Assembly (NCBI RefSeq): GCF_964204865.1
Contig: NC_135256.1
Location: forward strand, 23,560,001-23,624,000
DNA from: Styela clava
Lineage: Eukaryota
Direction of reading: 5' to 3'
Length of the DNA stretch: 64,000 bases
In this document: piece by piece, positions 1 to 64,000 of the stretch
Position numbering within the stretch: the stretch's first letter is position 1
How the letters are laid out: each line of letters begins with the position of its first letter
Translations under genes and position numbers: made by a program
The notes under the pieces: model-generated
What the model saw: only the letters and a program-made list of their open reading frames with translations
Told to the model about the DNA's origin: nothing
The model's database searches: none

Positions 1-1665
1 ACTGTAGTATTTTTGTTAATTTTAGGTTCATAAATTTAGATTAAGTTATTTTTAGTGTGTGTATTATTCTTTCCTTATTCAAAGCTTGTTCAAAAATGAT
101 TTTGATGGTTGTACATAGAATTTTACGATTTTTTATAATAAATACTGTAACTTGCAAATGTTGCAATAATAGTGGAATGCAAATCTTAATATGTAATTGC
201 ATTTGAAATTGAAGAAAATAATAAAACTTAATCCAACTGTTTAGCTGCATCACAATATATGTCACAAACTAAAACTATCTTAAAAATATCTTTTAAGTAT
301 ACATTATCAAAAACTGTTTGCGGCTCTTTTTACAATTTTCAAAATGCAATGCGGCTCTCGAAAACCCATGAGTTTGACACCACTGATCCATTCTAGACGA
401 TTCAAGCATTGCTTTGGGAAATTATATCACTTCAATTAAATTGAAATAATCTCGCTATATTAAATACGAAATCGTTGCTATCATAAAGGTGAACCAATTC
501 AGCCACTCGAAATATATTGGCCTTCACAAAGTAATGGAGGCAAAATTGATAGTTCATGAGCTATGAACATTTGTTCTTTTCTTTGTCTTGAACTTTCCAT
601 ACTCCACAGCCCCTATTATTTTTTTTTAATTTTAATTACCATGTGATGGTCATACATATCTTTAACTTGTATTTTCTGTCATGATGTATTATCTCAATTT
701 GCCAAACTATTAATTAATGTGCATATTTTGCTTCCAGATGACATAAATGTATTGTCATGTTTATTACCTCAGCTTGGAGTGTTGACAAGAAAAAGGTGCC
801 AGTAAATTAGGTAAAAAAATTTTCAACTCATTGTTATAATCAGAATTCACAATCAATAGGAATTATAAACAGCCAACAATCAGTGAGAATTATATGCGAA
901 ATCCCTCAGAATAAATTTGTCTAAAATCGGAGGAAGGCAAAAAATATAGGTAGTTTCATCCACACAAGCATTTCAAGAAGACTTGCTCGAGCCAAACTAA
1001 ATGAGCATCGTCAGGTGATCGGTAAGGCTGCAAGTTGAATTCAGCCCTGCAACCTCCTGCATAGAAGATAATATTAATTAGTGGGCTATGAGCTAAATTT
1101 AAACAAACCTATCTACGATGCATTATGTACCAGCAATGTTACCTACGATTAACTGAATATGTAATATGTCTAATAAATTCACCTACAAAAGCAAGTTCGA
1201 TAGGTGCAAACTTTGTGTTATGGAATTGTATCGCAGCACAGTTTTGTATGACACCCTCTTTAAATGAAATTTCAATGATTAAGCGCAAACATTAAAATTA
1301 CTAACTTTGAACTTTGTCATTATCTGCAAAATGTTCCACACAAATCTTTCCGCTATCTCGTTTGTAATCTTCTCTGATAAAAAAAACGTCTATGATGTCC
1401 AGAATTGCTCTTTACAGCTTGCCTGTTATTCCAGCTTTCCAAGTAAGCAAAACTTCTTAGATATAGAGATTATTTTGTTTCGCTACAGGCGCAAAAAGGC
1501 AGGTACTACATGTAAAAAAGACGCCGAGTAGCAAATGCGAGCGGAAAACGGACGCGAAAGGCGACGAGAAATATGTGCATTGGAGCGTATCATGAAATAC
1601 AATGTTTTGCCTGTAGTCTTATGGAGTGACGTCAGAGTTGCCTATCATGTTGTTTAATGTCATTG
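1..1665 (-). mobile_element. Non-autonomous P-like DNA transposon, second copy (inverted, runs off window start)
   Basis: Reverse complement of ~13350-15004. Ends in the same TIR (TCATGTTGTTTAATGTCATTG at ~1645-1665) and carries the same nested hAT end at 385. Confidence 0.8.
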
Positions 1666-1779
1666 GTTACACCAATGGTTCTCAAAGTTTTGGGGCCGTC
1701 GATATACCGTCGCGATATCGCCCATTTTGAGAATCACTGTGCTTGACTTCCTGATGGAACTTTGAATAAATACTTGTCG

Positions 1780-4050
1780 AGGACAACCCGATGATACGAT
1801 CATGAAAGTGTGAGACAAACAGAACAAATTTAAGAAAATTTGGAAAAGTGTGAGATAAGCAAGATATGTTTGAAACATGCGGTAAAAGTGTGGGACAAAT
1901 AATACAAAAGTGAAAAAACAGGTGGCACAAGAGTCCTAGGCTTGCACGTAATTGACAAAAATCAATTCCGTAATTACGGCCAAATCGATTACGTAATGAC
2001 CCCGTTATTGCGATATTTTTTTCACACATTTAAACCTATCATAACAACTAATTTAATCCACTTCTATTCCGAATGGGACATCGAAGTTTGGTTTTCATAT
2101 TCCCGGCAGTACTACACGCCGGCGACAGATGTTAAAGACAAATATCAAGGAGTGAATTCAAAATAATTTTATTCTGATTTTTATCTTTTATATTAGCTTT
2201 GATTTTTTTTTTATTCACTTTATCACCAAATTTTATGCGATCAATTTTATCATTACCAACACTGGTAATATATTTAAGAAACGATAGTTTCACTTTTTTA
2301 CAATATCCGACTTTACTACTTAGTTAGCATTTTATAAGAATTATTGATGCCGACTTATTGACGATATTCCGAATTCCATGCTTCATTTTACATTAAATCA
2401 TTTCGCGGCCTAAAAGTTATAACATTATTTGCGATAAATTTAGATCAAATATTAATTATTCGCGCATTATTTAAAATACTGTACTTATATGACATGCCTT
2501 CTCCGAAAATACAAAGTTATATCGCAAAACAATGCATTTTGTAACATTTATTTTGCACTCATGAAAAGATTAATAAGTCGACAATCCTATTTGCCAAGAT
2601 TGACACAAGTTTGGTCAAGTGCCGGTGGTATTCGAGTCGACGATAAATCAAAATAAGTTGCCGCATTTGGTAAAGACAGGTGATCATATTTGGCCGACAT
2701 ATTGCGAGGCATTGTGAAAAACATATTGAGCAATGCCAAGTCCGGACAGATATATAACGATAAAATCGGTAACAGAACATCAAGATTTTGTAATAGAAAA
2801 TGGATCTCGCGCAGAATAAACACGTGAAATCCCGCCGTATTGTTGTTTCTCTGCCGTCTCAATCGCTTCACCGATACCGAAAAGACTTAAGTTGCGTTGG
2901 TTCATTACGCAATTTCTCTTCCGTCTTTATATTGCTGTTTGATGAGCGCGAAATTAATTATCACGGCATTTACAAATAGACCATGTTTTATAAGTTGATC
3001 TCTTACATTCTTTAGTCATTTCACCCGAAGAAGTTGAAACCAGGTGTGTTGACGTCCATCGGTCTCAATACAATTCTATTCCTTATCTACGGTTAATTGG
3101 CCATCCTAGATAAGTTGATAATAGGTTAGTAAATGACGCGTTATGCCTTCCCCATCTGCCTAACAAGAGAGAGAAAAACGGCTGCGAATACCGGAACTCT
3201 AACTTCTTTTACTTAAACTTTAATTTTTTACAATCGACGGAATTGACTGCTCTGAAGAGAGCTCGTTTCAATCGCGAAAGCGCTCGACCAATAATTACGA
3301 CTTTACGTAATTCGTAACTTCGCTTCCGTAACTCGAAATAATTCCGTAAATTACGTGCAAGCCTACACAAGACTATTAGAACAAACAAGTGTGAAAAGAG
3401 CAAGACACGTGTAGGCAAAACAGGACATGTTGCAGCAAATGTCAGGACGGTCAAGTTTGACTAGTGTGAGTCAAGCATGGCAAGAGGAGCAGGAGAAATG
3501 TGGAATTAGCAGGACAAGTGTGATACGCGAAATATAAGTTTAATTCAATCATGACAAGTGTGGCAAAAGCAGAACAACTGTGATAAAAGCAGGACAAGTA
3601 GAAAACAATAATGATATTGGGGTGTCCCAAGTATTTATCGTTTGGAGTATTCTAGACAAGTGTGAGACACGCAGGACAAGTATGGAACAATCGAAGCAAA
3701 TTCGATTCATTCAGGGCATGTGTGGAAAAAGCAGGACAAGTTTGAGATAAGCAGGACAAGTGTTGGACAATAAATACAAGTTTGGAAAAAGCACGACAAA
3801 TCTGGGGAAAGCATGAAAAGTGTGAGACAAGAAAAACGGGTTTGGTGAAAGCTAGACAAATGTGGGAAAAGTAGAGCAAGAGTTCGACAAGCAAGACAAC
3901 TTCTATCCAATCAGGACGTGTATAGAACAAGCAGGAAAATTGTAGCAAAAGCAGTAGGCTACAAGCGTGGTATAAGCGTAAATAGATACTACTACAAGAA
4001 TATGTGCGACAGCAGAGTGAGTGTGGGACAAGAAAGACAAGTGTTATTCA
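1780..4050. repeat. Degenerate ~20-bp tandem repeat tract (AAAAGCAGGACAAGTGTGA-like), split by a hAT insertion
   Basis: Recurring GCAGGACAAGTGTG(A/G) motifs at ~1780-1935 and ~3366-4050. Explains the low-complexity ORFs at 1660-2029 and 3652-3948. Confidence 0.7.
1937..3365. mobile_element. Non-autonomous hAT-type element (TAGGCTTGCACGTAATT TIRs), copy 1
   Basis: 17-bp TIRs TAGGCTTGCACGTAATT...AATTACGTGCAAGCCTA. Colinear with 43303-44928, which has an 8-bp TSD. TSD not clean here. Confidence 0.8.
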
Positions 4051-4226
4051 ATCAGGGTGACTCAGAACATTTGATTGAAACAGTAATCATCAGGCAAATA
4101 TGTTTTGAAACAATCGCTCTTCAAATATGTAAACGACTAAACGTAGGCTACATAGCGCATGCGCCAGTTAGCAAAAATAGAATTGAATAAGGACTCGGTT
4201 AAAATAACATAATATATATATACCCA

Positions 4227-4397
4227 GGTGACCGTACATTTGAACCCATGTGTATATCCACGGGTTCAATCTATATGCGGGTGCTAAAACACATGGGTTA
4301 GGGTTAGTATGAGTTCAACTATCCGAAAAACAAAAAAAATTCCATAGGTGCAATAGCATACAGGTGCAATTGTCATGGGTTCAAATGTAATGGAACC
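4227..4397. mobile_element. MITE with GG...CC ends and 9-bp TSD (Merlin- or MULE-like)
   Basis: TIR GGTGACCGTACATTTGAACCCATG / CATGGGTTCAAATGTAATGGAACC. TSD ATATACCCA on both sides. Inverted copy at 37047-37233. Confidence 0.75.
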
Positions 4398-4500
4398 ATA
4401 TACCCAATCGAATCCAAGGAGATCCAAATCTCGGCCCATCCCAAAAACAAATTACCGTTAACTTTTATGGCACATCTCTTTATGGTTTTAGATGAGTTAA

Positions 4501-4820
4501 GATAGGATTTACATATTTATCCCGGGGCTTATACACGGCTTATCCATATGGCGAACCACGGCCTCTCGTCCGGTTACCATTCCAAGTCTGGTATGGGATT
4601 AGTTATATTGTTTGTTTTTCGGAAGCATGGACTTGGTGGTGGAGGAAGCCGTAACCGACCAGCGGTTACGTGAACCCCCCAACGACGGCGGGGAGTCCAG
4701 CAATCCTCTCGCACATAACCATCCCTGCATGTGATTCGAACCTGCGAACCCACGCAGAGTAATTAGAGGTGCGGTGGCGAGCGTATTCCTAACGCTTAGC
4801 CCGTTGAGCCACACCGCCGC
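4501..4820 (-). mobile_element. tRNA-derived SINE
   Basis: Reverse complement of 36469-36808, with Pol III A-box (TGGCTCAACGGG), B-box (GGTTCGAATC) and ATCCTATC tail. Confidence 0.8.
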
Positions 4821-5211
4821 GCCGTGCGGTGGCGCATTGTTTGTAGTTAGCCGCGCCGGTTGCCCGAGCTTTCAGAAATTATTGCGGATGCACAGGAAGG
4901 CATGTGGATATACCGTAGAAGGCCAATATCACCGATAACGCTATTGTTCTTGAAGACGAGTAAATTGGGTCCATGTTCACAACTCGCCGCTGCATTCCGT
5001 GTCAATCATCGTTAGTTCATTAACTATTAACACTGTAACAGGTAATACGAATTGTGGTAGAGTTTATCTCCCCACACGAACCTCTATGCAGGATAACCAC
5101 AGGTGCGGTTGCAAGTGCAGAAGTGTATTCCTAACGTCTCAACGTATAGCAGGTTGCGCCAAATCGACCAGCCTGTTTGACTGACAATAAGTTTGGAAAG
5201 GAATTTCCGAA

Positions 5212-5239
5212 CAATGAGCATATGTATATATGCTCATTG
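5212..5239. other. 28-bp palindrome with 7-bp TSD, probable P-type transposon excision footprint
   Basis: TTCCGAA | CAATGAGCATATGTATATATGCTCATTG | TTCCGAA. Confidence 0.55.
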
Positions 5240-5501
5240 TTCCGAAATATCATTTCGATTGGCATTCTGAGTGAGTGATATCGAAAAAGTGCGAATCAAT
5301 TATAATCGGGCACGCATATTGTAGTATTTCATAGCGATAATACTTTTATTAAATTGTAAGTTTAGGCCCAACGACGTGTTACGTTGAAATAATTAAATCA
5401 GACTCGCACCATTTATCAGACTCCTGTCATCACGATAGGGAAATCCCCAACAGACGATACAAATGAAATAAATGATTCGTAGGCGAGGGTGCTTATAAAC
5501 G

Positions 5502-7537
5502 ATGGGAAAATTGACTGCTGGATCTTTCCTGTTTAGAACGGGGGACATATTGTTTCATCCGTCTGCCGTCGCTTCAAAACTTTTCTCAACAAAAATTAAC
5601 GTTAGGTCATTAGTAGAATGTAAAGTTGTAGCTATCAAACCGTTTTGGAAACTCACAACAAAGCTCTCAAATGTCAACTACAACATTGACACGAATTTGT
5701 CAGACAGAATAAAAATTACACATGACGAAAATCCCTCAAATAATCGGAGTAAGTATAATATTGAAATTGGAGAATGTTTTTGAGCTTTCAAATGTAGATA
5801 CTTGACTTAAGTAGCACTTGATCTTTCTATATCGTTGTTATCCTGTTAAGAATGCCTTGTTAAGAATGGAGAGTTGATGATTCAGGTACACATATTTCGA
5901 GAGTGAGGAAGACGATAAGATGGCTTAATCATATGGGGGACTACGGCCTTTTTTGTTTCATAAGCATGGACTTGATGGTGTAGGAAGTCATAATGAACCA
6001 GTGGTTACATCTGTACATAAACCACGTATCCTTTTGCACATAATAAAATCTCATGATCCGAGGTATGATGTTCCCCCCGCAATGGCGATGAAAGCGAACT
6101 TTGAAAACAGCATTTAAAACATGAGCTCTTTACTTTTTAATATCATTATCGTATTTTTTCAACATTTTTAAACAGGCAGGGTTGAATCACTAGACATAAT
6201 AGAAGATGATGTGACAGAATCTTTGATTATTAGTGCAACCGGTCATAAAAATGAACAAACTTTGAACATTTCTGTACCGCTTCGAGTAGGTATGCATTAT
6301 TTTTTAAAAAATCCTCTTGTTTAAAAAATATTATTCTAGATTTTGATGTAATTTTCAGATCTGAAGGTTCTTGCAGAAGGATGTGCAACGGGTAGCTTAT
6401 CAAATATGGAAAACAGTGCTCTAATTGTCAAAGCAGAACAACATAATATAAAACTCATGAATATTAAGGTTAGTTGAGCATATTTATCTTTATGGTATTA
6501 AATTTCTGCAATGTTAATTTGGTGGATATCCTGCAATTTTCAGAGCAATGTAGTTACTGTAGAATCCAATGAGCATATCTCATGTTGCAATTCAATCAGA
6601 GGCGATATTAGTCTAAAGAGTGAAAGTGGAAATATAACAGCCAACAAACTCCAAGGAAACACAATCTCATTGTCAACCAGTGAAGGATTAATTTCTGTGG
6701 GAGATCTGTATGCAAAAGATTTGTCTCTGGTTGCAGATGATGGCAGTATTAGGTACTCAGTTTAATTGTACAAACATCATTTTTAGGATGAGTTAATCCA
6801 ATGTCCCAGCCGGGAAGAAAATATTGCTTATTTAATATTTATAATAAACTATTCAAACTTAATTGTGTTTCCAGGATTACAAGTATCCATGGCGATGCTG
6901 AACTGCAAGCAAAAGGTGATATATCTGCAGGAACAGCTGAAGGGAAGTTTAATGCATGGTCAGAGGATGGCAATGTTCAGGTCTTTCTAACTGATAAAGT
7001 CGAATCAGCAGACATTGTTACAAACACAGGTATATTTATTGCAATATATCCGAACATATTTATAATTGCTCTGTAAAAAATCCTCTTGCAAATGGCTTCT
7101 TCTAACATCTGATCTAGTCAACTTGGTACTACAATCAATACGATAATTATTGTCATTATTAGCGAACTGTTTTATTTGTTAATTCTAGGCAACATCTCTC
7201 TAGCAATGTCTGAGAAACTAGGGTGCCAAATTGACGTTGAAGCTCAAGAGATCGATGACACTGCAACAGCATCTATGTTCAAAGATGTACACAGACAACA
7301 TCGAGGTCCATGCTCAAGATACAGGGGTATAATATTTTTTATTTTATGAGAACCTTGAAAAGTCAAGCCAGGTTCTTCATTCACATTTGTATTTGAAAAA
7401 TTTTCACTATTCTCATTTCAGCTGAAGTCAATGGAGGTGGACCACGAATAAGTGTAAAAGCCCTTGGAGGAATGGTCAAGTTGAGCACATCATCATGGCT
7501 AGAAGCAGTTTCTTTATTCAATGCGAAAAATCAATGA
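5502..7537 (+). CDS. FAM185A: FAM185A-like protein (DUF4097/adhesin-type beta-repeat domain), 7 exons
   Basis: GT-AG exons at ~5502-5748, 6176-6289, 6359-6468, 6544-6752, 6875-7029, 7189-7326 and 7422-7537 join in frame. Repeated SGNI/GDIS beta motifs, KLQGNTISLSTSEG, and C-terminal GGMVKLSTSSWLEAV. Confidence 0.75.
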
Positions 7538-7539
7538 CA

Positions 7540-7907
7540 TCAAGACTGCAAAGCAGTTGAAGTGAGAATAACACCGGTACAAACATCATCTGATTGTTTA
7601 ATTGTCATTGATCTATATTTTCCATCGTTTGTCTCCAATACAATCACAGGTACACTCTGCAAAACATAATTTCTTTTAAGTTGAGTCTGCAGAGAAAACT
7701 TCAAAACTAAGTGGCATTGATATTCACCTGCGGCTTTTTTGCAAGTCTTTTCGCCTCATTACATAGGGCTGATACCTGCCCTGCTTGGCTAGATCTGCCC
7801 TCTCCTCGCACCCCTGTGCATAAACCTTTTGTATCCGCCATTACTACCCCAACGACATTTGGTCGGTCCATGATTAGATCCAATTGATCTTCTGTACTGG
7901 TCTCCAT
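7540..7907 (-). CDS. LAMTOR5: Ragulator complex protein LAMTOR5 (HBXIP), 2 exons, ~98 aa
   Basis: Exon 1 7907-7728 METSTEDQLDLIMDRPNVVGVVMADTKGLCTGVRG... and exon 2 7656-7540 SVPVIVLETNDGKYRSMTIKQSDDVCTGVI... match the LAMTOR5 roadblock motifs. Confidence 0.88.
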
Positions 7908-8226
7908 TGCAGTTTAAAAGTAGAAATAGCAGACTAAGTTATAAAACTAAAAATCTGAGAATAAGAAGAAAAGGTTGAACCTATTCATGGCCATAACCAT
8001 GGAGAAATTCTGACTAGTGACTGCTTTTATATTAAATTTCAGAACCATGCAGTATAGTAAAATTGTCAATCACTACTGGGCATAGTCCACAGCATGAATT
8101 TGTCAAAATAAAATGCTTAGTTTTAGGGTTTTTCTTTCAGTGGAAAGCTGACTTTTATTCAATTAACTTCCTTCAACATCTTGAGCGGTTTCACCAGCCA
8201 ATATGCCATCTTGATTTCCAGGAGCT

Positions 8227-9030
8227 TCATGACAACCCTTGTAGCTCTCTCAAGCCTTCAAGTACAAGTCGAATTTGTGCTCTGACATGAGCCATGTCTT
8301 TTGAAAAATTTTCAGCTTGTTTGTTTAGTATTTCCACCCTTTTGTCAATAAATTCCAAAGCCTCCTTGTATGTATACTCCACATAAAACCCATAGCCGAC
8401 ACACACAAATACTTTTGATGGATCATCGCTGAAAAACAATACGCAGCTAAAAGAAGAGATTTTTCTTAAATTGACACATTAGTAGATTTACAAGATCTCT
8501 AAACATAATCTGTGAACCACTTATTTCTGTGGTAAATCAATACTGCCATAATTGAGTTGGTGTAGCCCGCATTAGAAATCTAAATGAATAGGCTACATAT
8601 ACTTACACAACAGCTTGAGCGAAAAAATTACATCCGATATCTACTTGCGTCTTCAAAGGTTGGTTGTTTTTGTTAGCCTTACATTCTTCAAGTTTCTGTA
8701 AAGTGGTTTGTAGTTGCAAATATTCTGAAATTTCGCCATAAACTTTATCCCTCAAATCATTTAGATTTCTGAATTCAACAAGAGAATGTGTTTCATATTT
8801 GAAGTTATATGCAGTGAATGATGCACAGAAATTGTAGGTTGACCATTGCATGTGAAACATAGACAAGTTATTAGCAATGAGGAGCTGACATGTTTGCGAC
8901 ATTTGCGTCGTTTGGGTAATACCAATAATAGCTTTGAAGAATTTAATACTTACTTTAGATCACCCCTTAAAGTTTCGTTTACGAAATGTTCATATTTCAA
9001 CACTTTGTCATCAATATTAGCTTTGTCCAT
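8227..9030 (-). CDS. UXT: Protein UXT (alpha-type prefoldin-like), 3 exons
   Basis: Exons 9030-8954 (MDKANIDDKVLKYEHFVNETLRGDLK), 8768-8607 (RDKVYGEISEYLQL...TQVDIGCNFFAQAV) and 8428-8227 (VCVGYGFYVEYTYKEAL...LEGLRELQGLS). Confidence 0.92.
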
Positions 9031-9331
9031 CTGATTTATACATTAATTTTAAAACAAATTCTGAGAAAAATTAAAAACACAATTATGTAATTAATTGCAA
9101 ATATATGAAATTCTTAATGTCAACATTACAGAATCTAACTATTAACCACTGATTCAAATGTTTGAATAGAAAAGTATTTTATTTAAAAAATCACTTTTAG
9201 CACTCACTAAATCTCGATTTTACATTTATTCAAAAAAAAAAGATTTGGGTGATAAATTGCACATGATGAAAGATTGCTATAAATTGACCATGAAATCAGT
9301 TCATGAATAATTTGACAGTTGCTTGCAATGA

Positions 9332-10336
9332 TCATAGTGCTTGTTTATGAAGCAATGTAGAATTGTTCGTTAAATCCATTTCAATGACTTCCGCACAATC
9401 CTTAGAGCCAAGTAAAGCTGCTCCAATAGCACTTGACTTTGCTGGACGAAGAAGTGTAATTGCTGAAATCTTCCTCTTCGACTCATGCTTGAGACATGAC
9501 ACAAATGAATCTTTTAAGAGAGGCCAACTTTTCCACACAGAACCCACACATATTATTTGCAAACCATCATGGCTCTCTAACAAATCATTAGAAACCGCTG
9601 GCAGTACTGCTAAAATATGTTTTGCTTGATCACGGCCAGCTTCAGCAAACACCAATTTACATAGTGAATCATCACCATTTGTAGCGGCTTCTGCTAGCAA
9701 TTTAGTAAAGCCCGCAAAGAATGTCTTGCTTGCATTCGTGTAGAAATGATCCAACATTCCATCATTGTCGATCACTTTAAAATACTCATGCATGAGCTTG
9801 CGCACGGCATCTGTTTTAGCAGGAGACTGATTTAAATTATCATCATCATCAAACAAATATTTAATTGCACGATGAGATATCCACCATGCACCACCTTCAT
9901 CCCCCATAAACGGCCCCCATCCTCCACATCTTGTAACCTTTCCATCTTCGCTTCCATAAATACAATTTGACCCAGTACCAGCAATGAGTACAATTCCACC
10001 TCCTTTGCAAACAGTTGCCAGTGACCCAAGAGTGTCATTATGTATAACAATGCTATTGGAAAGCTTTGGATATTTTTCATTAAATTTATTTACCATAGAC
10101 TCTTGTGCCCCACTGAGACATAGTCCAAGAGTTTTCAAGCACTGCTCGGCTGGTATTCCAGCTTTCTTTTTTGCCTCTTCTACAATGGAGTTTATTGTGT
10201 CAGTTGCTTCATCCAACCCGACTTGATAAGCATTGGAACATCCACCATAAGCCCAGGCCAACTCTTCTCCCCTTTCATTCAAAATTACTGCACTTGTCTG
10301 GGTACCCCCACCCTCTACTCCTCCATAAAAACTCAT
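9332..10336 (-). CDS. NAGK: N-acetyl-D-glucosamine kinase, single exon, 334 aa
   Basis: YGGVEGGGT, GGIVLIAGTGSNC, CGGWG...GDEG and CVGSVWKSW motifs in an uninterrupted full-length ORF. Confidence 0.95.
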   Translation of the reverse strand: MSFYGGVEGGGTQTSAVILNERGEELAWAYGGCSNAYQVGLDEATDTINSIVEEAKKKAGIPAEQCLKTLGLCLSGAQESMVNKFNEKYPKLSNSIVIHNDTLGSLATVCKGGGIVLIAGTGSNCIYGSEDGKVTRCGGWGPFMGDEGGAWWISHRAIKYLFDDDDNLNQSPAKTDAVRKLMHEYFKVIDNDGMLDHFYTNASKTFFAGFTKLLAEAATNGDDSLCKLVFAEAGRDQAKHILAVLPAVSNDLLESHDGLQIICVGSVWKSWPLLKDSFVSCLKHESKRKISAITLLRPAKSSAIGAALLGSKDCAEVIEMDLTNNSTLLHKQAL

Positions 10337-11094
10337 TTTCTCGGCCTGCTGTAAAGCTTTTTACGAAAGTAAGTAGATGCTTTTTACGAAAGTAAGTAGA
10401 TGTAGGTATTATAGGATGCACTATTACAGGATCTGTAACTTGAATATCAGAAGTGTTTAAACCCCTGAACTCGTAAGCTGATGCAAATACTGAAAAGAAT
10501 TGGATATAAGCGAAAGCATCATACGTCACCCATGCGATTGTCCTATACAAATTAAAGTTGGGCAGCTAGGCATTGATAGAAGGAATCACTTATAAGTGGT
10601 TCATTGAATGATCATGCGAAGCGCTAGGAATAGCTCGTCACTGTACCCCTGGATTTGTTTGACTTCTGTGGGGGATAATTATGTGCAAGAAGATGGCCAG
10701 ACTTCGTGCCCCCTCACTTGTGATCACCCTTTGCAGATCCGCATCCTGTGTGGATAATCATCTACAAAAGGATTGCTGGACATCTCGCTCGTGTGGTGGT
10801 CGATTATGATTTCCTTTACCATCAATCTCATGCATCTGAAACAAATAACTGGCTAACTAATTGACTGGTAGCAGGTCTAGATAGAGAGCTTTTATTTCCA
10901 CAAAACAATGTTTCAAATAAAAAAGAACAGACAATATTACAGATTTTTATCTGAATGCAGTGCAGTGGATAATTTAAACATTGAGTTGTGATGGTCAGTA
11001 TGCAAGACCTTTGCAGGCCCGAAGGCTCCCGACCATTTTCTTCACTGTGATTAAGCTTTAATAATGGATTCATTGGATTGTAACAATATTAAAT

Positions 11095-12000
11095 TTAAAA
11101 AAAAATAGACAGAAAATGAGTTTATTTTTTTTTCTATGATTCAACACTATATAATCATGTTTATTGTGGAGTTCAGAGGACATGTGTAAAATTATACTAC
11201 ACTGTGATCTGGTACAATACTATTCACTTCCTCAGATACCGTCTCGATATATAAAAAAAATAGGAATAAACAATCACAGATTCAATCATTAAACAAAACT
11301 AGAACTATATTACATCAATAATAATGTAAGACATATTAATGGTATAGAAGCGTATACTGATAAGTTTAAACTCTGATATACAATCAGAAGTTGAAAATGT
11401 AACATCACATAAATAATAAAACATGTTTCACTTATCAAATATATTATTATTAATGGATGAGAAGGCAATTATTCTGAGTATTTTGTGAGCAAGAGCTTTT
11501 TCATTTTCTTAGAAAACAATGGAGAGGAATTTTTTTCTTCAAAATATTTATTTTGAAATGTTTTGTTGTTTCATTAACTTTATAAGCTATTAACCTGAAT
11601 CAACAAGCGTTGTAGGTGTCGCTGCCTGAAGACCTCTTGAGGTCCCTCGCGACTCCTGTCACACAATTCAAGTTAGTTTCCACTTGTATTTGTAATAATT
11701 TTTCATATATTGTACCATGTTTAAATTGTGTTGACGAATGAATGAGGATTGATTGATTTTATTTCAAATGAGACATAACCCCAAACCTGGACACCATTGT
11801 ATTTTAAGGATTTTTTCTCAATACCAGTTAAAACCTGAGGTAGAAAATAAGACCTGGTTTTCTTCGATCTAGTACCATATTTATGTACATCTTTTAGATT
11901 TGTAAAATATTCCCCAAAAGCAGGGGGAAGAAAACCATTTTCATGGCGATGCATAAATTTTGCTATTTCCAAAGTATGCATACCTGACAGCTGTAGAAAT
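11095..12000 (-). mobile_element. LINE (CR1/L2-group) 3' fragment with a nested opposite-strand LINE-type 3' end
   Basis: ORF2 C-terminus (LEIAKFMHRHENGFLPPAF...HKYGTRSK...SLKYNGVQVW) breaks at ~11758 and resumes at ~11525 (FSKKMKKLLLTKYSE*). The intervening + strand piece ends in a (GATT)n-like tail and matches repeats at ~23525-23930 and ~27735-28140. Confidence 0.7.
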
Positions 12001-12037
12001 GCATGCTCACAAGAGGCCATGGTTCGCCATATAATTA

Positions 12038-12254
12038 CAGGAAGTCCTCGACTGACGACGTTGTTCCGTTCTCGAGAAGCGGTGTAATTTATGATGTAAA
12101 TGACGAGGACCAATGAGCCCAAAGCACTGATTTTCTTGATCTCAATGATCCAGTTTAAGGGCTTAGATATTACAGTACAGTATTACCTTTTATATTTTCA
12201 TGAAGTGCGTTCGTAACCTTGAAACAGCGTTAGTCTAAACCCGAGGACTTCCTG
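12038..12254. mobile_element. Tc1/mariner (pogo/Tigger-like) MITE
   Basis: TA|CAGGAAGTCCTCG...CGAGGACTTCCTG|TA. Confidence 0.7.
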
Positions 12255-14655
12255 TAAGTCGTTTTATCCTCTTTTCTCTGCCATGAGAGTTGAGGGCCAT
12301 AAAGCAAGGATGCTGCACGAACCGTCCAAGCCAGACACTAAAACATTGGAAGAATATTTTTACGCAAAATGATCAGACTAGGAATTTAATTGTAAGTGCC
12401 AAATCGCGAAAACATTTTTGAAAAAGTTCAAAATTTTTGCAATGACTGCTGTACTGGTACTAGAATATGATGTAGCCTATGTAATGTTATGCGTGTTTAA
12501 ATGTAAACAGTAAATGAAACAGTACCGGTATCTGCATAATAATTAAACAGTGTAAAGGAGACGGACCGGTACATGTTCAAGATCTTACTGGACTAAGACA
12601 CAGATGTGCGACATGCCGACCGCGACCGGTGTCTGTCCATAACCAGACACGGTGCCTGAATCGAAACCAGTATCGTAACTTCCAGACTTCTCAGGCGGTC
12701 AGTCTTAGTCCTGTTAGGCGTGGACACCTTACTGCCTTGTACTTGCAGCATTAGAAAACCACGGCATCCAGCAGGCAAATCCATACCCAACGACTTGTTC
12801 TAGCTAGACAAACATCGCCGGCTGAAAGTCTCGTGACTTTTGGCAATCAAGTTAGCCTGCAACAGGCCTGCACAACATACCCGGCCCGCGAAACCTTTTA
12901 TTGGGGCCCTTGAAATGGTTTCAGGGGATACCGGTATTATTAGGGCTAAAGAAATTGGCTTTTTAGCAATATATGTTTGTGTATTTGTATTGTAATGTGA
13001 GTGTCTGATACAATTGTGTGTATGTGCGTAAAACGAGAATCTACGGCGCGTGCGTGTTTGACCAAGAACTCTCGATTAGTCCAACAACTGGTGGTTAGAC
13101 AAGCATTTTCGCTTTCAGTTTATTTGACAGCAGTTAGTTTGTTGTGTATAGGCCGCGAGCCGAGGCCCTGAAAAACGCCTAGAAAGTGAGTTTCGTAGCG
13201 CACATCAGGTAACTACCTGCGCCAGATTGGTACTGTAATGATTATTATGCTGTTTTCTGTTATTGTTGTGCGCACGTTCTTGATTACGTGATCTGTAGTT
13301 GTGTAAATTTGTTTACGACAATACATTCGAGTCTCGGCTTCTGTTGGAGCAATGACATTAAACAACATGATAGGCAACTCTGACGTCACTCCATAAGACT
13401 ACAGGCGAAAGATTGTATTTCATGATACGCTCCAATGCACATATTTCTCGTCGCCTTTCGCGACCGTTTTCTGCTCGCTTTTGCTACTCGGCGTCTTCTT
13501 TACGTGTAGTACCTGCCTTTTTGCGCCTGTAACGAAAGAAAATAATCTCTAAATCTAAGAAGTTTCGCTCACTTGGAAAGCTGGAATGGCAGACAAGCTG
13601 TGAAGAGTAATTCTGGACATCATAGACGTTTTTTTATCAGAGAAGATTACAAACGCGATAGCGTAAAGATTTGTGTGGAACATTTTGCAGATAATGACAA
13701 AGTTCAAAGTTAGTAATTTTAATGTTTGCGCTTAAACATTGAAATTTCATTTAAAGAGGGTGTCATACAAAACAGCAAAACTGTTTTTACTTCTATTGAC
13801 GGTGCTGTGGTACATTTCCATAACACAAAGTTCGCACCTATCGAACTTGCTTTAGTAGGTGAATTCATTAGACATATTACATATTCAGTTAATCGTAGGT
13901 AACATTGCTGGTACATAATGCCTCGTAGATAGGTTTGTGTCTAAATTTAGGAATTCAGCTCATAGCCCACTAATTAATATTATATTCCATGCAGGAGGTT
14001 GCAGGGCTGAATTCAACTTGCAGCCTTACCGATCACCTGACGATGCTCATTTAGTTTGGCTCGAGAAAGTCTTCTTGAAAGACTTGTGTGAATGGGAACT
14101 ACCTATATGTTTTGCCTTCCTCCGATTTTAGGAGACAAATTTATTCTGAGGGATTTCGCATATAATTCTCATTGATTGTTGGCTGTTTATAAATCCTATT
14201 AATTGTGAATTCTGATTATAACAAAGAGTTAAAAATATTTTTACGTAATTTACTGGCACCTTTTTGTGTCAATACTCCAAGCTGAGGTAATAAACAAGAC
14301 AAAACATTTATGTCATCTGGAAGCAAAATATGCACACTAATTAAATGTTTGACACATTGAGATAATACACCATGACAGAAAATACAAGTTAAAGATATAT
14401 ATGACCATCACATGGTAATTAAAAAAAAACTAATAGGGGCTGTGGAGTATGAAAAGTTCAAGACGAAGAAAAGAACAAAAATTCATAGCTCATGAACTCT
14501 CGATTTTGCCTCCATTGCTTTGTGAAGGCCAATATATTTCGAGTGGCTGAATTGGTTTACCTTTATGATAGCAACGATTTTGTATCTAATATAGCGAGAT
14601 CTTTTTCAATTTAATTGAAGTGATATTATTTCCCAAAGCAATGTCTAGAATAGAT

Positions 14656-16081
14656 CAGTGATGTCAAACTCATGGGTTTTCGAGAGCCGCATTGCATTTT
14701 GGAAATTGTAAAAAGGGCCGCAAACAGTTTTTGATCATGTATACTTGAAAGATAGTTTTAGTTTGTGACATATATTGTGATGCAACTAAACAGTGGGATT
14801 AAGTTTTATTATTTTCTTTAATTTCAAATGCAAATACATATTAATATTTGCATTCCACTATTATTGCAAGTTACTGTATTTATTACAAAAAATCATAAAA
14901 TTCTATGTACAACCATCAAAATCATTTTTGAACAAGCTTTGGATAAGGAAAGAATAATACTTAATCTAAATATATGGACCTAAAATTAACAAAAATACTA
15001 CAGTATAAACTCAATGTTTTTTTAATTACATTTGTCCTGACGTTTGGCATCTTTTATGTGTCACCAGCATACTAAGGCCAAGCTGAAATGATTTTATAGT
15101 ACCAACTCTAACTAACGAGGTCACATGATCATGGGTTAATCCGAATCTTTGCGAATGTTTAATTAATTCCAGTAATGCAAAAAAGTTACTTTTATCATTT
15201 CATGTATAGATCAGTAAAAAAACAAATGACAGATTTTTTCGACAAGACATTTTGCGCCACATTGCGTGGCATAGGATCGCTTGCAATATTACTGATATTG
15301 ATTTTTAGTAACTAAGTCGTTGTATAATTATATCAATATACAAACACATGGAAATTTTCTGTTCGAAGTTGGTCTTCGAATTTGTCATATTGACCGCCGA
15401 GCTTATTGTGTTTTTTCATTGTACTGATGGAAATATGACAAATTAAACAATGTGCTTCAGAATTTTTGTGAAATGCAGAAATATTGCAACTCCCATTTTC
15501 TTCGAAAATGCCACCTTCTTCATGTACGTTGCGTTTAATTTAATCACTCAAGTGCAGTGTTCCCTCTAAGGTGTGCGCGCGCACACAGCTTTCAGAGGCC
15601 GCGCACACGCATAGATTTACTGCGCACAGACGTAGTTCGATGTAATGTAACAATGTGCTCGGTTGGCAGGTTGAGAAAGTTTGTTGTTGACCCATTACCC
15701 GGTTAGAACGCCAAAATTTATTCATTGGTTTTTGCACAAATATTAGTCATTTCCAAAAAAGTGCGCACACACCAAAATTTCTGCACACACATACTACAAA
15801 AATTAGAGGGAACAGTGCTCAAGTGTTTCTCATTCAAGTATTCTTTTGCTAGCTTGATGTGTATTCTTAATTGGGTCAAAATGTGAACAAAAAAAAATCA
15901 ATTTTCCAAAACTACTTTCAGTAAATTGTTTTCTGTGTGAATAATCAATTTCACTTTAAAAGGTTTGAAAAATCTATTACATTTAGATAAAAAAAAAACT
16001 TCCAAAATACTATAACAATTATTGTTAGGCGTTCGAGGGCCGCACTGGAAGTTCTCTGGGGCCGCGAGTTTGACATCCCTG
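14656..16081. mobile_element. Non-autonomous hAT (Charlie/SPIN-like) nested in the P-like element
   Basis: Ends CAGTGATGTCAAACTC / GAGTTTGACATCCCTG with subterminal GGCCGC motifs. TSD imperfect (GAATAGAT/ATCTAGAT). Confidence 0.65.
15555..15817. mobile_element. hAT MITE (innermost nested insertion)
   Basis: CAGTGTTCCCTCTAA...TTAGAGGGAACAGTG with perfect 8-bp TSD CTCAAGTG. Confidence 0.8.
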
Positions 16082-17529
16082 ATCTAGATTGAAGTTGTCC
16101 ATATATATAACAGTATTTTATCATAAATCATGATTATACCTTTTCCTGAATTTCTTCCATAGTACCACCAAAAGTTGACGAACCAAATATAACACAGGTG
16201 TAGTGAGTGACCCGTAATCCTCATTTTCCAAAGCTGTTTTAAGTATGGCTGGCGTGTTTTGTGCCTTTTTACAAATAAGACCGCTTATGCAATCTTACGC
16301 TTGGAATTTAGTTATTTTCCGCAAGCCCTTCAGGATGTGGGGGCCATACACAACTCTACCGGAGGGTCAAATGTCTTTGCATGCCTCCATAGGTTGTTCT
16401 TCTATTGCAAACATTTATGGAGTAGGGCCTACTCTAATTATATTTCTTGGAATCACACTGTCACTGATATGTCGCCAGACTTCTGATATCTCCCCTTCTG
16501 CTACAGTTGTCCTGTGAATAAATAATAGGAAATTGAGGTTAGACGAATAGTTGAAAGTTTTGCTTAAGGTCGGCTTAATTTATTGATTGAGATACTTAAT
16601 ATTTTTGCTATTACCTCTTGTGCTGCAGGAGTCTCACAATGCTTAGACAGGTTTGTCCTCTGAAGTAAGAGAGGAGATTTATTAATTTTCATTAAGAATA
16701 AATAAAGCAGTCTATATGATTTAGAATGGAAAAGCTAATAAATCCAATATCCCATGTCTATGTAAAAAATGTTTTACTGAATTTGGTATATAAACCAACT
16801 AATAAAAGGGTTTAGTCAGAAAATTACAAGCATTCGTGGCTCCAAATACTTGAGAGATCAGACTATACAATATAGACCGGTATGAGTGAAATGTTAGGTG
16901 AACTTGTTAACCCTTTGATTCAATACGCAAATAAAAGTGAATGAGCAATAGTATGTTACAGCAATGAGTATATATTCTCACTGATTAAAAAAATCTAAAT
17001 GGAGGTGCATGAACTATTTGAAAACATAAGGGGTAAGTAAATATGCAATTTCGGCAAATGGGCAACTACGTACCGTACTGAATTAATAACTTCGTAATAT
17101 TTGACAAAAGCTGACTTTCCCACATGTACTTAACAGTGCGATGCCCGGGTGTGATATACAACAATAGTATTTACCTTACCTTTTTCCAATTTCTTTCTAC
17201 TTCAACTTTACAAAATATCCAGAAAATCGACAACAACTGTCAAAGCAGGCACGAACACCATTCGTGCTATGCCTTGAAAGCAGCACACATCCGCTCGTTT
17301 TCGTCTCGTCAAGTATGTGCATTGGAGCGTGCTATCGAATACGATCTTCGGCCAAAAATGCCGGAGTTGCGCATCATGTTGTTTAATGTCATTGGTTGGA
17401 GTAACGTGTGTTTTCTGTCCTCACTTGTACAGCACTAGACAGGAGAGTTTAGTTAATTAATGGCGTGGTGGCATGCGTTGAAAACGAATTTCACGTTATC
17501 ACTTTGAAATAATCTTCAAGAGGACTGAA

Positions 17530-18420
17530 ATGGCTTCTCCTAAAGCTCCCAAACAATGGCAGCTTAGCAAGTTCGAGACTATCAACTCGTTCGAATTGTG
17601 GCGCCAGAACCTACTTTATATTCTTGCAATAGACAGCAACTTTAGTCAATTTCTCACTGTCGGATTCACCTGGGGGAAGAAAACCAAATCTTCGCCGTTA
17701 AGAGGTTTTACCGACGACAGCGAACAATTCGCAGAGGAGTCAAGAAGAACCGCTGTTCAGAAAAATACGACACTTGACCTTATGTGGGGACAAATAGCTA
17801 ATTTTTGTCCAGTCATCTCAAGAAATACGATTATTAAGAACTCAACTTCTTTGAATGACATATGGCAATCGATTCGTATGCACTATGGCTTTCACACAAC
17901 CGGGGCACATCTGTTAGACTTCGCAAATTTCAAGCTCGAAATTGATGAGCGTCCTGAAGATTTGTTCCAGCGGCCGATGGCCTTTGTTGAAGACAATCTT
18001 TCCACAAGTGGAAGTGGCATTAAACACCACGACGTTGTTTTAACCGAAGATGAAGAGATGTCACCGACACTTGAAAATTTCATTGTTCTCCAGTGGCTTG
18101 TGTTACTCCACGAAGGCTTACCCAAGCTAGTGAAACAAAAATACGGTACGGAGCTTCGTACTCGTACACTTGCGTCAATCAAGCCGGAAATTTCAGCCGC
18201 TATTGACTCTCTACTGAACGAACTAACTACCATTGAAGAAGTTAAGTTGCATGGACAACTTACAAGAGGGCCAACAATCGAAGACTTTCTGATCAAGTCG
18301 CATCTAAGAACAAACATACTCGTATCAAAGAGTGTCCATATTGCAAGCTGGCTGGTTACACTTCGAACCACTTTCTCAGCAAGTGCCCAAAGTTGCCAGA
18401 AAGGGATCGTGAATATCTAA
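17530..18420 (+). pseudogene. gag: Gypsy gag (frameshifted near 18240)
   Basis: ORF begins 65 bp after the LTR. The zinc knuckle [18 protein letters not shown] (~18330-18388) lies in a different frame, continuous with the protease ORF. Confidence 0.8.
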
Positions 18421-21400
18421 CCAGAGCAAGATATAGTCAGGCAGAGAAGCCGCATGCTGACAGCGTCGACGCAGAGGTAAGAATTTGTTCTTTTTCAAAT
18501 CTTACACACGCAAGACGCGTAGATATCAAACCAGCCCCCCTCCTAAAGATGTATTGTGGCAATCATATTGTCAGTGTCCTACTCGATACTGGGGCTGAGT
18601 CAAATTTGATATCGCATTCTTTGTCGAAAATTTTACATGTTAGCGTTACCAAAACTAAACAAAAAGTTCTTCAAGCTGATGGCACGTCGTATTTATCAAT
18701 CTTAGGTGAAACGACGATTCACCTAAGTAGGGGTAAATTATCAGTTCCTTTCAATGCCTTGGTAATAGATAACTTGGACAATGAAATTATTGCCGGAACC
18801 CCCCTTTTATGATCGACAATGATATCACATTGCGTCCTGCTAAATCTACAATCAGTTTCCATAACGGCGAGCCATTTGACATTTCCGGGTTCTCAAATTT
18901 GAAAACCAATTGTTCCACAATGCATATTGCCCGCCATACTGGAAAAACCAAAGTATTGTGGCCTGGCGAGTCCCTTAAAGTACCACTACCATTCAGTTTG
19001 TATAACGAAAGAGAACTTGCAATCGAACCTAGAGCATACCGTAATAGTATAGGCTTGAACTCCTGGATATCCCCCAGGATTGTCGAACTTGATGGTACCG
19101 ACTTATCAATTCACAACGACACCGATGAACCTAAAATTATTGGCCGCCATGACCATATAGCACAGATTTTGCCGGTGACCACAGTTTCCGAGAATCCAAA
19201 CCCTAACTTGGCTATGGCACCGTGTCAACCGAACTCACGTACAGCTCCTTATTCGGAAGAAATACTAGTAGACCCTGAAAATATTCTTTCACCACAAATA
19301 AGATCCAAATTTCGCACCTTGCATTTAAAATATGACAATACTTTTAACCCCATACCACCAGGTTATGATGGTGCTGTGGGCCGTTTTGAGGCAGTTGTAA
19401 ATATGGGACCAGTACAGCCGCCACAACGCAAGGGTCGGATTCCTCAGTACTCTCGTGATAAACTAGTAGAATTACAACATAAATTCGATGAACTTGAAAG
19501 TGCGGGAGTATTCAGACGCCCCGAAGATGTAGGCGTAACAGTAGAATATTTGAATCCATCGTTTTTGGTGAAAAAGTCCAATGGGGGTCATAGACTAGTA
19601 ACGGCTTTCGCTGATGTGGGTAGATATAGTAAGCCCCAACCATCACTTTTACCAGACGTAGATTCGTAAAATTGCCTGTTGGGAATATATAATTGTATCA
19701 GATCTGACCAGCGCCTTTTACCAAATTCCATTAAGCAAATCATCCATAAAATATTGCGGTGTTGTAACACCATTCCGAGGAGTAAGAGTATATTCTCGAA
19801 GCGCAATGGGAATGCCTGGTTCTGAGACGGCACTAGAAGAGCTCATGTGCCGGATATTGGGAGAATTTTCGAAAGAGGGTATAATTGCCAAAATAGCTGA
19901 TGACCTTTATTGCGGTGGTAATACTCCGGATGAATTATTTTCCAACTGGTCCAGAGTGCTTAAAGCTTTAACAGAGTCTGACATTTGTCTCTCACCGACA
20001 AAGACCATTATTTCTCCCAAAAACGCCACAATTCTCGACTGGGTTTGGAGTGGGGGAGTAATAAAGGCGTCTTCGCATAGAATCTCGGCACTATCTACGA
20101 CAGAGATGCCTACGAAGGTAAAAGGACTTAGATCATTTCTGGGTGCTTACCGAGTTTTATCACGTGTAATACCAAACTGCGCAACCATATTATCCGATCT
20201 ACAAAAACTTACTGATGGCCGAAAATCACAAGATGATATCATTTGGACAGACTATTCGCGTGAACGCTTTAATCAAGCGCAATCTTATTTAGCTACTAAC
20301 AAAGCAATAACTTTACCTAAACCGAGCGATTCGTTGTGGATAGTAACAGATGGTTCGGTTTCATACCCGGGAATAGGTGCATCACCAGAAATAGGAAGAC
20401 CTACCTTGCCGGATTTTTTAGCGCGAAGTTGAAATCCAGACAACTCACATGGATCCCATGTGAAATTGAAGCTTTGAGCATAGCATCAGCAATACGACAT
20501 TTTTCTCCCTACATAATCCAGTCGGGTAAACGTGTTAAAATAGTGACTGATAGCAAACCATGCGTGCAGGCATACGAGAAACTTTGTCGAGGCGAATTTT
20601 CCGCAAGTCCCAGATTATCCACTATTTTATCGTCGATCAGTCAATTCCAGGCTTCCGTACAACACATAGCTGGGTCCAAAAATCTTATTTCTGACTTTGC
20701 CAGTAGAAACGCCCCTGAATGTCTTACAAAAAATTGTCAAGTATGTTTATTCATAGGACAACTGCAGCAATGCCCCGTTATACGTGAAACCTCTGTACAT
20801 GACATTTTAGCTGGACGAACTAACATGCCTTTTACTAGTAGGTCTTCGTGGAGATCGATACAAATGGAATGCCCTGATTTACGACGGGTCCACGCTCATC
20901 TTTCCCAAGGTACAAGACCGTCGAAAAAATTGACAGACATTAATGACGTGAAAAGGTATTTAAACTTTGCCTCAATTTCACACGACGGAATTCTTATTGC
21001 CCGTCGAACTCGTCCGTTTTCGCCTCAATATAATAGGATTATAACCCCCCGACAAATATGTAGCGGCTTGTTAACTGCTCTCCACATAAAATTAGGTCAC
21101 CCAACGTCGCACCAAATGATGTCTGTTTTTAACAGATATTTTTTGCTTTGGATAGCACCAATATCATTAAACAGGTGACAAACTCTTGCCACCATTGTGC
21201 CTCGTTGAAAAAATTTGTCCATAAACCTTTGACGCAAAGCACTAGTGACCCACCAGCATCACTTGGCCGCGAATTCGCTGCCGACGTTTTTAAACGACAA
21301 GGACAACTAATTTTGGTGATAAGGGAGACCGTGTCTTCGCTAACTAAAGCAAGCCTAATTGACAATGAACAGGAAGCATCCCTGCGAGACGCTATTATAA

Positions 21401-22452
21401 CATCATGCATTGAACTTGTTCCAATGGATGGTCCACATGCAATCATTCGCACTGATGCGGCTCCCGGATTCGTCGCATTATCTAAAAATAACACTCTCTC
21501 CTCAAATCGTATGTGTATTGAAATTGGTAGAATAAAAAATATAAATAAAAACCCAGTAGGCGAAAAAGCCGTTCAAGAAGTTGAAGAGGAATTGGTCCGT
21601 ATTCTCCCTCACGGCCAATTGATTACACCTGCAACGTTGTCCATTGCTGTTGCAAAATTAAATTCCCGTATCCGTACTCGAGGTTTATCTGCTAAAGAGA
21701 TGTGGTTCCAACGTGATCAATTTACAATGAAACAATTGCCCATGGCCGACAGAGACTTAATCGCTAGCCAATACGCTTCTCGACTACTGAATCACAAATA
21801 CAGCGTGAAAACTAAATGTCCTCGATACCCTGGGTCTACACCGCAGTTGTCGGTTGGGAATCTAGTGTATCTGTACTCTGATCGAAACAAAACGCGAGCA
21901 CGAGACCGATACATTGTCGTTTCAGTAGAGGGAAGATGGTGTTACATCAGGAAATTTAAGGGTAATCAATTACGAAATCAATCTTATAAAGTAAAAGCTA
22001 GTGAATGCTACAAAGTGGACGATGAGTTCACAAATCGACCTATCAAACCACCTTTCGATATGGACGAAAATGACTGCGGCAAGGAGTATGATCTTCCCCT
22101 AACTCCTACACCACGTCATAGTTCCAATGAATCGTACAAACCAAACTCCAGCCCCATGACTCCATCTCGTCCTTCTGCGACTGTAGTCGGTCAACACGAT
22201 ATAAAAGAATCACGAGATTACCGGCAAAGAGATGTCGAAAATATTCCTAGAGACTTGCCTGTATGTGACGTCCCTATACCTGAACATGCCAACTCCGAGC
22301 CAAGTCAAGAAGTTCATCCACAAGACAATTCTGCTGGTCCAGTACCTGATTCAGCAGTTGCTGTACCATCCGATGTTCCAGAAGTGACACACCGTTTTCC
22401 AAGGCGTGAACGACGAAGACCGGCATATCTCCAAGACTATGAACTTGGTTAG
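18393..22452 (+). pseudogene. pol: Gypsy pol (protease, RT, RNase H, integrase) broken into at least 5 ORFs
   Basis: Protease LLDTGA; RT NPSFLVKK...HRLV, MGMPGS and KIADDL; RNase H VTDGS, EIEAL, TDSKP and SDFASR; integrase HHCC (LHIKLGH...CHHC) and D,D,E (FAADVF, RTDAAPGF, GEKAVQE). Confidence 0.9.
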
Positions 22453-23929
22453 GGCAGAGCATATTAATTATCACAGGCCAGAATAACGCCTTAATATGCT
22501 CTCGTGGCTTTGGTAGTCTACCCAATGCCACTAGTTAGATATCTATATCGTATGTATATAGTCATGACATATAAATCATTCGAATACAGGGGTGGAGGTG
22601 AAGGGGAGCACGCCAGATTGGTACTGTAATGATTATTATGCTGTTTTCTGTTATTGTTGTGCGCACGTTCTTGATTACGTGATCTGTAGTTATGTGAATT
22701 TGTTTACGACAATACATTCGAGTCTCGGCTTCTGTTGGAGTAACGTGTCTTTTCTGTCCTCACTTGTACAGCACTAGACAGGAGAGTTTAGTTAATTAAT
22801 GGCGCTGAAAATGATATTAAAATGTTCCTTAAAAATTTGGTAACAAATATTGCCTTGTTCCCACTTCCAAAAGTTGCACGTTTTACGGAAAAGACGCTTT
22901 TACTACAAGAAATATGTGCTACGATCTGTCCTATATTCTCTACATTTTCGGCAATGAACAATGACTTCTGCATGACGTAACAATTGAATCGACTCAGCTG
23001 TTGGCGAGCGGATGAATATTAGTTATTACTGCTCGACCTTGCGTTGAGTTGGGCAGCCTTTCCATAGCCCTGTTTAGTTATTATTAGTTAAGTTATGCTA
23101 AGACGTTGTTGAAAAATTTATAAGTAAGTTATTAAACACTTGTAGATCCTTACCACGGACATGGGCCGTGAGACGAAGCCTTGAACACGACCAGAAAATG
23201 AGTTTCGTAGCGCACATCTGGTAACTAAATAAATTTTTCAGTTTTGTGTGAAAATGAACATACTGAACTCATTACAGCTTGTTCCACAATCCTGATGCAA
23301 AATTGAATATAAAAAGGTTCCCGGAAATTCAATACCCATAAGTTTACAACACATGTATGTATGTATGTATGTTTATTAGTCTCGTAGTAGTAAGCAGTAT
23401 AAAAAATTGAAAATATTAATATTGGAGAAGGGACGCATGCACAAGACCGTACCGGCCTAAAATACAAATGTGCGACATGCACATTACATAAGAACTATGC
23501 AATTCGAAATCAGACTTCCTCAGTCAATCATGATTTATTAGGTAGATTAAGAAAAATATGGCATACATGTAACCAACAACAAAAAATACTTTAATTGTGT
23601 GACAAGAGTCGCGAGTGACTTCGAAAGCAGCGACACCAACAATGCTGATTCACATTAGCGAATAAATTTTATTTAATAACCACAAGCAATTTACAACAAG
23701 AACAGCATAAAAAGCTACATCCATTTTATAGAAGCTATCAAACGTATTTATTTTTTAGCAATGAAGTCACAAATTAACATCGTGAGCACGAAAACACAAA
23801 TAAATCAGTTATTTCTCACTTAGAAATTTACCGGAAAAGTCAAGAAAATTAAATGAATGTACAGTATGTACATAACATATTGAACAGAAATATTACAAGT
23901 AGTCTTTTTTTAGTTTATGTGGTTATGAC

Positions 23930-25834
23930 CGCCATGTTCTCGGTCGATTGATAGATGTTTTGAAGGTCATTGGTTGTCACGAGCTGTCCCTCCGGGGGCA
24001 CGAACGGGCTGGCTCTTCTAATAGAGGGGTATTTTTGGATATGGTGGAATACACCGCATCCCTAGATACAGTATTGAGAGATCATCTTGATGCCGCAACT
24101 GTTTCGAAAGGGACATCTAAGGATATCCAAAATGATTTGCTCGACTCAATGTATAAAATTTATTTACAACATTTGGCTCTGGAAATTGAGAATTGCCAGT
24201 TCCTTTCGATTCAGTCTGACGAGACAACTGACATCACGTGCGTTTCCCAACTGGCTGTGATTTTTCGGTTTGTGAAAGATGGTAAACCCACCGAGAGATT
24301 TCACAGCTTTGTACCAATCGTTGATCGCACGGCTTGCGGGATATCGGCTGTACCGAAAGAAGTGTTACAGCCCTACAACGCGACGTCAAAATTGATAGCT
24401 CAAACTTATGACGGCGCGGCAGTCATGAGTGGGTCGAAACATGGTGTTCAAGTTTATATAAAAGAAGATTTTCCTCGTGCGCATTTTTTACATTGTTATG
24501 CACACCAATTTAACTTAACCTCGTTATTAAAAATATGTGTCTTGATACCCTCTCGTCCGTATATTTTTTGCAAATGTTTCGGGGTTTTCTTCATTTTTTT
24601 CCGTTTCTCCGAAGCGCTCTGACATCCTTCGCCAGATATGTAGCCGCCGTCTCCCAGCTTGTGCACCAACACGTTGAAACTTCCAATCACGCGTGGTGCA
24701 GGGCGTGTCCGAAATTAGGTCTGAGCTCATTGAGTGTTTCAATGGCATTCAGAGCTCTCCGGTTTGGGACGAACGCTCTGTGAGGGAGGCGGCAGGTCTA
24801 AAGCGTCTGCTAGAAGATGGTGAGTTTTCATTTTTTCTCGCTTTTTTCTCCACAATATTCTATCACGTGGATGTATTATACGGCGCATTGCAGTCAAGGC
24901 TAATGGATGGAGCGTCTGTGCAGTCGTGTATTTCAGACTTCTGCGATGCTGTATCTCGTATCCGAGAAACAATAAAATACGACGACACATGGAGTGCTTC
25001 TTTACGCCGCGGGCAAACAACGCAGCGTTTGATTTTATCTGCAAAGGAATGCTGTCAAATAGGCGATCGTCTGCGCACTGAACACCTTGCCGCGTTCTCT
25101 TTAATGAACCCCAAAAATTTTTCAAAATTTGCACGTCAATTTTCCATCCATTTGTTGGCTACTGTCTCCAAATTTTACCCCATGATAAACGTGGGTAAAT
25201 TGGAAAATGAATTGCGATGTATATACACCAATCAAACTTTTTTGAACATCACATCAACTTGCGCGCTCTATGGGTTCCTCATAGATAACACTCTAGTAAC
25301 TACCTCTGGGCGTCTGCAAACTTTCTGGACATCATTTTGACGACGCCTATTTCTTCCGCCGACGCAGAGCGAACATTCAGCACGCTGAAGCGTATTAAAA
25401 CGTATCTCAGAAACACAATGAAGCAAGATAGATTAAATTCCTTGGCTGTTTTATCCATTCACAGAGATGTTATTTCTGGGATGCATGACTTTAATCAGCG
25501 CGTTATTGAGCATTTTAGGTTTTGTCTGCTTTCCCGAAGTTTCTGTTAATATGTCATTGTATTTATCTGGGTAAATATTGCCTTTCCTTTTGAAAGAGGT
25601 TTCACAATAAACTATGTCTATATTTATTAATCCCTTGACTTGGACCGGTTTTAAAGACACTTTCTTATCGTTAAAAATTGTCGCTTTTGCCGATTGGTTG
25701 TTACCGATGGAATGGTTTTTATACTCATAAAATGATGGGAGAACTTACAGCGCTCATCCTGTCCCCGTAGATGGGGGTGACTTGGTCCCGCAGTAGCTTG
25801 CCCCGGTTGTCAAAATGACCACGCGCCGCCACTG
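23930..25834 (+). mobile_element. 5'-truncated hAT transposon with frameshifted transposase (ZMYM1/DUF4371 type)
   Basis: SKDIQNDLL, IQSDETTD, QTYDGAAVMSG, HCYAHQFNL and dimerisation motif AERTFSTLKRIKTYLRNTMKQDRLNSLAVLSIH over ORFs 23948-25549. Right TIR CGCGCCGCCACTG ends at 25834; no left TIR seen. Confidence 0.85.
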
Positions 25835-28280
25835 GTTCGTTGCATATTAAGAAAACGCATTGCTCGTTTCCAAAATCCCTTGCTTCAGCCGAGTCGGGTG
25901 CGAAATTGGCCGTATATGTTTACTTGAGGTCTTTAATTCTTCAATACATATTTGATTTTGGGTTTCGAAGTATGGTACGCTGAAAGCATACAACTATGAG
26001 CATATGCTTATTGGGAATGCATATCTATTAGACAGAAAACGTATCTACAGAACAGAATATGAACCAGTCGCCGAGAGGAGTGCGGTTATTTATGTATTTA
26101 TTAATTGATATAACATGGGATTTACATATTCATCCAAGGGGAGAGGAAAGCCGAAAAGAAGGCCTAAATATATGGCGAACCACGGCCTATCTCAATCATA
26201 GCTCTGTGCTTCATATGAATCACATGGCTCTGCGAGCCATTCGTTTACTCATTAAAAATACTGATTTTAACTATAAATTACTCTGGGATATCTTGCCATT
26301 GAAAACAAAAGCCAGAAATTGGGAGAAAAGCAGGGAATGAAATGTGTGTATTATGTAGTGGAGAACCTGAGTTTGTTTCACATATTTTCATGTATTGTAA
26401 ATTTACAAAAAATGTTTAGGAAGATTTTGTTTTAGATATATTAAAATTGATCAGAATACATTTTGATATCAATATGATTCTTGCATATTATTTAATTTTA
26501 ACGATCCTTTACATAGTCGTATAGATACTGTTGATTTGGATGCAATTATACTTTTGTAATCAATAGTGAGAAATATTTCATGACTGCTATTAACTATGTG
26601 AGCTATTTTTTCTGCAATGCAAAATATTTCCTTCGTCTGCTATTTACTATGTGAATTAATTTTTCTGTAATGTAAAGTATTTCCATAACTGCTTTTACTA
26701 TGTTGGCTGTTTTTTCGGTACTCGTAGTATGTGTACCAGGTTAGGTTACGATTCTCCTTATTTTTGTTCTATTAAAAGTTCGGGAATTGTCTGTGTTACA
26801 CAAGTGAATATCCCCCTACCGATAGAATTTAGTCCATTTACACAACTTGATTCAAAGTAGGCGAACAAAATTAGTTACCTTCATATTGGTACACATACTT
26901 CTGGAGCACCATTTTTTTTGTAATGTAAAATATTTAATATGTGAACTAATGCAATGCGTTTTCTTAATATGCAACGAACCATTTAGCTGGACGACGTAAA
27001 AAATGCAGGGAACAATGCCACAATGAGCAAATCGTTGCAAGTTTCCACTCATTGTATATATGCTCATTGGGTAGCGGTATATTTCGGTTGCGAATAATAC
27101 TGGAATACGTATTGAATAAATGTATTTAGACTCCATAATCAGCATAGAATTAACAGGCAATAAAAATGATTGATAAAAACAAATGAATTAAAACTGATTA
27201 TGAAATCAGGAGAATAAACAAAACCTTAGAAAAGATTTTTATACGTACAGAATATAAGATGGAGGGTTTTGCCAAGAAGACGTGGTACGTGTTCACTCAC
27301 CTATTGTATGGAAATTACGTACTAAAAACCTAATATGACGAAGAATATAAAGTAGCATGAAAAAAGGACACCTGGTGCAACGAGATTTTCGTATTCTGTG
27401 TATGTCGAAACGTTGAATCAGGGCAGACGGGCGAAAACCGACTTGCTTAAAATGTTAAATTTGTGTTAAAATGTAGTCGTGTGGGAACTTTTGCCGCGAT
27501 GTTGTATCGGATCGAACACGTTATGAATGTTCCCCGACTCTTTGATCCCATAGAAATTCTCCTCACATTTTACTATAGCAAAAATTTTGTTTTCTTTTCA
27601 ACAGTGTGTTGAAGAATTGGCGCTTACAAACTGGTTTACATGTTCAAAACCATCATTTTTTAATAAAAACATTCAACCACGTGCCTCTTACAGGTGCTGC
27701 TAGCTAATTTTAGTCAAGTCTATCGCGACATGTTCAATCAATCATCATTTATTCGTCAACACAATCAATATAAATATAACACGGAAATATGGCAAGATAT
27801 AAAGTAAATAAAAAAGACGAACTTTATATGTGTGACAGGAGTCTCGAGGAAGGTCTCCGAGCAGCGACACCTACGATGTTGATTCAGCTTTAAAATAAAT
27901 TTAGTTAACGCCCATGCTTCTAATTATTAATATTTATAAAACATAAAAAAACGAGACACCAAAACAGTTGAATAATATGTGTATATAACAAATTTGAGAA
28001 ACAAGAAAACCACCAAATATCTATTACAAACTTTTTTGAAAGAAAACGTAAGTATGTGAAGGAAAAAAATTCAAAGGAGAAACTAAGTATAAAAAGTAGA
28101 TGAAAATACAATAAATGTACAATTTTCGTATTATATTTTCAGACCGTGTACATAACGGTTCGGGACTAATTTTTAATTATTGCAACTAAACTCCTAGGAA
28201 GACATAATGACAATAGACTTATTTGGAAACCCGACTGAAAACTGATAAATAAAGCGCAAAATCGCGATATTTGTTTAAGC

Positions 28281-30799
28281 CAGGGATGTCCAACCTGCGG
28301 CCCGTGGGCCGCATTGCGGCCCACTTAATGTTTGGATGCGGCCCACTAACGAATCATTAAAAAATTTTTTTTTAGCAAATTTATGAAGTAATGAGCACGA
28401 GAGTCTTCATGTAATTTAGTCAAAATATATTTATTGTAATTTAGTCAAAAAATACTTTATATTTAATAAATAAAATAATTGTAGCGACCAAATTGAAACT
28501 CCCGTATGTATTTTTTCTCGCGCTCTGGTGCGCCGCCACCAGCTACTCGCCATGCCGTTCGCAAGTCTTTGTTCTCGACAGTGTTGTTTTGGCTGTGGCG
28601 GTGTGCAGACTATATCTCTCAAAAGTAAGTGCTTAATCATTTAAATTTTCTTTATTGTTGAAATAAATGCATTTTCAGTAAACTACAGCTCAGTACACCT
28701 ATTAATGGTTAATTTCTTTTTCAGAGAACTATAATCTTAAGTAATGAAAATTTTATATTTATATGGCCATGGAATCTATTACTAAAAAAAGGAAAATAGC
28801 AGAAGAAAAGAGGAAATTTAATATCCAATGGACGGAAAAATATTTTGTGACCGAGTTATTTGGCAATATAACATGTCTTATATGTAATGATAAGATTAGC
28901 GTATGCAAGGAATACAATGTCAGACGTCATTATGTTTCGAAACATGAGTCAGAATATCAGACATTTAATGAAGAAAGAAGAAAAACGAAAATTGAAGAAT
29001 TGACAAAGGCAATTAGCTCACAACAAGCTAATCTTCAAAAACATATTGTTAAAAGTGGAACATGTACAAAAGTTAGTTACCTTATAGCTGAGAAATTAGC
29101 TAAGAAAGGAAAACCTCTTATTGATGGAGAATTAATAAAAGAATGCATTGTTATTGCTTTTAATGAGTACTGTCCAGACAAGGTGAATTTAGTAAAGGAA
29201 GCATGTCTATCACATCAGACAATTGATGACTTGGGTGATAATATTGAAGGCATACTGAAGGACAAATTATCTGCATGCGTTCTTTACAGTTTAGCGTTGG
29301 ATGAAAGTATTGACCAAAGTGATACTGCACAATTAGTTATTTTCATTAGAGGAATTGATGAAAATTTCAATATTATTGAAGAAATGTTGGACTTGTGTCA
29401 CATAAAGGGCACAACAAGAGGCAAGGACATATATGAGATTGTTAATTTGTCATTAGATAAATTCAATATTGATAGGAAAAACATTTATTCAATTACAACT
29501 GATGGTGCTCCTGCCCTGACTGGTCAACACAATGGTTTTATTAGTTTATTTAAAGAATCTGTTGATCATGAGATTCTCAGTTACCATTGCTTGATACATC
29601 AACAACAATTATGTGCTCAAAAGCTAAATATGAAACATTTGATGACTGATCTTGTCAAGGCTGTTAATTTCATCAGATCACGGGGTTTAAATCATCGCGA
29701 ATTTAAAGCATTCTTGGACGAAGTTGGCAGTGAATATGAAGACGTAGTATATTTCTCAAAAGTTAGATGGCTCAGTAAAGCAGCAACCTTAAAAAGATTT
29801 CAGTTATTGTTGCCTGAAATAAAAGTGTTCTTGGAAAAAAAGAAGCAAAATGTGGATTTTTTAGAAAATGAAGAATGGTTGAATGATTTATCTTTCTTTG
29901 TAGACATCACTGTATTAGTATTAGTATTAGCTGAATTAAGTATTAGCTGAACTTAATTTGCATTTACAAGGAAAGGACCAATTATGTTCCTCAATGTTTG
30001 AGCGAATAACTAGTTTCACAAAGAAATTGGAACTTTTTATAGCACAGCTAAAAGCTGGTAAAATTGTACACTTCCGTAGTCTATCTGAAAGAGAAAAAAA
30101 GTTTTCTGTAAACTATGAAAAATATACTAAATTATGTGAGGATTTGCTTGGAGAGTTTACGATTAGATTTTCTGACTTTAGAAAGATTGAAATTGAGTTA
30201 AAATTGTTTAGTGATCCATTTTCATTTGAATATGATAAAGCACCAGTGGAGTACCAACTTGAACTGATTGAGCTGCAAAGTCGGGAAGGTTTAAAAACTT
30301 TTCACAGGGAGAACACACTTCCTTCATTTTATAAGAAATTGCATTCTCTCAAAAATGAATTCAATCAAATTCTAAATTTATCCAGAAAATTATTATGTAT
30401 GTGGGGAAGTACATACTCTTGCGAGCAGTTTTTTTCAAGCATGAAAAACATTAAAACTGCGGAAAGAAACAGGTTGACTGATAGACATTTAGCAAACATT
30501 CTTAGAATTAAGAATGCATCCTTCGATGCAAATATTGAAAACATTATGGCTGGAAGACAAAGTCAAAAGTCTCATTGATTTAATATTGATTAATTAAATT
30601 TAATGTGTTTTTTATGTATAGCTACATATAAACATTACAATATTTACAACGTTGTAATAATGTAAATAAACTGTATTCACGTGGTTTTGTTTTATATTGT
30701 AATTTTTCCATTAAATTGTATTAAGAGGTGGTTTTGCGGCCCAGTTAAATATTTAAGTTTGCAATGCGGCCCATTGAATTAAAAGGTTGGACATCCCTG
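28281..30799 (+). mobile_element. Full-length hAT transposon (Charlie/SPIN/GTF2IRD2-type)
   Basis: TIR CAGGGATGTCCAACCT / AGGTTGGACATCCCTG with perfect 8-bp TSD GTTTAAGC. Confidence 0.93.
28763..30578 (+). pseudogene. hAT transposase split by one frameshift
   Basis: BED-like zinc finger (CLIC...RRHY..KH), SLALDES, TTDGAPAL, HCLIHQ, VRWLS and STYSCEQFFS motifs. The break at ~29915-29957 coincides with a local TATTAG/TTAGCTGAA duplication. Confidence 0.88.
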
Positions 30800-33701
30800 G
30801 TTTAAGCAAAAGAAGTGTCTTCGCGACTGAATAAACTGCATTGGTACGTCGTCGTAAATTTATTGCTGATTGGACGTTGTTACAGAATTGAAGTTTGAAA
30901 CCGATGCTAGGGAAAACATAGGCGCTAGAATAAAACAGAAAGGTGGATTTCGAACGTCAGGCTATATGCCATTTCGATATAAATAAATTAAAGAGTAAAA
31001 AAATATCTATTCTCATTGGCCCATATTTTTATTACTTTCTGAAAGACTTAAAGTCTCAAGCGATACATCGATCTGACACTGTATAATGGCATTTAGTCCT
31101 TCGGTGCAGCTTCATTTTGAAAATGTCAACTTGAAACATGTGACATCATGAGCAATCACATTGTCAAATGTCAACTATGACGGTGGGAATTGCTAAAACT
31201 TACTTAGTATGCATCTCAGCATAGGTATACTCATCGTCAGAGACAACGAAGTGCCCTATAAATATTAACGTGTTCGGTTAACATTACGTGTTAGATTAAC
31301 ATTCTCCGTTTAGGCCCGAAGTTAAAACTTTCCCTACCTGACATATAGTGAAAATATTGTTGTTGCAATGAGCGTGAGCAAAATTCTCATGAGACACTTT
31401 GTTATTTGAACGATGCTCCCCTAAGTTATATATACGCTTTGGGCAGACCAGGCCCAGTCTAGGAGTATAAGCGGTTGAGGGTATGGTGGGAACAATTAAC
31501 TTTAACAAATATCTTTTTTAATGCTTTATTTGGCTTTAGTAACCTCAGCATTTCATGTGAACTTGAGTTTGGAAACAATTAACAGCTCCAGGTGTTTGGG
31601 TTCTTAAAATACAAACATTTGAGCCATTTATTATTTATAAAGAATTTCAATTTTAGGCAAGCCATTAGTCAACTATAAATGACATTTTACTCATAGAATC
31701 CCTCCGTATATAGTGGGATAGCATACCACTTCAAGATATATTGCGGCAATAAAAAACGGTGGCAGAAATTCAAGCAAATTTATTTGGCAGTGCTGTTTTT
31801 TTTTTCAATTGGAGAGTATGCCGCAACACGCAACAGAGTTTGCCAGTGTATAAGAAGAGCAGAGAACATGGTTGAAATTTGCCAATGCTAGTTTTATGTT
31901 ACTGCCCTGATCAGTGACATATAAAATATTTTTCTGTTAAATACAGGAATGAAACTAGCTCTACAGTAAAACGAGATGGCAAAGTATCCTTGACCTCAAG
32001 CTTCCCAATTTGCACACCAAAAAAACCATCACCGAATTGTTCTCATAAGAGGCTGAACTCTAAAAAGGAGAAGTGGATATAATTCCTTTCGATGGAAGGT
32101 GGGGTGGTTGAAGTCAGTAAAACGCTGAACCGTAAAAGGAAGAAGTGGGTGAAATTTCTTCTGACGGCAGCTGGGTTGATTGAAGTCACTAAAAGGTTGG
32201 AAAGTAAGGAGTGAATAAATTTTTTTAAACGAATGGTAGGGTGGTTAAAGTTTCTAAAAGGCCGTTCAACCATCTCACTATTTTCGGGGAAAAGTTTCAT
32301 TCAATTCTTACTTTTAGTTTTCAGCGGTTTAGCGATACAGTACTCATTTATATTGGCCAAAACTAAATAGTGTGGGTATGCAATCTATCCGGTAGTATAC
32401 CGGTACCGCAGTCTTCACGTATTCACCCGAGGTGGGTAATATTTAATTTGATGACGTCATCGCACGCAAAAACGAAACCAATGAATCCCACAGAATTTCT
32501 TGTGATAAATAAAAGTATTAGAAATCATTTAAAGTTTTTCGGAAATTGGTCCGGTAGTTGACGAGAAAGTCGAATTTTTCACGATAAGAAGAAGGAAAGA
32601 ATGACTAATAAGAACAATAGCACAGTAACAAAAAAGTTCCTGTCCAATAAATGAAATACACAGCGTTGTGATCAAGGAATACTGACTTGGAATTTCTATC
32701 CGGTTAGGAAGCATCCGAAGTTATTGATTTGCCGACAATATGAGACGAAAAGTCTCTGACCTCCTTTTTCAGTTCCACGTATACTAATTACCCATATGAA
32801 TATTAATCAGTTGGTCTGTTTGAATTCTATGAGCTTTAGAATGAGTCATTTAAATTTTTGCAAGTACAATTGCCGGAGGGTGGTTTACAAAATCACATGC
32901 CGGTTAAGGCTTTCTCCGCCATCAAATCTGAAAACAAAAAAAAACAGCTAACTAAATCCATACCTGACATGGACTGGTAACTTGACGTCCGTGATTGGCC
33001 ATAAGATTGAGCTTTATTATTGCTTTTTTTCTCCCCGTGGGTAAATATGTAAATTCTGATTGCATAAAAAAAAAATATATTATACACAATTTTCCTGGGT
33101 AAGAGGCTATCCATGTCTCGAATGTGGCTTGTAGACTGATTTAGGCTTTTATACATAATAAGTATTACATTGTACTTGACCCAAAAAATTGTCTGATTAA
33201 AGTTTATTCTATGCAGCGAGATAATTCTCATGATAAATCTTATAATCATTTTATGTTCTTCTTGGCATCATTTCCACTTTTTCTTGGCAAAACCTCCTAT
33301 CTTATATACATTCTGTACGCTTTAAACCTTATCCAAGGTTTTGTTTGCTCTCCTGATTTCATAATCAGTTTTTATTTTTACCAATCATTTTATTGTTATG
33401 CTAATTATGGAGTCAAAATAAACTTATACTTATGAATATTGACTCGGAACACCCTTAATTAGTGATGCGTATACATATTTCCTGTTTGTGGAAAATTATG
33501 CGTGCCTCGCCCAATTTGTCTTACTTCTTGCTGCACTGAGTCCGCGTTTGGTCGCCTGTATTTTTAGCCAAAAGAATAGAGCATATAAGTTGATTTTCAG
33601 TTCGCGTTGACTGACCAGAGTCCGCGAACATATTTTGATAAGTTTTTATACACCGATATCTGTGCATTACCGCAGCTAACGTTACAGAACAAGGTGATAT
33701 C

Positions 33702-34799
33702 ATGGCGGAGGTTCATAGCTTTGGAAGCCAGCCGGTTTGCGTCCATGCATGGAATTCTGATCGCACTCAAATTGCTCTCAGTCCTAATAACAATGAAGTG
33801 GAAATATACGAAAAATGTGGTCGTCAGTGGAAGAAGATTCACACTCTGACTGAGCACACTGGTCGGGTTACTGGGATTGACTGGGCACCTAAAAGTCAAC
33901 GACTGGTAACATGCTCCAGTGATAGAAATGCTTACGTTTGGAGCTTGGATCAGAATCAATGGAAGCCTACACTTGTGATTCTCCGTATTAATCGTGCTGC
34001 TACATGTGTGAAATGGTCTCCTAATGAGGATAAATTTGCAGTAGGCAGTGGTGCCAGAGTGATTTCAGTTTGTTATTTCGAGCAAGATAATGATTGGTGG
34101 GTCAGCAAGCACATTAAAAAACCGATCCGATCCACAATTCTCAGTTTAGACTGGCATCCAAACAACATTCTAATTGCTGCAGGTTCATCCGATTTCAAGG
34201 CCAGAGTCTTTTCTGGTTATATAAAGGATATAGAACCAAAACCGTCTGCCACAAATTGGGGAAAGAAAATGACTTTTGGAAATGTGATGCAAGAGTTTTC
34301 GATGCCTTCGGATGGTTGGGTGCAAGGTGTAAAGTTCTCAGAATCTGGAGAAAAAATTGTTTTCGTGTCACAAGATAGTTCAATCGGGGTTGCATATGGT
34401 GGAGAAGAAGCTGTGACAATGAAGACATCGCATCTTCCATTTTGTGATTGTACTTGGCTAACAGAATATAGCATTGTTGCTGTTGGACATGATTGCAATC
34501 CAATGCTTTTCAGCACTGATGACAGATGCTCAGCTATAACATTCATAAATCGCCTGGACCAAGTGTCAAAGAATGCAGGCGCAAAGACCATGTCAGCTAT
34601 GGATAGATTCAAAATGATGGACAAGAAAGCCTCGACAGATACTCAGAGTGATGACATCAGGACGAAACACAAGAACAGCATTACGCAAGTTGTCAAATGT
34701 GGCCAGGGAAAGTTTTCAACCAGCGGTATGGATGGCAGTGTGATTATTTGGGATAATAAATCTCTGGAGTCTTCCATTTCTGGATTACGCATCAAGTAG
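33702..34799 (+). CDS. ARPC1: Actin-related protein 2/3 complex subunit 1 (p41, WD40), single exon, 365 aa
   Basis: HAWNSDRTQIALSPNNNEV, WKPTLVILRINRAAT, CYFEQDNDWWVSKHIKKPIRST and SLESSISGLRIK. Confidence 0.96.
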   Translation: MAEVHSFGSQPVCVHAWNSDRTQIALSPNNNEVEIYEKCGRQWKKIHTLTEHTGRVTGIDWAPKSQRLVTCSSDRNAYVWSLDQNQWKPTLVILRINRAATCVKWSPNEDKFAVGSGARVISVCYFEQDNDWWVSKHIKKPIRSTILSLDWHPNNILIAAGSSDFKARVFSGYIKDIEPKPSATNWGKKMTFGNVMQEFSMPSDGWVQGVKFSESGEKIVFVSQDSSIGVAYGGEEAVTMKTSHLPFCDCTWLTEYSIVAVGHDCNPMLFSTDDRCSAITFINRLDQVSKNAGAKTMSAMDRFKMMDKKASTDTQSDDIRTKHKNSITQVVKCGQGKFSTSGMDGSVIIWDNKSLESSISGLRIK

Positions 34800-35130
34800 A
34801 TGAAATTTATGTGATATCGGACTGCTATGACAATAAAATATATAATCAAGATATTTCTTTTTTAATTTCTAGTAGCCTATAAGAAAAAAACAATCAAGTG
34901 TAGTATTCGGTTAAGAAGACAAAGAGTGCTTTATTGTATGAATGTCACCATTTCCGTCATTTGAAATTTTGTAATTGGCTAATATATGAAAAACTTTCAT
35001 TCGAAATTTGCAGTATCATTATGTGTGAATTTTGAAACTTCGCTTGACAAGAATTTAGTTTTAATTGCAACTACTTTCTACAGTGATCCCAGTTGTGTGA
35101 TTGTATCCCAAAGATTTTTAGTTTAAGTAA

Positions 35131-35472
35131 AATATTTATGATTAAGACAATACCGGATTTAACAAGAAAATGTATGTTCGATAAATGATTAAATGAAATT
35201 CTCCTTAAGTTGTTAGTTTATTAAAGATTATTATTGAAGAAATAATATTTATGATTAAGACAATACCGGCTTTAACAAGAAAATGTATGTTCGATAAATG
35301 ATTAAATGAAATTCTCCTTAAGTTGTTAGTTTATTAAAGATTATTAATTATTGAAGAAATAATATTTATGATTAAGACAATACCGGCTTTAACAAGAAAA
35401 TGTATGTTCGATAAATGATTAAATGAAATTCTCCTTAAGTTGTTAGTTTATTAAAGATTATTATTGAAGAAA
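35131..35472. repeat. Three near-identical ~111-115 bp tandem copies downstream of ARPC1
   Basis: Unit AATATTTATGATTAAGACAATACCGG...TTATTGAAGAAAT starts at ~35131, ~35244 and ~35361. Confidence 0.9.
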
Positions 35473-36468
35473 TTATATACAATCATAGTTCAATATGTTA
35501 TCTATTACTGACAAAAGGAAAAGCCTAGGCTGAATGAGAAATGCTTCTATGTTAAGTTTTCTTAGCTTTCTTTTGGTGAGCAAGATTTTGTGTTTTGCGT
35601 TTCATCTGAATGAGTTATTCATTATGCGAGAATCAACAGTCAAGGGGTCCTACCGTCCTGTTGCTAAACACTTGTTGCCCATTTTTGACTGAACTAAAAA
35701 CTAGAGATGTATCGGTATCGGCCATGTATCGGTATCGGTTAGATTAAGACCGATATTTCCGATATATTTACCTTTTTGATATGGTCCAGAATGTTTTAAA
35801 AGATAAGTTGGAATACTACTTTTTTAGTTATTTTTTGTCTGGAGAGATCGTGAGCTATGAGCCATACATGTCCCCACCCCCACCAGAGAATAGGATTCAC
35901 GTGTTTTTAGCTATTTATCAGCTAAACTAGCTCAACTAATTTGGCTATTTTCGCTGTCAAATATTTACATTGACATATTCAATATTACATAGTAATTATG
36001 AAGAAATATATCAACACAGCACATAACAAAAAGCAACTATGGGCGCCCATTTTTAAACATACAATGAAATGGGGGTCCTTATTAACGGCACATGGACTTT
36101 TGGCACGGGTATAAATTCTGACTGTTTGTTGTCAAGTACGAGTGTCATTTAGTCCGTCGACATCGATAAACTAAATTCCGACACAATTATCCCTCTACGC
36201 AGGTGTTAATTTTAATTTTGTTTAACTTACACAATTTCTTTATAGATATATTGACATGACCGCCTAGTCCTAGACTGTCTCAAAATATATGATAGCAATT
36301 GTAAAATATTATAAAATAGTAAAGTAAAAAAACATCCTCCACGGTTATTGGTAGGCCTTCTTTTTGTTGGTGCTGATTGATATTCTTTTATGTTGGCTTT
36401 GACTTATTGCGTCGACGATAACGATTAGCAGCCACGAAATAAAATATTTGTAAAATGCTTTTAATTTG

Positions 36469-36808
36469 GCTCGGCGGTGTGGCGCATTGTGCTAAGCGTT
36501 AGGAATACGCTCGCCACCGCATCTCTGATTACCCTTCGTGGGGTCGCAGGTTCGAATCCCATGCGGGGATGATCATGTGCGAGAGGAATGCTGGACTCAT
36601 CGCCGTCGTAGGGTGGTTCACGTAACCGCTGATCGGTTACGGCTTCCTCCACCATCAAGTCCATGCTTCCGAAAACAAATAACTGGCTAACTAATCCCAT
36701 ACCCGACCTGAACTGGTGTAACCGGACAAGAGGCCGTGGTTCGCCATGTGATTAAGCCGTCTTATCGGCTTTCCTCTCCCCCGGGATAAATATGTAAATC
36801 CTATCCTA
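36469..36808 (+). mobile_element. tRNA-derived SINE, full length
   Basis: A-box-like TGGCGCATTGTGCTAAGCG, B-box GGTTCGAATCC, ATCCTATCCTA tail, flanked by a TAATTTG duplication. Fragments also at ~5915-6060, ~10835-10865 and ~26110-26190. Confidence 0.82.
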
Positions 36809-37046
36809 TAATTTGAACGTAGGACGGCGGCGCTAGAATGTGTGGGTGATATTCGATATTCTTTTAAACGCGAATAACGATATTCGAAGGTCGCGATATT
36901 AACATTAAATTCAAATTGGACATCCGGCTTATGAGTTTTCTAATTGAACACCGAGATTACTAGCGTTACTGTACAATGTATCTTAATCAGTTAAAGCAAA
37001 CACCAAACATTAATTTCATATTATGTGATATATATATCTTCTTTTC

Positions 37047-37233
37047 GGTTCCATTACATTTGAACTCACGTACATTTGAACCCATGACAATAGCACCTGT
37101 ATGCTATTGCACCTATGGAATTTTTTTTGTTTCACGGATAGTTAAACCCATACTAACCCTAACCCATGGGTTTTAGCACCCGCATATAGATTGAACCCGT
37201 GGATATACGCATGGGTTCAAATGTACGGTCACC
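37047..37233. mobile_element. Merlin/MULE-like MITE, second copy
   Basis: Reverse complement of 4227-4397. 9-bp flanks CTTCTTTTC/CTTTTTTTC differ by one base. Confidence 0.72.
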
Positions 37234-38398
37234 CTTTTTTTCGATCTGAAATAATGTGTACTATGAACAACGCTCAAAAACCATTTTTAACACGTCTGCC
37301 TTACACAGCACACCTAATTAAGTAATAATTACATAGTATCGGTATCGGCGTTTTTAGCTGGTATCGGCGACAAAAGTGGTATCAGTACATCTCTACTAAA
37401 AACCTTTACTGCTCCTGTTTTTGAGTAGTTTTACAAAGTTAATAATTGGTCACCATACCCTCACAGTTTGGTCTCGAAAGCACGAAAGATGAAGTGATGC
37501 ATTTTATTTATAACTGAAGTAGATATATTAGGTTGTAATGAAAAAAGCAAGGGTCCGAGTACGTTACAAAATTTCGATGACCTAAGACACGACTGTTTGA
37601 CAAAAACCCTCTACAAATATAACAGCAGTTTGGGACTTCTACATTATAATAAGACAATATAATGAAGTACCGAATAAAACTTCAGGACAGAGGTACGACT
37701 CAATGAAGAATATACTATAGTCTTAATGACGGGTGCAGGTCCCATATTTTGGTGTAAAAAAGAATTAGGGTATATATATATCACCAATTCATACTGTGTA
37801 ATAAGGTTTGCTCGGGACATAAACTTACCGAGGGTCTGCACATACCGACATTCGTTGGAACAACAACTAGAGATGTGTCGGGCATGGGCTATTTCTTGGA
37901 TATCGGCTAAAAGTGGACCCATATTTCGATATATTCAGCTCTTTGATCTTATCTAGAATACTTTAAAGTATAACTTAGTATACGCAAATGGAACATGCTC
38001 GTAGCATTTACTGTCCTATCAAACTCTAGTAACACACCATTGAATCACAAATTCGGATTTGAAGTTGCGTGTTCTGTGATATATGCTCTTCTAGTTTACT
38101 GTGAATACTGTTCGGTGTTTGGAGACAAATATTTTTTATTCCGTCCACTCATTGTATATACGTTGATGTTAATATCACATATATTATTGGAATATCGGCA
38201 ATTTCAAATATCATTTGTTTGAAGTCCAGAGATAATAATGCTTTAAATGTATATGATAAAAGAAATAGGATTAATAGAAAGTCTGGTACAAACAAAAAGG
38301 CAATCAATTTATCACCGTTGAGTGATATATATTTATTTTCACCGTGCACGGTAAATTATAATCAGCTTACCATATTTTTATATTTTCGAGGATACAAC

Positions 38399-39983
38399 CA
38401 GGGGGCGGATTAAGCCCCCTTGGTGCTCTAAGCACTGAAGACTTTGGTGCCCCCTCAAGTGTAATTTAATTATAAAAACAATAAACCACCTAAGTGTATT
38501 ATCCATTAAAAATAATCCCAACCAACAGTAAATAAAACAACTTTTAAGAACATTTTTAGGTTTTTCAACTGTTATATATATATAACCGATATATATATAT
38601 ATATCGGGCGTTTATTGCCGATACGATTTATATATATAGGCAAACACGCAATATTGGGCCGATATATCGGTTGAGCTCTAATCCTGAGGGAGTGTGACAA
38701 TAAAGATTCATGTCTCCAGTCTCAACGTGAATCGAAATACCAGAGTATAAAAGTCACAACTGTAGTTTGAAATTATACCGGTACCTAGTAGTCTACCTCA
38801 GGGTGGTTCAAGGTTGCTAGGTTGAAGGACCGCAAAAACTTTTGAGGAGGTCTCGCGGGCCACAAGTCGGAGAAAACCCAAAAGTGATCGAAATATCGCG
38901 AGTTTACTTACTTTTAATTTATTTAACAACCAGAGTTTACCGTTCTAATCAGACTATTATTATGTTGCATGGGCGGCTATATATATATATAAAGCCTTCA
39001 GTTATTTTAAAGTTAATTCCCGAGAATTGACGTTGTATTTTGCGCATCTCGCTTTTAATGTCGCTTCAAATTATATTCTTTCGTGACAGATATATATTAC
39101 TTGAAATCAAACCAGACACCGTATGATGTGCAAGGAAATACGTTTTTGCCGTGTTTTCCTTATGTCACCTTTCTTGCGACGCTCATTTTATTATGAATTG
39201 TTATATTGAGTAATTTAAAAACTTGCAGCGTGAGCAAGCTTAGTGCCATCGTCAAATACCAACCAAGTCCGTCTAAGTTGGTATTTCGGGACCTAGCTAA
39301 AAAAAACTGGATTGTGCGGCGTTAAGTCGGCTCTGCGTTTCGTCAGTACTGTCACAGGGCCGACGCTTGAAAGCAGAGGAGTGTTTTTACTAAAATAAAA
39401 GCACAAAGCGTTAGAAATGGGGTTTGAGTCTTGGGATCCCAACCCCAGTTGGAATAGCTGAAAAAAAAACTCAAAAACGTTCCTCCATTAGATACAAATA
39501 TACGCTAAATTTGTTCTGTGAGTCGCACGGAATGTATTAGCATCACAGGGTTTGGACCACCCTGATCGAAAAACTTCCGACATCGCTGACCACTAGATTG
39601 TTGAAATGCGATCGTGGAACCGCCACAGTTCATTGGTCCAATTGTTGAAGAAGAAGGTCCAATTTTTTTTTAAACAAAAATGCAGCAACAAGGAGAATAC
39701 TAAGAAGACAAAAAACAACAATTTAAGAAAACGACTCATAGGCCAATTTCGTGTCCAAAAAAAAAGTTTCAGTGTTTATTTTCAATAAAGAAGGTTAATA
39801 TGATACTTGGAGACGAAAAATAAGCAAACATTTTGAAGTTTGAGTCGTCTGGTGAACTCGTAATATTTTAATAAACACCGATAAACTATAATATGAAATT
39901 CTGATCTAAAATTTCTGTGGTGCCCCTCTTTGCTTGGTGCCTTAAGTACGTGCTTATATTGTTTAATGGTTAATCCGGCGCTG
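38399..39983. mobile_element. Non-autonomous hAT element with a nested degenerate hAT MITE (~38799-39564)
   Basis: CAGGGGGCGGATTAA...TTAATCCGGCGCTG with perfect 8-bp TSD GATACAAC. Inner ends CAGGGTGGTTCAA / TTGGACCACCCTG. Confidence 0.78.
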
Positions 39984-40455
39984 GATACAACAGAAACATT
40001 GTTTGGGGTTCATAAACATAAAATTATGCAGAATATAAAGAAATGTAATCAGCGGGAGAAACAATTTCATCGGAAAGTGTTTCGTGATTAATAGGAATTT
40101 TTTTACATCCGAGATGAAGTAGGCTAGTTATTTAATCGAATCTTTCGTCTCTTTATGTTTTTCGACTATATTATCCTTCTGTCAAACACTACTTGCATCT
40201 GACAAAAATGTTTGAGAAGTAGAATACCATAAACGCAGGTAACCAAGAACGTTAGAAATCTAAATTCCAAATGCGTTTTTGAGCTTTTGCTATAATTTGG
40301 CAGCAAATTCCGTGATTTAGGCAAAAATGTCATCAACTCTGATATCGAATTACTCACAAAGTGAACAAAATATGCGTCTTGACTGCTATATCGGTTGAAC
40401 ATCGGGAAAGGCAATTCCTATAATTAGCGGAAAGGATCTTAGATAGTCGGATCGG

Positions 40456-40899
40456 CAGGCTTGTTCATGAGACATATTTTTTGTCCCATTCCCATCCCAT
40501 AGCAACTATGCCTGTCCCATCCCATGCCATTGGAATAAAATTCAATAAAAAATGTTAAATTTAAGTTTAGCGTCCACTAAATAGGACTAAATGTACGAAG
40601 AGACATGCAAAACAACAAAATTTACGAATCTTGTTAACTTTGTATTCATAACTATTATACATGTGTCCATCAGCCCCTTCACAAAGTACATTGTTAATGC
40701 TGAATATGTTCTGCTGTTCATAACTAACAAGAGGGCTATGCTCAAACATATGGACACGAAATCCATAACGATATGTTCTACCATCATTTCCCCGAAATTC
40801 CTACGGTTTTCGTGTCCCATAGGAAATACCAATGTGTGCTATCCCACCCCATCTCATGGGACGTTTCCCACGGGAATCCCATTCCCATGGACAAGCCTG
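40456..40899. mobile_element. hAT MITE
   Basis: CAGGCTTGTTCATG...CATGGACAAGCCTG with CCCAT repeats. TSD CGGATCGG/CGGATTTG has 2 mismatches. Confidence 0.65.
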
Positions 40900-40991
40900 C
40901 GGATTTGAGTAGATTTGCCACCTAAACCTACAGGAGAGGACTTGTAGCTATCTCGCAAGTGACATTTTATTTGGGATATTATTTTCTTATA

Positions 40992-41359
40992 CCGTGTTTC
41001 CCGAAAATAGGATCCTATTTCAATTTTCTTTCGCAAAATAACACTACGGCTTATTTTCGGGGGATGTCTCATATATATTTTTTTTCAATTCGTCATAAAC
41101 AAAATTACAAAGTAGAGAATTACGAGATTTTCAAATATACAAAATGGAAACCGATATCCAACACGTTTTCCTCTCTCACAAGTTTTAGATTAATCCTTTC
41201 GAACGTATAGAAGAGCTTTCTTGCTATATCGACTAGGTCAAACAAAATTGGCGCTCTTGACTAGGTCTTATTTTAAGGGGAGGGCTTATATTAAAATCAT
41301 TTTTAAAATTCTGGCTAGGTCCTATTTTCAGGGTAGGTCTTATTTTCTGGGAAACACAG
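40992..41359. mobile_element. Tc1/mariner (pogo-like) MITE
   Basis: TA|CCGTGTTTCCCGAAAATAGG...CTTATTTTCTGGGAAACACAG|TA. Confidence 0.65.
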
Positions 41360-43302
41360 TAGTTTACTTAGAGCACGTTCTGGGTCGTTGTTGTTGTTGT
41401 ACAACTTGGGGTACAACGCAAAATTAAAAAACGCTATGCAATTACGGTTGTTATTTTCCTTCTCATCTTTGTGCAATTTAGCGTATATTTATCGGCGTTT
41501 TGACCAATTCCTTGTTCTCCCGGTTGTATACCTCTCTCGGCTCCTTTTGCTGCAAATCTGGATAAATTCGTGCGCGAATGGTCGCTTTGTACGAATATAG
41601 GCATACTGCTCAATTCTCTTTACCTTCCGCGTCGCCATGTAAAGTTTTCAGCTTGTTGCTACTCACATATTCAACTTAAGCAAATTCCTCTTGGACTTTC
41701 AACAAATACACCGCAGTTGACAATAAAGGCGTTATACGTTCCTCAAACTTTCTAGCCCCTTTCAGAAAGGCGTAGTAACGCTGTATATCCGGCAAGAGTT
41801 GAAAATCAGTACAGGTCAGGAACGTGAGTTTGAGCTCTAATCCATTTCAAAATTGACCCTTTCTAACTAACTGATTTTTCTAAAGATAGATTTTTTTCTA
41901 AAGATTTTTACGCATCAGGGCTTCAATATGGGGTTTATCTTATTTTGCAGAAATTAAGTGAAACATCATTAGTTTTAAGATGGTAAGTAATTACACTGTT
42001 ATATTGATAGTTACGAGGCAATACAAAAAGCCCTTGGTGAAAATTTACAAATTTTTTTTACAAATACTGGCTTATTCGCATGCCCTCAGTTCACACTGTG
42101 TTTGACGGATACCTTTTGTCATCGTATTAAAAGTCTTTATAAAAATGAATGGTTATTCTGACACTTGGATCAACCCCATTTCCAAGCCACGAATCCACAA
42201 ATCCTGCATGTACGTTTGGTGTTTTTTTGTTGAGACTGGCACGAACGTCATTGTAAACAGATCGGTTAGATATGATAGCTATACAGTAGAATTTTTCGTT
42301 TTACGTATTTTCTCCGCTGCTGAATATGTCAGGGTATTTGAATAGGTAGCATAACATGTTCAGTAGCATGCATCACCCCGGCGTACTTCACAGAGTTCTG
42401 AAAAATAAAACACTAACAGCAAAACATTTTGTACTACTCTAGTATAACCGATATAGGATAACTCATTCTTGAACAGAATTTTCTATAATCATTCCGCAAG
42501 CCAGATATGGTGTGATGGTGTCAGTGTCGGGGAGACGAAGTTGAATGTAACAATGTATGAACATCAATTAAATATGTCATAGTGTCCAAAAAAGATTCAC
42601 GAAAAACAACCTGGTGGACCCCATATAGTATATGAATACTGACATTGCATTCGATACCAAAAATATATTCTTGGTATCTCTGGTGAGTATCTTGTTATCC
42701 ATACTGTGATAAAAATCTATATTCTAAGTTACGGAAAAAACAATTTTATTAGTTCAAACTGGATTAAGACATACAATCATAAGGACACCATTATTGAACC
42801 CACATTTGCTATGACGAATAATATCTTTCTGGAGTCCTCTTTGTCTGACTAGTTAAACCAATTTATTTCACGCCCAATACGATACGAAGTTTCTGAACAA
42901 ACCGATAACATACCTTGATTACTATGTGTGCTAACAATTTATTCGTAGTTTATAGTAACTCGAACTTCGTTGCTCAATGTTGAGTTCGACACTTCGTAGC
43001 AAATGCGTCGTCAACGGCAATACGATTATAGGTAGGAGTTGAGCAACGTAAGATATTCCCCGGATGAATACATATTTTAATTTAGTCCAATATTATTGTG
43101 AAGGTATAGCAATCTCTAATCTAAATCTGCAACAATAATCTGAAACTGTATTATTTTATTGTTTAATTATTTTCTAAATATGATTTATTGTTGGATAAGC
43201 GGTGGAAGTTGTTTTCCATTCTTCTGGATATTCCCGTTCATTCTACTAATATAGTAACCGTAGACATACTCAATATTTTAATGAATGAGCTATGACTACA
43301 GT

Positions 43303-44928
43303 TAGGCTTGCACGTAATTGACAAAAATCAATTCCGTAATTACGGCCAAATCGATTACGTAATGACCCCGTAATTGCGATATTTTTTTCACACTTTTAAA
43401 CCTATCATAACAACCAATTTAATCCACTTCTATTCCGAATGGGACATCGACAGTTGGGACAGTTTGGTTTTCATATTTCCGCCAGTACTACACGCCGGCG
43501 ACATATGCTAAAGACAAATATCAAGGAGTGAATTCAAATTAATTTTATTCTGATTTTTATCTTTTGTGTTAGCTTTGATTTTCCTTTATCAACTTTATCA
43601 CCCAATTTTATGCGATCAATTTTATCATTACCAACACTGGTATGTGGTAATATATTTATGAAACGATAGTTGACTTTTTTAAAATCGTATTAACGTATTA
43701 ATACGAGTTTCGTATTACGAGTTTCGTATTAAATAAAAATTCCGGGTTTCTAATTTATAAATCAACGACGAGCGTATTCTCTCGTTTGATTATACTTGCC
43801 TCACGACGAAGACTTGTTATTGTACCGTTTTTTTTTACATTATCCGACTTCACTACCTAGTTAGCATTTTATAATAATTATTGATGCCGACTTATTGACG
43901 ATATTCCGATTACCATGCTTCATTTTACATTAAATCATTTCGCGGCCTAAATGTTATAACATTATTTGCGATAAATTTAGATTGAATATTAATTATTTGC
44001 GCATTATTTAAATACCGTACTTATGTGACATGCCTTCTCCGAAAATACAAAGTTATATCGCAAAACAATGCATTTGGTGGCATTTATTTTGCACTCACGA
44101 AAATATTAATTTACTTTTCTAACTCAAGTCGACAATCCTATCGGCTAAGATTGACACAAGTTTGGTCGAGTGCCGGTGGTATTTGAGTCGACGATAAATC
44201 AAAATAAGTTGCCGCATTTGGTAAAGACTTAAAGATATTGTAAAGACATATTTGGCCGAGATAGTGCGAGGCATTGTGAAAACAAGGCCAAGTACGGACA
44301 GATATATAAGGATAAAACCGGTAACAGAACATCAAGATTTTGTAATAGAAAATGGATCTCGCGCAGAATAAACATGGGAAATCCCGTCTTTTTGTTGTTT
44401 CTCTGCCGTCTGAATCGCTTTACCGATGCCGGAAAGACTAGGTTGCGTTGGTTCATTACGCAAGTTCTCTTCCGTCGTCATATTGCTGTTTGATAAGCGC
44501 GACATTAATTATCACGGCATTTACAAATAGACCATGTTTTATAAGTTGATCTCTTACATTCTTTAGTCATTTCACCCGAAGAAGTTGAAACCAGGTGTGT
44601 TGGCGTCCATCAGTCTCAACACAATTCTATCCCATATCTACGCTTGATATGTACATTTGCCATGCTAGATAAGTTGGTAATAGGTTAGTAAATGGCAACG
44701 CGTTATGCCTTCTCCATCTGCATAACAAGAGAGAAAAAAACGGCTGCGAATACCGGAACTCTAACTTCTTCTACTTATTAAACTTTAATTTTTTACAATC
44801 GACGGAATTGACTGCTCTAAAGAGAGCTCGTTGCAATCGCGAAAGCGCTCCACCAATACTTACGAATTTACGTAATTCGTAACTTCGCTTCCGTAATTCC
44901 GTAAATCCGTAAATTACCTGCAAGCCTA
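43303..44928. mobile_element. Non-autonomous hAT-type element, copy 2
   Basis: TAGGCTTGCACGTAATT...AATTACCTGCAAGCCTA with perfect 8-bp TSD ACTACAGT. Homologous to 1937-3365 plus a ~150-bp insert at ~43681-43828. Confidence 0.85.
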
Positions 44929-47900
44929 ACTACAGTCAACAGTATCTAGCCTGCAATGAAGTTATTATCAGTCTAACATTTCACTCAAGCCTTGAATGAT
45001 AACGTGGTCAGATCAGATGTGATGTATATCTCCCATGTTGCAAAACCTTATTTATGTTCGTCGTTATTCACGCATTGAAAAGCTTATAAAAAGCTTTCTT
45101 TTTTAACAGCTCGGCGAATGAATTTTCCCAAAAAAAGGTCACAGAGCGAGTCCTATGGTTTTTAATTTCGAATAATTGACCGATATTTGCGGCATTTATT
45201 GTATCTGATATTCACACAAATTAATTTAGAGAGAAGGTTTGTTCTTAAGTGGTAATACACCTTGAGAACCTCAATATATTTTACCAAATTATGTACTTCT
45301 GGAGCGAGATCCTAAATTAGCGTAGGGATCCTAGAGTTCAAATAATTAATTTCTTCTTATCTGTCACATCTAACCTCATTATGGCTCGGTGTAAGAAAAT
45401 ATAGGCTTTGGGTGATACAAAAGTGTAATTTGTATTTACATCATTACATTTCGTATTTAACTAACAACAATTACTGAAAAACGTCGATTCTTTATTGATG
45501 TTTATTGTCGTTAGAAATTGGGTGAAATGACGATATTTTCCCGAGTCTGCCGAAATCATGCTCATCGGATATGTAGGTCAAGTTTTGAGGCGTGTTCTTA
45601 TGAAACCCCTCCATCGCCACTAGACTGTTGCGGTCTTCAGCACTTTGGGTGACGTCAGTTGAATTTACACATACGGTATTATCGTTCGAAGCAGCTGTAA
45701 TTGTTTCCTCACGCACTGTTCCTCTTGAGGCTAAATGGAGAAAAGAGGCTGTATATTTTTATGTAAAAATTGCAAAGATATAGGGGAGAGGCTTTTGAAA
45801 ATAGTACAACTATGCCGATCTAAAGTCAACGAAATGTGTTGACAACAGTGCCTGAAAAAATAATCAAAACAAATTATTTGACATATATATTATTTCTCGG
45901 TTAATTCTTCAAACACACCATCTCTATGGTGTTATATACACATGAAGACAGTCAAAGACTAAACCTGTAATGGCCACGCCAGAGTGACTTCAAATGAGTT
46001 TCAGAAGTATACGTTATTGGCTTTCCCAAACAATTGCAACGGAACGAAAAATGCATCATATTTTAATTAGGCCATTTGGCAAATCTAACCTGATACGGAA
46101 TCAAGATCTTCAACCGTATAAAAGTTTTTCAATTCCCGTGTCCAAAGTTTTCTAACATCATTTCTTCGTACACAAAATAACAGGAACATGAAGAAGCCCT
46201 AAAATTAGGCAAAAGAATATGAGTATAAAATAGGATAATGAAGACAGATTGACAATACACACATTGATTTTAATAAAGTTACCTGCAACGCATTTGTTAC
46301 CGAGAATAACCAACCAAATATAGTGTTCACAGTTGGATCATCAGACAAAGTTAAAGGAATTGCAAACACCCATGATAAACCCAGCAGAACAGACACCGTG
46401 ATAGCTCGCGTAACGTAAGTGCGAATGTCCATCGGATTTGTTTGTGACCCAACCTACAATATGATAATATAACATGTTTGTTTCCGGATATTGTACAAAG
46501 ATACTAAAAGAAAAAATAATCCGATCTCAAACCTGTTTTCTTCCGCATGTAATTGACCATAAAATGACGATCGCCCCGGAAAAACTGACAACAAATGCTG
46601 CCGCTACCGGTATGAGAAATCCGAATATGAGGGAATAACTGTGGAGCCAACATAGCCGATCACTGACATAAGACGAAGGAAAGAAGTCCGACCCTGGAAG
46701 TGAGAGAAATTTACATCCGATTCCGAACGATTTAATTGAAAACGGGCCCGACTCCATATGGAATAGAATATCTTGGAGTTTCTCCCGGAAATATTGACTT
46801 CGATTATCACTATTGAAAATTCCCGACATCAAATATTTTATTGATATTCGAGCTCCAATATCAATAAAAAAGATGCCACAAATTCCGACTGCATAGCTTT
46901 CATATTTCTACAAGTTGCAACTGTTTCCGATTTGCATTACAGTTGTGGCTATGCAACAATTATAAATAAAATTGTCTCATATTACTATTCTTTTATTATA
47001 CCTGGTGTGATCCAACCGCCGTAGTTGGTAGTGTCATACCACGTGACTGAAATGACCATTGTTGTTATTACAATTACCGCCGATATAACGTACACTGTTG
47101 CTGACGAAAGCGTTATGCCTTCTCCATCTGCATAACAAGAGAGAAAAAAACGGCTGCGAATACCGGAACTCTAACTTCTTCTACTTATTAAACTTTTAAT
47201 TTTTTACAATCGACGGAATTGACTGCTCTAAAGAGAGCTCGTTGCAATCGCGAAAGCGCTCCACCAATACTTACGAATTTACGTAATTCGTAACTTCGCT
47301 TCCGTAACTCGAAATAATTCCGTAAATCCGTAAATTACCTGCAAGCCTAACTACAGTCAACAGTATCTAGCCTGCAATGAAGTTATTATCAGTCTAACAT
47401 TTCACTCAAGCCTTGAATGATAACGTGGTCAGATCAGATGTGATGTATATCTCCCATGTTGCAAAACCTTATTTATGTTCGTCGTTATTCACGCATTGAA
47501 AAGCTTATAAAAAGCTTTCTTTTTTAACAGCTCGGCGAATGAATTTTCCCAAAAAAAGGTCACAGAGCGAGTCCTATGGTTTTTAATTTCGAATAATTGA
47601 CCGATATTTGCGGCATTTATTGTATCTGATATTCACACAAATTAATTTAGAGAGAAGGTTTGTTCTAAAGTGGTAATACACCTTGAGAACCTCAATATAT
47701 TTTACCAAATTATGTACTTCTGGAGCGAGATCCTAAATTAGCGTAGGGATCCTAGAGTTCAAATAATTAATTTCTTCTTATCTGTCACATCTAACCTCAT
47801 TATGGCTCGGTGTAAGAAAATATAGGCTTTGGGTGATACAAAAGTGTAATTTGTATTTACATCATTACATTTCGTATTTAACTAACAACAATTACTGAAA

Positions 47901-50900
47901 AACGTCGATTCTTTATTGATGTTTATTGTCGTTAGAAATTGGGTGAAATGACGATATTTTCCCGAGTCTGCCGAAATCATGCTCATCGGATATGTAGGTC
48001 AAGTTTTGAGGCGTGTTCTTATGAAACCCCTCCATCGCCACTAGACTGTTGCGGTCTTCAGCACTTTGGGTGACGTCAGTTGAATTTACACATACGGTAT
48101 TATCGTTCGAAGCAGCTGTAATTGTTTCCTCACGCACTGTTCCTCTTGAGGCTAAATGGAGAAAAGAGGCTGTATATTTTTATGTAAAAATTGCAAAGAT
48201 ATAGGGGAGAGGCTTTTGAAAATAGTACAACTATGCCGATCTAAAGTCAACGAAATGTGTTGACAACAGTGCCTGAAAAAATAATCAAAACAAATTATTT
48301 GACATATATATTATTTCTCGGTTAATTCTTCAAACACACCATCTCTATGGTGTTATATACACATGAAGACAGTCAAAGACTAAACCTGTAATGGCCACGC
48401 CAGAGTGACTTCAAATGAGTTTCAGAAGTATACGTTATTGGCTTTCCCAAACAATTGCAACGGAACGAAAAATGCATCATATTTTAATTAGGCCATTTGG
48501 CAAATCTAACCTGATACGGAATCAAGATCTTCAACCGTAAAAAAGTTTTTCAATTCCCGTGTCCAAAGTTTTCTAACATCATTTCTTCGTACACAAAATA
48601 ACAGGAACATGAAGAAGCCCTAAAATTAGGCAAAAGAATATGAGTATAAAATAGGATAATGAAGACAGATTGACAATACACACATTGATTTTAATAAAGT
48701 TACCTGCAACGCATTTGTTACCGAGAATAACCAACCAAATATAGTGTTCACAGTTGGATCATCAGACAAAGTTAAAGGAATTGCAAACACCCATGATAAA
48801 CCCAGCAGAACAGACACGGTGATAGCTCGCGTAACGTAAGTGCGAATGTCCATCGGATTTGTTTGTGACCCAACCTACAATATGATAATATAACATGTTT
48901 GTTTCCGGATATTGTACAAAGATACTAAAAGAAAAAATAATCCGATCTCAAACCTGTTTTCTTCCGCATGTAATTGACCATAAAATGACGATCGCCCCGG
49001 AAAAACTGACAACAAATGCTGCCGCTACCGGTATGAGAAATCCGAATATGAGGGAATAACTGTGGAGCCAACATAGCCGATCACTGACATAAGACGAAGG
49101 AAAGAAGTCCGACCCTGGAAGTGAGAGAAATTTACATCCGATTCCGAACGATTTAATTGAAAACGGGCCCGACTCCATATGGAATAGAATATCTTGGAGT
49201 TTCTCCCGGAAATATTGACTTCGATTATCACTATTGAAAATTCCCGACATCAAATATTTTATTGATATTCGAGCTCCAATATCAATAAAAAAGATGCCAC
49301 AAATTCCGACTGCATAGCTTTCATATTTCTACAAGTTGCAACTGTTTCCGATTTGCATTACAGTTGTGGCTATGCAACAATTATAAATAAAATTGTCTCA
49401 TATTACTATTCTTTTATTATACCTGGTGTGATCCAACCGCCGTAGTTGGTAGTGTCATACCACGTGACTGAAATGACCATTGTTGTTATTACAATTACCG
49501 CCGATATAACGTACACTGTTGCTGACGAAAGCGTTATGCCTTCTCCATCTGCATAACAAGAGAGAAAAAAACGGCTGCGAATACCGGAACTCTAACTTCT
49601 TCTACTTATTAAACTTTTAATTTTTTACAATCGACGGAATTGACTGCTCTAAAGAGAGCTCGTTGCAATCGCGAAAGCGCTCCACCAATACTTACGAATT
49701 TACGTAATTCGTAACTTCGCTTCCGTAACTCGAAATAATTCCGTAAATCCGTAAATTACCTGCAAGCCTAACTACAGTCAACAGTATCTAGCCTGCAATG
49801 AAGTTATTATCAGTCTAACATTTCACTCAAGCCTTGAATGATAACGTGGTCAGATCAGATGTGATGTATATCTCCCATGTTGCAAAACCTTATTTATGTT
49901 CGTCGTTATTCACGCATTGAAAAGCTTATAAAAAGCTTTCTTTTTTAACAGCTCGGCGAATGAATTTTCCCAAAAAAAGGTCACAGAGCGAGTCCTATGG
50001 TTTTTAATTTCGAATAATTGACCGATATATGCGGCATTTATTGTATCTGATATTCACACAAATTAATTTAGAGAGAAGGTTTGTTCTAAAGTGGTAATAC
50101 ACCTTGAGAACCTCAATATATTTTACCAAATTATGTACTTCTGGAGCGAGATCCTAAATTAGCGTAGGGATCCTAGAGTTCAAATAATTAATTTCTTCTT
50201 ATCTGTCACATCTAACCTCATTATGGCTCGGTGTAAGAAAATATAGGCTTTGGGTGATACAAAAGTGTAATTTGTATTTACATCATTACATTTCGTATTT
50301 AACTAACAACAATTACTGAAAAACGTCGATTCTTTATTGATGTTTATTGTCGTTAGAAATTGGGTGAAATGACGATATTTTCCCGAGTCTGCCGAAATCA
50401 TGCTCATCGGATATGTAGGTCAAGTTTTGAGGCGTGTTCTTATGAAACCCCTCCATCGCCACTAGACTGTTGCGGTCTTCAGCACTTTGGGTGACGTCAG
50501 TTGAATTTACACATACGGTATTATCGTTCGAAGCAGCTGTAATTGTTTCCTCACGCACTGTTCCTCTTGAGGCTAAATGGAGAAAAGAGGCTGTATATTT
50601 TTATGTAAAAATTGCAAAGATATAGGGGAGAGGCTTTTGAAAATAGTACAACTATGCCGATCTAAAGTCAACGAAATGTGTTGACAACAGTGCCTGAAAA
50701 AATAATCAAAACAAATTATTTGACATATATATTATTTCTCGGTTAATTCTTCAAACACACCATCTCTATGGTGTTATATACACATGAAGACAGTCAAAGA
50801 CTAAACCTGTAATGGCCACGCCAGAGTGACTTCAAATGAGTTTCAGAAGTATACGTTATTGGCTTTCCCAAACAATTGCAACGGAACGAAAAATGCATCA

Positions 50901-53900
50901 TATTTTAATTAGGCCATTTGGCAAATCTAACCTGATACGGAATCAAGATCTTCAACCGTAAAAAAGTTTTTCAATTCCCGTGTCCAAAGTTTTCTAACAT
51001 CATTTCTTCGTACACAAAATAACAGGAACATGAAGAAGCCCTAAAATTAGGCAAAAGAATATGAGTATAAAATAGGATAATGAAGACAGATTGACAATAC
51101 ACACATTGATTTTAATAAAGTTACCTGCAACGCATTTGTTACCGAGAATAACCAACCAAATATAGTGTTCACAGTTGGATCATCAGACAAAGTTAAAGGA
51201 ATTGCAAACACCCATGATAAACCCAGCAGAACAGACACCGTGATAGCTCGCGTAACGTAAGTGCGAATGTCCATCGGATTTGTTTGTGACCCAACCTACA
51301 ATATGATAATATAACATGTTTGTTTCCGGATATTGTACAAAGATACTAAAAGAAAAAATAATCCGATCTCAAACCTGTTTTCTTCCGCATGTAATTGACC
51401 ATAAAATGACGATCGCCCCGGAAAAACTGACAACAAATGCTGCCGCTACCGGTATGAGAAATCCGAATATGAGGGAATAACTGTGGAGCCAACATAGCCG
51501 ATCACTGACATAAGACGAAGGAAAGAAGTCCGACCCTGGAAGTGAGAGAAATTTACATCCGATTCCGAACGATTTAATTGAAAACGGGCCCGACTCCATA
51601 TGGAATAGAATATCTTGGAGTTTCTCCCGGAAATATTGACTTCGATTATCACTATTGAAAATTCCCGACATCAAATATTTTATTGATATTCGAGCTCCAA
51701 TATCAATAAAAAAGATGCCACAAATTCCGACTGCATAGCTTTCATATTTCTACAAGTTGCAACTGTTTCCGATTTGCATTACAGTTGTGGCTATGCAACA
51801 ATTATAAATAAAATTGTCTCATATTACTATTCTTTTATTATACCTGGTGTGATCCAACCGCCGTAGTTGGTAGTGTCATACCACGTGACTGAAATGACCA
51901 TTGTTGTTATTACAATTACCGCCGATATAACGTACACTGTTGCTGACGAAAGCGTTATGCCTTCTCCATCTGCATAACAAGAGAGAAAAAAACGGCTGCG
52001 AATACCGGAACTCTAACTTCTTCTACTTATTAAACTTTTAATTTTTTACAATCGACGGAATTGACTGCTCTAAAGAGAGCTCGTTGCAATCGCGAAAGCG
52101 CTCCACCAATACTTACGAATTTACGTAATTCGTAACTTCGCTTCCGTAACTCGAAATAATTCCGTAAATCCGTAAATTACCTGCAAGCCTAACTACAGTC
52201 AACAGTATCTAGCCTGCAATGAAGTTATTATCAGTCTAACATTTCACTCAAGCCTTGAATGATAACGTGGTCAGATCAGATGTGATGTATATCTCCCATG
52301 TTGCAAAACCTTATTTATGTTCGTCGTTATTCACGCATTGAAAAGCTTATAAAAAGCTTTCTTTTTTAACAGCTCGGCGAATGAATTTTCCCAAAAAAAG
52401 GTCACAGAGCGAGTCCTATGGTTTTTAATTTCGAATAATTGACCGATATTTGCGGCATTTATTGTATCTGATATTCACACAAATTAATTTAGAGAGAAGG
52501 TTTGTTCTAAAGTGGTAATACACCTTGAGAACCTCAATATATTTTACCAAATTATGTACTTCTGGAGCGAGATCCTAAATTAGCGTAGGGATCCTAGAGT
52601 TCAAATAATTAATTTCTTCTTATCTGTCACATCTAACCTCATTATGGCTCGGTGTAAGAAAATATAGGCTTTGGGTGATACAAAAGTGTAATTTGTATTT
52701 ACATCATTACATTTCGTATTTAACTAACAACAATTACTGAAAAACGTCGATTCTTTATTGATGTTTATTGTCGTTAGAAATTGGGTGAAATGACGATATT
52801 TTCCCGAGTCTGCCGAAATCATGCTCATCGGATATGTAGGTCAAGTTTTGAGGCGTGTTCTTATGAAACCCCTCCATCGCCACTAGACTGTTGCGGTCTT
52901 CAGCACTTTGGGTGACGTCAGTTGAATTTACACATACGGTATTATCGTTCGAAGCAGCTGTAATTGTTTCCTCACGCACTGTTCCTCTTGAGGCTAAATG
53001 GAGAAAAGAGGCTGTATATTTTTATGTAAAAATTGCAAAGATATAGGGGAGAGGCTTTTGAAAATAGTACAACTATGCCGATCTAAAGTCAACGAAATGT
53101 GTTGACAACAGTGCCTGAAAAAATAATCAAAACAAATTATTTGACATATATATTATTTCTCGGTTAATTCTTCAAACACACCATCTCTATGGTGTTATAT
53201 ACACATGAAGACAGTCAAAGACTAAACCTGTAATGGCCACGCCAGAGTGACTTCAAATGAGTTTCAGAAGTATACGTTATTGGCTTTCCCAAACAATTGC
53301 AACGGAACGAAAAATGCATCATATTTTAATTAGGCCATTTGGCAAATCTAACCTGATACGGAATCAAGATCTTCAACCGTAAAAAAGTTTTTCAATTCCC
53401 GTGTCCAAAGTTTTCTAACATCATTTCTTCGTACACAAAATAACAGGAACATGAAGAAGCCCTAAAATTAGGCAAAAGAATATGAGTATAAAATAGGATA
53501 ATGAAGACAGATTGACAATACACACATTGATTTTAATAAAGTTACCTGCAACGCATTTGTTACCGAGAATAACCAACCAAATATAGTGTTCACAGTTGGA
53601 TCATCAGACAAAGTTAAAGGAATTGCAAACACCCATGATAAACCCAGCAGAACAGACACGGTGATAGCTCGCGTAACGTAAGTGCGAATGTCCATCGGAT
53701 TTGTTTGTGACCCAACCTACAATATGATAATATAACATGTTTGTTTCCGGATATTGTACAAAGATACTAAAAGAAAAAATAATCCGATCTCAAACCTGTT
53801 TTCTTCCGCATGTAATTGACCATAAAATGACGATCGCCCCGGAAAAACTGACAACAAATGCTGCCGCTACCGGTATGAGAAATCCGAATATGAGGGAATA

Positions 53901-56787
53901 ACTGTGGAGCCAACATAGCCGATCACTGACATAAGACGAAGGAAAGAAGTCCGACCCTGGAAGTGAGAGAAATTTACATCCGATTCCGAACGATTTAATT
54001 GAAAACGGGCCCGACTCCATATGGAATAGAATATCTTGGAGTTTCTCCCGGAAATATTGACTTCGATTATCACTATTGGAAATTCCCGACATCAAATATT
54101 TTATTGATATTCGAGCTCCAATATCAATAAAAAAGATGCCACAAATTCCGACTGCATAGCTTTCATATTTCTACAAGTTGCAACTGTTTCCGATTTGCAT
54201 TACAGTTGTGGCTATGCAACAATTATAAATAAAATTGTCTCATATTACTATTCTTTTATTATACCTGGTGTGATCCAACCGCCGTAGTTGGTAGTGTCAT
54301 ACCACGTGACTGAAATGACCATTGTTGTTATTACAATTACCGCCGATATAACGTACACTGTTGCTGACGAAAGCGTTATGCCTTCTCCATCTGCATAACA
54401 AGAGAGAAAAAAACGGCTGCGAATACCGGAACTCTAACTTCTTCTACTTATTAAACTTTTAATTTTTTACAATCGACGGAATTGACTGCTCTAAAGAGAG
54501 CTCGTTGCAATCGCGAAAGCGCTCCACCAATACTTACGAATTTACGTAATTCGTAACTTCGCTTCCGTAACTCGAAATAATTCCGTAAATCCGTAAATTA
54601 CCTGCAAGCCTAACTACAGTCAACAGTATCTAGCCTGCAATGAAGTTATTATCAGTCTAACATTTCACTCAAGCCTTGAATGATAACGTGGTCAGATCAG
54701 ATGTGATGTATATCTCCCATGTTGCAAAACCTTATTTATGTTCGTCGTTATTCACGCATTGAAAAGCTTATAAAAAGCTTTCTTTTTTAACAGCTCGGCG
54801 AATGAATTTTCCCAAAAAAAGGTCACAGAGCGAGTCCTATGGTTTTTAATTTCGAATAATTGACCGATATTTGCGGCATTTATTGTATCTGATATTCACA
54901 CAAATTAATTTAGAGAGAAGGTTTGTTCTAAAGTGGTAATACACCTTGAGAACCTCAATATATTTTACCAAATTATGTACTTCTGGAGCGAGATCCTAAA
55001 TTAGCGTAGGGATCCTAGAGTTCAAATAATTAATTTCTTCTTATCTGTCACATCTAACCTCATTATGGCTCGGTGTAAGAAAATATAGGCTTTGGGTGAT
55101 ACAAAAGTGTAATTTGTATTTACATCATTACATTTCGTATTTAACTAACAACAATTACTGAAAAACGTCGATTCTTTATTGATGTTTATTGTCGTTAGAA
55201 ATTGGGTGAAATGACGATATTTTCCCGAGTCTGCCGAAATCATGCTCATCGGATATGTAGGTCAAGTTTTGAGGCGTGTTCTTATGAAACCCCTCCATCG
55301 CCACTAGACTGTTGCGGTCTTCAGCACTTTGGGTGACGTCAGTTGAATTTACACATACGGTATTATCGTTCGAAGCAGCTGTAATTGTTTCCTCACGCAC
55401 TGTTCCTCTTGAGGCTAAATGGAGAAAAGAGGCTGTATATTTTTATGTAAAAATTGCAAAGATATAGGGGAGAGGCTTTTGAAAATAGTACAACTATGCC
55501 GATCTAAAGTCAACGAAATGTGTTGACAACAGTGCCTGAAAAAATAATCAAAACAAATTATTTGACATATATATTATTTCTCGGTTAATTCTTCAAACAC
55601 ACCATCTCTATGGTGTTATATACACATGAAGACAGTCAAAGACTAAACCTGTAATGGCCACGCCAGAGTGACTTCAAATGAGTTTCAGAAGTATACGTTA
55701 TTGGCTTTCCCAAACAATTGCAACGGAACGAAAAATGCATCATATTTTAATTAGGCCATTTGGCAAATCTAACCTGATACGGAATCAAGATCTTCAACCG
55801 TAAAAAAGTTTTTCAATTCCCGTGTCCAAAGTTTTCTAACATCATTTCTTCGTACACAAAATAACAGGAACATGAAGAAGCCCTAAAATTAGGCAAAAGA
55901 ATATGAGTATAAAATAGGATAATGAAGACAGATTGACAATACACACATTGATTTTAATAAAGTTACCTGCAACGCATTTGTTACCGAGAATAACCAACCA
56001 AATATAGTGTTCACAGTTGGATCATCAGACAAAGTTAAAGGAATTGCAAACACCCATGATAAACCCAGCAGAACAGACACCGTGATAGCTCGCGTAACGT
56101 AAGTGCGAATGTCCATCGGATTTGTTTGTGACCCAACCTACAATATGATAATATAACATGTTTGTTTCCGGATATTGTACAAAGATACTAAAAGAAAAAA
56201 TAATCCGATCTCAAACCTGTTTTCTTCCGCATGTAATTGACCATAAAATGACGATCGCCCCGGAAAAACTCACAACAAATGCTGCCGCTACCGGTATGAG
56301 AAATCCGAATATGAGGGAATAACTGTGGAGCCAACATAGCCGATCACTGACATAAGACGAAGGAAAGAAGTCCGACCCTGGAAGTGAGAGAAATTTACAT
56401 CCGATTCCGAACGATTTAATTGAAAACGGGCCCGACTCCATATGGAATAGAATATCTTGGAGTTTCTCCCGGAAATATTGACTTCGATTATCACTATTGA
56501 AAATTCCCGACATCAAATATTTTATTGATATTCGAGCTCCAATATCAATAAAAAAGATGCCACAAATTCCGACTGCATAGCTTTCATATTTCTACAAGTT
56601 GCAACTGTTTCCGATTTGCATTACAGTTGTGGCTATGCAACAATTATAAATAAAATTGTCTCATATTACTATTCTTTTATTATACCTGGTGTGATCCAAC
56701 CGCCGTAGTTGGTAGTGTCATACCACGTGACTGAAATGACCATTGTTGTTATTACAATTACCGCCGATATAACGTACACTGTTGCTG
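44700..56787. repeat. Five-copy tandem segmental amplification (unit ~2421 bp) of hAT tip plus adhesion GPCR 3' end
   Basis: Identical ORF sets recur every 2421 bp (45492, 47913, 50334, 52755, 55176). Junction GTTGCTG-ACGAAA-GCGTTATG at ~47104, 49525, 51946 and 54367. Confidence 0.95.
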
Positions 56788-59700
56788 CAGCTTTTGTTAC
56801 ATAGTGTGATATCGCTTTAGAAAATACGGACACCAATTTCCTGAAAAGCAACATGGGACGATGTATTCCGTAATATCGATTTAAATATTTCGATTCCCAA
56901 TCTCATAATATATATATATATATAGGCCATGAATTGGGCATGGCCAAATAGGTCGGGCTAGGCAACGGGACTAAAAGACACTTAGTATTTTTGAGCAGTT
57001 AATTGGAGATTCAGAATTGATTAATTGAAGCGGCCTGGTGGAATTATTGTTTTTATCATCATCATTATCTTTTTACTAACTGGATTATTTGATTACTTAT
57101 TTAATGCCTGATATACAGTTTTACACGGAATATGAATTTTCATTGCTTACTTATTTGGATGTTGTCAGGAGCTAATTACGTAGGTTGTTTCGTCTTTTTT
57201 TTACGCAGAACTAGGGTTTCCAAATAAATGAGCTCAAACGAAACAAGCTATACTACATGCGCCAAATTTGGCTTAATGTCTAGACTCTAGACCGAGAAAT
57301 TGGTATGCATCAGATGTTCCTTCCCTTGGGTATACGAAAACAAATCAGAAAATATAGCTTCATGTTATGGGTATTGTTGAAAATTGCGTACTTATCCAAA
57401 TATTTTAAAATTCTGTATTTACTTTTCGCTTTCGATTTTTTTCGATCGACACTTTTATTTTATGCTTTTAATTCCGAATCGATAACATATAGTCAAATAA
57501 GCTATTCGTAAATATGTTGTTACAGATTTCGTAGAAACACCAAGAATATCTTTTTGTAATATTTACACGTAAAATAAACTCTTTGACGCTAAATGGCCCA
57601 TTTTTGCTTACTTATACATAGTGATGCATTCTACCACCATCCACCCCCATGAACTCAATAGAAAGAAGTGTAGAAGAGCAGCAGATGCAATGCAGAGACC
57701 GTAGGCTTTTGGACGTTCAGTAGACGAAAGCAAAATAATGTATGACAACATAAGACAAAAACCCAAATGGGAATGAATCTTCACAATCTCAGATTTTCTT
57801 AATATTCTGAAAAATCATAATGCATGTTTTGAATTAATCATCCACCGTACTGAAGTTTTGTTTGGAGGAAATACTTGAAACTACTTGAGAGTGGATAGAT
57901 CCTCAAAATAGTAAGGGAGAGAAAGAAATATCATTTGTCAACCAACAATACAATCATCGTACATTAAAAAAAAATTAGGACAATAATTCTCCGAGAAGAA
58001 TCAATCTTTTACACGCATTTACATTTTGACTGAAGATAACCTAAGAAAGTCAACATCATAAATTAATAGTTACGTGGATAATATCATGCTCAGTAAAATG
58101 ATGAAAATGTGTTCACTTACGGAAAGTAAAGATGGATTAGCAGCATAAACAAAAGTCCAAATATTGAAATTAGGCAACACACTTTTCCCACGATTTCAAG
58201 CGAATACTCCTGCATCTTCTCATGCGTTTGCTGTTCACATATAAAATATTTAAAGATTTTTCCACAGTGAAAACTATTTTTGAGGGTAATTTATGCGTGA
58301 CCGTGGTTCTAATTATGAAGAATCGTGAATCATGACGTGCAAAGGGAACACTTACTACAAACATGCTTTCTACTGCGTAAGGGCTTCGATAATGTGAAAG
58401 AACAGCATACGTACCACTAGAACTGCAAAATTTGTCATGTGATTGCACGTGCAATTTGGGGGATCTGATCCAGGAATTGTTTCACATCCATCCGATAACC
58501 ATTCTCCAGTCTTCTCATTCAAGAACGAACATTTAAAATATTGCCTTACTTTAGCGTTCTGAATAATTATCAAAACGTGATTACAAAGAAAGAATGTTTT
58601 GGACTAAATTTTAACGTATAAACGTATGTCCCGCGTACATATCGAATTTACGCCAATACTCGATATGTACCAAAATCGTATGCGCTGTAAGTAACATGTA
58701 ACGGAAGTATGTTTCAAAACTGTGTATATCCGATAGATCCACATCCATTATTACAGCCATACTAAGTAATAGCAGACAAGGGTCGTGGTTTTTACACGCA
58801 CATTCCCTTTGGGATAAGCTCTGTAGAAATAACTACTCGCGGATCATTGTCGTCCTCAGGCCTAGGGTGTAGGCGTGGATAGATAGACACAACATGATTT
58901 CCATCAGTGGCTTGTATCGTCAGTATTGTAGCCACCGCAATTACCCATGTATCATATTGAACACACAGCCGAAATTTGTAGAAAATATTTATGTTATTTT
59001 GATATAATAAAAGATAAAATCTAATTGATGCTTTTCCATTTTTTTGTCAATCATTTTTTTCGATCTCTTGGATGAAACTATTAAATCCTTGTATACAAAG
59101 CCATATTATTTTTTAAACAATTAACCAAACGGTACGGCCAGTTGTTTTGTGTATGGTGGTGTATATTGTACTCGGGATACATACGATGTTCATATGATAT
59201 ATGAGTTACTTAGTAGGACATAAGTTACTTGCGGTATACGACGCATCCGTCCAATTGACACTATTTAGGGACATTGAGAGATAGTGAAGCACTTGTACGC
59301 GAGCGCTCCATTTGTCAATCTCAAAACTAAAAGTACTAACACAGGGTTATAAGCAGTGTTCCTTCTAAGAAAATTTCACACTGCGCAAATGTTGTTTTGA
59401 ATGAGCAAGACTATTTTAAGGCTGAACAGAATACTAATTTTATGTGAAATATTACAATGGTATTATATATTATCAGGATGCGAACAAAGCACACATTTTA
59501 CTCAAATAGCTTATTCTTGCTTTCGTGCTTTTCCAATGTTCATACATTTTTCAATGTTTAATTCTGAAACCAAGCGACAATTATCTAGTTCTAAAGTACA
59601 ATACTCTATGTACAATATCAACTTTCTTGTTGTTGAAATATCATTGCTTTCATCTACAATCAGGGTATGAAATTTTGTTTGTCTCTTGCAAGATGTCATG

Positions 59701-62414
59701 CCTGACGCGTGACGCCAACGTCTATGCTTTTCAGAAATTCTAAGCCGTAATTTTTCATTCGCCATGAATGTGGCAATTTAGTGTATTTTGTCATATGACT
59801 ATTTATTACTTTGTGGGACAATATTGATCAATTCAGCTTAAAACGTGGTCGAACACTATCTATGTGAGACTTCATTTCACTTGACGAGTTTTCAAAACTT
59901 CATTCTCTTTATAATTGGCATCGTGGTGAAAAAGTTCAAACTACCTCCTATTGATTCAAAATATCGCTTTCTGAGTTAATGCACCTAGTGCGTCAATGTA
60001 CTTTTTATGATTCAAAAGTCGTTTTAGATAGTCAACTTCCCATTACTCCCATGAGTTACTTTTTCCAAAATCACTATCAGGTGCCACTTCCTGACAAACT
60101 CCGCAGATTATCACATTCCTTGACGCGGAATAGCAATAAACTCCGGAAAGTTAGCAGTTTTTTTTACTTATGCATACCGGTATCACGATTGCAAATTAGT
60201 GTCTCACGGTCCACTGTTGTATTTATCCATTCTATTCTAAAGCCAATATTCTTATTTTCAACCTTGCTTTCTTGAATAGACATTTTACTACAGATAAAAA
60301 CGCTAGTGTATTGGATTTGGAATAAACCACTCATTCCAGTCCTGCTAAATATGAAAACGCATAGAACTTTTTTTAGTAATTTCTGGTGAAACATAGTCCA
60401 ATTATTATTTAACACTTCATCATTTAGAAAAATGGAAATCACGTTGCTCGGGCGTAACAGATAAGTTTGTGACATCACAATGAGCAGAGGTGTTCAAATT
60501 ACGCGAGAAACAAAAAACGGACATTCTGGCTAAGCGTTAAAAAATATAACGACCCAGGACCCACGCTTTGATAACATAATGTTGCAAGTGCGCGAGAATG
60601 AGATTTTACTGCGCAAATTGTCGGAATTTACTGCGCAATTGCTCAGCTTAGAGGGAACCTTGGTTATAAGACTTGCTGAAAGACCGAACAGTAAGTGTGG
60701 TTCAACAGACGTCTTCTTCCGTAGTGACGTGCAGCGTCAACACGCTCGTCAGAGGCTTCTTAGTCCGAGCCTATTGCCCGGATGGCTTCATATTTATATC
60801 GTCATGAATATCAAGTTCATATTCTATAGTCTACTCTATACTGTTTAATGAATGCCATTCGCCCGCCTGATAAATATTTGGCTCAGACTTATAGTGACTA
60901 ACGGCGGCATAATCCTGACAGCAAATCTTGACAAGTCGTGGATGCCATAGCTCAATGCCGGTACTTAATGTACAAGACTCGGTTTTAACGGCGTAATATT
61001 CTTGCAACTTTCAACGCAACGAAGTTTAAGACAAGGTACGAGTAATAAAGAATAGAAAATGTACAACTAACATCAGTTTAAAGATTGACTGTTTAGTTTC
61101 AGTCTAATTTTCCAACTTACTTTATTATTATATGTTGTAATAGGAAGTTGAAACCAAACAGGATCTTTCAAATTTTCCAACTCCAAATTTGATATTTGAG
61201 CAGACAGAACCTAGCGAAAAAAACTGAGTCATTATACTTGAAAAAAACTTTGTCATGAGTTTGCTATTTACAAAAGGCTTTGTTTCATAACCTTTCTGTT
61301 GTAATTAAAGTATTTATAATTTGGAAAAGGTCAGTAAACTAAACAAACTTACTTGTTTAATTTCATATTTATCATTGCGAGGCGTAAAAAATTCAGAATC
61401 TGTGAAATACACGAATGAAACAGGTAGATTTCCAGTCGTAGTGAGACTTTCGGCTTTCATTTTCTTTGCTTTTTGCACAGCTTCAGTCGGGATAAATGAA
61501 CGAACGACAGCTGGACCACTCGGTTGACACGAATTCGAAGTAACCGATGTGAAAGCAGATTCTTCAGATAAAACTTGATTGAAAGAAATGTCAGAAACTA
61601 ACTGGGATGTTGAATTCTGTCGCCGCAACGCATTGGTGATCTGAATTATATATAAGATGACGCAGATAAGAAAAACCGTTTCAAATAAGTCTAAGTAAAG
61701 CACAGTGTCTATTCTGGTTTTTCGCCGAATTTGATGCGAGTTCACAAACAATTTTCTTTTCTGTCGCAATGCACTCAAATGGCCAATCTATAATTATGCG
61801 CGACTTTTGATGAAAAGAACCAGTCGGTACTACCTACCAGCGCCAGCAGCTTATGCTTTACTTACACTAAAAACATTCCGCACGTAGGGCCAGTAGTGAG
61901 CTCATTCTTTAAAACATGTTCTAACCCATTATCGTCTTGATCACTATCGACCTGTTTGCTATTTCATGAAATATCACTTACAATGTTTAATATAACAACT
62001 ACTCACTGGGTATTCAATATATATATATATATATATATAGGAGTTTTTTATGAAAAGTTTTTATACCGTTAGCACATGGAAATGTTTCACTTCATATACA
62101 TATAGTGATCTCGTCTAATTTCAATATTTTGTTGGGGAATGGGACAGTCCATATTATTTTTGCCAATTGCTTAAAGCACGTACATTATGTTTCATCAAAA
62201 TCCAAACCTGCATTATTACTGATTGTGTTGATATTGTGAAGGTTTCTGATCTGTTAGTTATGACGTGCACGGAACACCTTTCCAATGAGTTGATTATCTC
62301 CCGACGTTGGGTGGCATTAAGTTGAGCGGTTCCGTTCATTTGTCGGTCATATTTTTGCGCTTTGTTTATATTGTCTGCCACGTTCACCATACTTGTCATC
62401 GTTTCAAGGTTTAT
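55176..62414 (-). CDS. Adhesion G-protein-coupled receptor (GAIN/GPS + secretin-type 7TM), 5' part not resolved
   Basis: In-frame exons 62414-62208, 61640-61353, 61210-61121, 58558-58415 (GPS: CSFLNEKTGEWLSDGC...CTCNHMTNFAVLV), 58230-58121 (TM1), 57806-57612 (TM2-3, LLHFFLLSSWGWMVVEC), 56840-56686 (TM4), 56377-56217 (CWL, TM5), 56137-55967 (LLGLSWVF...NALQ), 55882-55774 (GFFMFLLFCVR) and 55414-55176. Confidence 0.9.
59354..60662. mobile_element. Internally deleted hAT element in a GPCR intron
   Basis: CAGTGTTCCTTCTAAG...CTTAGAGGGAACCTTG with perfect 8-bp TSD GTTATAAG. Same TIR family as 15555-15817. Confidence 0.8.
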
Positions 62415-64000
62415 CTGCAATATTTTTTTTTATTGTAGATTGAGAATATTAAGTAAAAGCCTATCTGTTATCAATTTATAATGGTATATATAATATTATC
62501 CAACTGCATGTTTTTTTTAATTTATTTCCAAAACCATTCATTAGAAGCAATATGATATCTCATAATATGTACAACGTAGGCTGTTGCTTGCTGAGTTACA
62601 GCGTTTGGCCACAATTGCAACCAATCATATCCGAAACTTGGATACGTGATATCTATGACGCACAACTAATACCTAAATAAACGCTTCCTGCTACGAAGCA
62701 TCACATTCTCGAAATTTAGCAAACATACATTCATGTTGTAATATTAAGATTTGTAATTTTTAAGTTGTCTGCCAAATATACGAATTCATATCGCAAATAG
62801 CAATTGCGGAACACCTGGTAATATAAACCATGTATTGGGGTGTTGTGAACATATTATTCTTTGTTTTATTGTTTCGCGTCCTACTAAATACTCGGGACAC
62901 TTTGCTCTCTTGGAACCTTTTCTTTGGGTGTTACCGGTTGAGTGGTGTTAAAGTATATATATACTTCAGATGAGTGGTTTTGGGCAAATCACTATGTCCA
63001 TTTCCCCGCCAAAGTGAAATTTTTCTGCGGAATGCAACTTTACTGCGTTGAAAACAATTGAAGTTTTATAATTTGCTCTTATCGACAGTCGATAAGAGGG
63101 CGTGATTCACCATATGGATAGACTTCGTTTCCTTCTGGAAAAAGGCATTGTACAATTTACGACAGCATGCTCCACTCAGGTAACAACCTATCTTGGGCGT
63201 TCGCACGACACAGCAATGATATAAAAAAAATGTGCTCAATGTTTTTGCGGTGCGGGTGCATTGAACTTTTTGAACATTCGCGAGCCACAGAATTACATAT
63301 AAACTTTTTCGAAATAACAAGTGTGACAAAGACTTTCCCATGAATATTACTATAGTTCAAATAAACATTTTCTGTTTACTAGTTGTCATAATAATATCGA
63401 TGGGTTTGGACATCGTAATCACATCTATTGGAGTATTGGTCTGCTTCGTTGTAGTTTTATTTTTTTGTGGTTACAAAAAGGATGGATTGTTTTTTATGGT
63501 GCCTCTGTACCAAATCTGATTTTTAACAACCCAGTGCCTTTTCTCAGCGAAGACCTGAAACAATTCCAGGTAATGGATTTGTCCGTTTTCAAAGTGAGAA
63601 TTCAAACGATTCCTATTTAGTTTGTAACGTAGTATTGTAGCCACCCCAACTTCTATTGCTACCCAGTTGCACCAGCCAGTTTCACTGAACCTTCCAATGA
63701 TATCCCTAAAATACAATACTCATTTTACCACTCAATTAATGCACCACCATATATACAAATATAGTTTTTTAAGGGACGGCATCGCTAATAGATATGAGAG
63801 AAACTCAATTTGGAAATAAACTTAAATCACGCGGCGTATCGTTGCCGTAAAAATTTGTTGCGAAACCCGCACATTGGCAGCTCTGCTATAAAACGGATAT
63901 CTAAAAACCTCCCAAAATTAGCAGCCTGATTATCTATAGCAAGTTTCGAACAAGGCTCAGTAATTTTTGTTCTGGCCTATGCAGTCCTTGCTATACTGGC

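Follow-up and report, generated by a model that had tools for sequence, protein, structure and literature searches.

The last third of LOC120328258, an adhesion GPCR gene of Styela clava (by record name), is present as five tandem copies in head-to-tail order within the window, the stretch of 64,000 nucleotides analysed here (Table 1). The reading we favour, with a probability of about 0.7, is that the observed transcripts encode an ordinary 7TM receptor, that the additional units are likely passengers, and that the exon which is opened at each seam between two units is spliced rarely or never. The array itself is best read as a young partial duplication.

The host gene and the repeated unit

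Protein P0003 contains a GPS motif (PF01825, residues 758-796, E 5.6e-11) just before TM1, a secretin-type 7TM domain (PF00002, residues 807-1064, E 9.3e-22) and a long extracellular N-terminus with EGF and EGF_CA matches. This combination of a GPS motif, a secretin-type 7TM domain and a long N-terminus with adhesion domains characterizes the gene, as judged from its sequence, as an adhesion GPCR. Its best solved relative is ADGRG6 (E 1.1e-35 over residues 519-1084), with which the GPS H-M-T and the following segment can be aligned at the level of the sequence. Twenty introns were mapped (G000:C8), and the region from TM1 to TM2-3 gave one 100% match in the genome assembly G000.

Self-BLAST yielded five units with a period of 2,421 bp, in agreement with the repeat array with identical seams described in an earlier note on this DNA. 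Each unit consists of a part of TM4, TM5, TM6, TM7, the last exon, the poly(A) region and 240 bp of the tip of a hAT-type MITE, and no more than these five copies were found in the genome assembly. The duplication breakpoint at 56787 falls inside the native TM4 exon. A junction motif recurs at 54399, 51978, 49557 and 47136, spaced by 2,421 bp, and also at 44726 inside the intact MITE. The units are 99.4-99.8% alike, with 6 substitutions and 2 indels between them in total, whereas the flanks of the two haplotypes differ more (7 substitutions and 4 indels in 1.7 kb). Three changes among the units are coding, two of them silent and one being an F/Y exchange (F1093Y; phenylalanine in units 1-4, tyrosine in unit 5). 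Reading frames are intact in all five units, and the changes are too few for a test of selection.

The element is assigned to the hAT type by the length of its target site and by its ends, which form inverted repeats of about 16 bp. It contains no transposase, its longest stop-free stretch being 93 aa. For eight elements both ends were found, with the 8-bp target-site duplication being perfect in five (including the one at 43303-44928) and imperfect in three; one further locus showed a single end. A first look at the genome assembly gave 604 candidates for the MITE tip.

Table 1. Features of the receptor gene, the array and its seams (positions in the window).
Feature	Position	Strand	Evidence or remark
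GPS-motif exon, single copy	58415..58546	-	PF01825, E 1.2e-12
TM1 exon (58230-58121) and TM2-3 exon (57806-57612), single copy	57612..58230	-	PF00002, E 9.6e-8
Native TM4 exon, phase 2 acceptor, phase 1 donor	56686..56840	-	RNA contigs with native 5' part
Unit 1 TM5 (56377-56217), TM6 (56137-55967), TM7 (55882-55774)	55774..56377	-	CT..AC joints in RNA contigs
Unit 1 last exon; stop 55178-55176, poly(A) site 55091	55091..55414	-	RNA joint 55774-55414
Whole array, five 2,421-bp units	44697..56787	-	Self-BLAST; unit differences
Unit limits 56787-54367, 54366-51946, 51945-49525, 49524-47104, 47103-about 44700	44697..56787	-	
240-bp MITE tip in unit 1, with GT donor 54602 (9.2 bits) and seam AG	54373..54612	-	
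6-nt seam filler	54367..54372	-	
Seam exon candidate 1, 126 nt, phase 1-1, open	54265..54390	-	
Seam exon candidate 2	51844..51969	-	Seams without differences
Seam exon candidate 3	49423..49548	-	Seams without differences
Seam exon candidate 4	47002..47127	-	Seams without differences
Full-length 1,626-bp non-autonomous hAT-type element, closing the array	43303..44928	-	TIRs, perfect 8-bp TSD

Coding capacity and splice sites of the seam exon

The first seam exon candidate is composed of 18 nt of the MITE, 6 nt of filler and 102 nt of the TM4 exon. It lies between an AG and a GT, is free of stop codons and its translation starts with GEGITLSSATVYVIS. Recomputing the AG-GT bounds, the frame and the coordinates confirmed the stop-free phase-1 exon of the earlier note at all four seams. 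The donors of TM7 (55774) and TM4 are both of phase 1, and splicing from TM7 to the seam exon adds, on paper, 189 aa in frame per unit. Starting from the TM1 exon, the products would have 380 aa in the native form and 569, 758, 947 or 1,136 aa once one, two, three or four modules are added, and in every case the only stop is the terminal one. Receptors with 7+4n helices can therefore be encoded, as had been proposed, and the joining of a cytoplasmic TM7 end to a cytoplasmic TM4 start agrees with the established 7TM architecture. There is also a second in-frame route without the seam exon, from the TM7 donor to the native TM5 acceptor of the next unit (527 aa), which would clash in topology. 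The claim that the exon holds essentially the whole TM4 was wrong, as the seam cuts off the YxxK start of this helix, which is present in eight of eight aligned homologues, and leaves an acidic linker before it, although the hydropathy peak is kept (2.30 vs 2.31).

Of 12,200 simulated breakpoints, 0.9% opened a stop-free exon in frame behind an acceptor of median strength within 100 nt, and 4.8% did so with a weak acceptor (range 0.4-4.8%, depending on the threshold), a figure that is post hoc and drawn from a very large scan. As only this share of breakpoints gives such an exon, the in-frame seam is less expected than the coincidence of 1 in 3 that had been assumed, an estimate which is adequate only if an acceptor is given.

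Splice sites were scored with matrices built solely on related receptor genes (83 of 88 introns, the other 5 being held out; 82 distinct acceptors for the acceptor matrix), which contain no branch-point term. The polypyrimidine tract and the AG in the MITE tip are indeed present; the seam acceptor, which had been called "strong-looking", reaches an average 8.9 bits (52nd percentile). An AG at 55535 in the same intron scores 12.6 bits (91st percentile), and as the RNA contigs splice across this stronger site, a good acceptor score is no proof of use. The real acceptor of the last exon is weak (4.5 bits, 16th percentile) and scores below the seam AG, and the poly(A) signal nearest to the cleavage site is the variant AATACA, with an AATAAA about 85-95 nt upstream. 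Read-through and skipping of the last exon are therefore plausible. Two donors are located between the stop codon and the seam, 55059 (8.2 bits) and 54602, and read-through RNA would more likely use these, retaining the last exon and its stop, than skip the exon.

Transcripts of the gene

Of nine runs presumed to be RNA, though none is recorded as such, five from three studies (X1, X2, X3, X5, X9) were analysed and regarded as RNA-like, their transcript nature being apparent from spliced joints and one poly(A) end. In all five runs, spliced contigs connect TM7 to the ordinary last exon (joint 55774-55414 in X1, X5 and X9, and also in X2 and X3), and a working modular 7+4n-helix receptor, which the earlier note had raised as a possibility, finds no support here. 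The native TM4 start was contained in the displayed loose end of four of the five runs, and a 3,533-nt contig of X3 departs from the unit at this same base. One contig of X5 runs out into 17 T at 55091, a place without an A-run in the genome, and thus marks a poly(A) end 700 bp before the first seam; position 55176, previously taken for the end of the mRNA, belongs to the stop codon. As unit 1 keeps the whole gene together with its last exon and poly(A) site, most transcripts would finish before they reach a seam. The displayed contigs of these runs include neither a TM7-to-seam joint nor a seam crossing, which we do not count as evidence.

The splice-read check that had been suggested was made on contigs (depth 12-16). 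As contigs drop rare forms, and as most of the animals behind the RNA show SNPs relative to the window and may not carry the array, the ordinary joint in every run leaves room for a minor 11-helix isoform. A Poisson estimate from the contig depths, which ignores graph cleaning and carrier status and is given no weight here, suggests that an isoform of at least 20% would probably be visible and one of 5% would not. At the protein level, all eight members of the gene's cluster end in the ordinary tail, and the seam peptide is absent from all of them. A search for this peptide among longer proteins returned the native protein only (one of four candidates, a weak test), and none of 127 proteins compared had a second match to TM5-7.

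It is unlikely, in our view, that the seam exon is a regular part of a minor or tissue-specific isoform in carriers of the array, giving a receptor with 11 (rarely more) helices and a spare TM4-7 half-bundle. Frame and phases would fit such an isoform, its median-strength acceptor would compete with a weak one in front of a variant poly(A) signal, and with a normal last exon the product would presumably escape nonsense-mediated decay. Split GPCR halves can moreover reassemble. The ordinary route taken in all runs, the skipping of the stronger AG and the loss of the YxxK start speak against it. If true, the half-bundle could swap with the core TM4-7 or dampen signalling, with the 7TM core being normal. 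The more specific statement, that the MITE tip has made the gene tail a stackable four-helix module from which carriers produce an 11-helix (perhaps a 15-, 19- or 23-helix) minor or tissue-specific isoform, appears rather improbable.

Also improbable is that the extra units are transcribed without contributing helices. Read-through RNA would in that case retain the first stop and serve as a long 3' UTR or be a substrate for decay, or the units would act as interchangeable 3' ends or give 245-aa three-helix fragments. The two donors between stop and seam would allow for this, the public annotation lists each of the four extra units individually as a 245-aa fragment, and of two older isoforms, which differ by F1093Y alone, one has the tyrosine of unit 5. 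Should the tyrosine-bearing RNA stem from the last unit, transcription would reach that far; it can be explained just as well by an allele of unit 1. On the other side, no promoter was seen in the analyses made, the contigs of all five RNA-like runs carry the phenylalanine allele, and the 245-aa annotations probably stem from multi-mapped reads on identical exons.

Origin of the array and related systems

For the favoured partial duplication the following course is inferred. A hAT-type MITE would have landed about 480 bp downstream of the poly(A) site, and replication or repair would then have switched template, leaving the MITE at a point 240 bp from its end and returning to the TM4 exon. The switch would have left the 6-nt filler, which was probably copied from the MITE tip, where an 8-mer spanning most of it recurs about 130 bp upstream. 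Unequal crossing-over would subsequently have multiplied the unit. The AG and its pyrimidine tract, 18 nt before the break, would stand in the frame of TM4 by chance. As this AG is common to eight of eight other aligned MITE copies and the intact element, it predates the duplication. A duplication made by a transposase was also considered and rejected, as the break is placed within the element, 240 bp away from the end.

The receptor belongs to a Styela expansion located mostly on C13. Two paralogues there are followed, at a distance of 65-75 nt from the stop codon, by older copies of TM6-TM7. These copies are only about 73% like the exon of their hosts, and beyond the acceptor they stay open for just 1 and 16 aa; of the two TM7 copies, one meets a stop after 15 aa, and in the other the AG is missing from the matching place. 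These copies may be remains of a deleted neighbour gene. A further pattern match (C13:11297188) was set aside, as it does not represent the homologous TM7 acceptor.

That the array has been selected for a modular 7+4n-helix receptor as main product is very improbable. An in-frame seam is not readily expected by chance, and the array is probably found on both haplotypes and on another annotated haplotype (where an older annotation also implies two TM7 exons); yet three studies show the 7TM form as the main transcript, the units are near-identical and show no specialisation, and the older copies in the paralogues have decayed.

Although the units are more than 99.4% alike and no single sequence piece spans the whole array, an assembly artefact is hardly credible given the private differences of the units, a unit contig depth of 114.3 against 19.2 for the flank in the DNA run X11 (about 6-fold, with the same ratio in X13) and an exact 101-nt contig of X10 which crosses the seam (with 36 and 65 letters flanking the MITE-filler joint, and 30 letters on the TM4 side of the filler). 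The array taken as real by the earlier note therefore stands, with the qualification that these DNA runs may derive from the source sample of the assembly and thus test the assembly rather than independent animals. Contig depth roughly gives 10-11 units per diploid genome in X11 and 9-13 in X13, values that fit 5+5 units as well as a longer array collapsed in the assembly. That the array is common and not private is suggested by this depth, which points to some 10-12 units for a diploid genome, and by the two older isoforms that differ by F1093Y.

Partial-gene tandem duplications with seam filler and expansion by unequal crossing-over are an established class, and the Styela array resembles them in its exon breakpoint, short filler with a nearby template, near-identical units and intact first copy. 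Unlike in the usual case, the other breakpoint lies in a MITE tip which supplies an in-frame acceptor. Exonisation of transposons via a cryptic acceptor is likewise well established and shares with the seam the element-borne pyrimidine tract and AG before host coding sequence; the seam exon is, however, a candidate, to which the element would add just 6 codons. From the ADGRG group (ADGRG6/GPR126, ADGRG2/GPR64), which it resembles in its GPS motif, 7tm_2 domain and long EGF-bearing N-terminus, the receptor differs in lacking the GWG motif of TM4 and in having its 3' third repeated five times. As a precedent for additional GPCR helices, a literature search that did not extend to most subscription papers gave ADGRG7/GPR128 alone. 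This adhesion GPCR has eight helices, the first such GPCR to its authors' knowledge, and its extra helix, an N-terminal one, was demonstrated in cells (PMC11039983). The extended Styela product would likewise be an adhesion GPCR with more than seven helices, but its four extra helices would be C-terminal and exist on paper only.

On the favoured reading, the array cleanly illustrates how repeats can arise from a MITE end, a template switch and unequal crossing-over, and it serves as a warning for annotation, as the four 245-aa "genes" in the public records are probably no genes at all. With the seam exon in use, the receptor would be a natural GPCR in which the C-terminal half-bundle is repeated, and a GPCR architecture would be seen being born, its helix number set by copy number, which bears on how new membrane-protein architectures arise.

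An adhesion GPCR gene with a repeated 3′ end

Judged by every feature testable in its sequence, the receptor gene is an adhesion GPCR. Its 1,176-aa protein record (P0003) maps exactly onto contig C8 of the searched assembly (G000) across 20 introns, contains EGF, GPS and 7tm_2 domains and has ADGRG6 as its closest solved relative, and the match between its TM2-3 exon and a named Styela clava protein is 100%. On the minus strand, the 3′ end of this gene occurs five times head to tail, in 2,421-bp units with 99.4–99.8% identity in a self-comparison of the window, and a search of G000 returned the same five copies and no others. Each unit begins partway through the TM4 exon, of which it keeps the final 102 nt, and goes on through the exons for TM5, TM6 and TM7 and the last exon to some 480 bp beyond the poly(A) site, followed by a 240-bp transposon tip. 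Unit 5 continues into a complete element, filed as a non-autonomous hAT-type element (MITE) by its inverted ends, perfect 8-bp target-site duplication and lack of a long frame; its tip yielded 604 first-look candidates genome-wide.

Differences between the units amount to 6 substitutions and 2 indels, and the unit-specific substitutions could assign reads to units. Unit 5 alone has two substitutions and a 10-bp deletion, and units 1–4 share an extra A absent from most other MITE copies; one daughter of an initial duplication therefore expanded later. One substitution confined to units 2 and 4 suggests either a two-unit duplication or gene conversion.

Elsewhere in the window, two intronless frames, which we take to resemble N-acetylglucosamine kinase and ARPC1 of the Arp2/3 complex, are possibly retrocopies, and the split end repeats of a retrotransposon suggest nested insertions.

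Coordinates of features (window positions unless a contig is named)
Feature	Position (strand)	Remarks
Five-unit array	44697-56787 (-)
Complete MITE	44928-43303	1,626 bp
Second copy of same MITE	1937-3365	1,429 bp; imperfect target-site duplication
Unit-specific substitutions	56271, 53660/48818, 54079, 50029, 46119, 45246
End of MITE sequence at seam	54373
Restart of TM4 exon	54366	equivalent to 56787
AG opening seam exon	54392-54391
AG in intron after TM7	55535 (-)	would, if used, give short tail ending GTVVNTFR
Donors between stop and seam	55059, 54602 (-)
Paralogue relic exons (loci L032-L034)	G000:C13:11296611-11297250, 11311396-11312060
Kinase-like frame	9332-10360 (-)	342 aa; PF01869, E 4.9e-28
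WD40 frame	33642-34799 (+)	385 aa
Retrotransposon	17395-22804 (+)	several overlapping frames; RVT_1 match below curated cut-off
Its end repeats	13220-13349, 17395-17465, 22611-22804
Two hAT-transposase-like remnants	23903-25340 (+), 28748-30578 (+)	two frames each; DUF4371; hAT dimerisation domain with Spin-doc zinc finger
Inverted 1.6-kb repeat	61-1665, 13350-14960	90% identity
Tandem array	35110-35478	about three copies of 113-117 bp

The seam and its candidate exon

At the seam between two units, the MITE sequence is followed by six filler bases, after which the TM4 exon restarts. An 8-mer that takes in five of the filler bases together with the end of the MITE sequence is found again in the tip, about 130 bp upstream, which suggests that the filler was templated during a template switch. 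The earlier note had described an exon opened here by an AG of the MITE, and proposed that splicing from TM7 into it could give in-frame receptors with 11, 15, 19 or 23 helices. Its observation on the frame was right: the exon is 126 nt long, in phase 1 at both ends and stop-free, and with a TM7 join made on paper, every unit contributes 189 aa with four hydrophobic peaks. TM4 itself, which had been considered essentially complete, retains its hydrophobic peak but loses its YxxK start, a motif present in all eight aligned homologues, and an acidic linker is left at the seam. Splicing from the TM7 donor into the native TM5 acceptor of the following unit would keep the frame as well, and would invert the topology.

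As the seam acceptor is present in all eight other MITE copies aligned, it arrived with the MITE. In a matrix of 82 distinct acceptors taken from related genes, it ranks at the 52nd percentile of real sites, compared with the 16th for the true last-exon acceptor. Such a score alone does not predict use, as another AG of the intron after TM7 (55535; 12.6 bits, 91st percentile) is spliced across by the contigs. Between stop codon and seam there are two good donors, which read-through RNA could use while keeping the first stop. One of them (54602; 9.2 bits, 210 nt before the seam AG, with equivalents in all five units) was made by a C-to-G change in the MITE inverted end that is absent from the eight other aligned copies.

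Transcripts and possible roles of the extra units

Thirteen runs were found, nine of them presumed RNA, and five of the nine, from three studies, were examined as assembled contigs. In all five, a spliced contig links TM7 to the ordinary last exon, with 359 nt skipped; the native TM4 start was seen in the displayed loose end of four, and the fifth departs from the unit at the same base. A contig of one run (X5) ends in poly(A) at 55091, 700 bp ahead of the seam AG. This shows that the ordinary form is the main transcript in those animals, and the gene's protein cluster has the ordinary tail in eight of eight members. The proposed modular receptor found no counterpart in these RNA data. The result leaves room for a rare form, as contigs drop rare variants, depths were only 12–16, and SNPs set four of the five runs apart from the window, which means that those animals may be without the array.

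We consider the five-unit array to be a passenger, with a probability of about 0.7. MITE insertion, template switch and unequal crossing-over would have occurred in that history, and the seam exon would be little or never used. Against this speak the variant hexamer that is the closest poly(A) signal to the cleavage site, and a simulation of 12,200 random breakpoints, where only 0.4–0.9% yielded an open in-frame exon behind an equally good acceptor, and up to 4.8% did so when a weak acceptor was accepted. The in-frame coincidence is real, but events of 1–5% are met often across very many windows. A regular minor isoform with 11 helices, which frame and acceptor would permit and the contigs do not display, is unlikely, and that such a form gives a stable protein is slightly less likely still. 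The annotation treats the extra units as four separate fragments of 245 aa that begin inside TM4; non-coding or fragment transcripts from them are improbable.

A selected modular receptor, for which the low odds of an in-frame seam would speak, is very improbable. In two paralogues on contig C13, older copies of the TM6 and TM7 exons follow the stop codon at a distance of 65–75 nt. Translated from their own acceptors, these copies reach a stop after 1 and 16 aa; one of the TM7 copies is open for 15 aa, and the other is without an AG at the matching place. An identity of about 85% between the relics of the two genes places their origin before the split of the host paralogues. Among 127 proteins examined, none had a second TM5-7 match. 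However the paralogue copies arose, extra helix exons following the last exon have decayed in this receptor family. Partial tandem duplication, exonisation of transposable elements and split-receptor reassembly are recognised classes. The literature searched held nothing relevant on 11-helix, 14-helix or exon-duplicated GPCRs. ADGRG7 is reported to have an eighth helix at its N-terminus and to be, to the authors' knowledge, the first GPCR with an extra helix (PMC11039983).

Reality and copy number of the array

In two DNA-like runs, which together with X10 may be the assembly's source sample, the units exceed their flanks in depth (X11: 114.3 vs 19.2 for the unique-flank contig; X13: 2,857–3,632 vs 310–613). 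Allowing for heterozygous sites, these contig depths correspond to roughly 10–12 units per diploid genome, meaning that either about five units are present on both haplotypes or the assembly undercounts them. The seam is crossed by an exact X10 contig. In an older annotation, two isoforms differ only at F1093Y, which equals the difference between units 1–4 and unit 5, and three other residues differ from P0003, suggesting that another haplotype also has at least two TM7 exons. Depth excess and seam contig support a real array, the point on which the earlier note had made its proposal depend, and an assembly artefact is hardly credible. An extra-helix interpretation is possible on paper but was not seen in the RNA contigs examined; the structure itself is real and well described.
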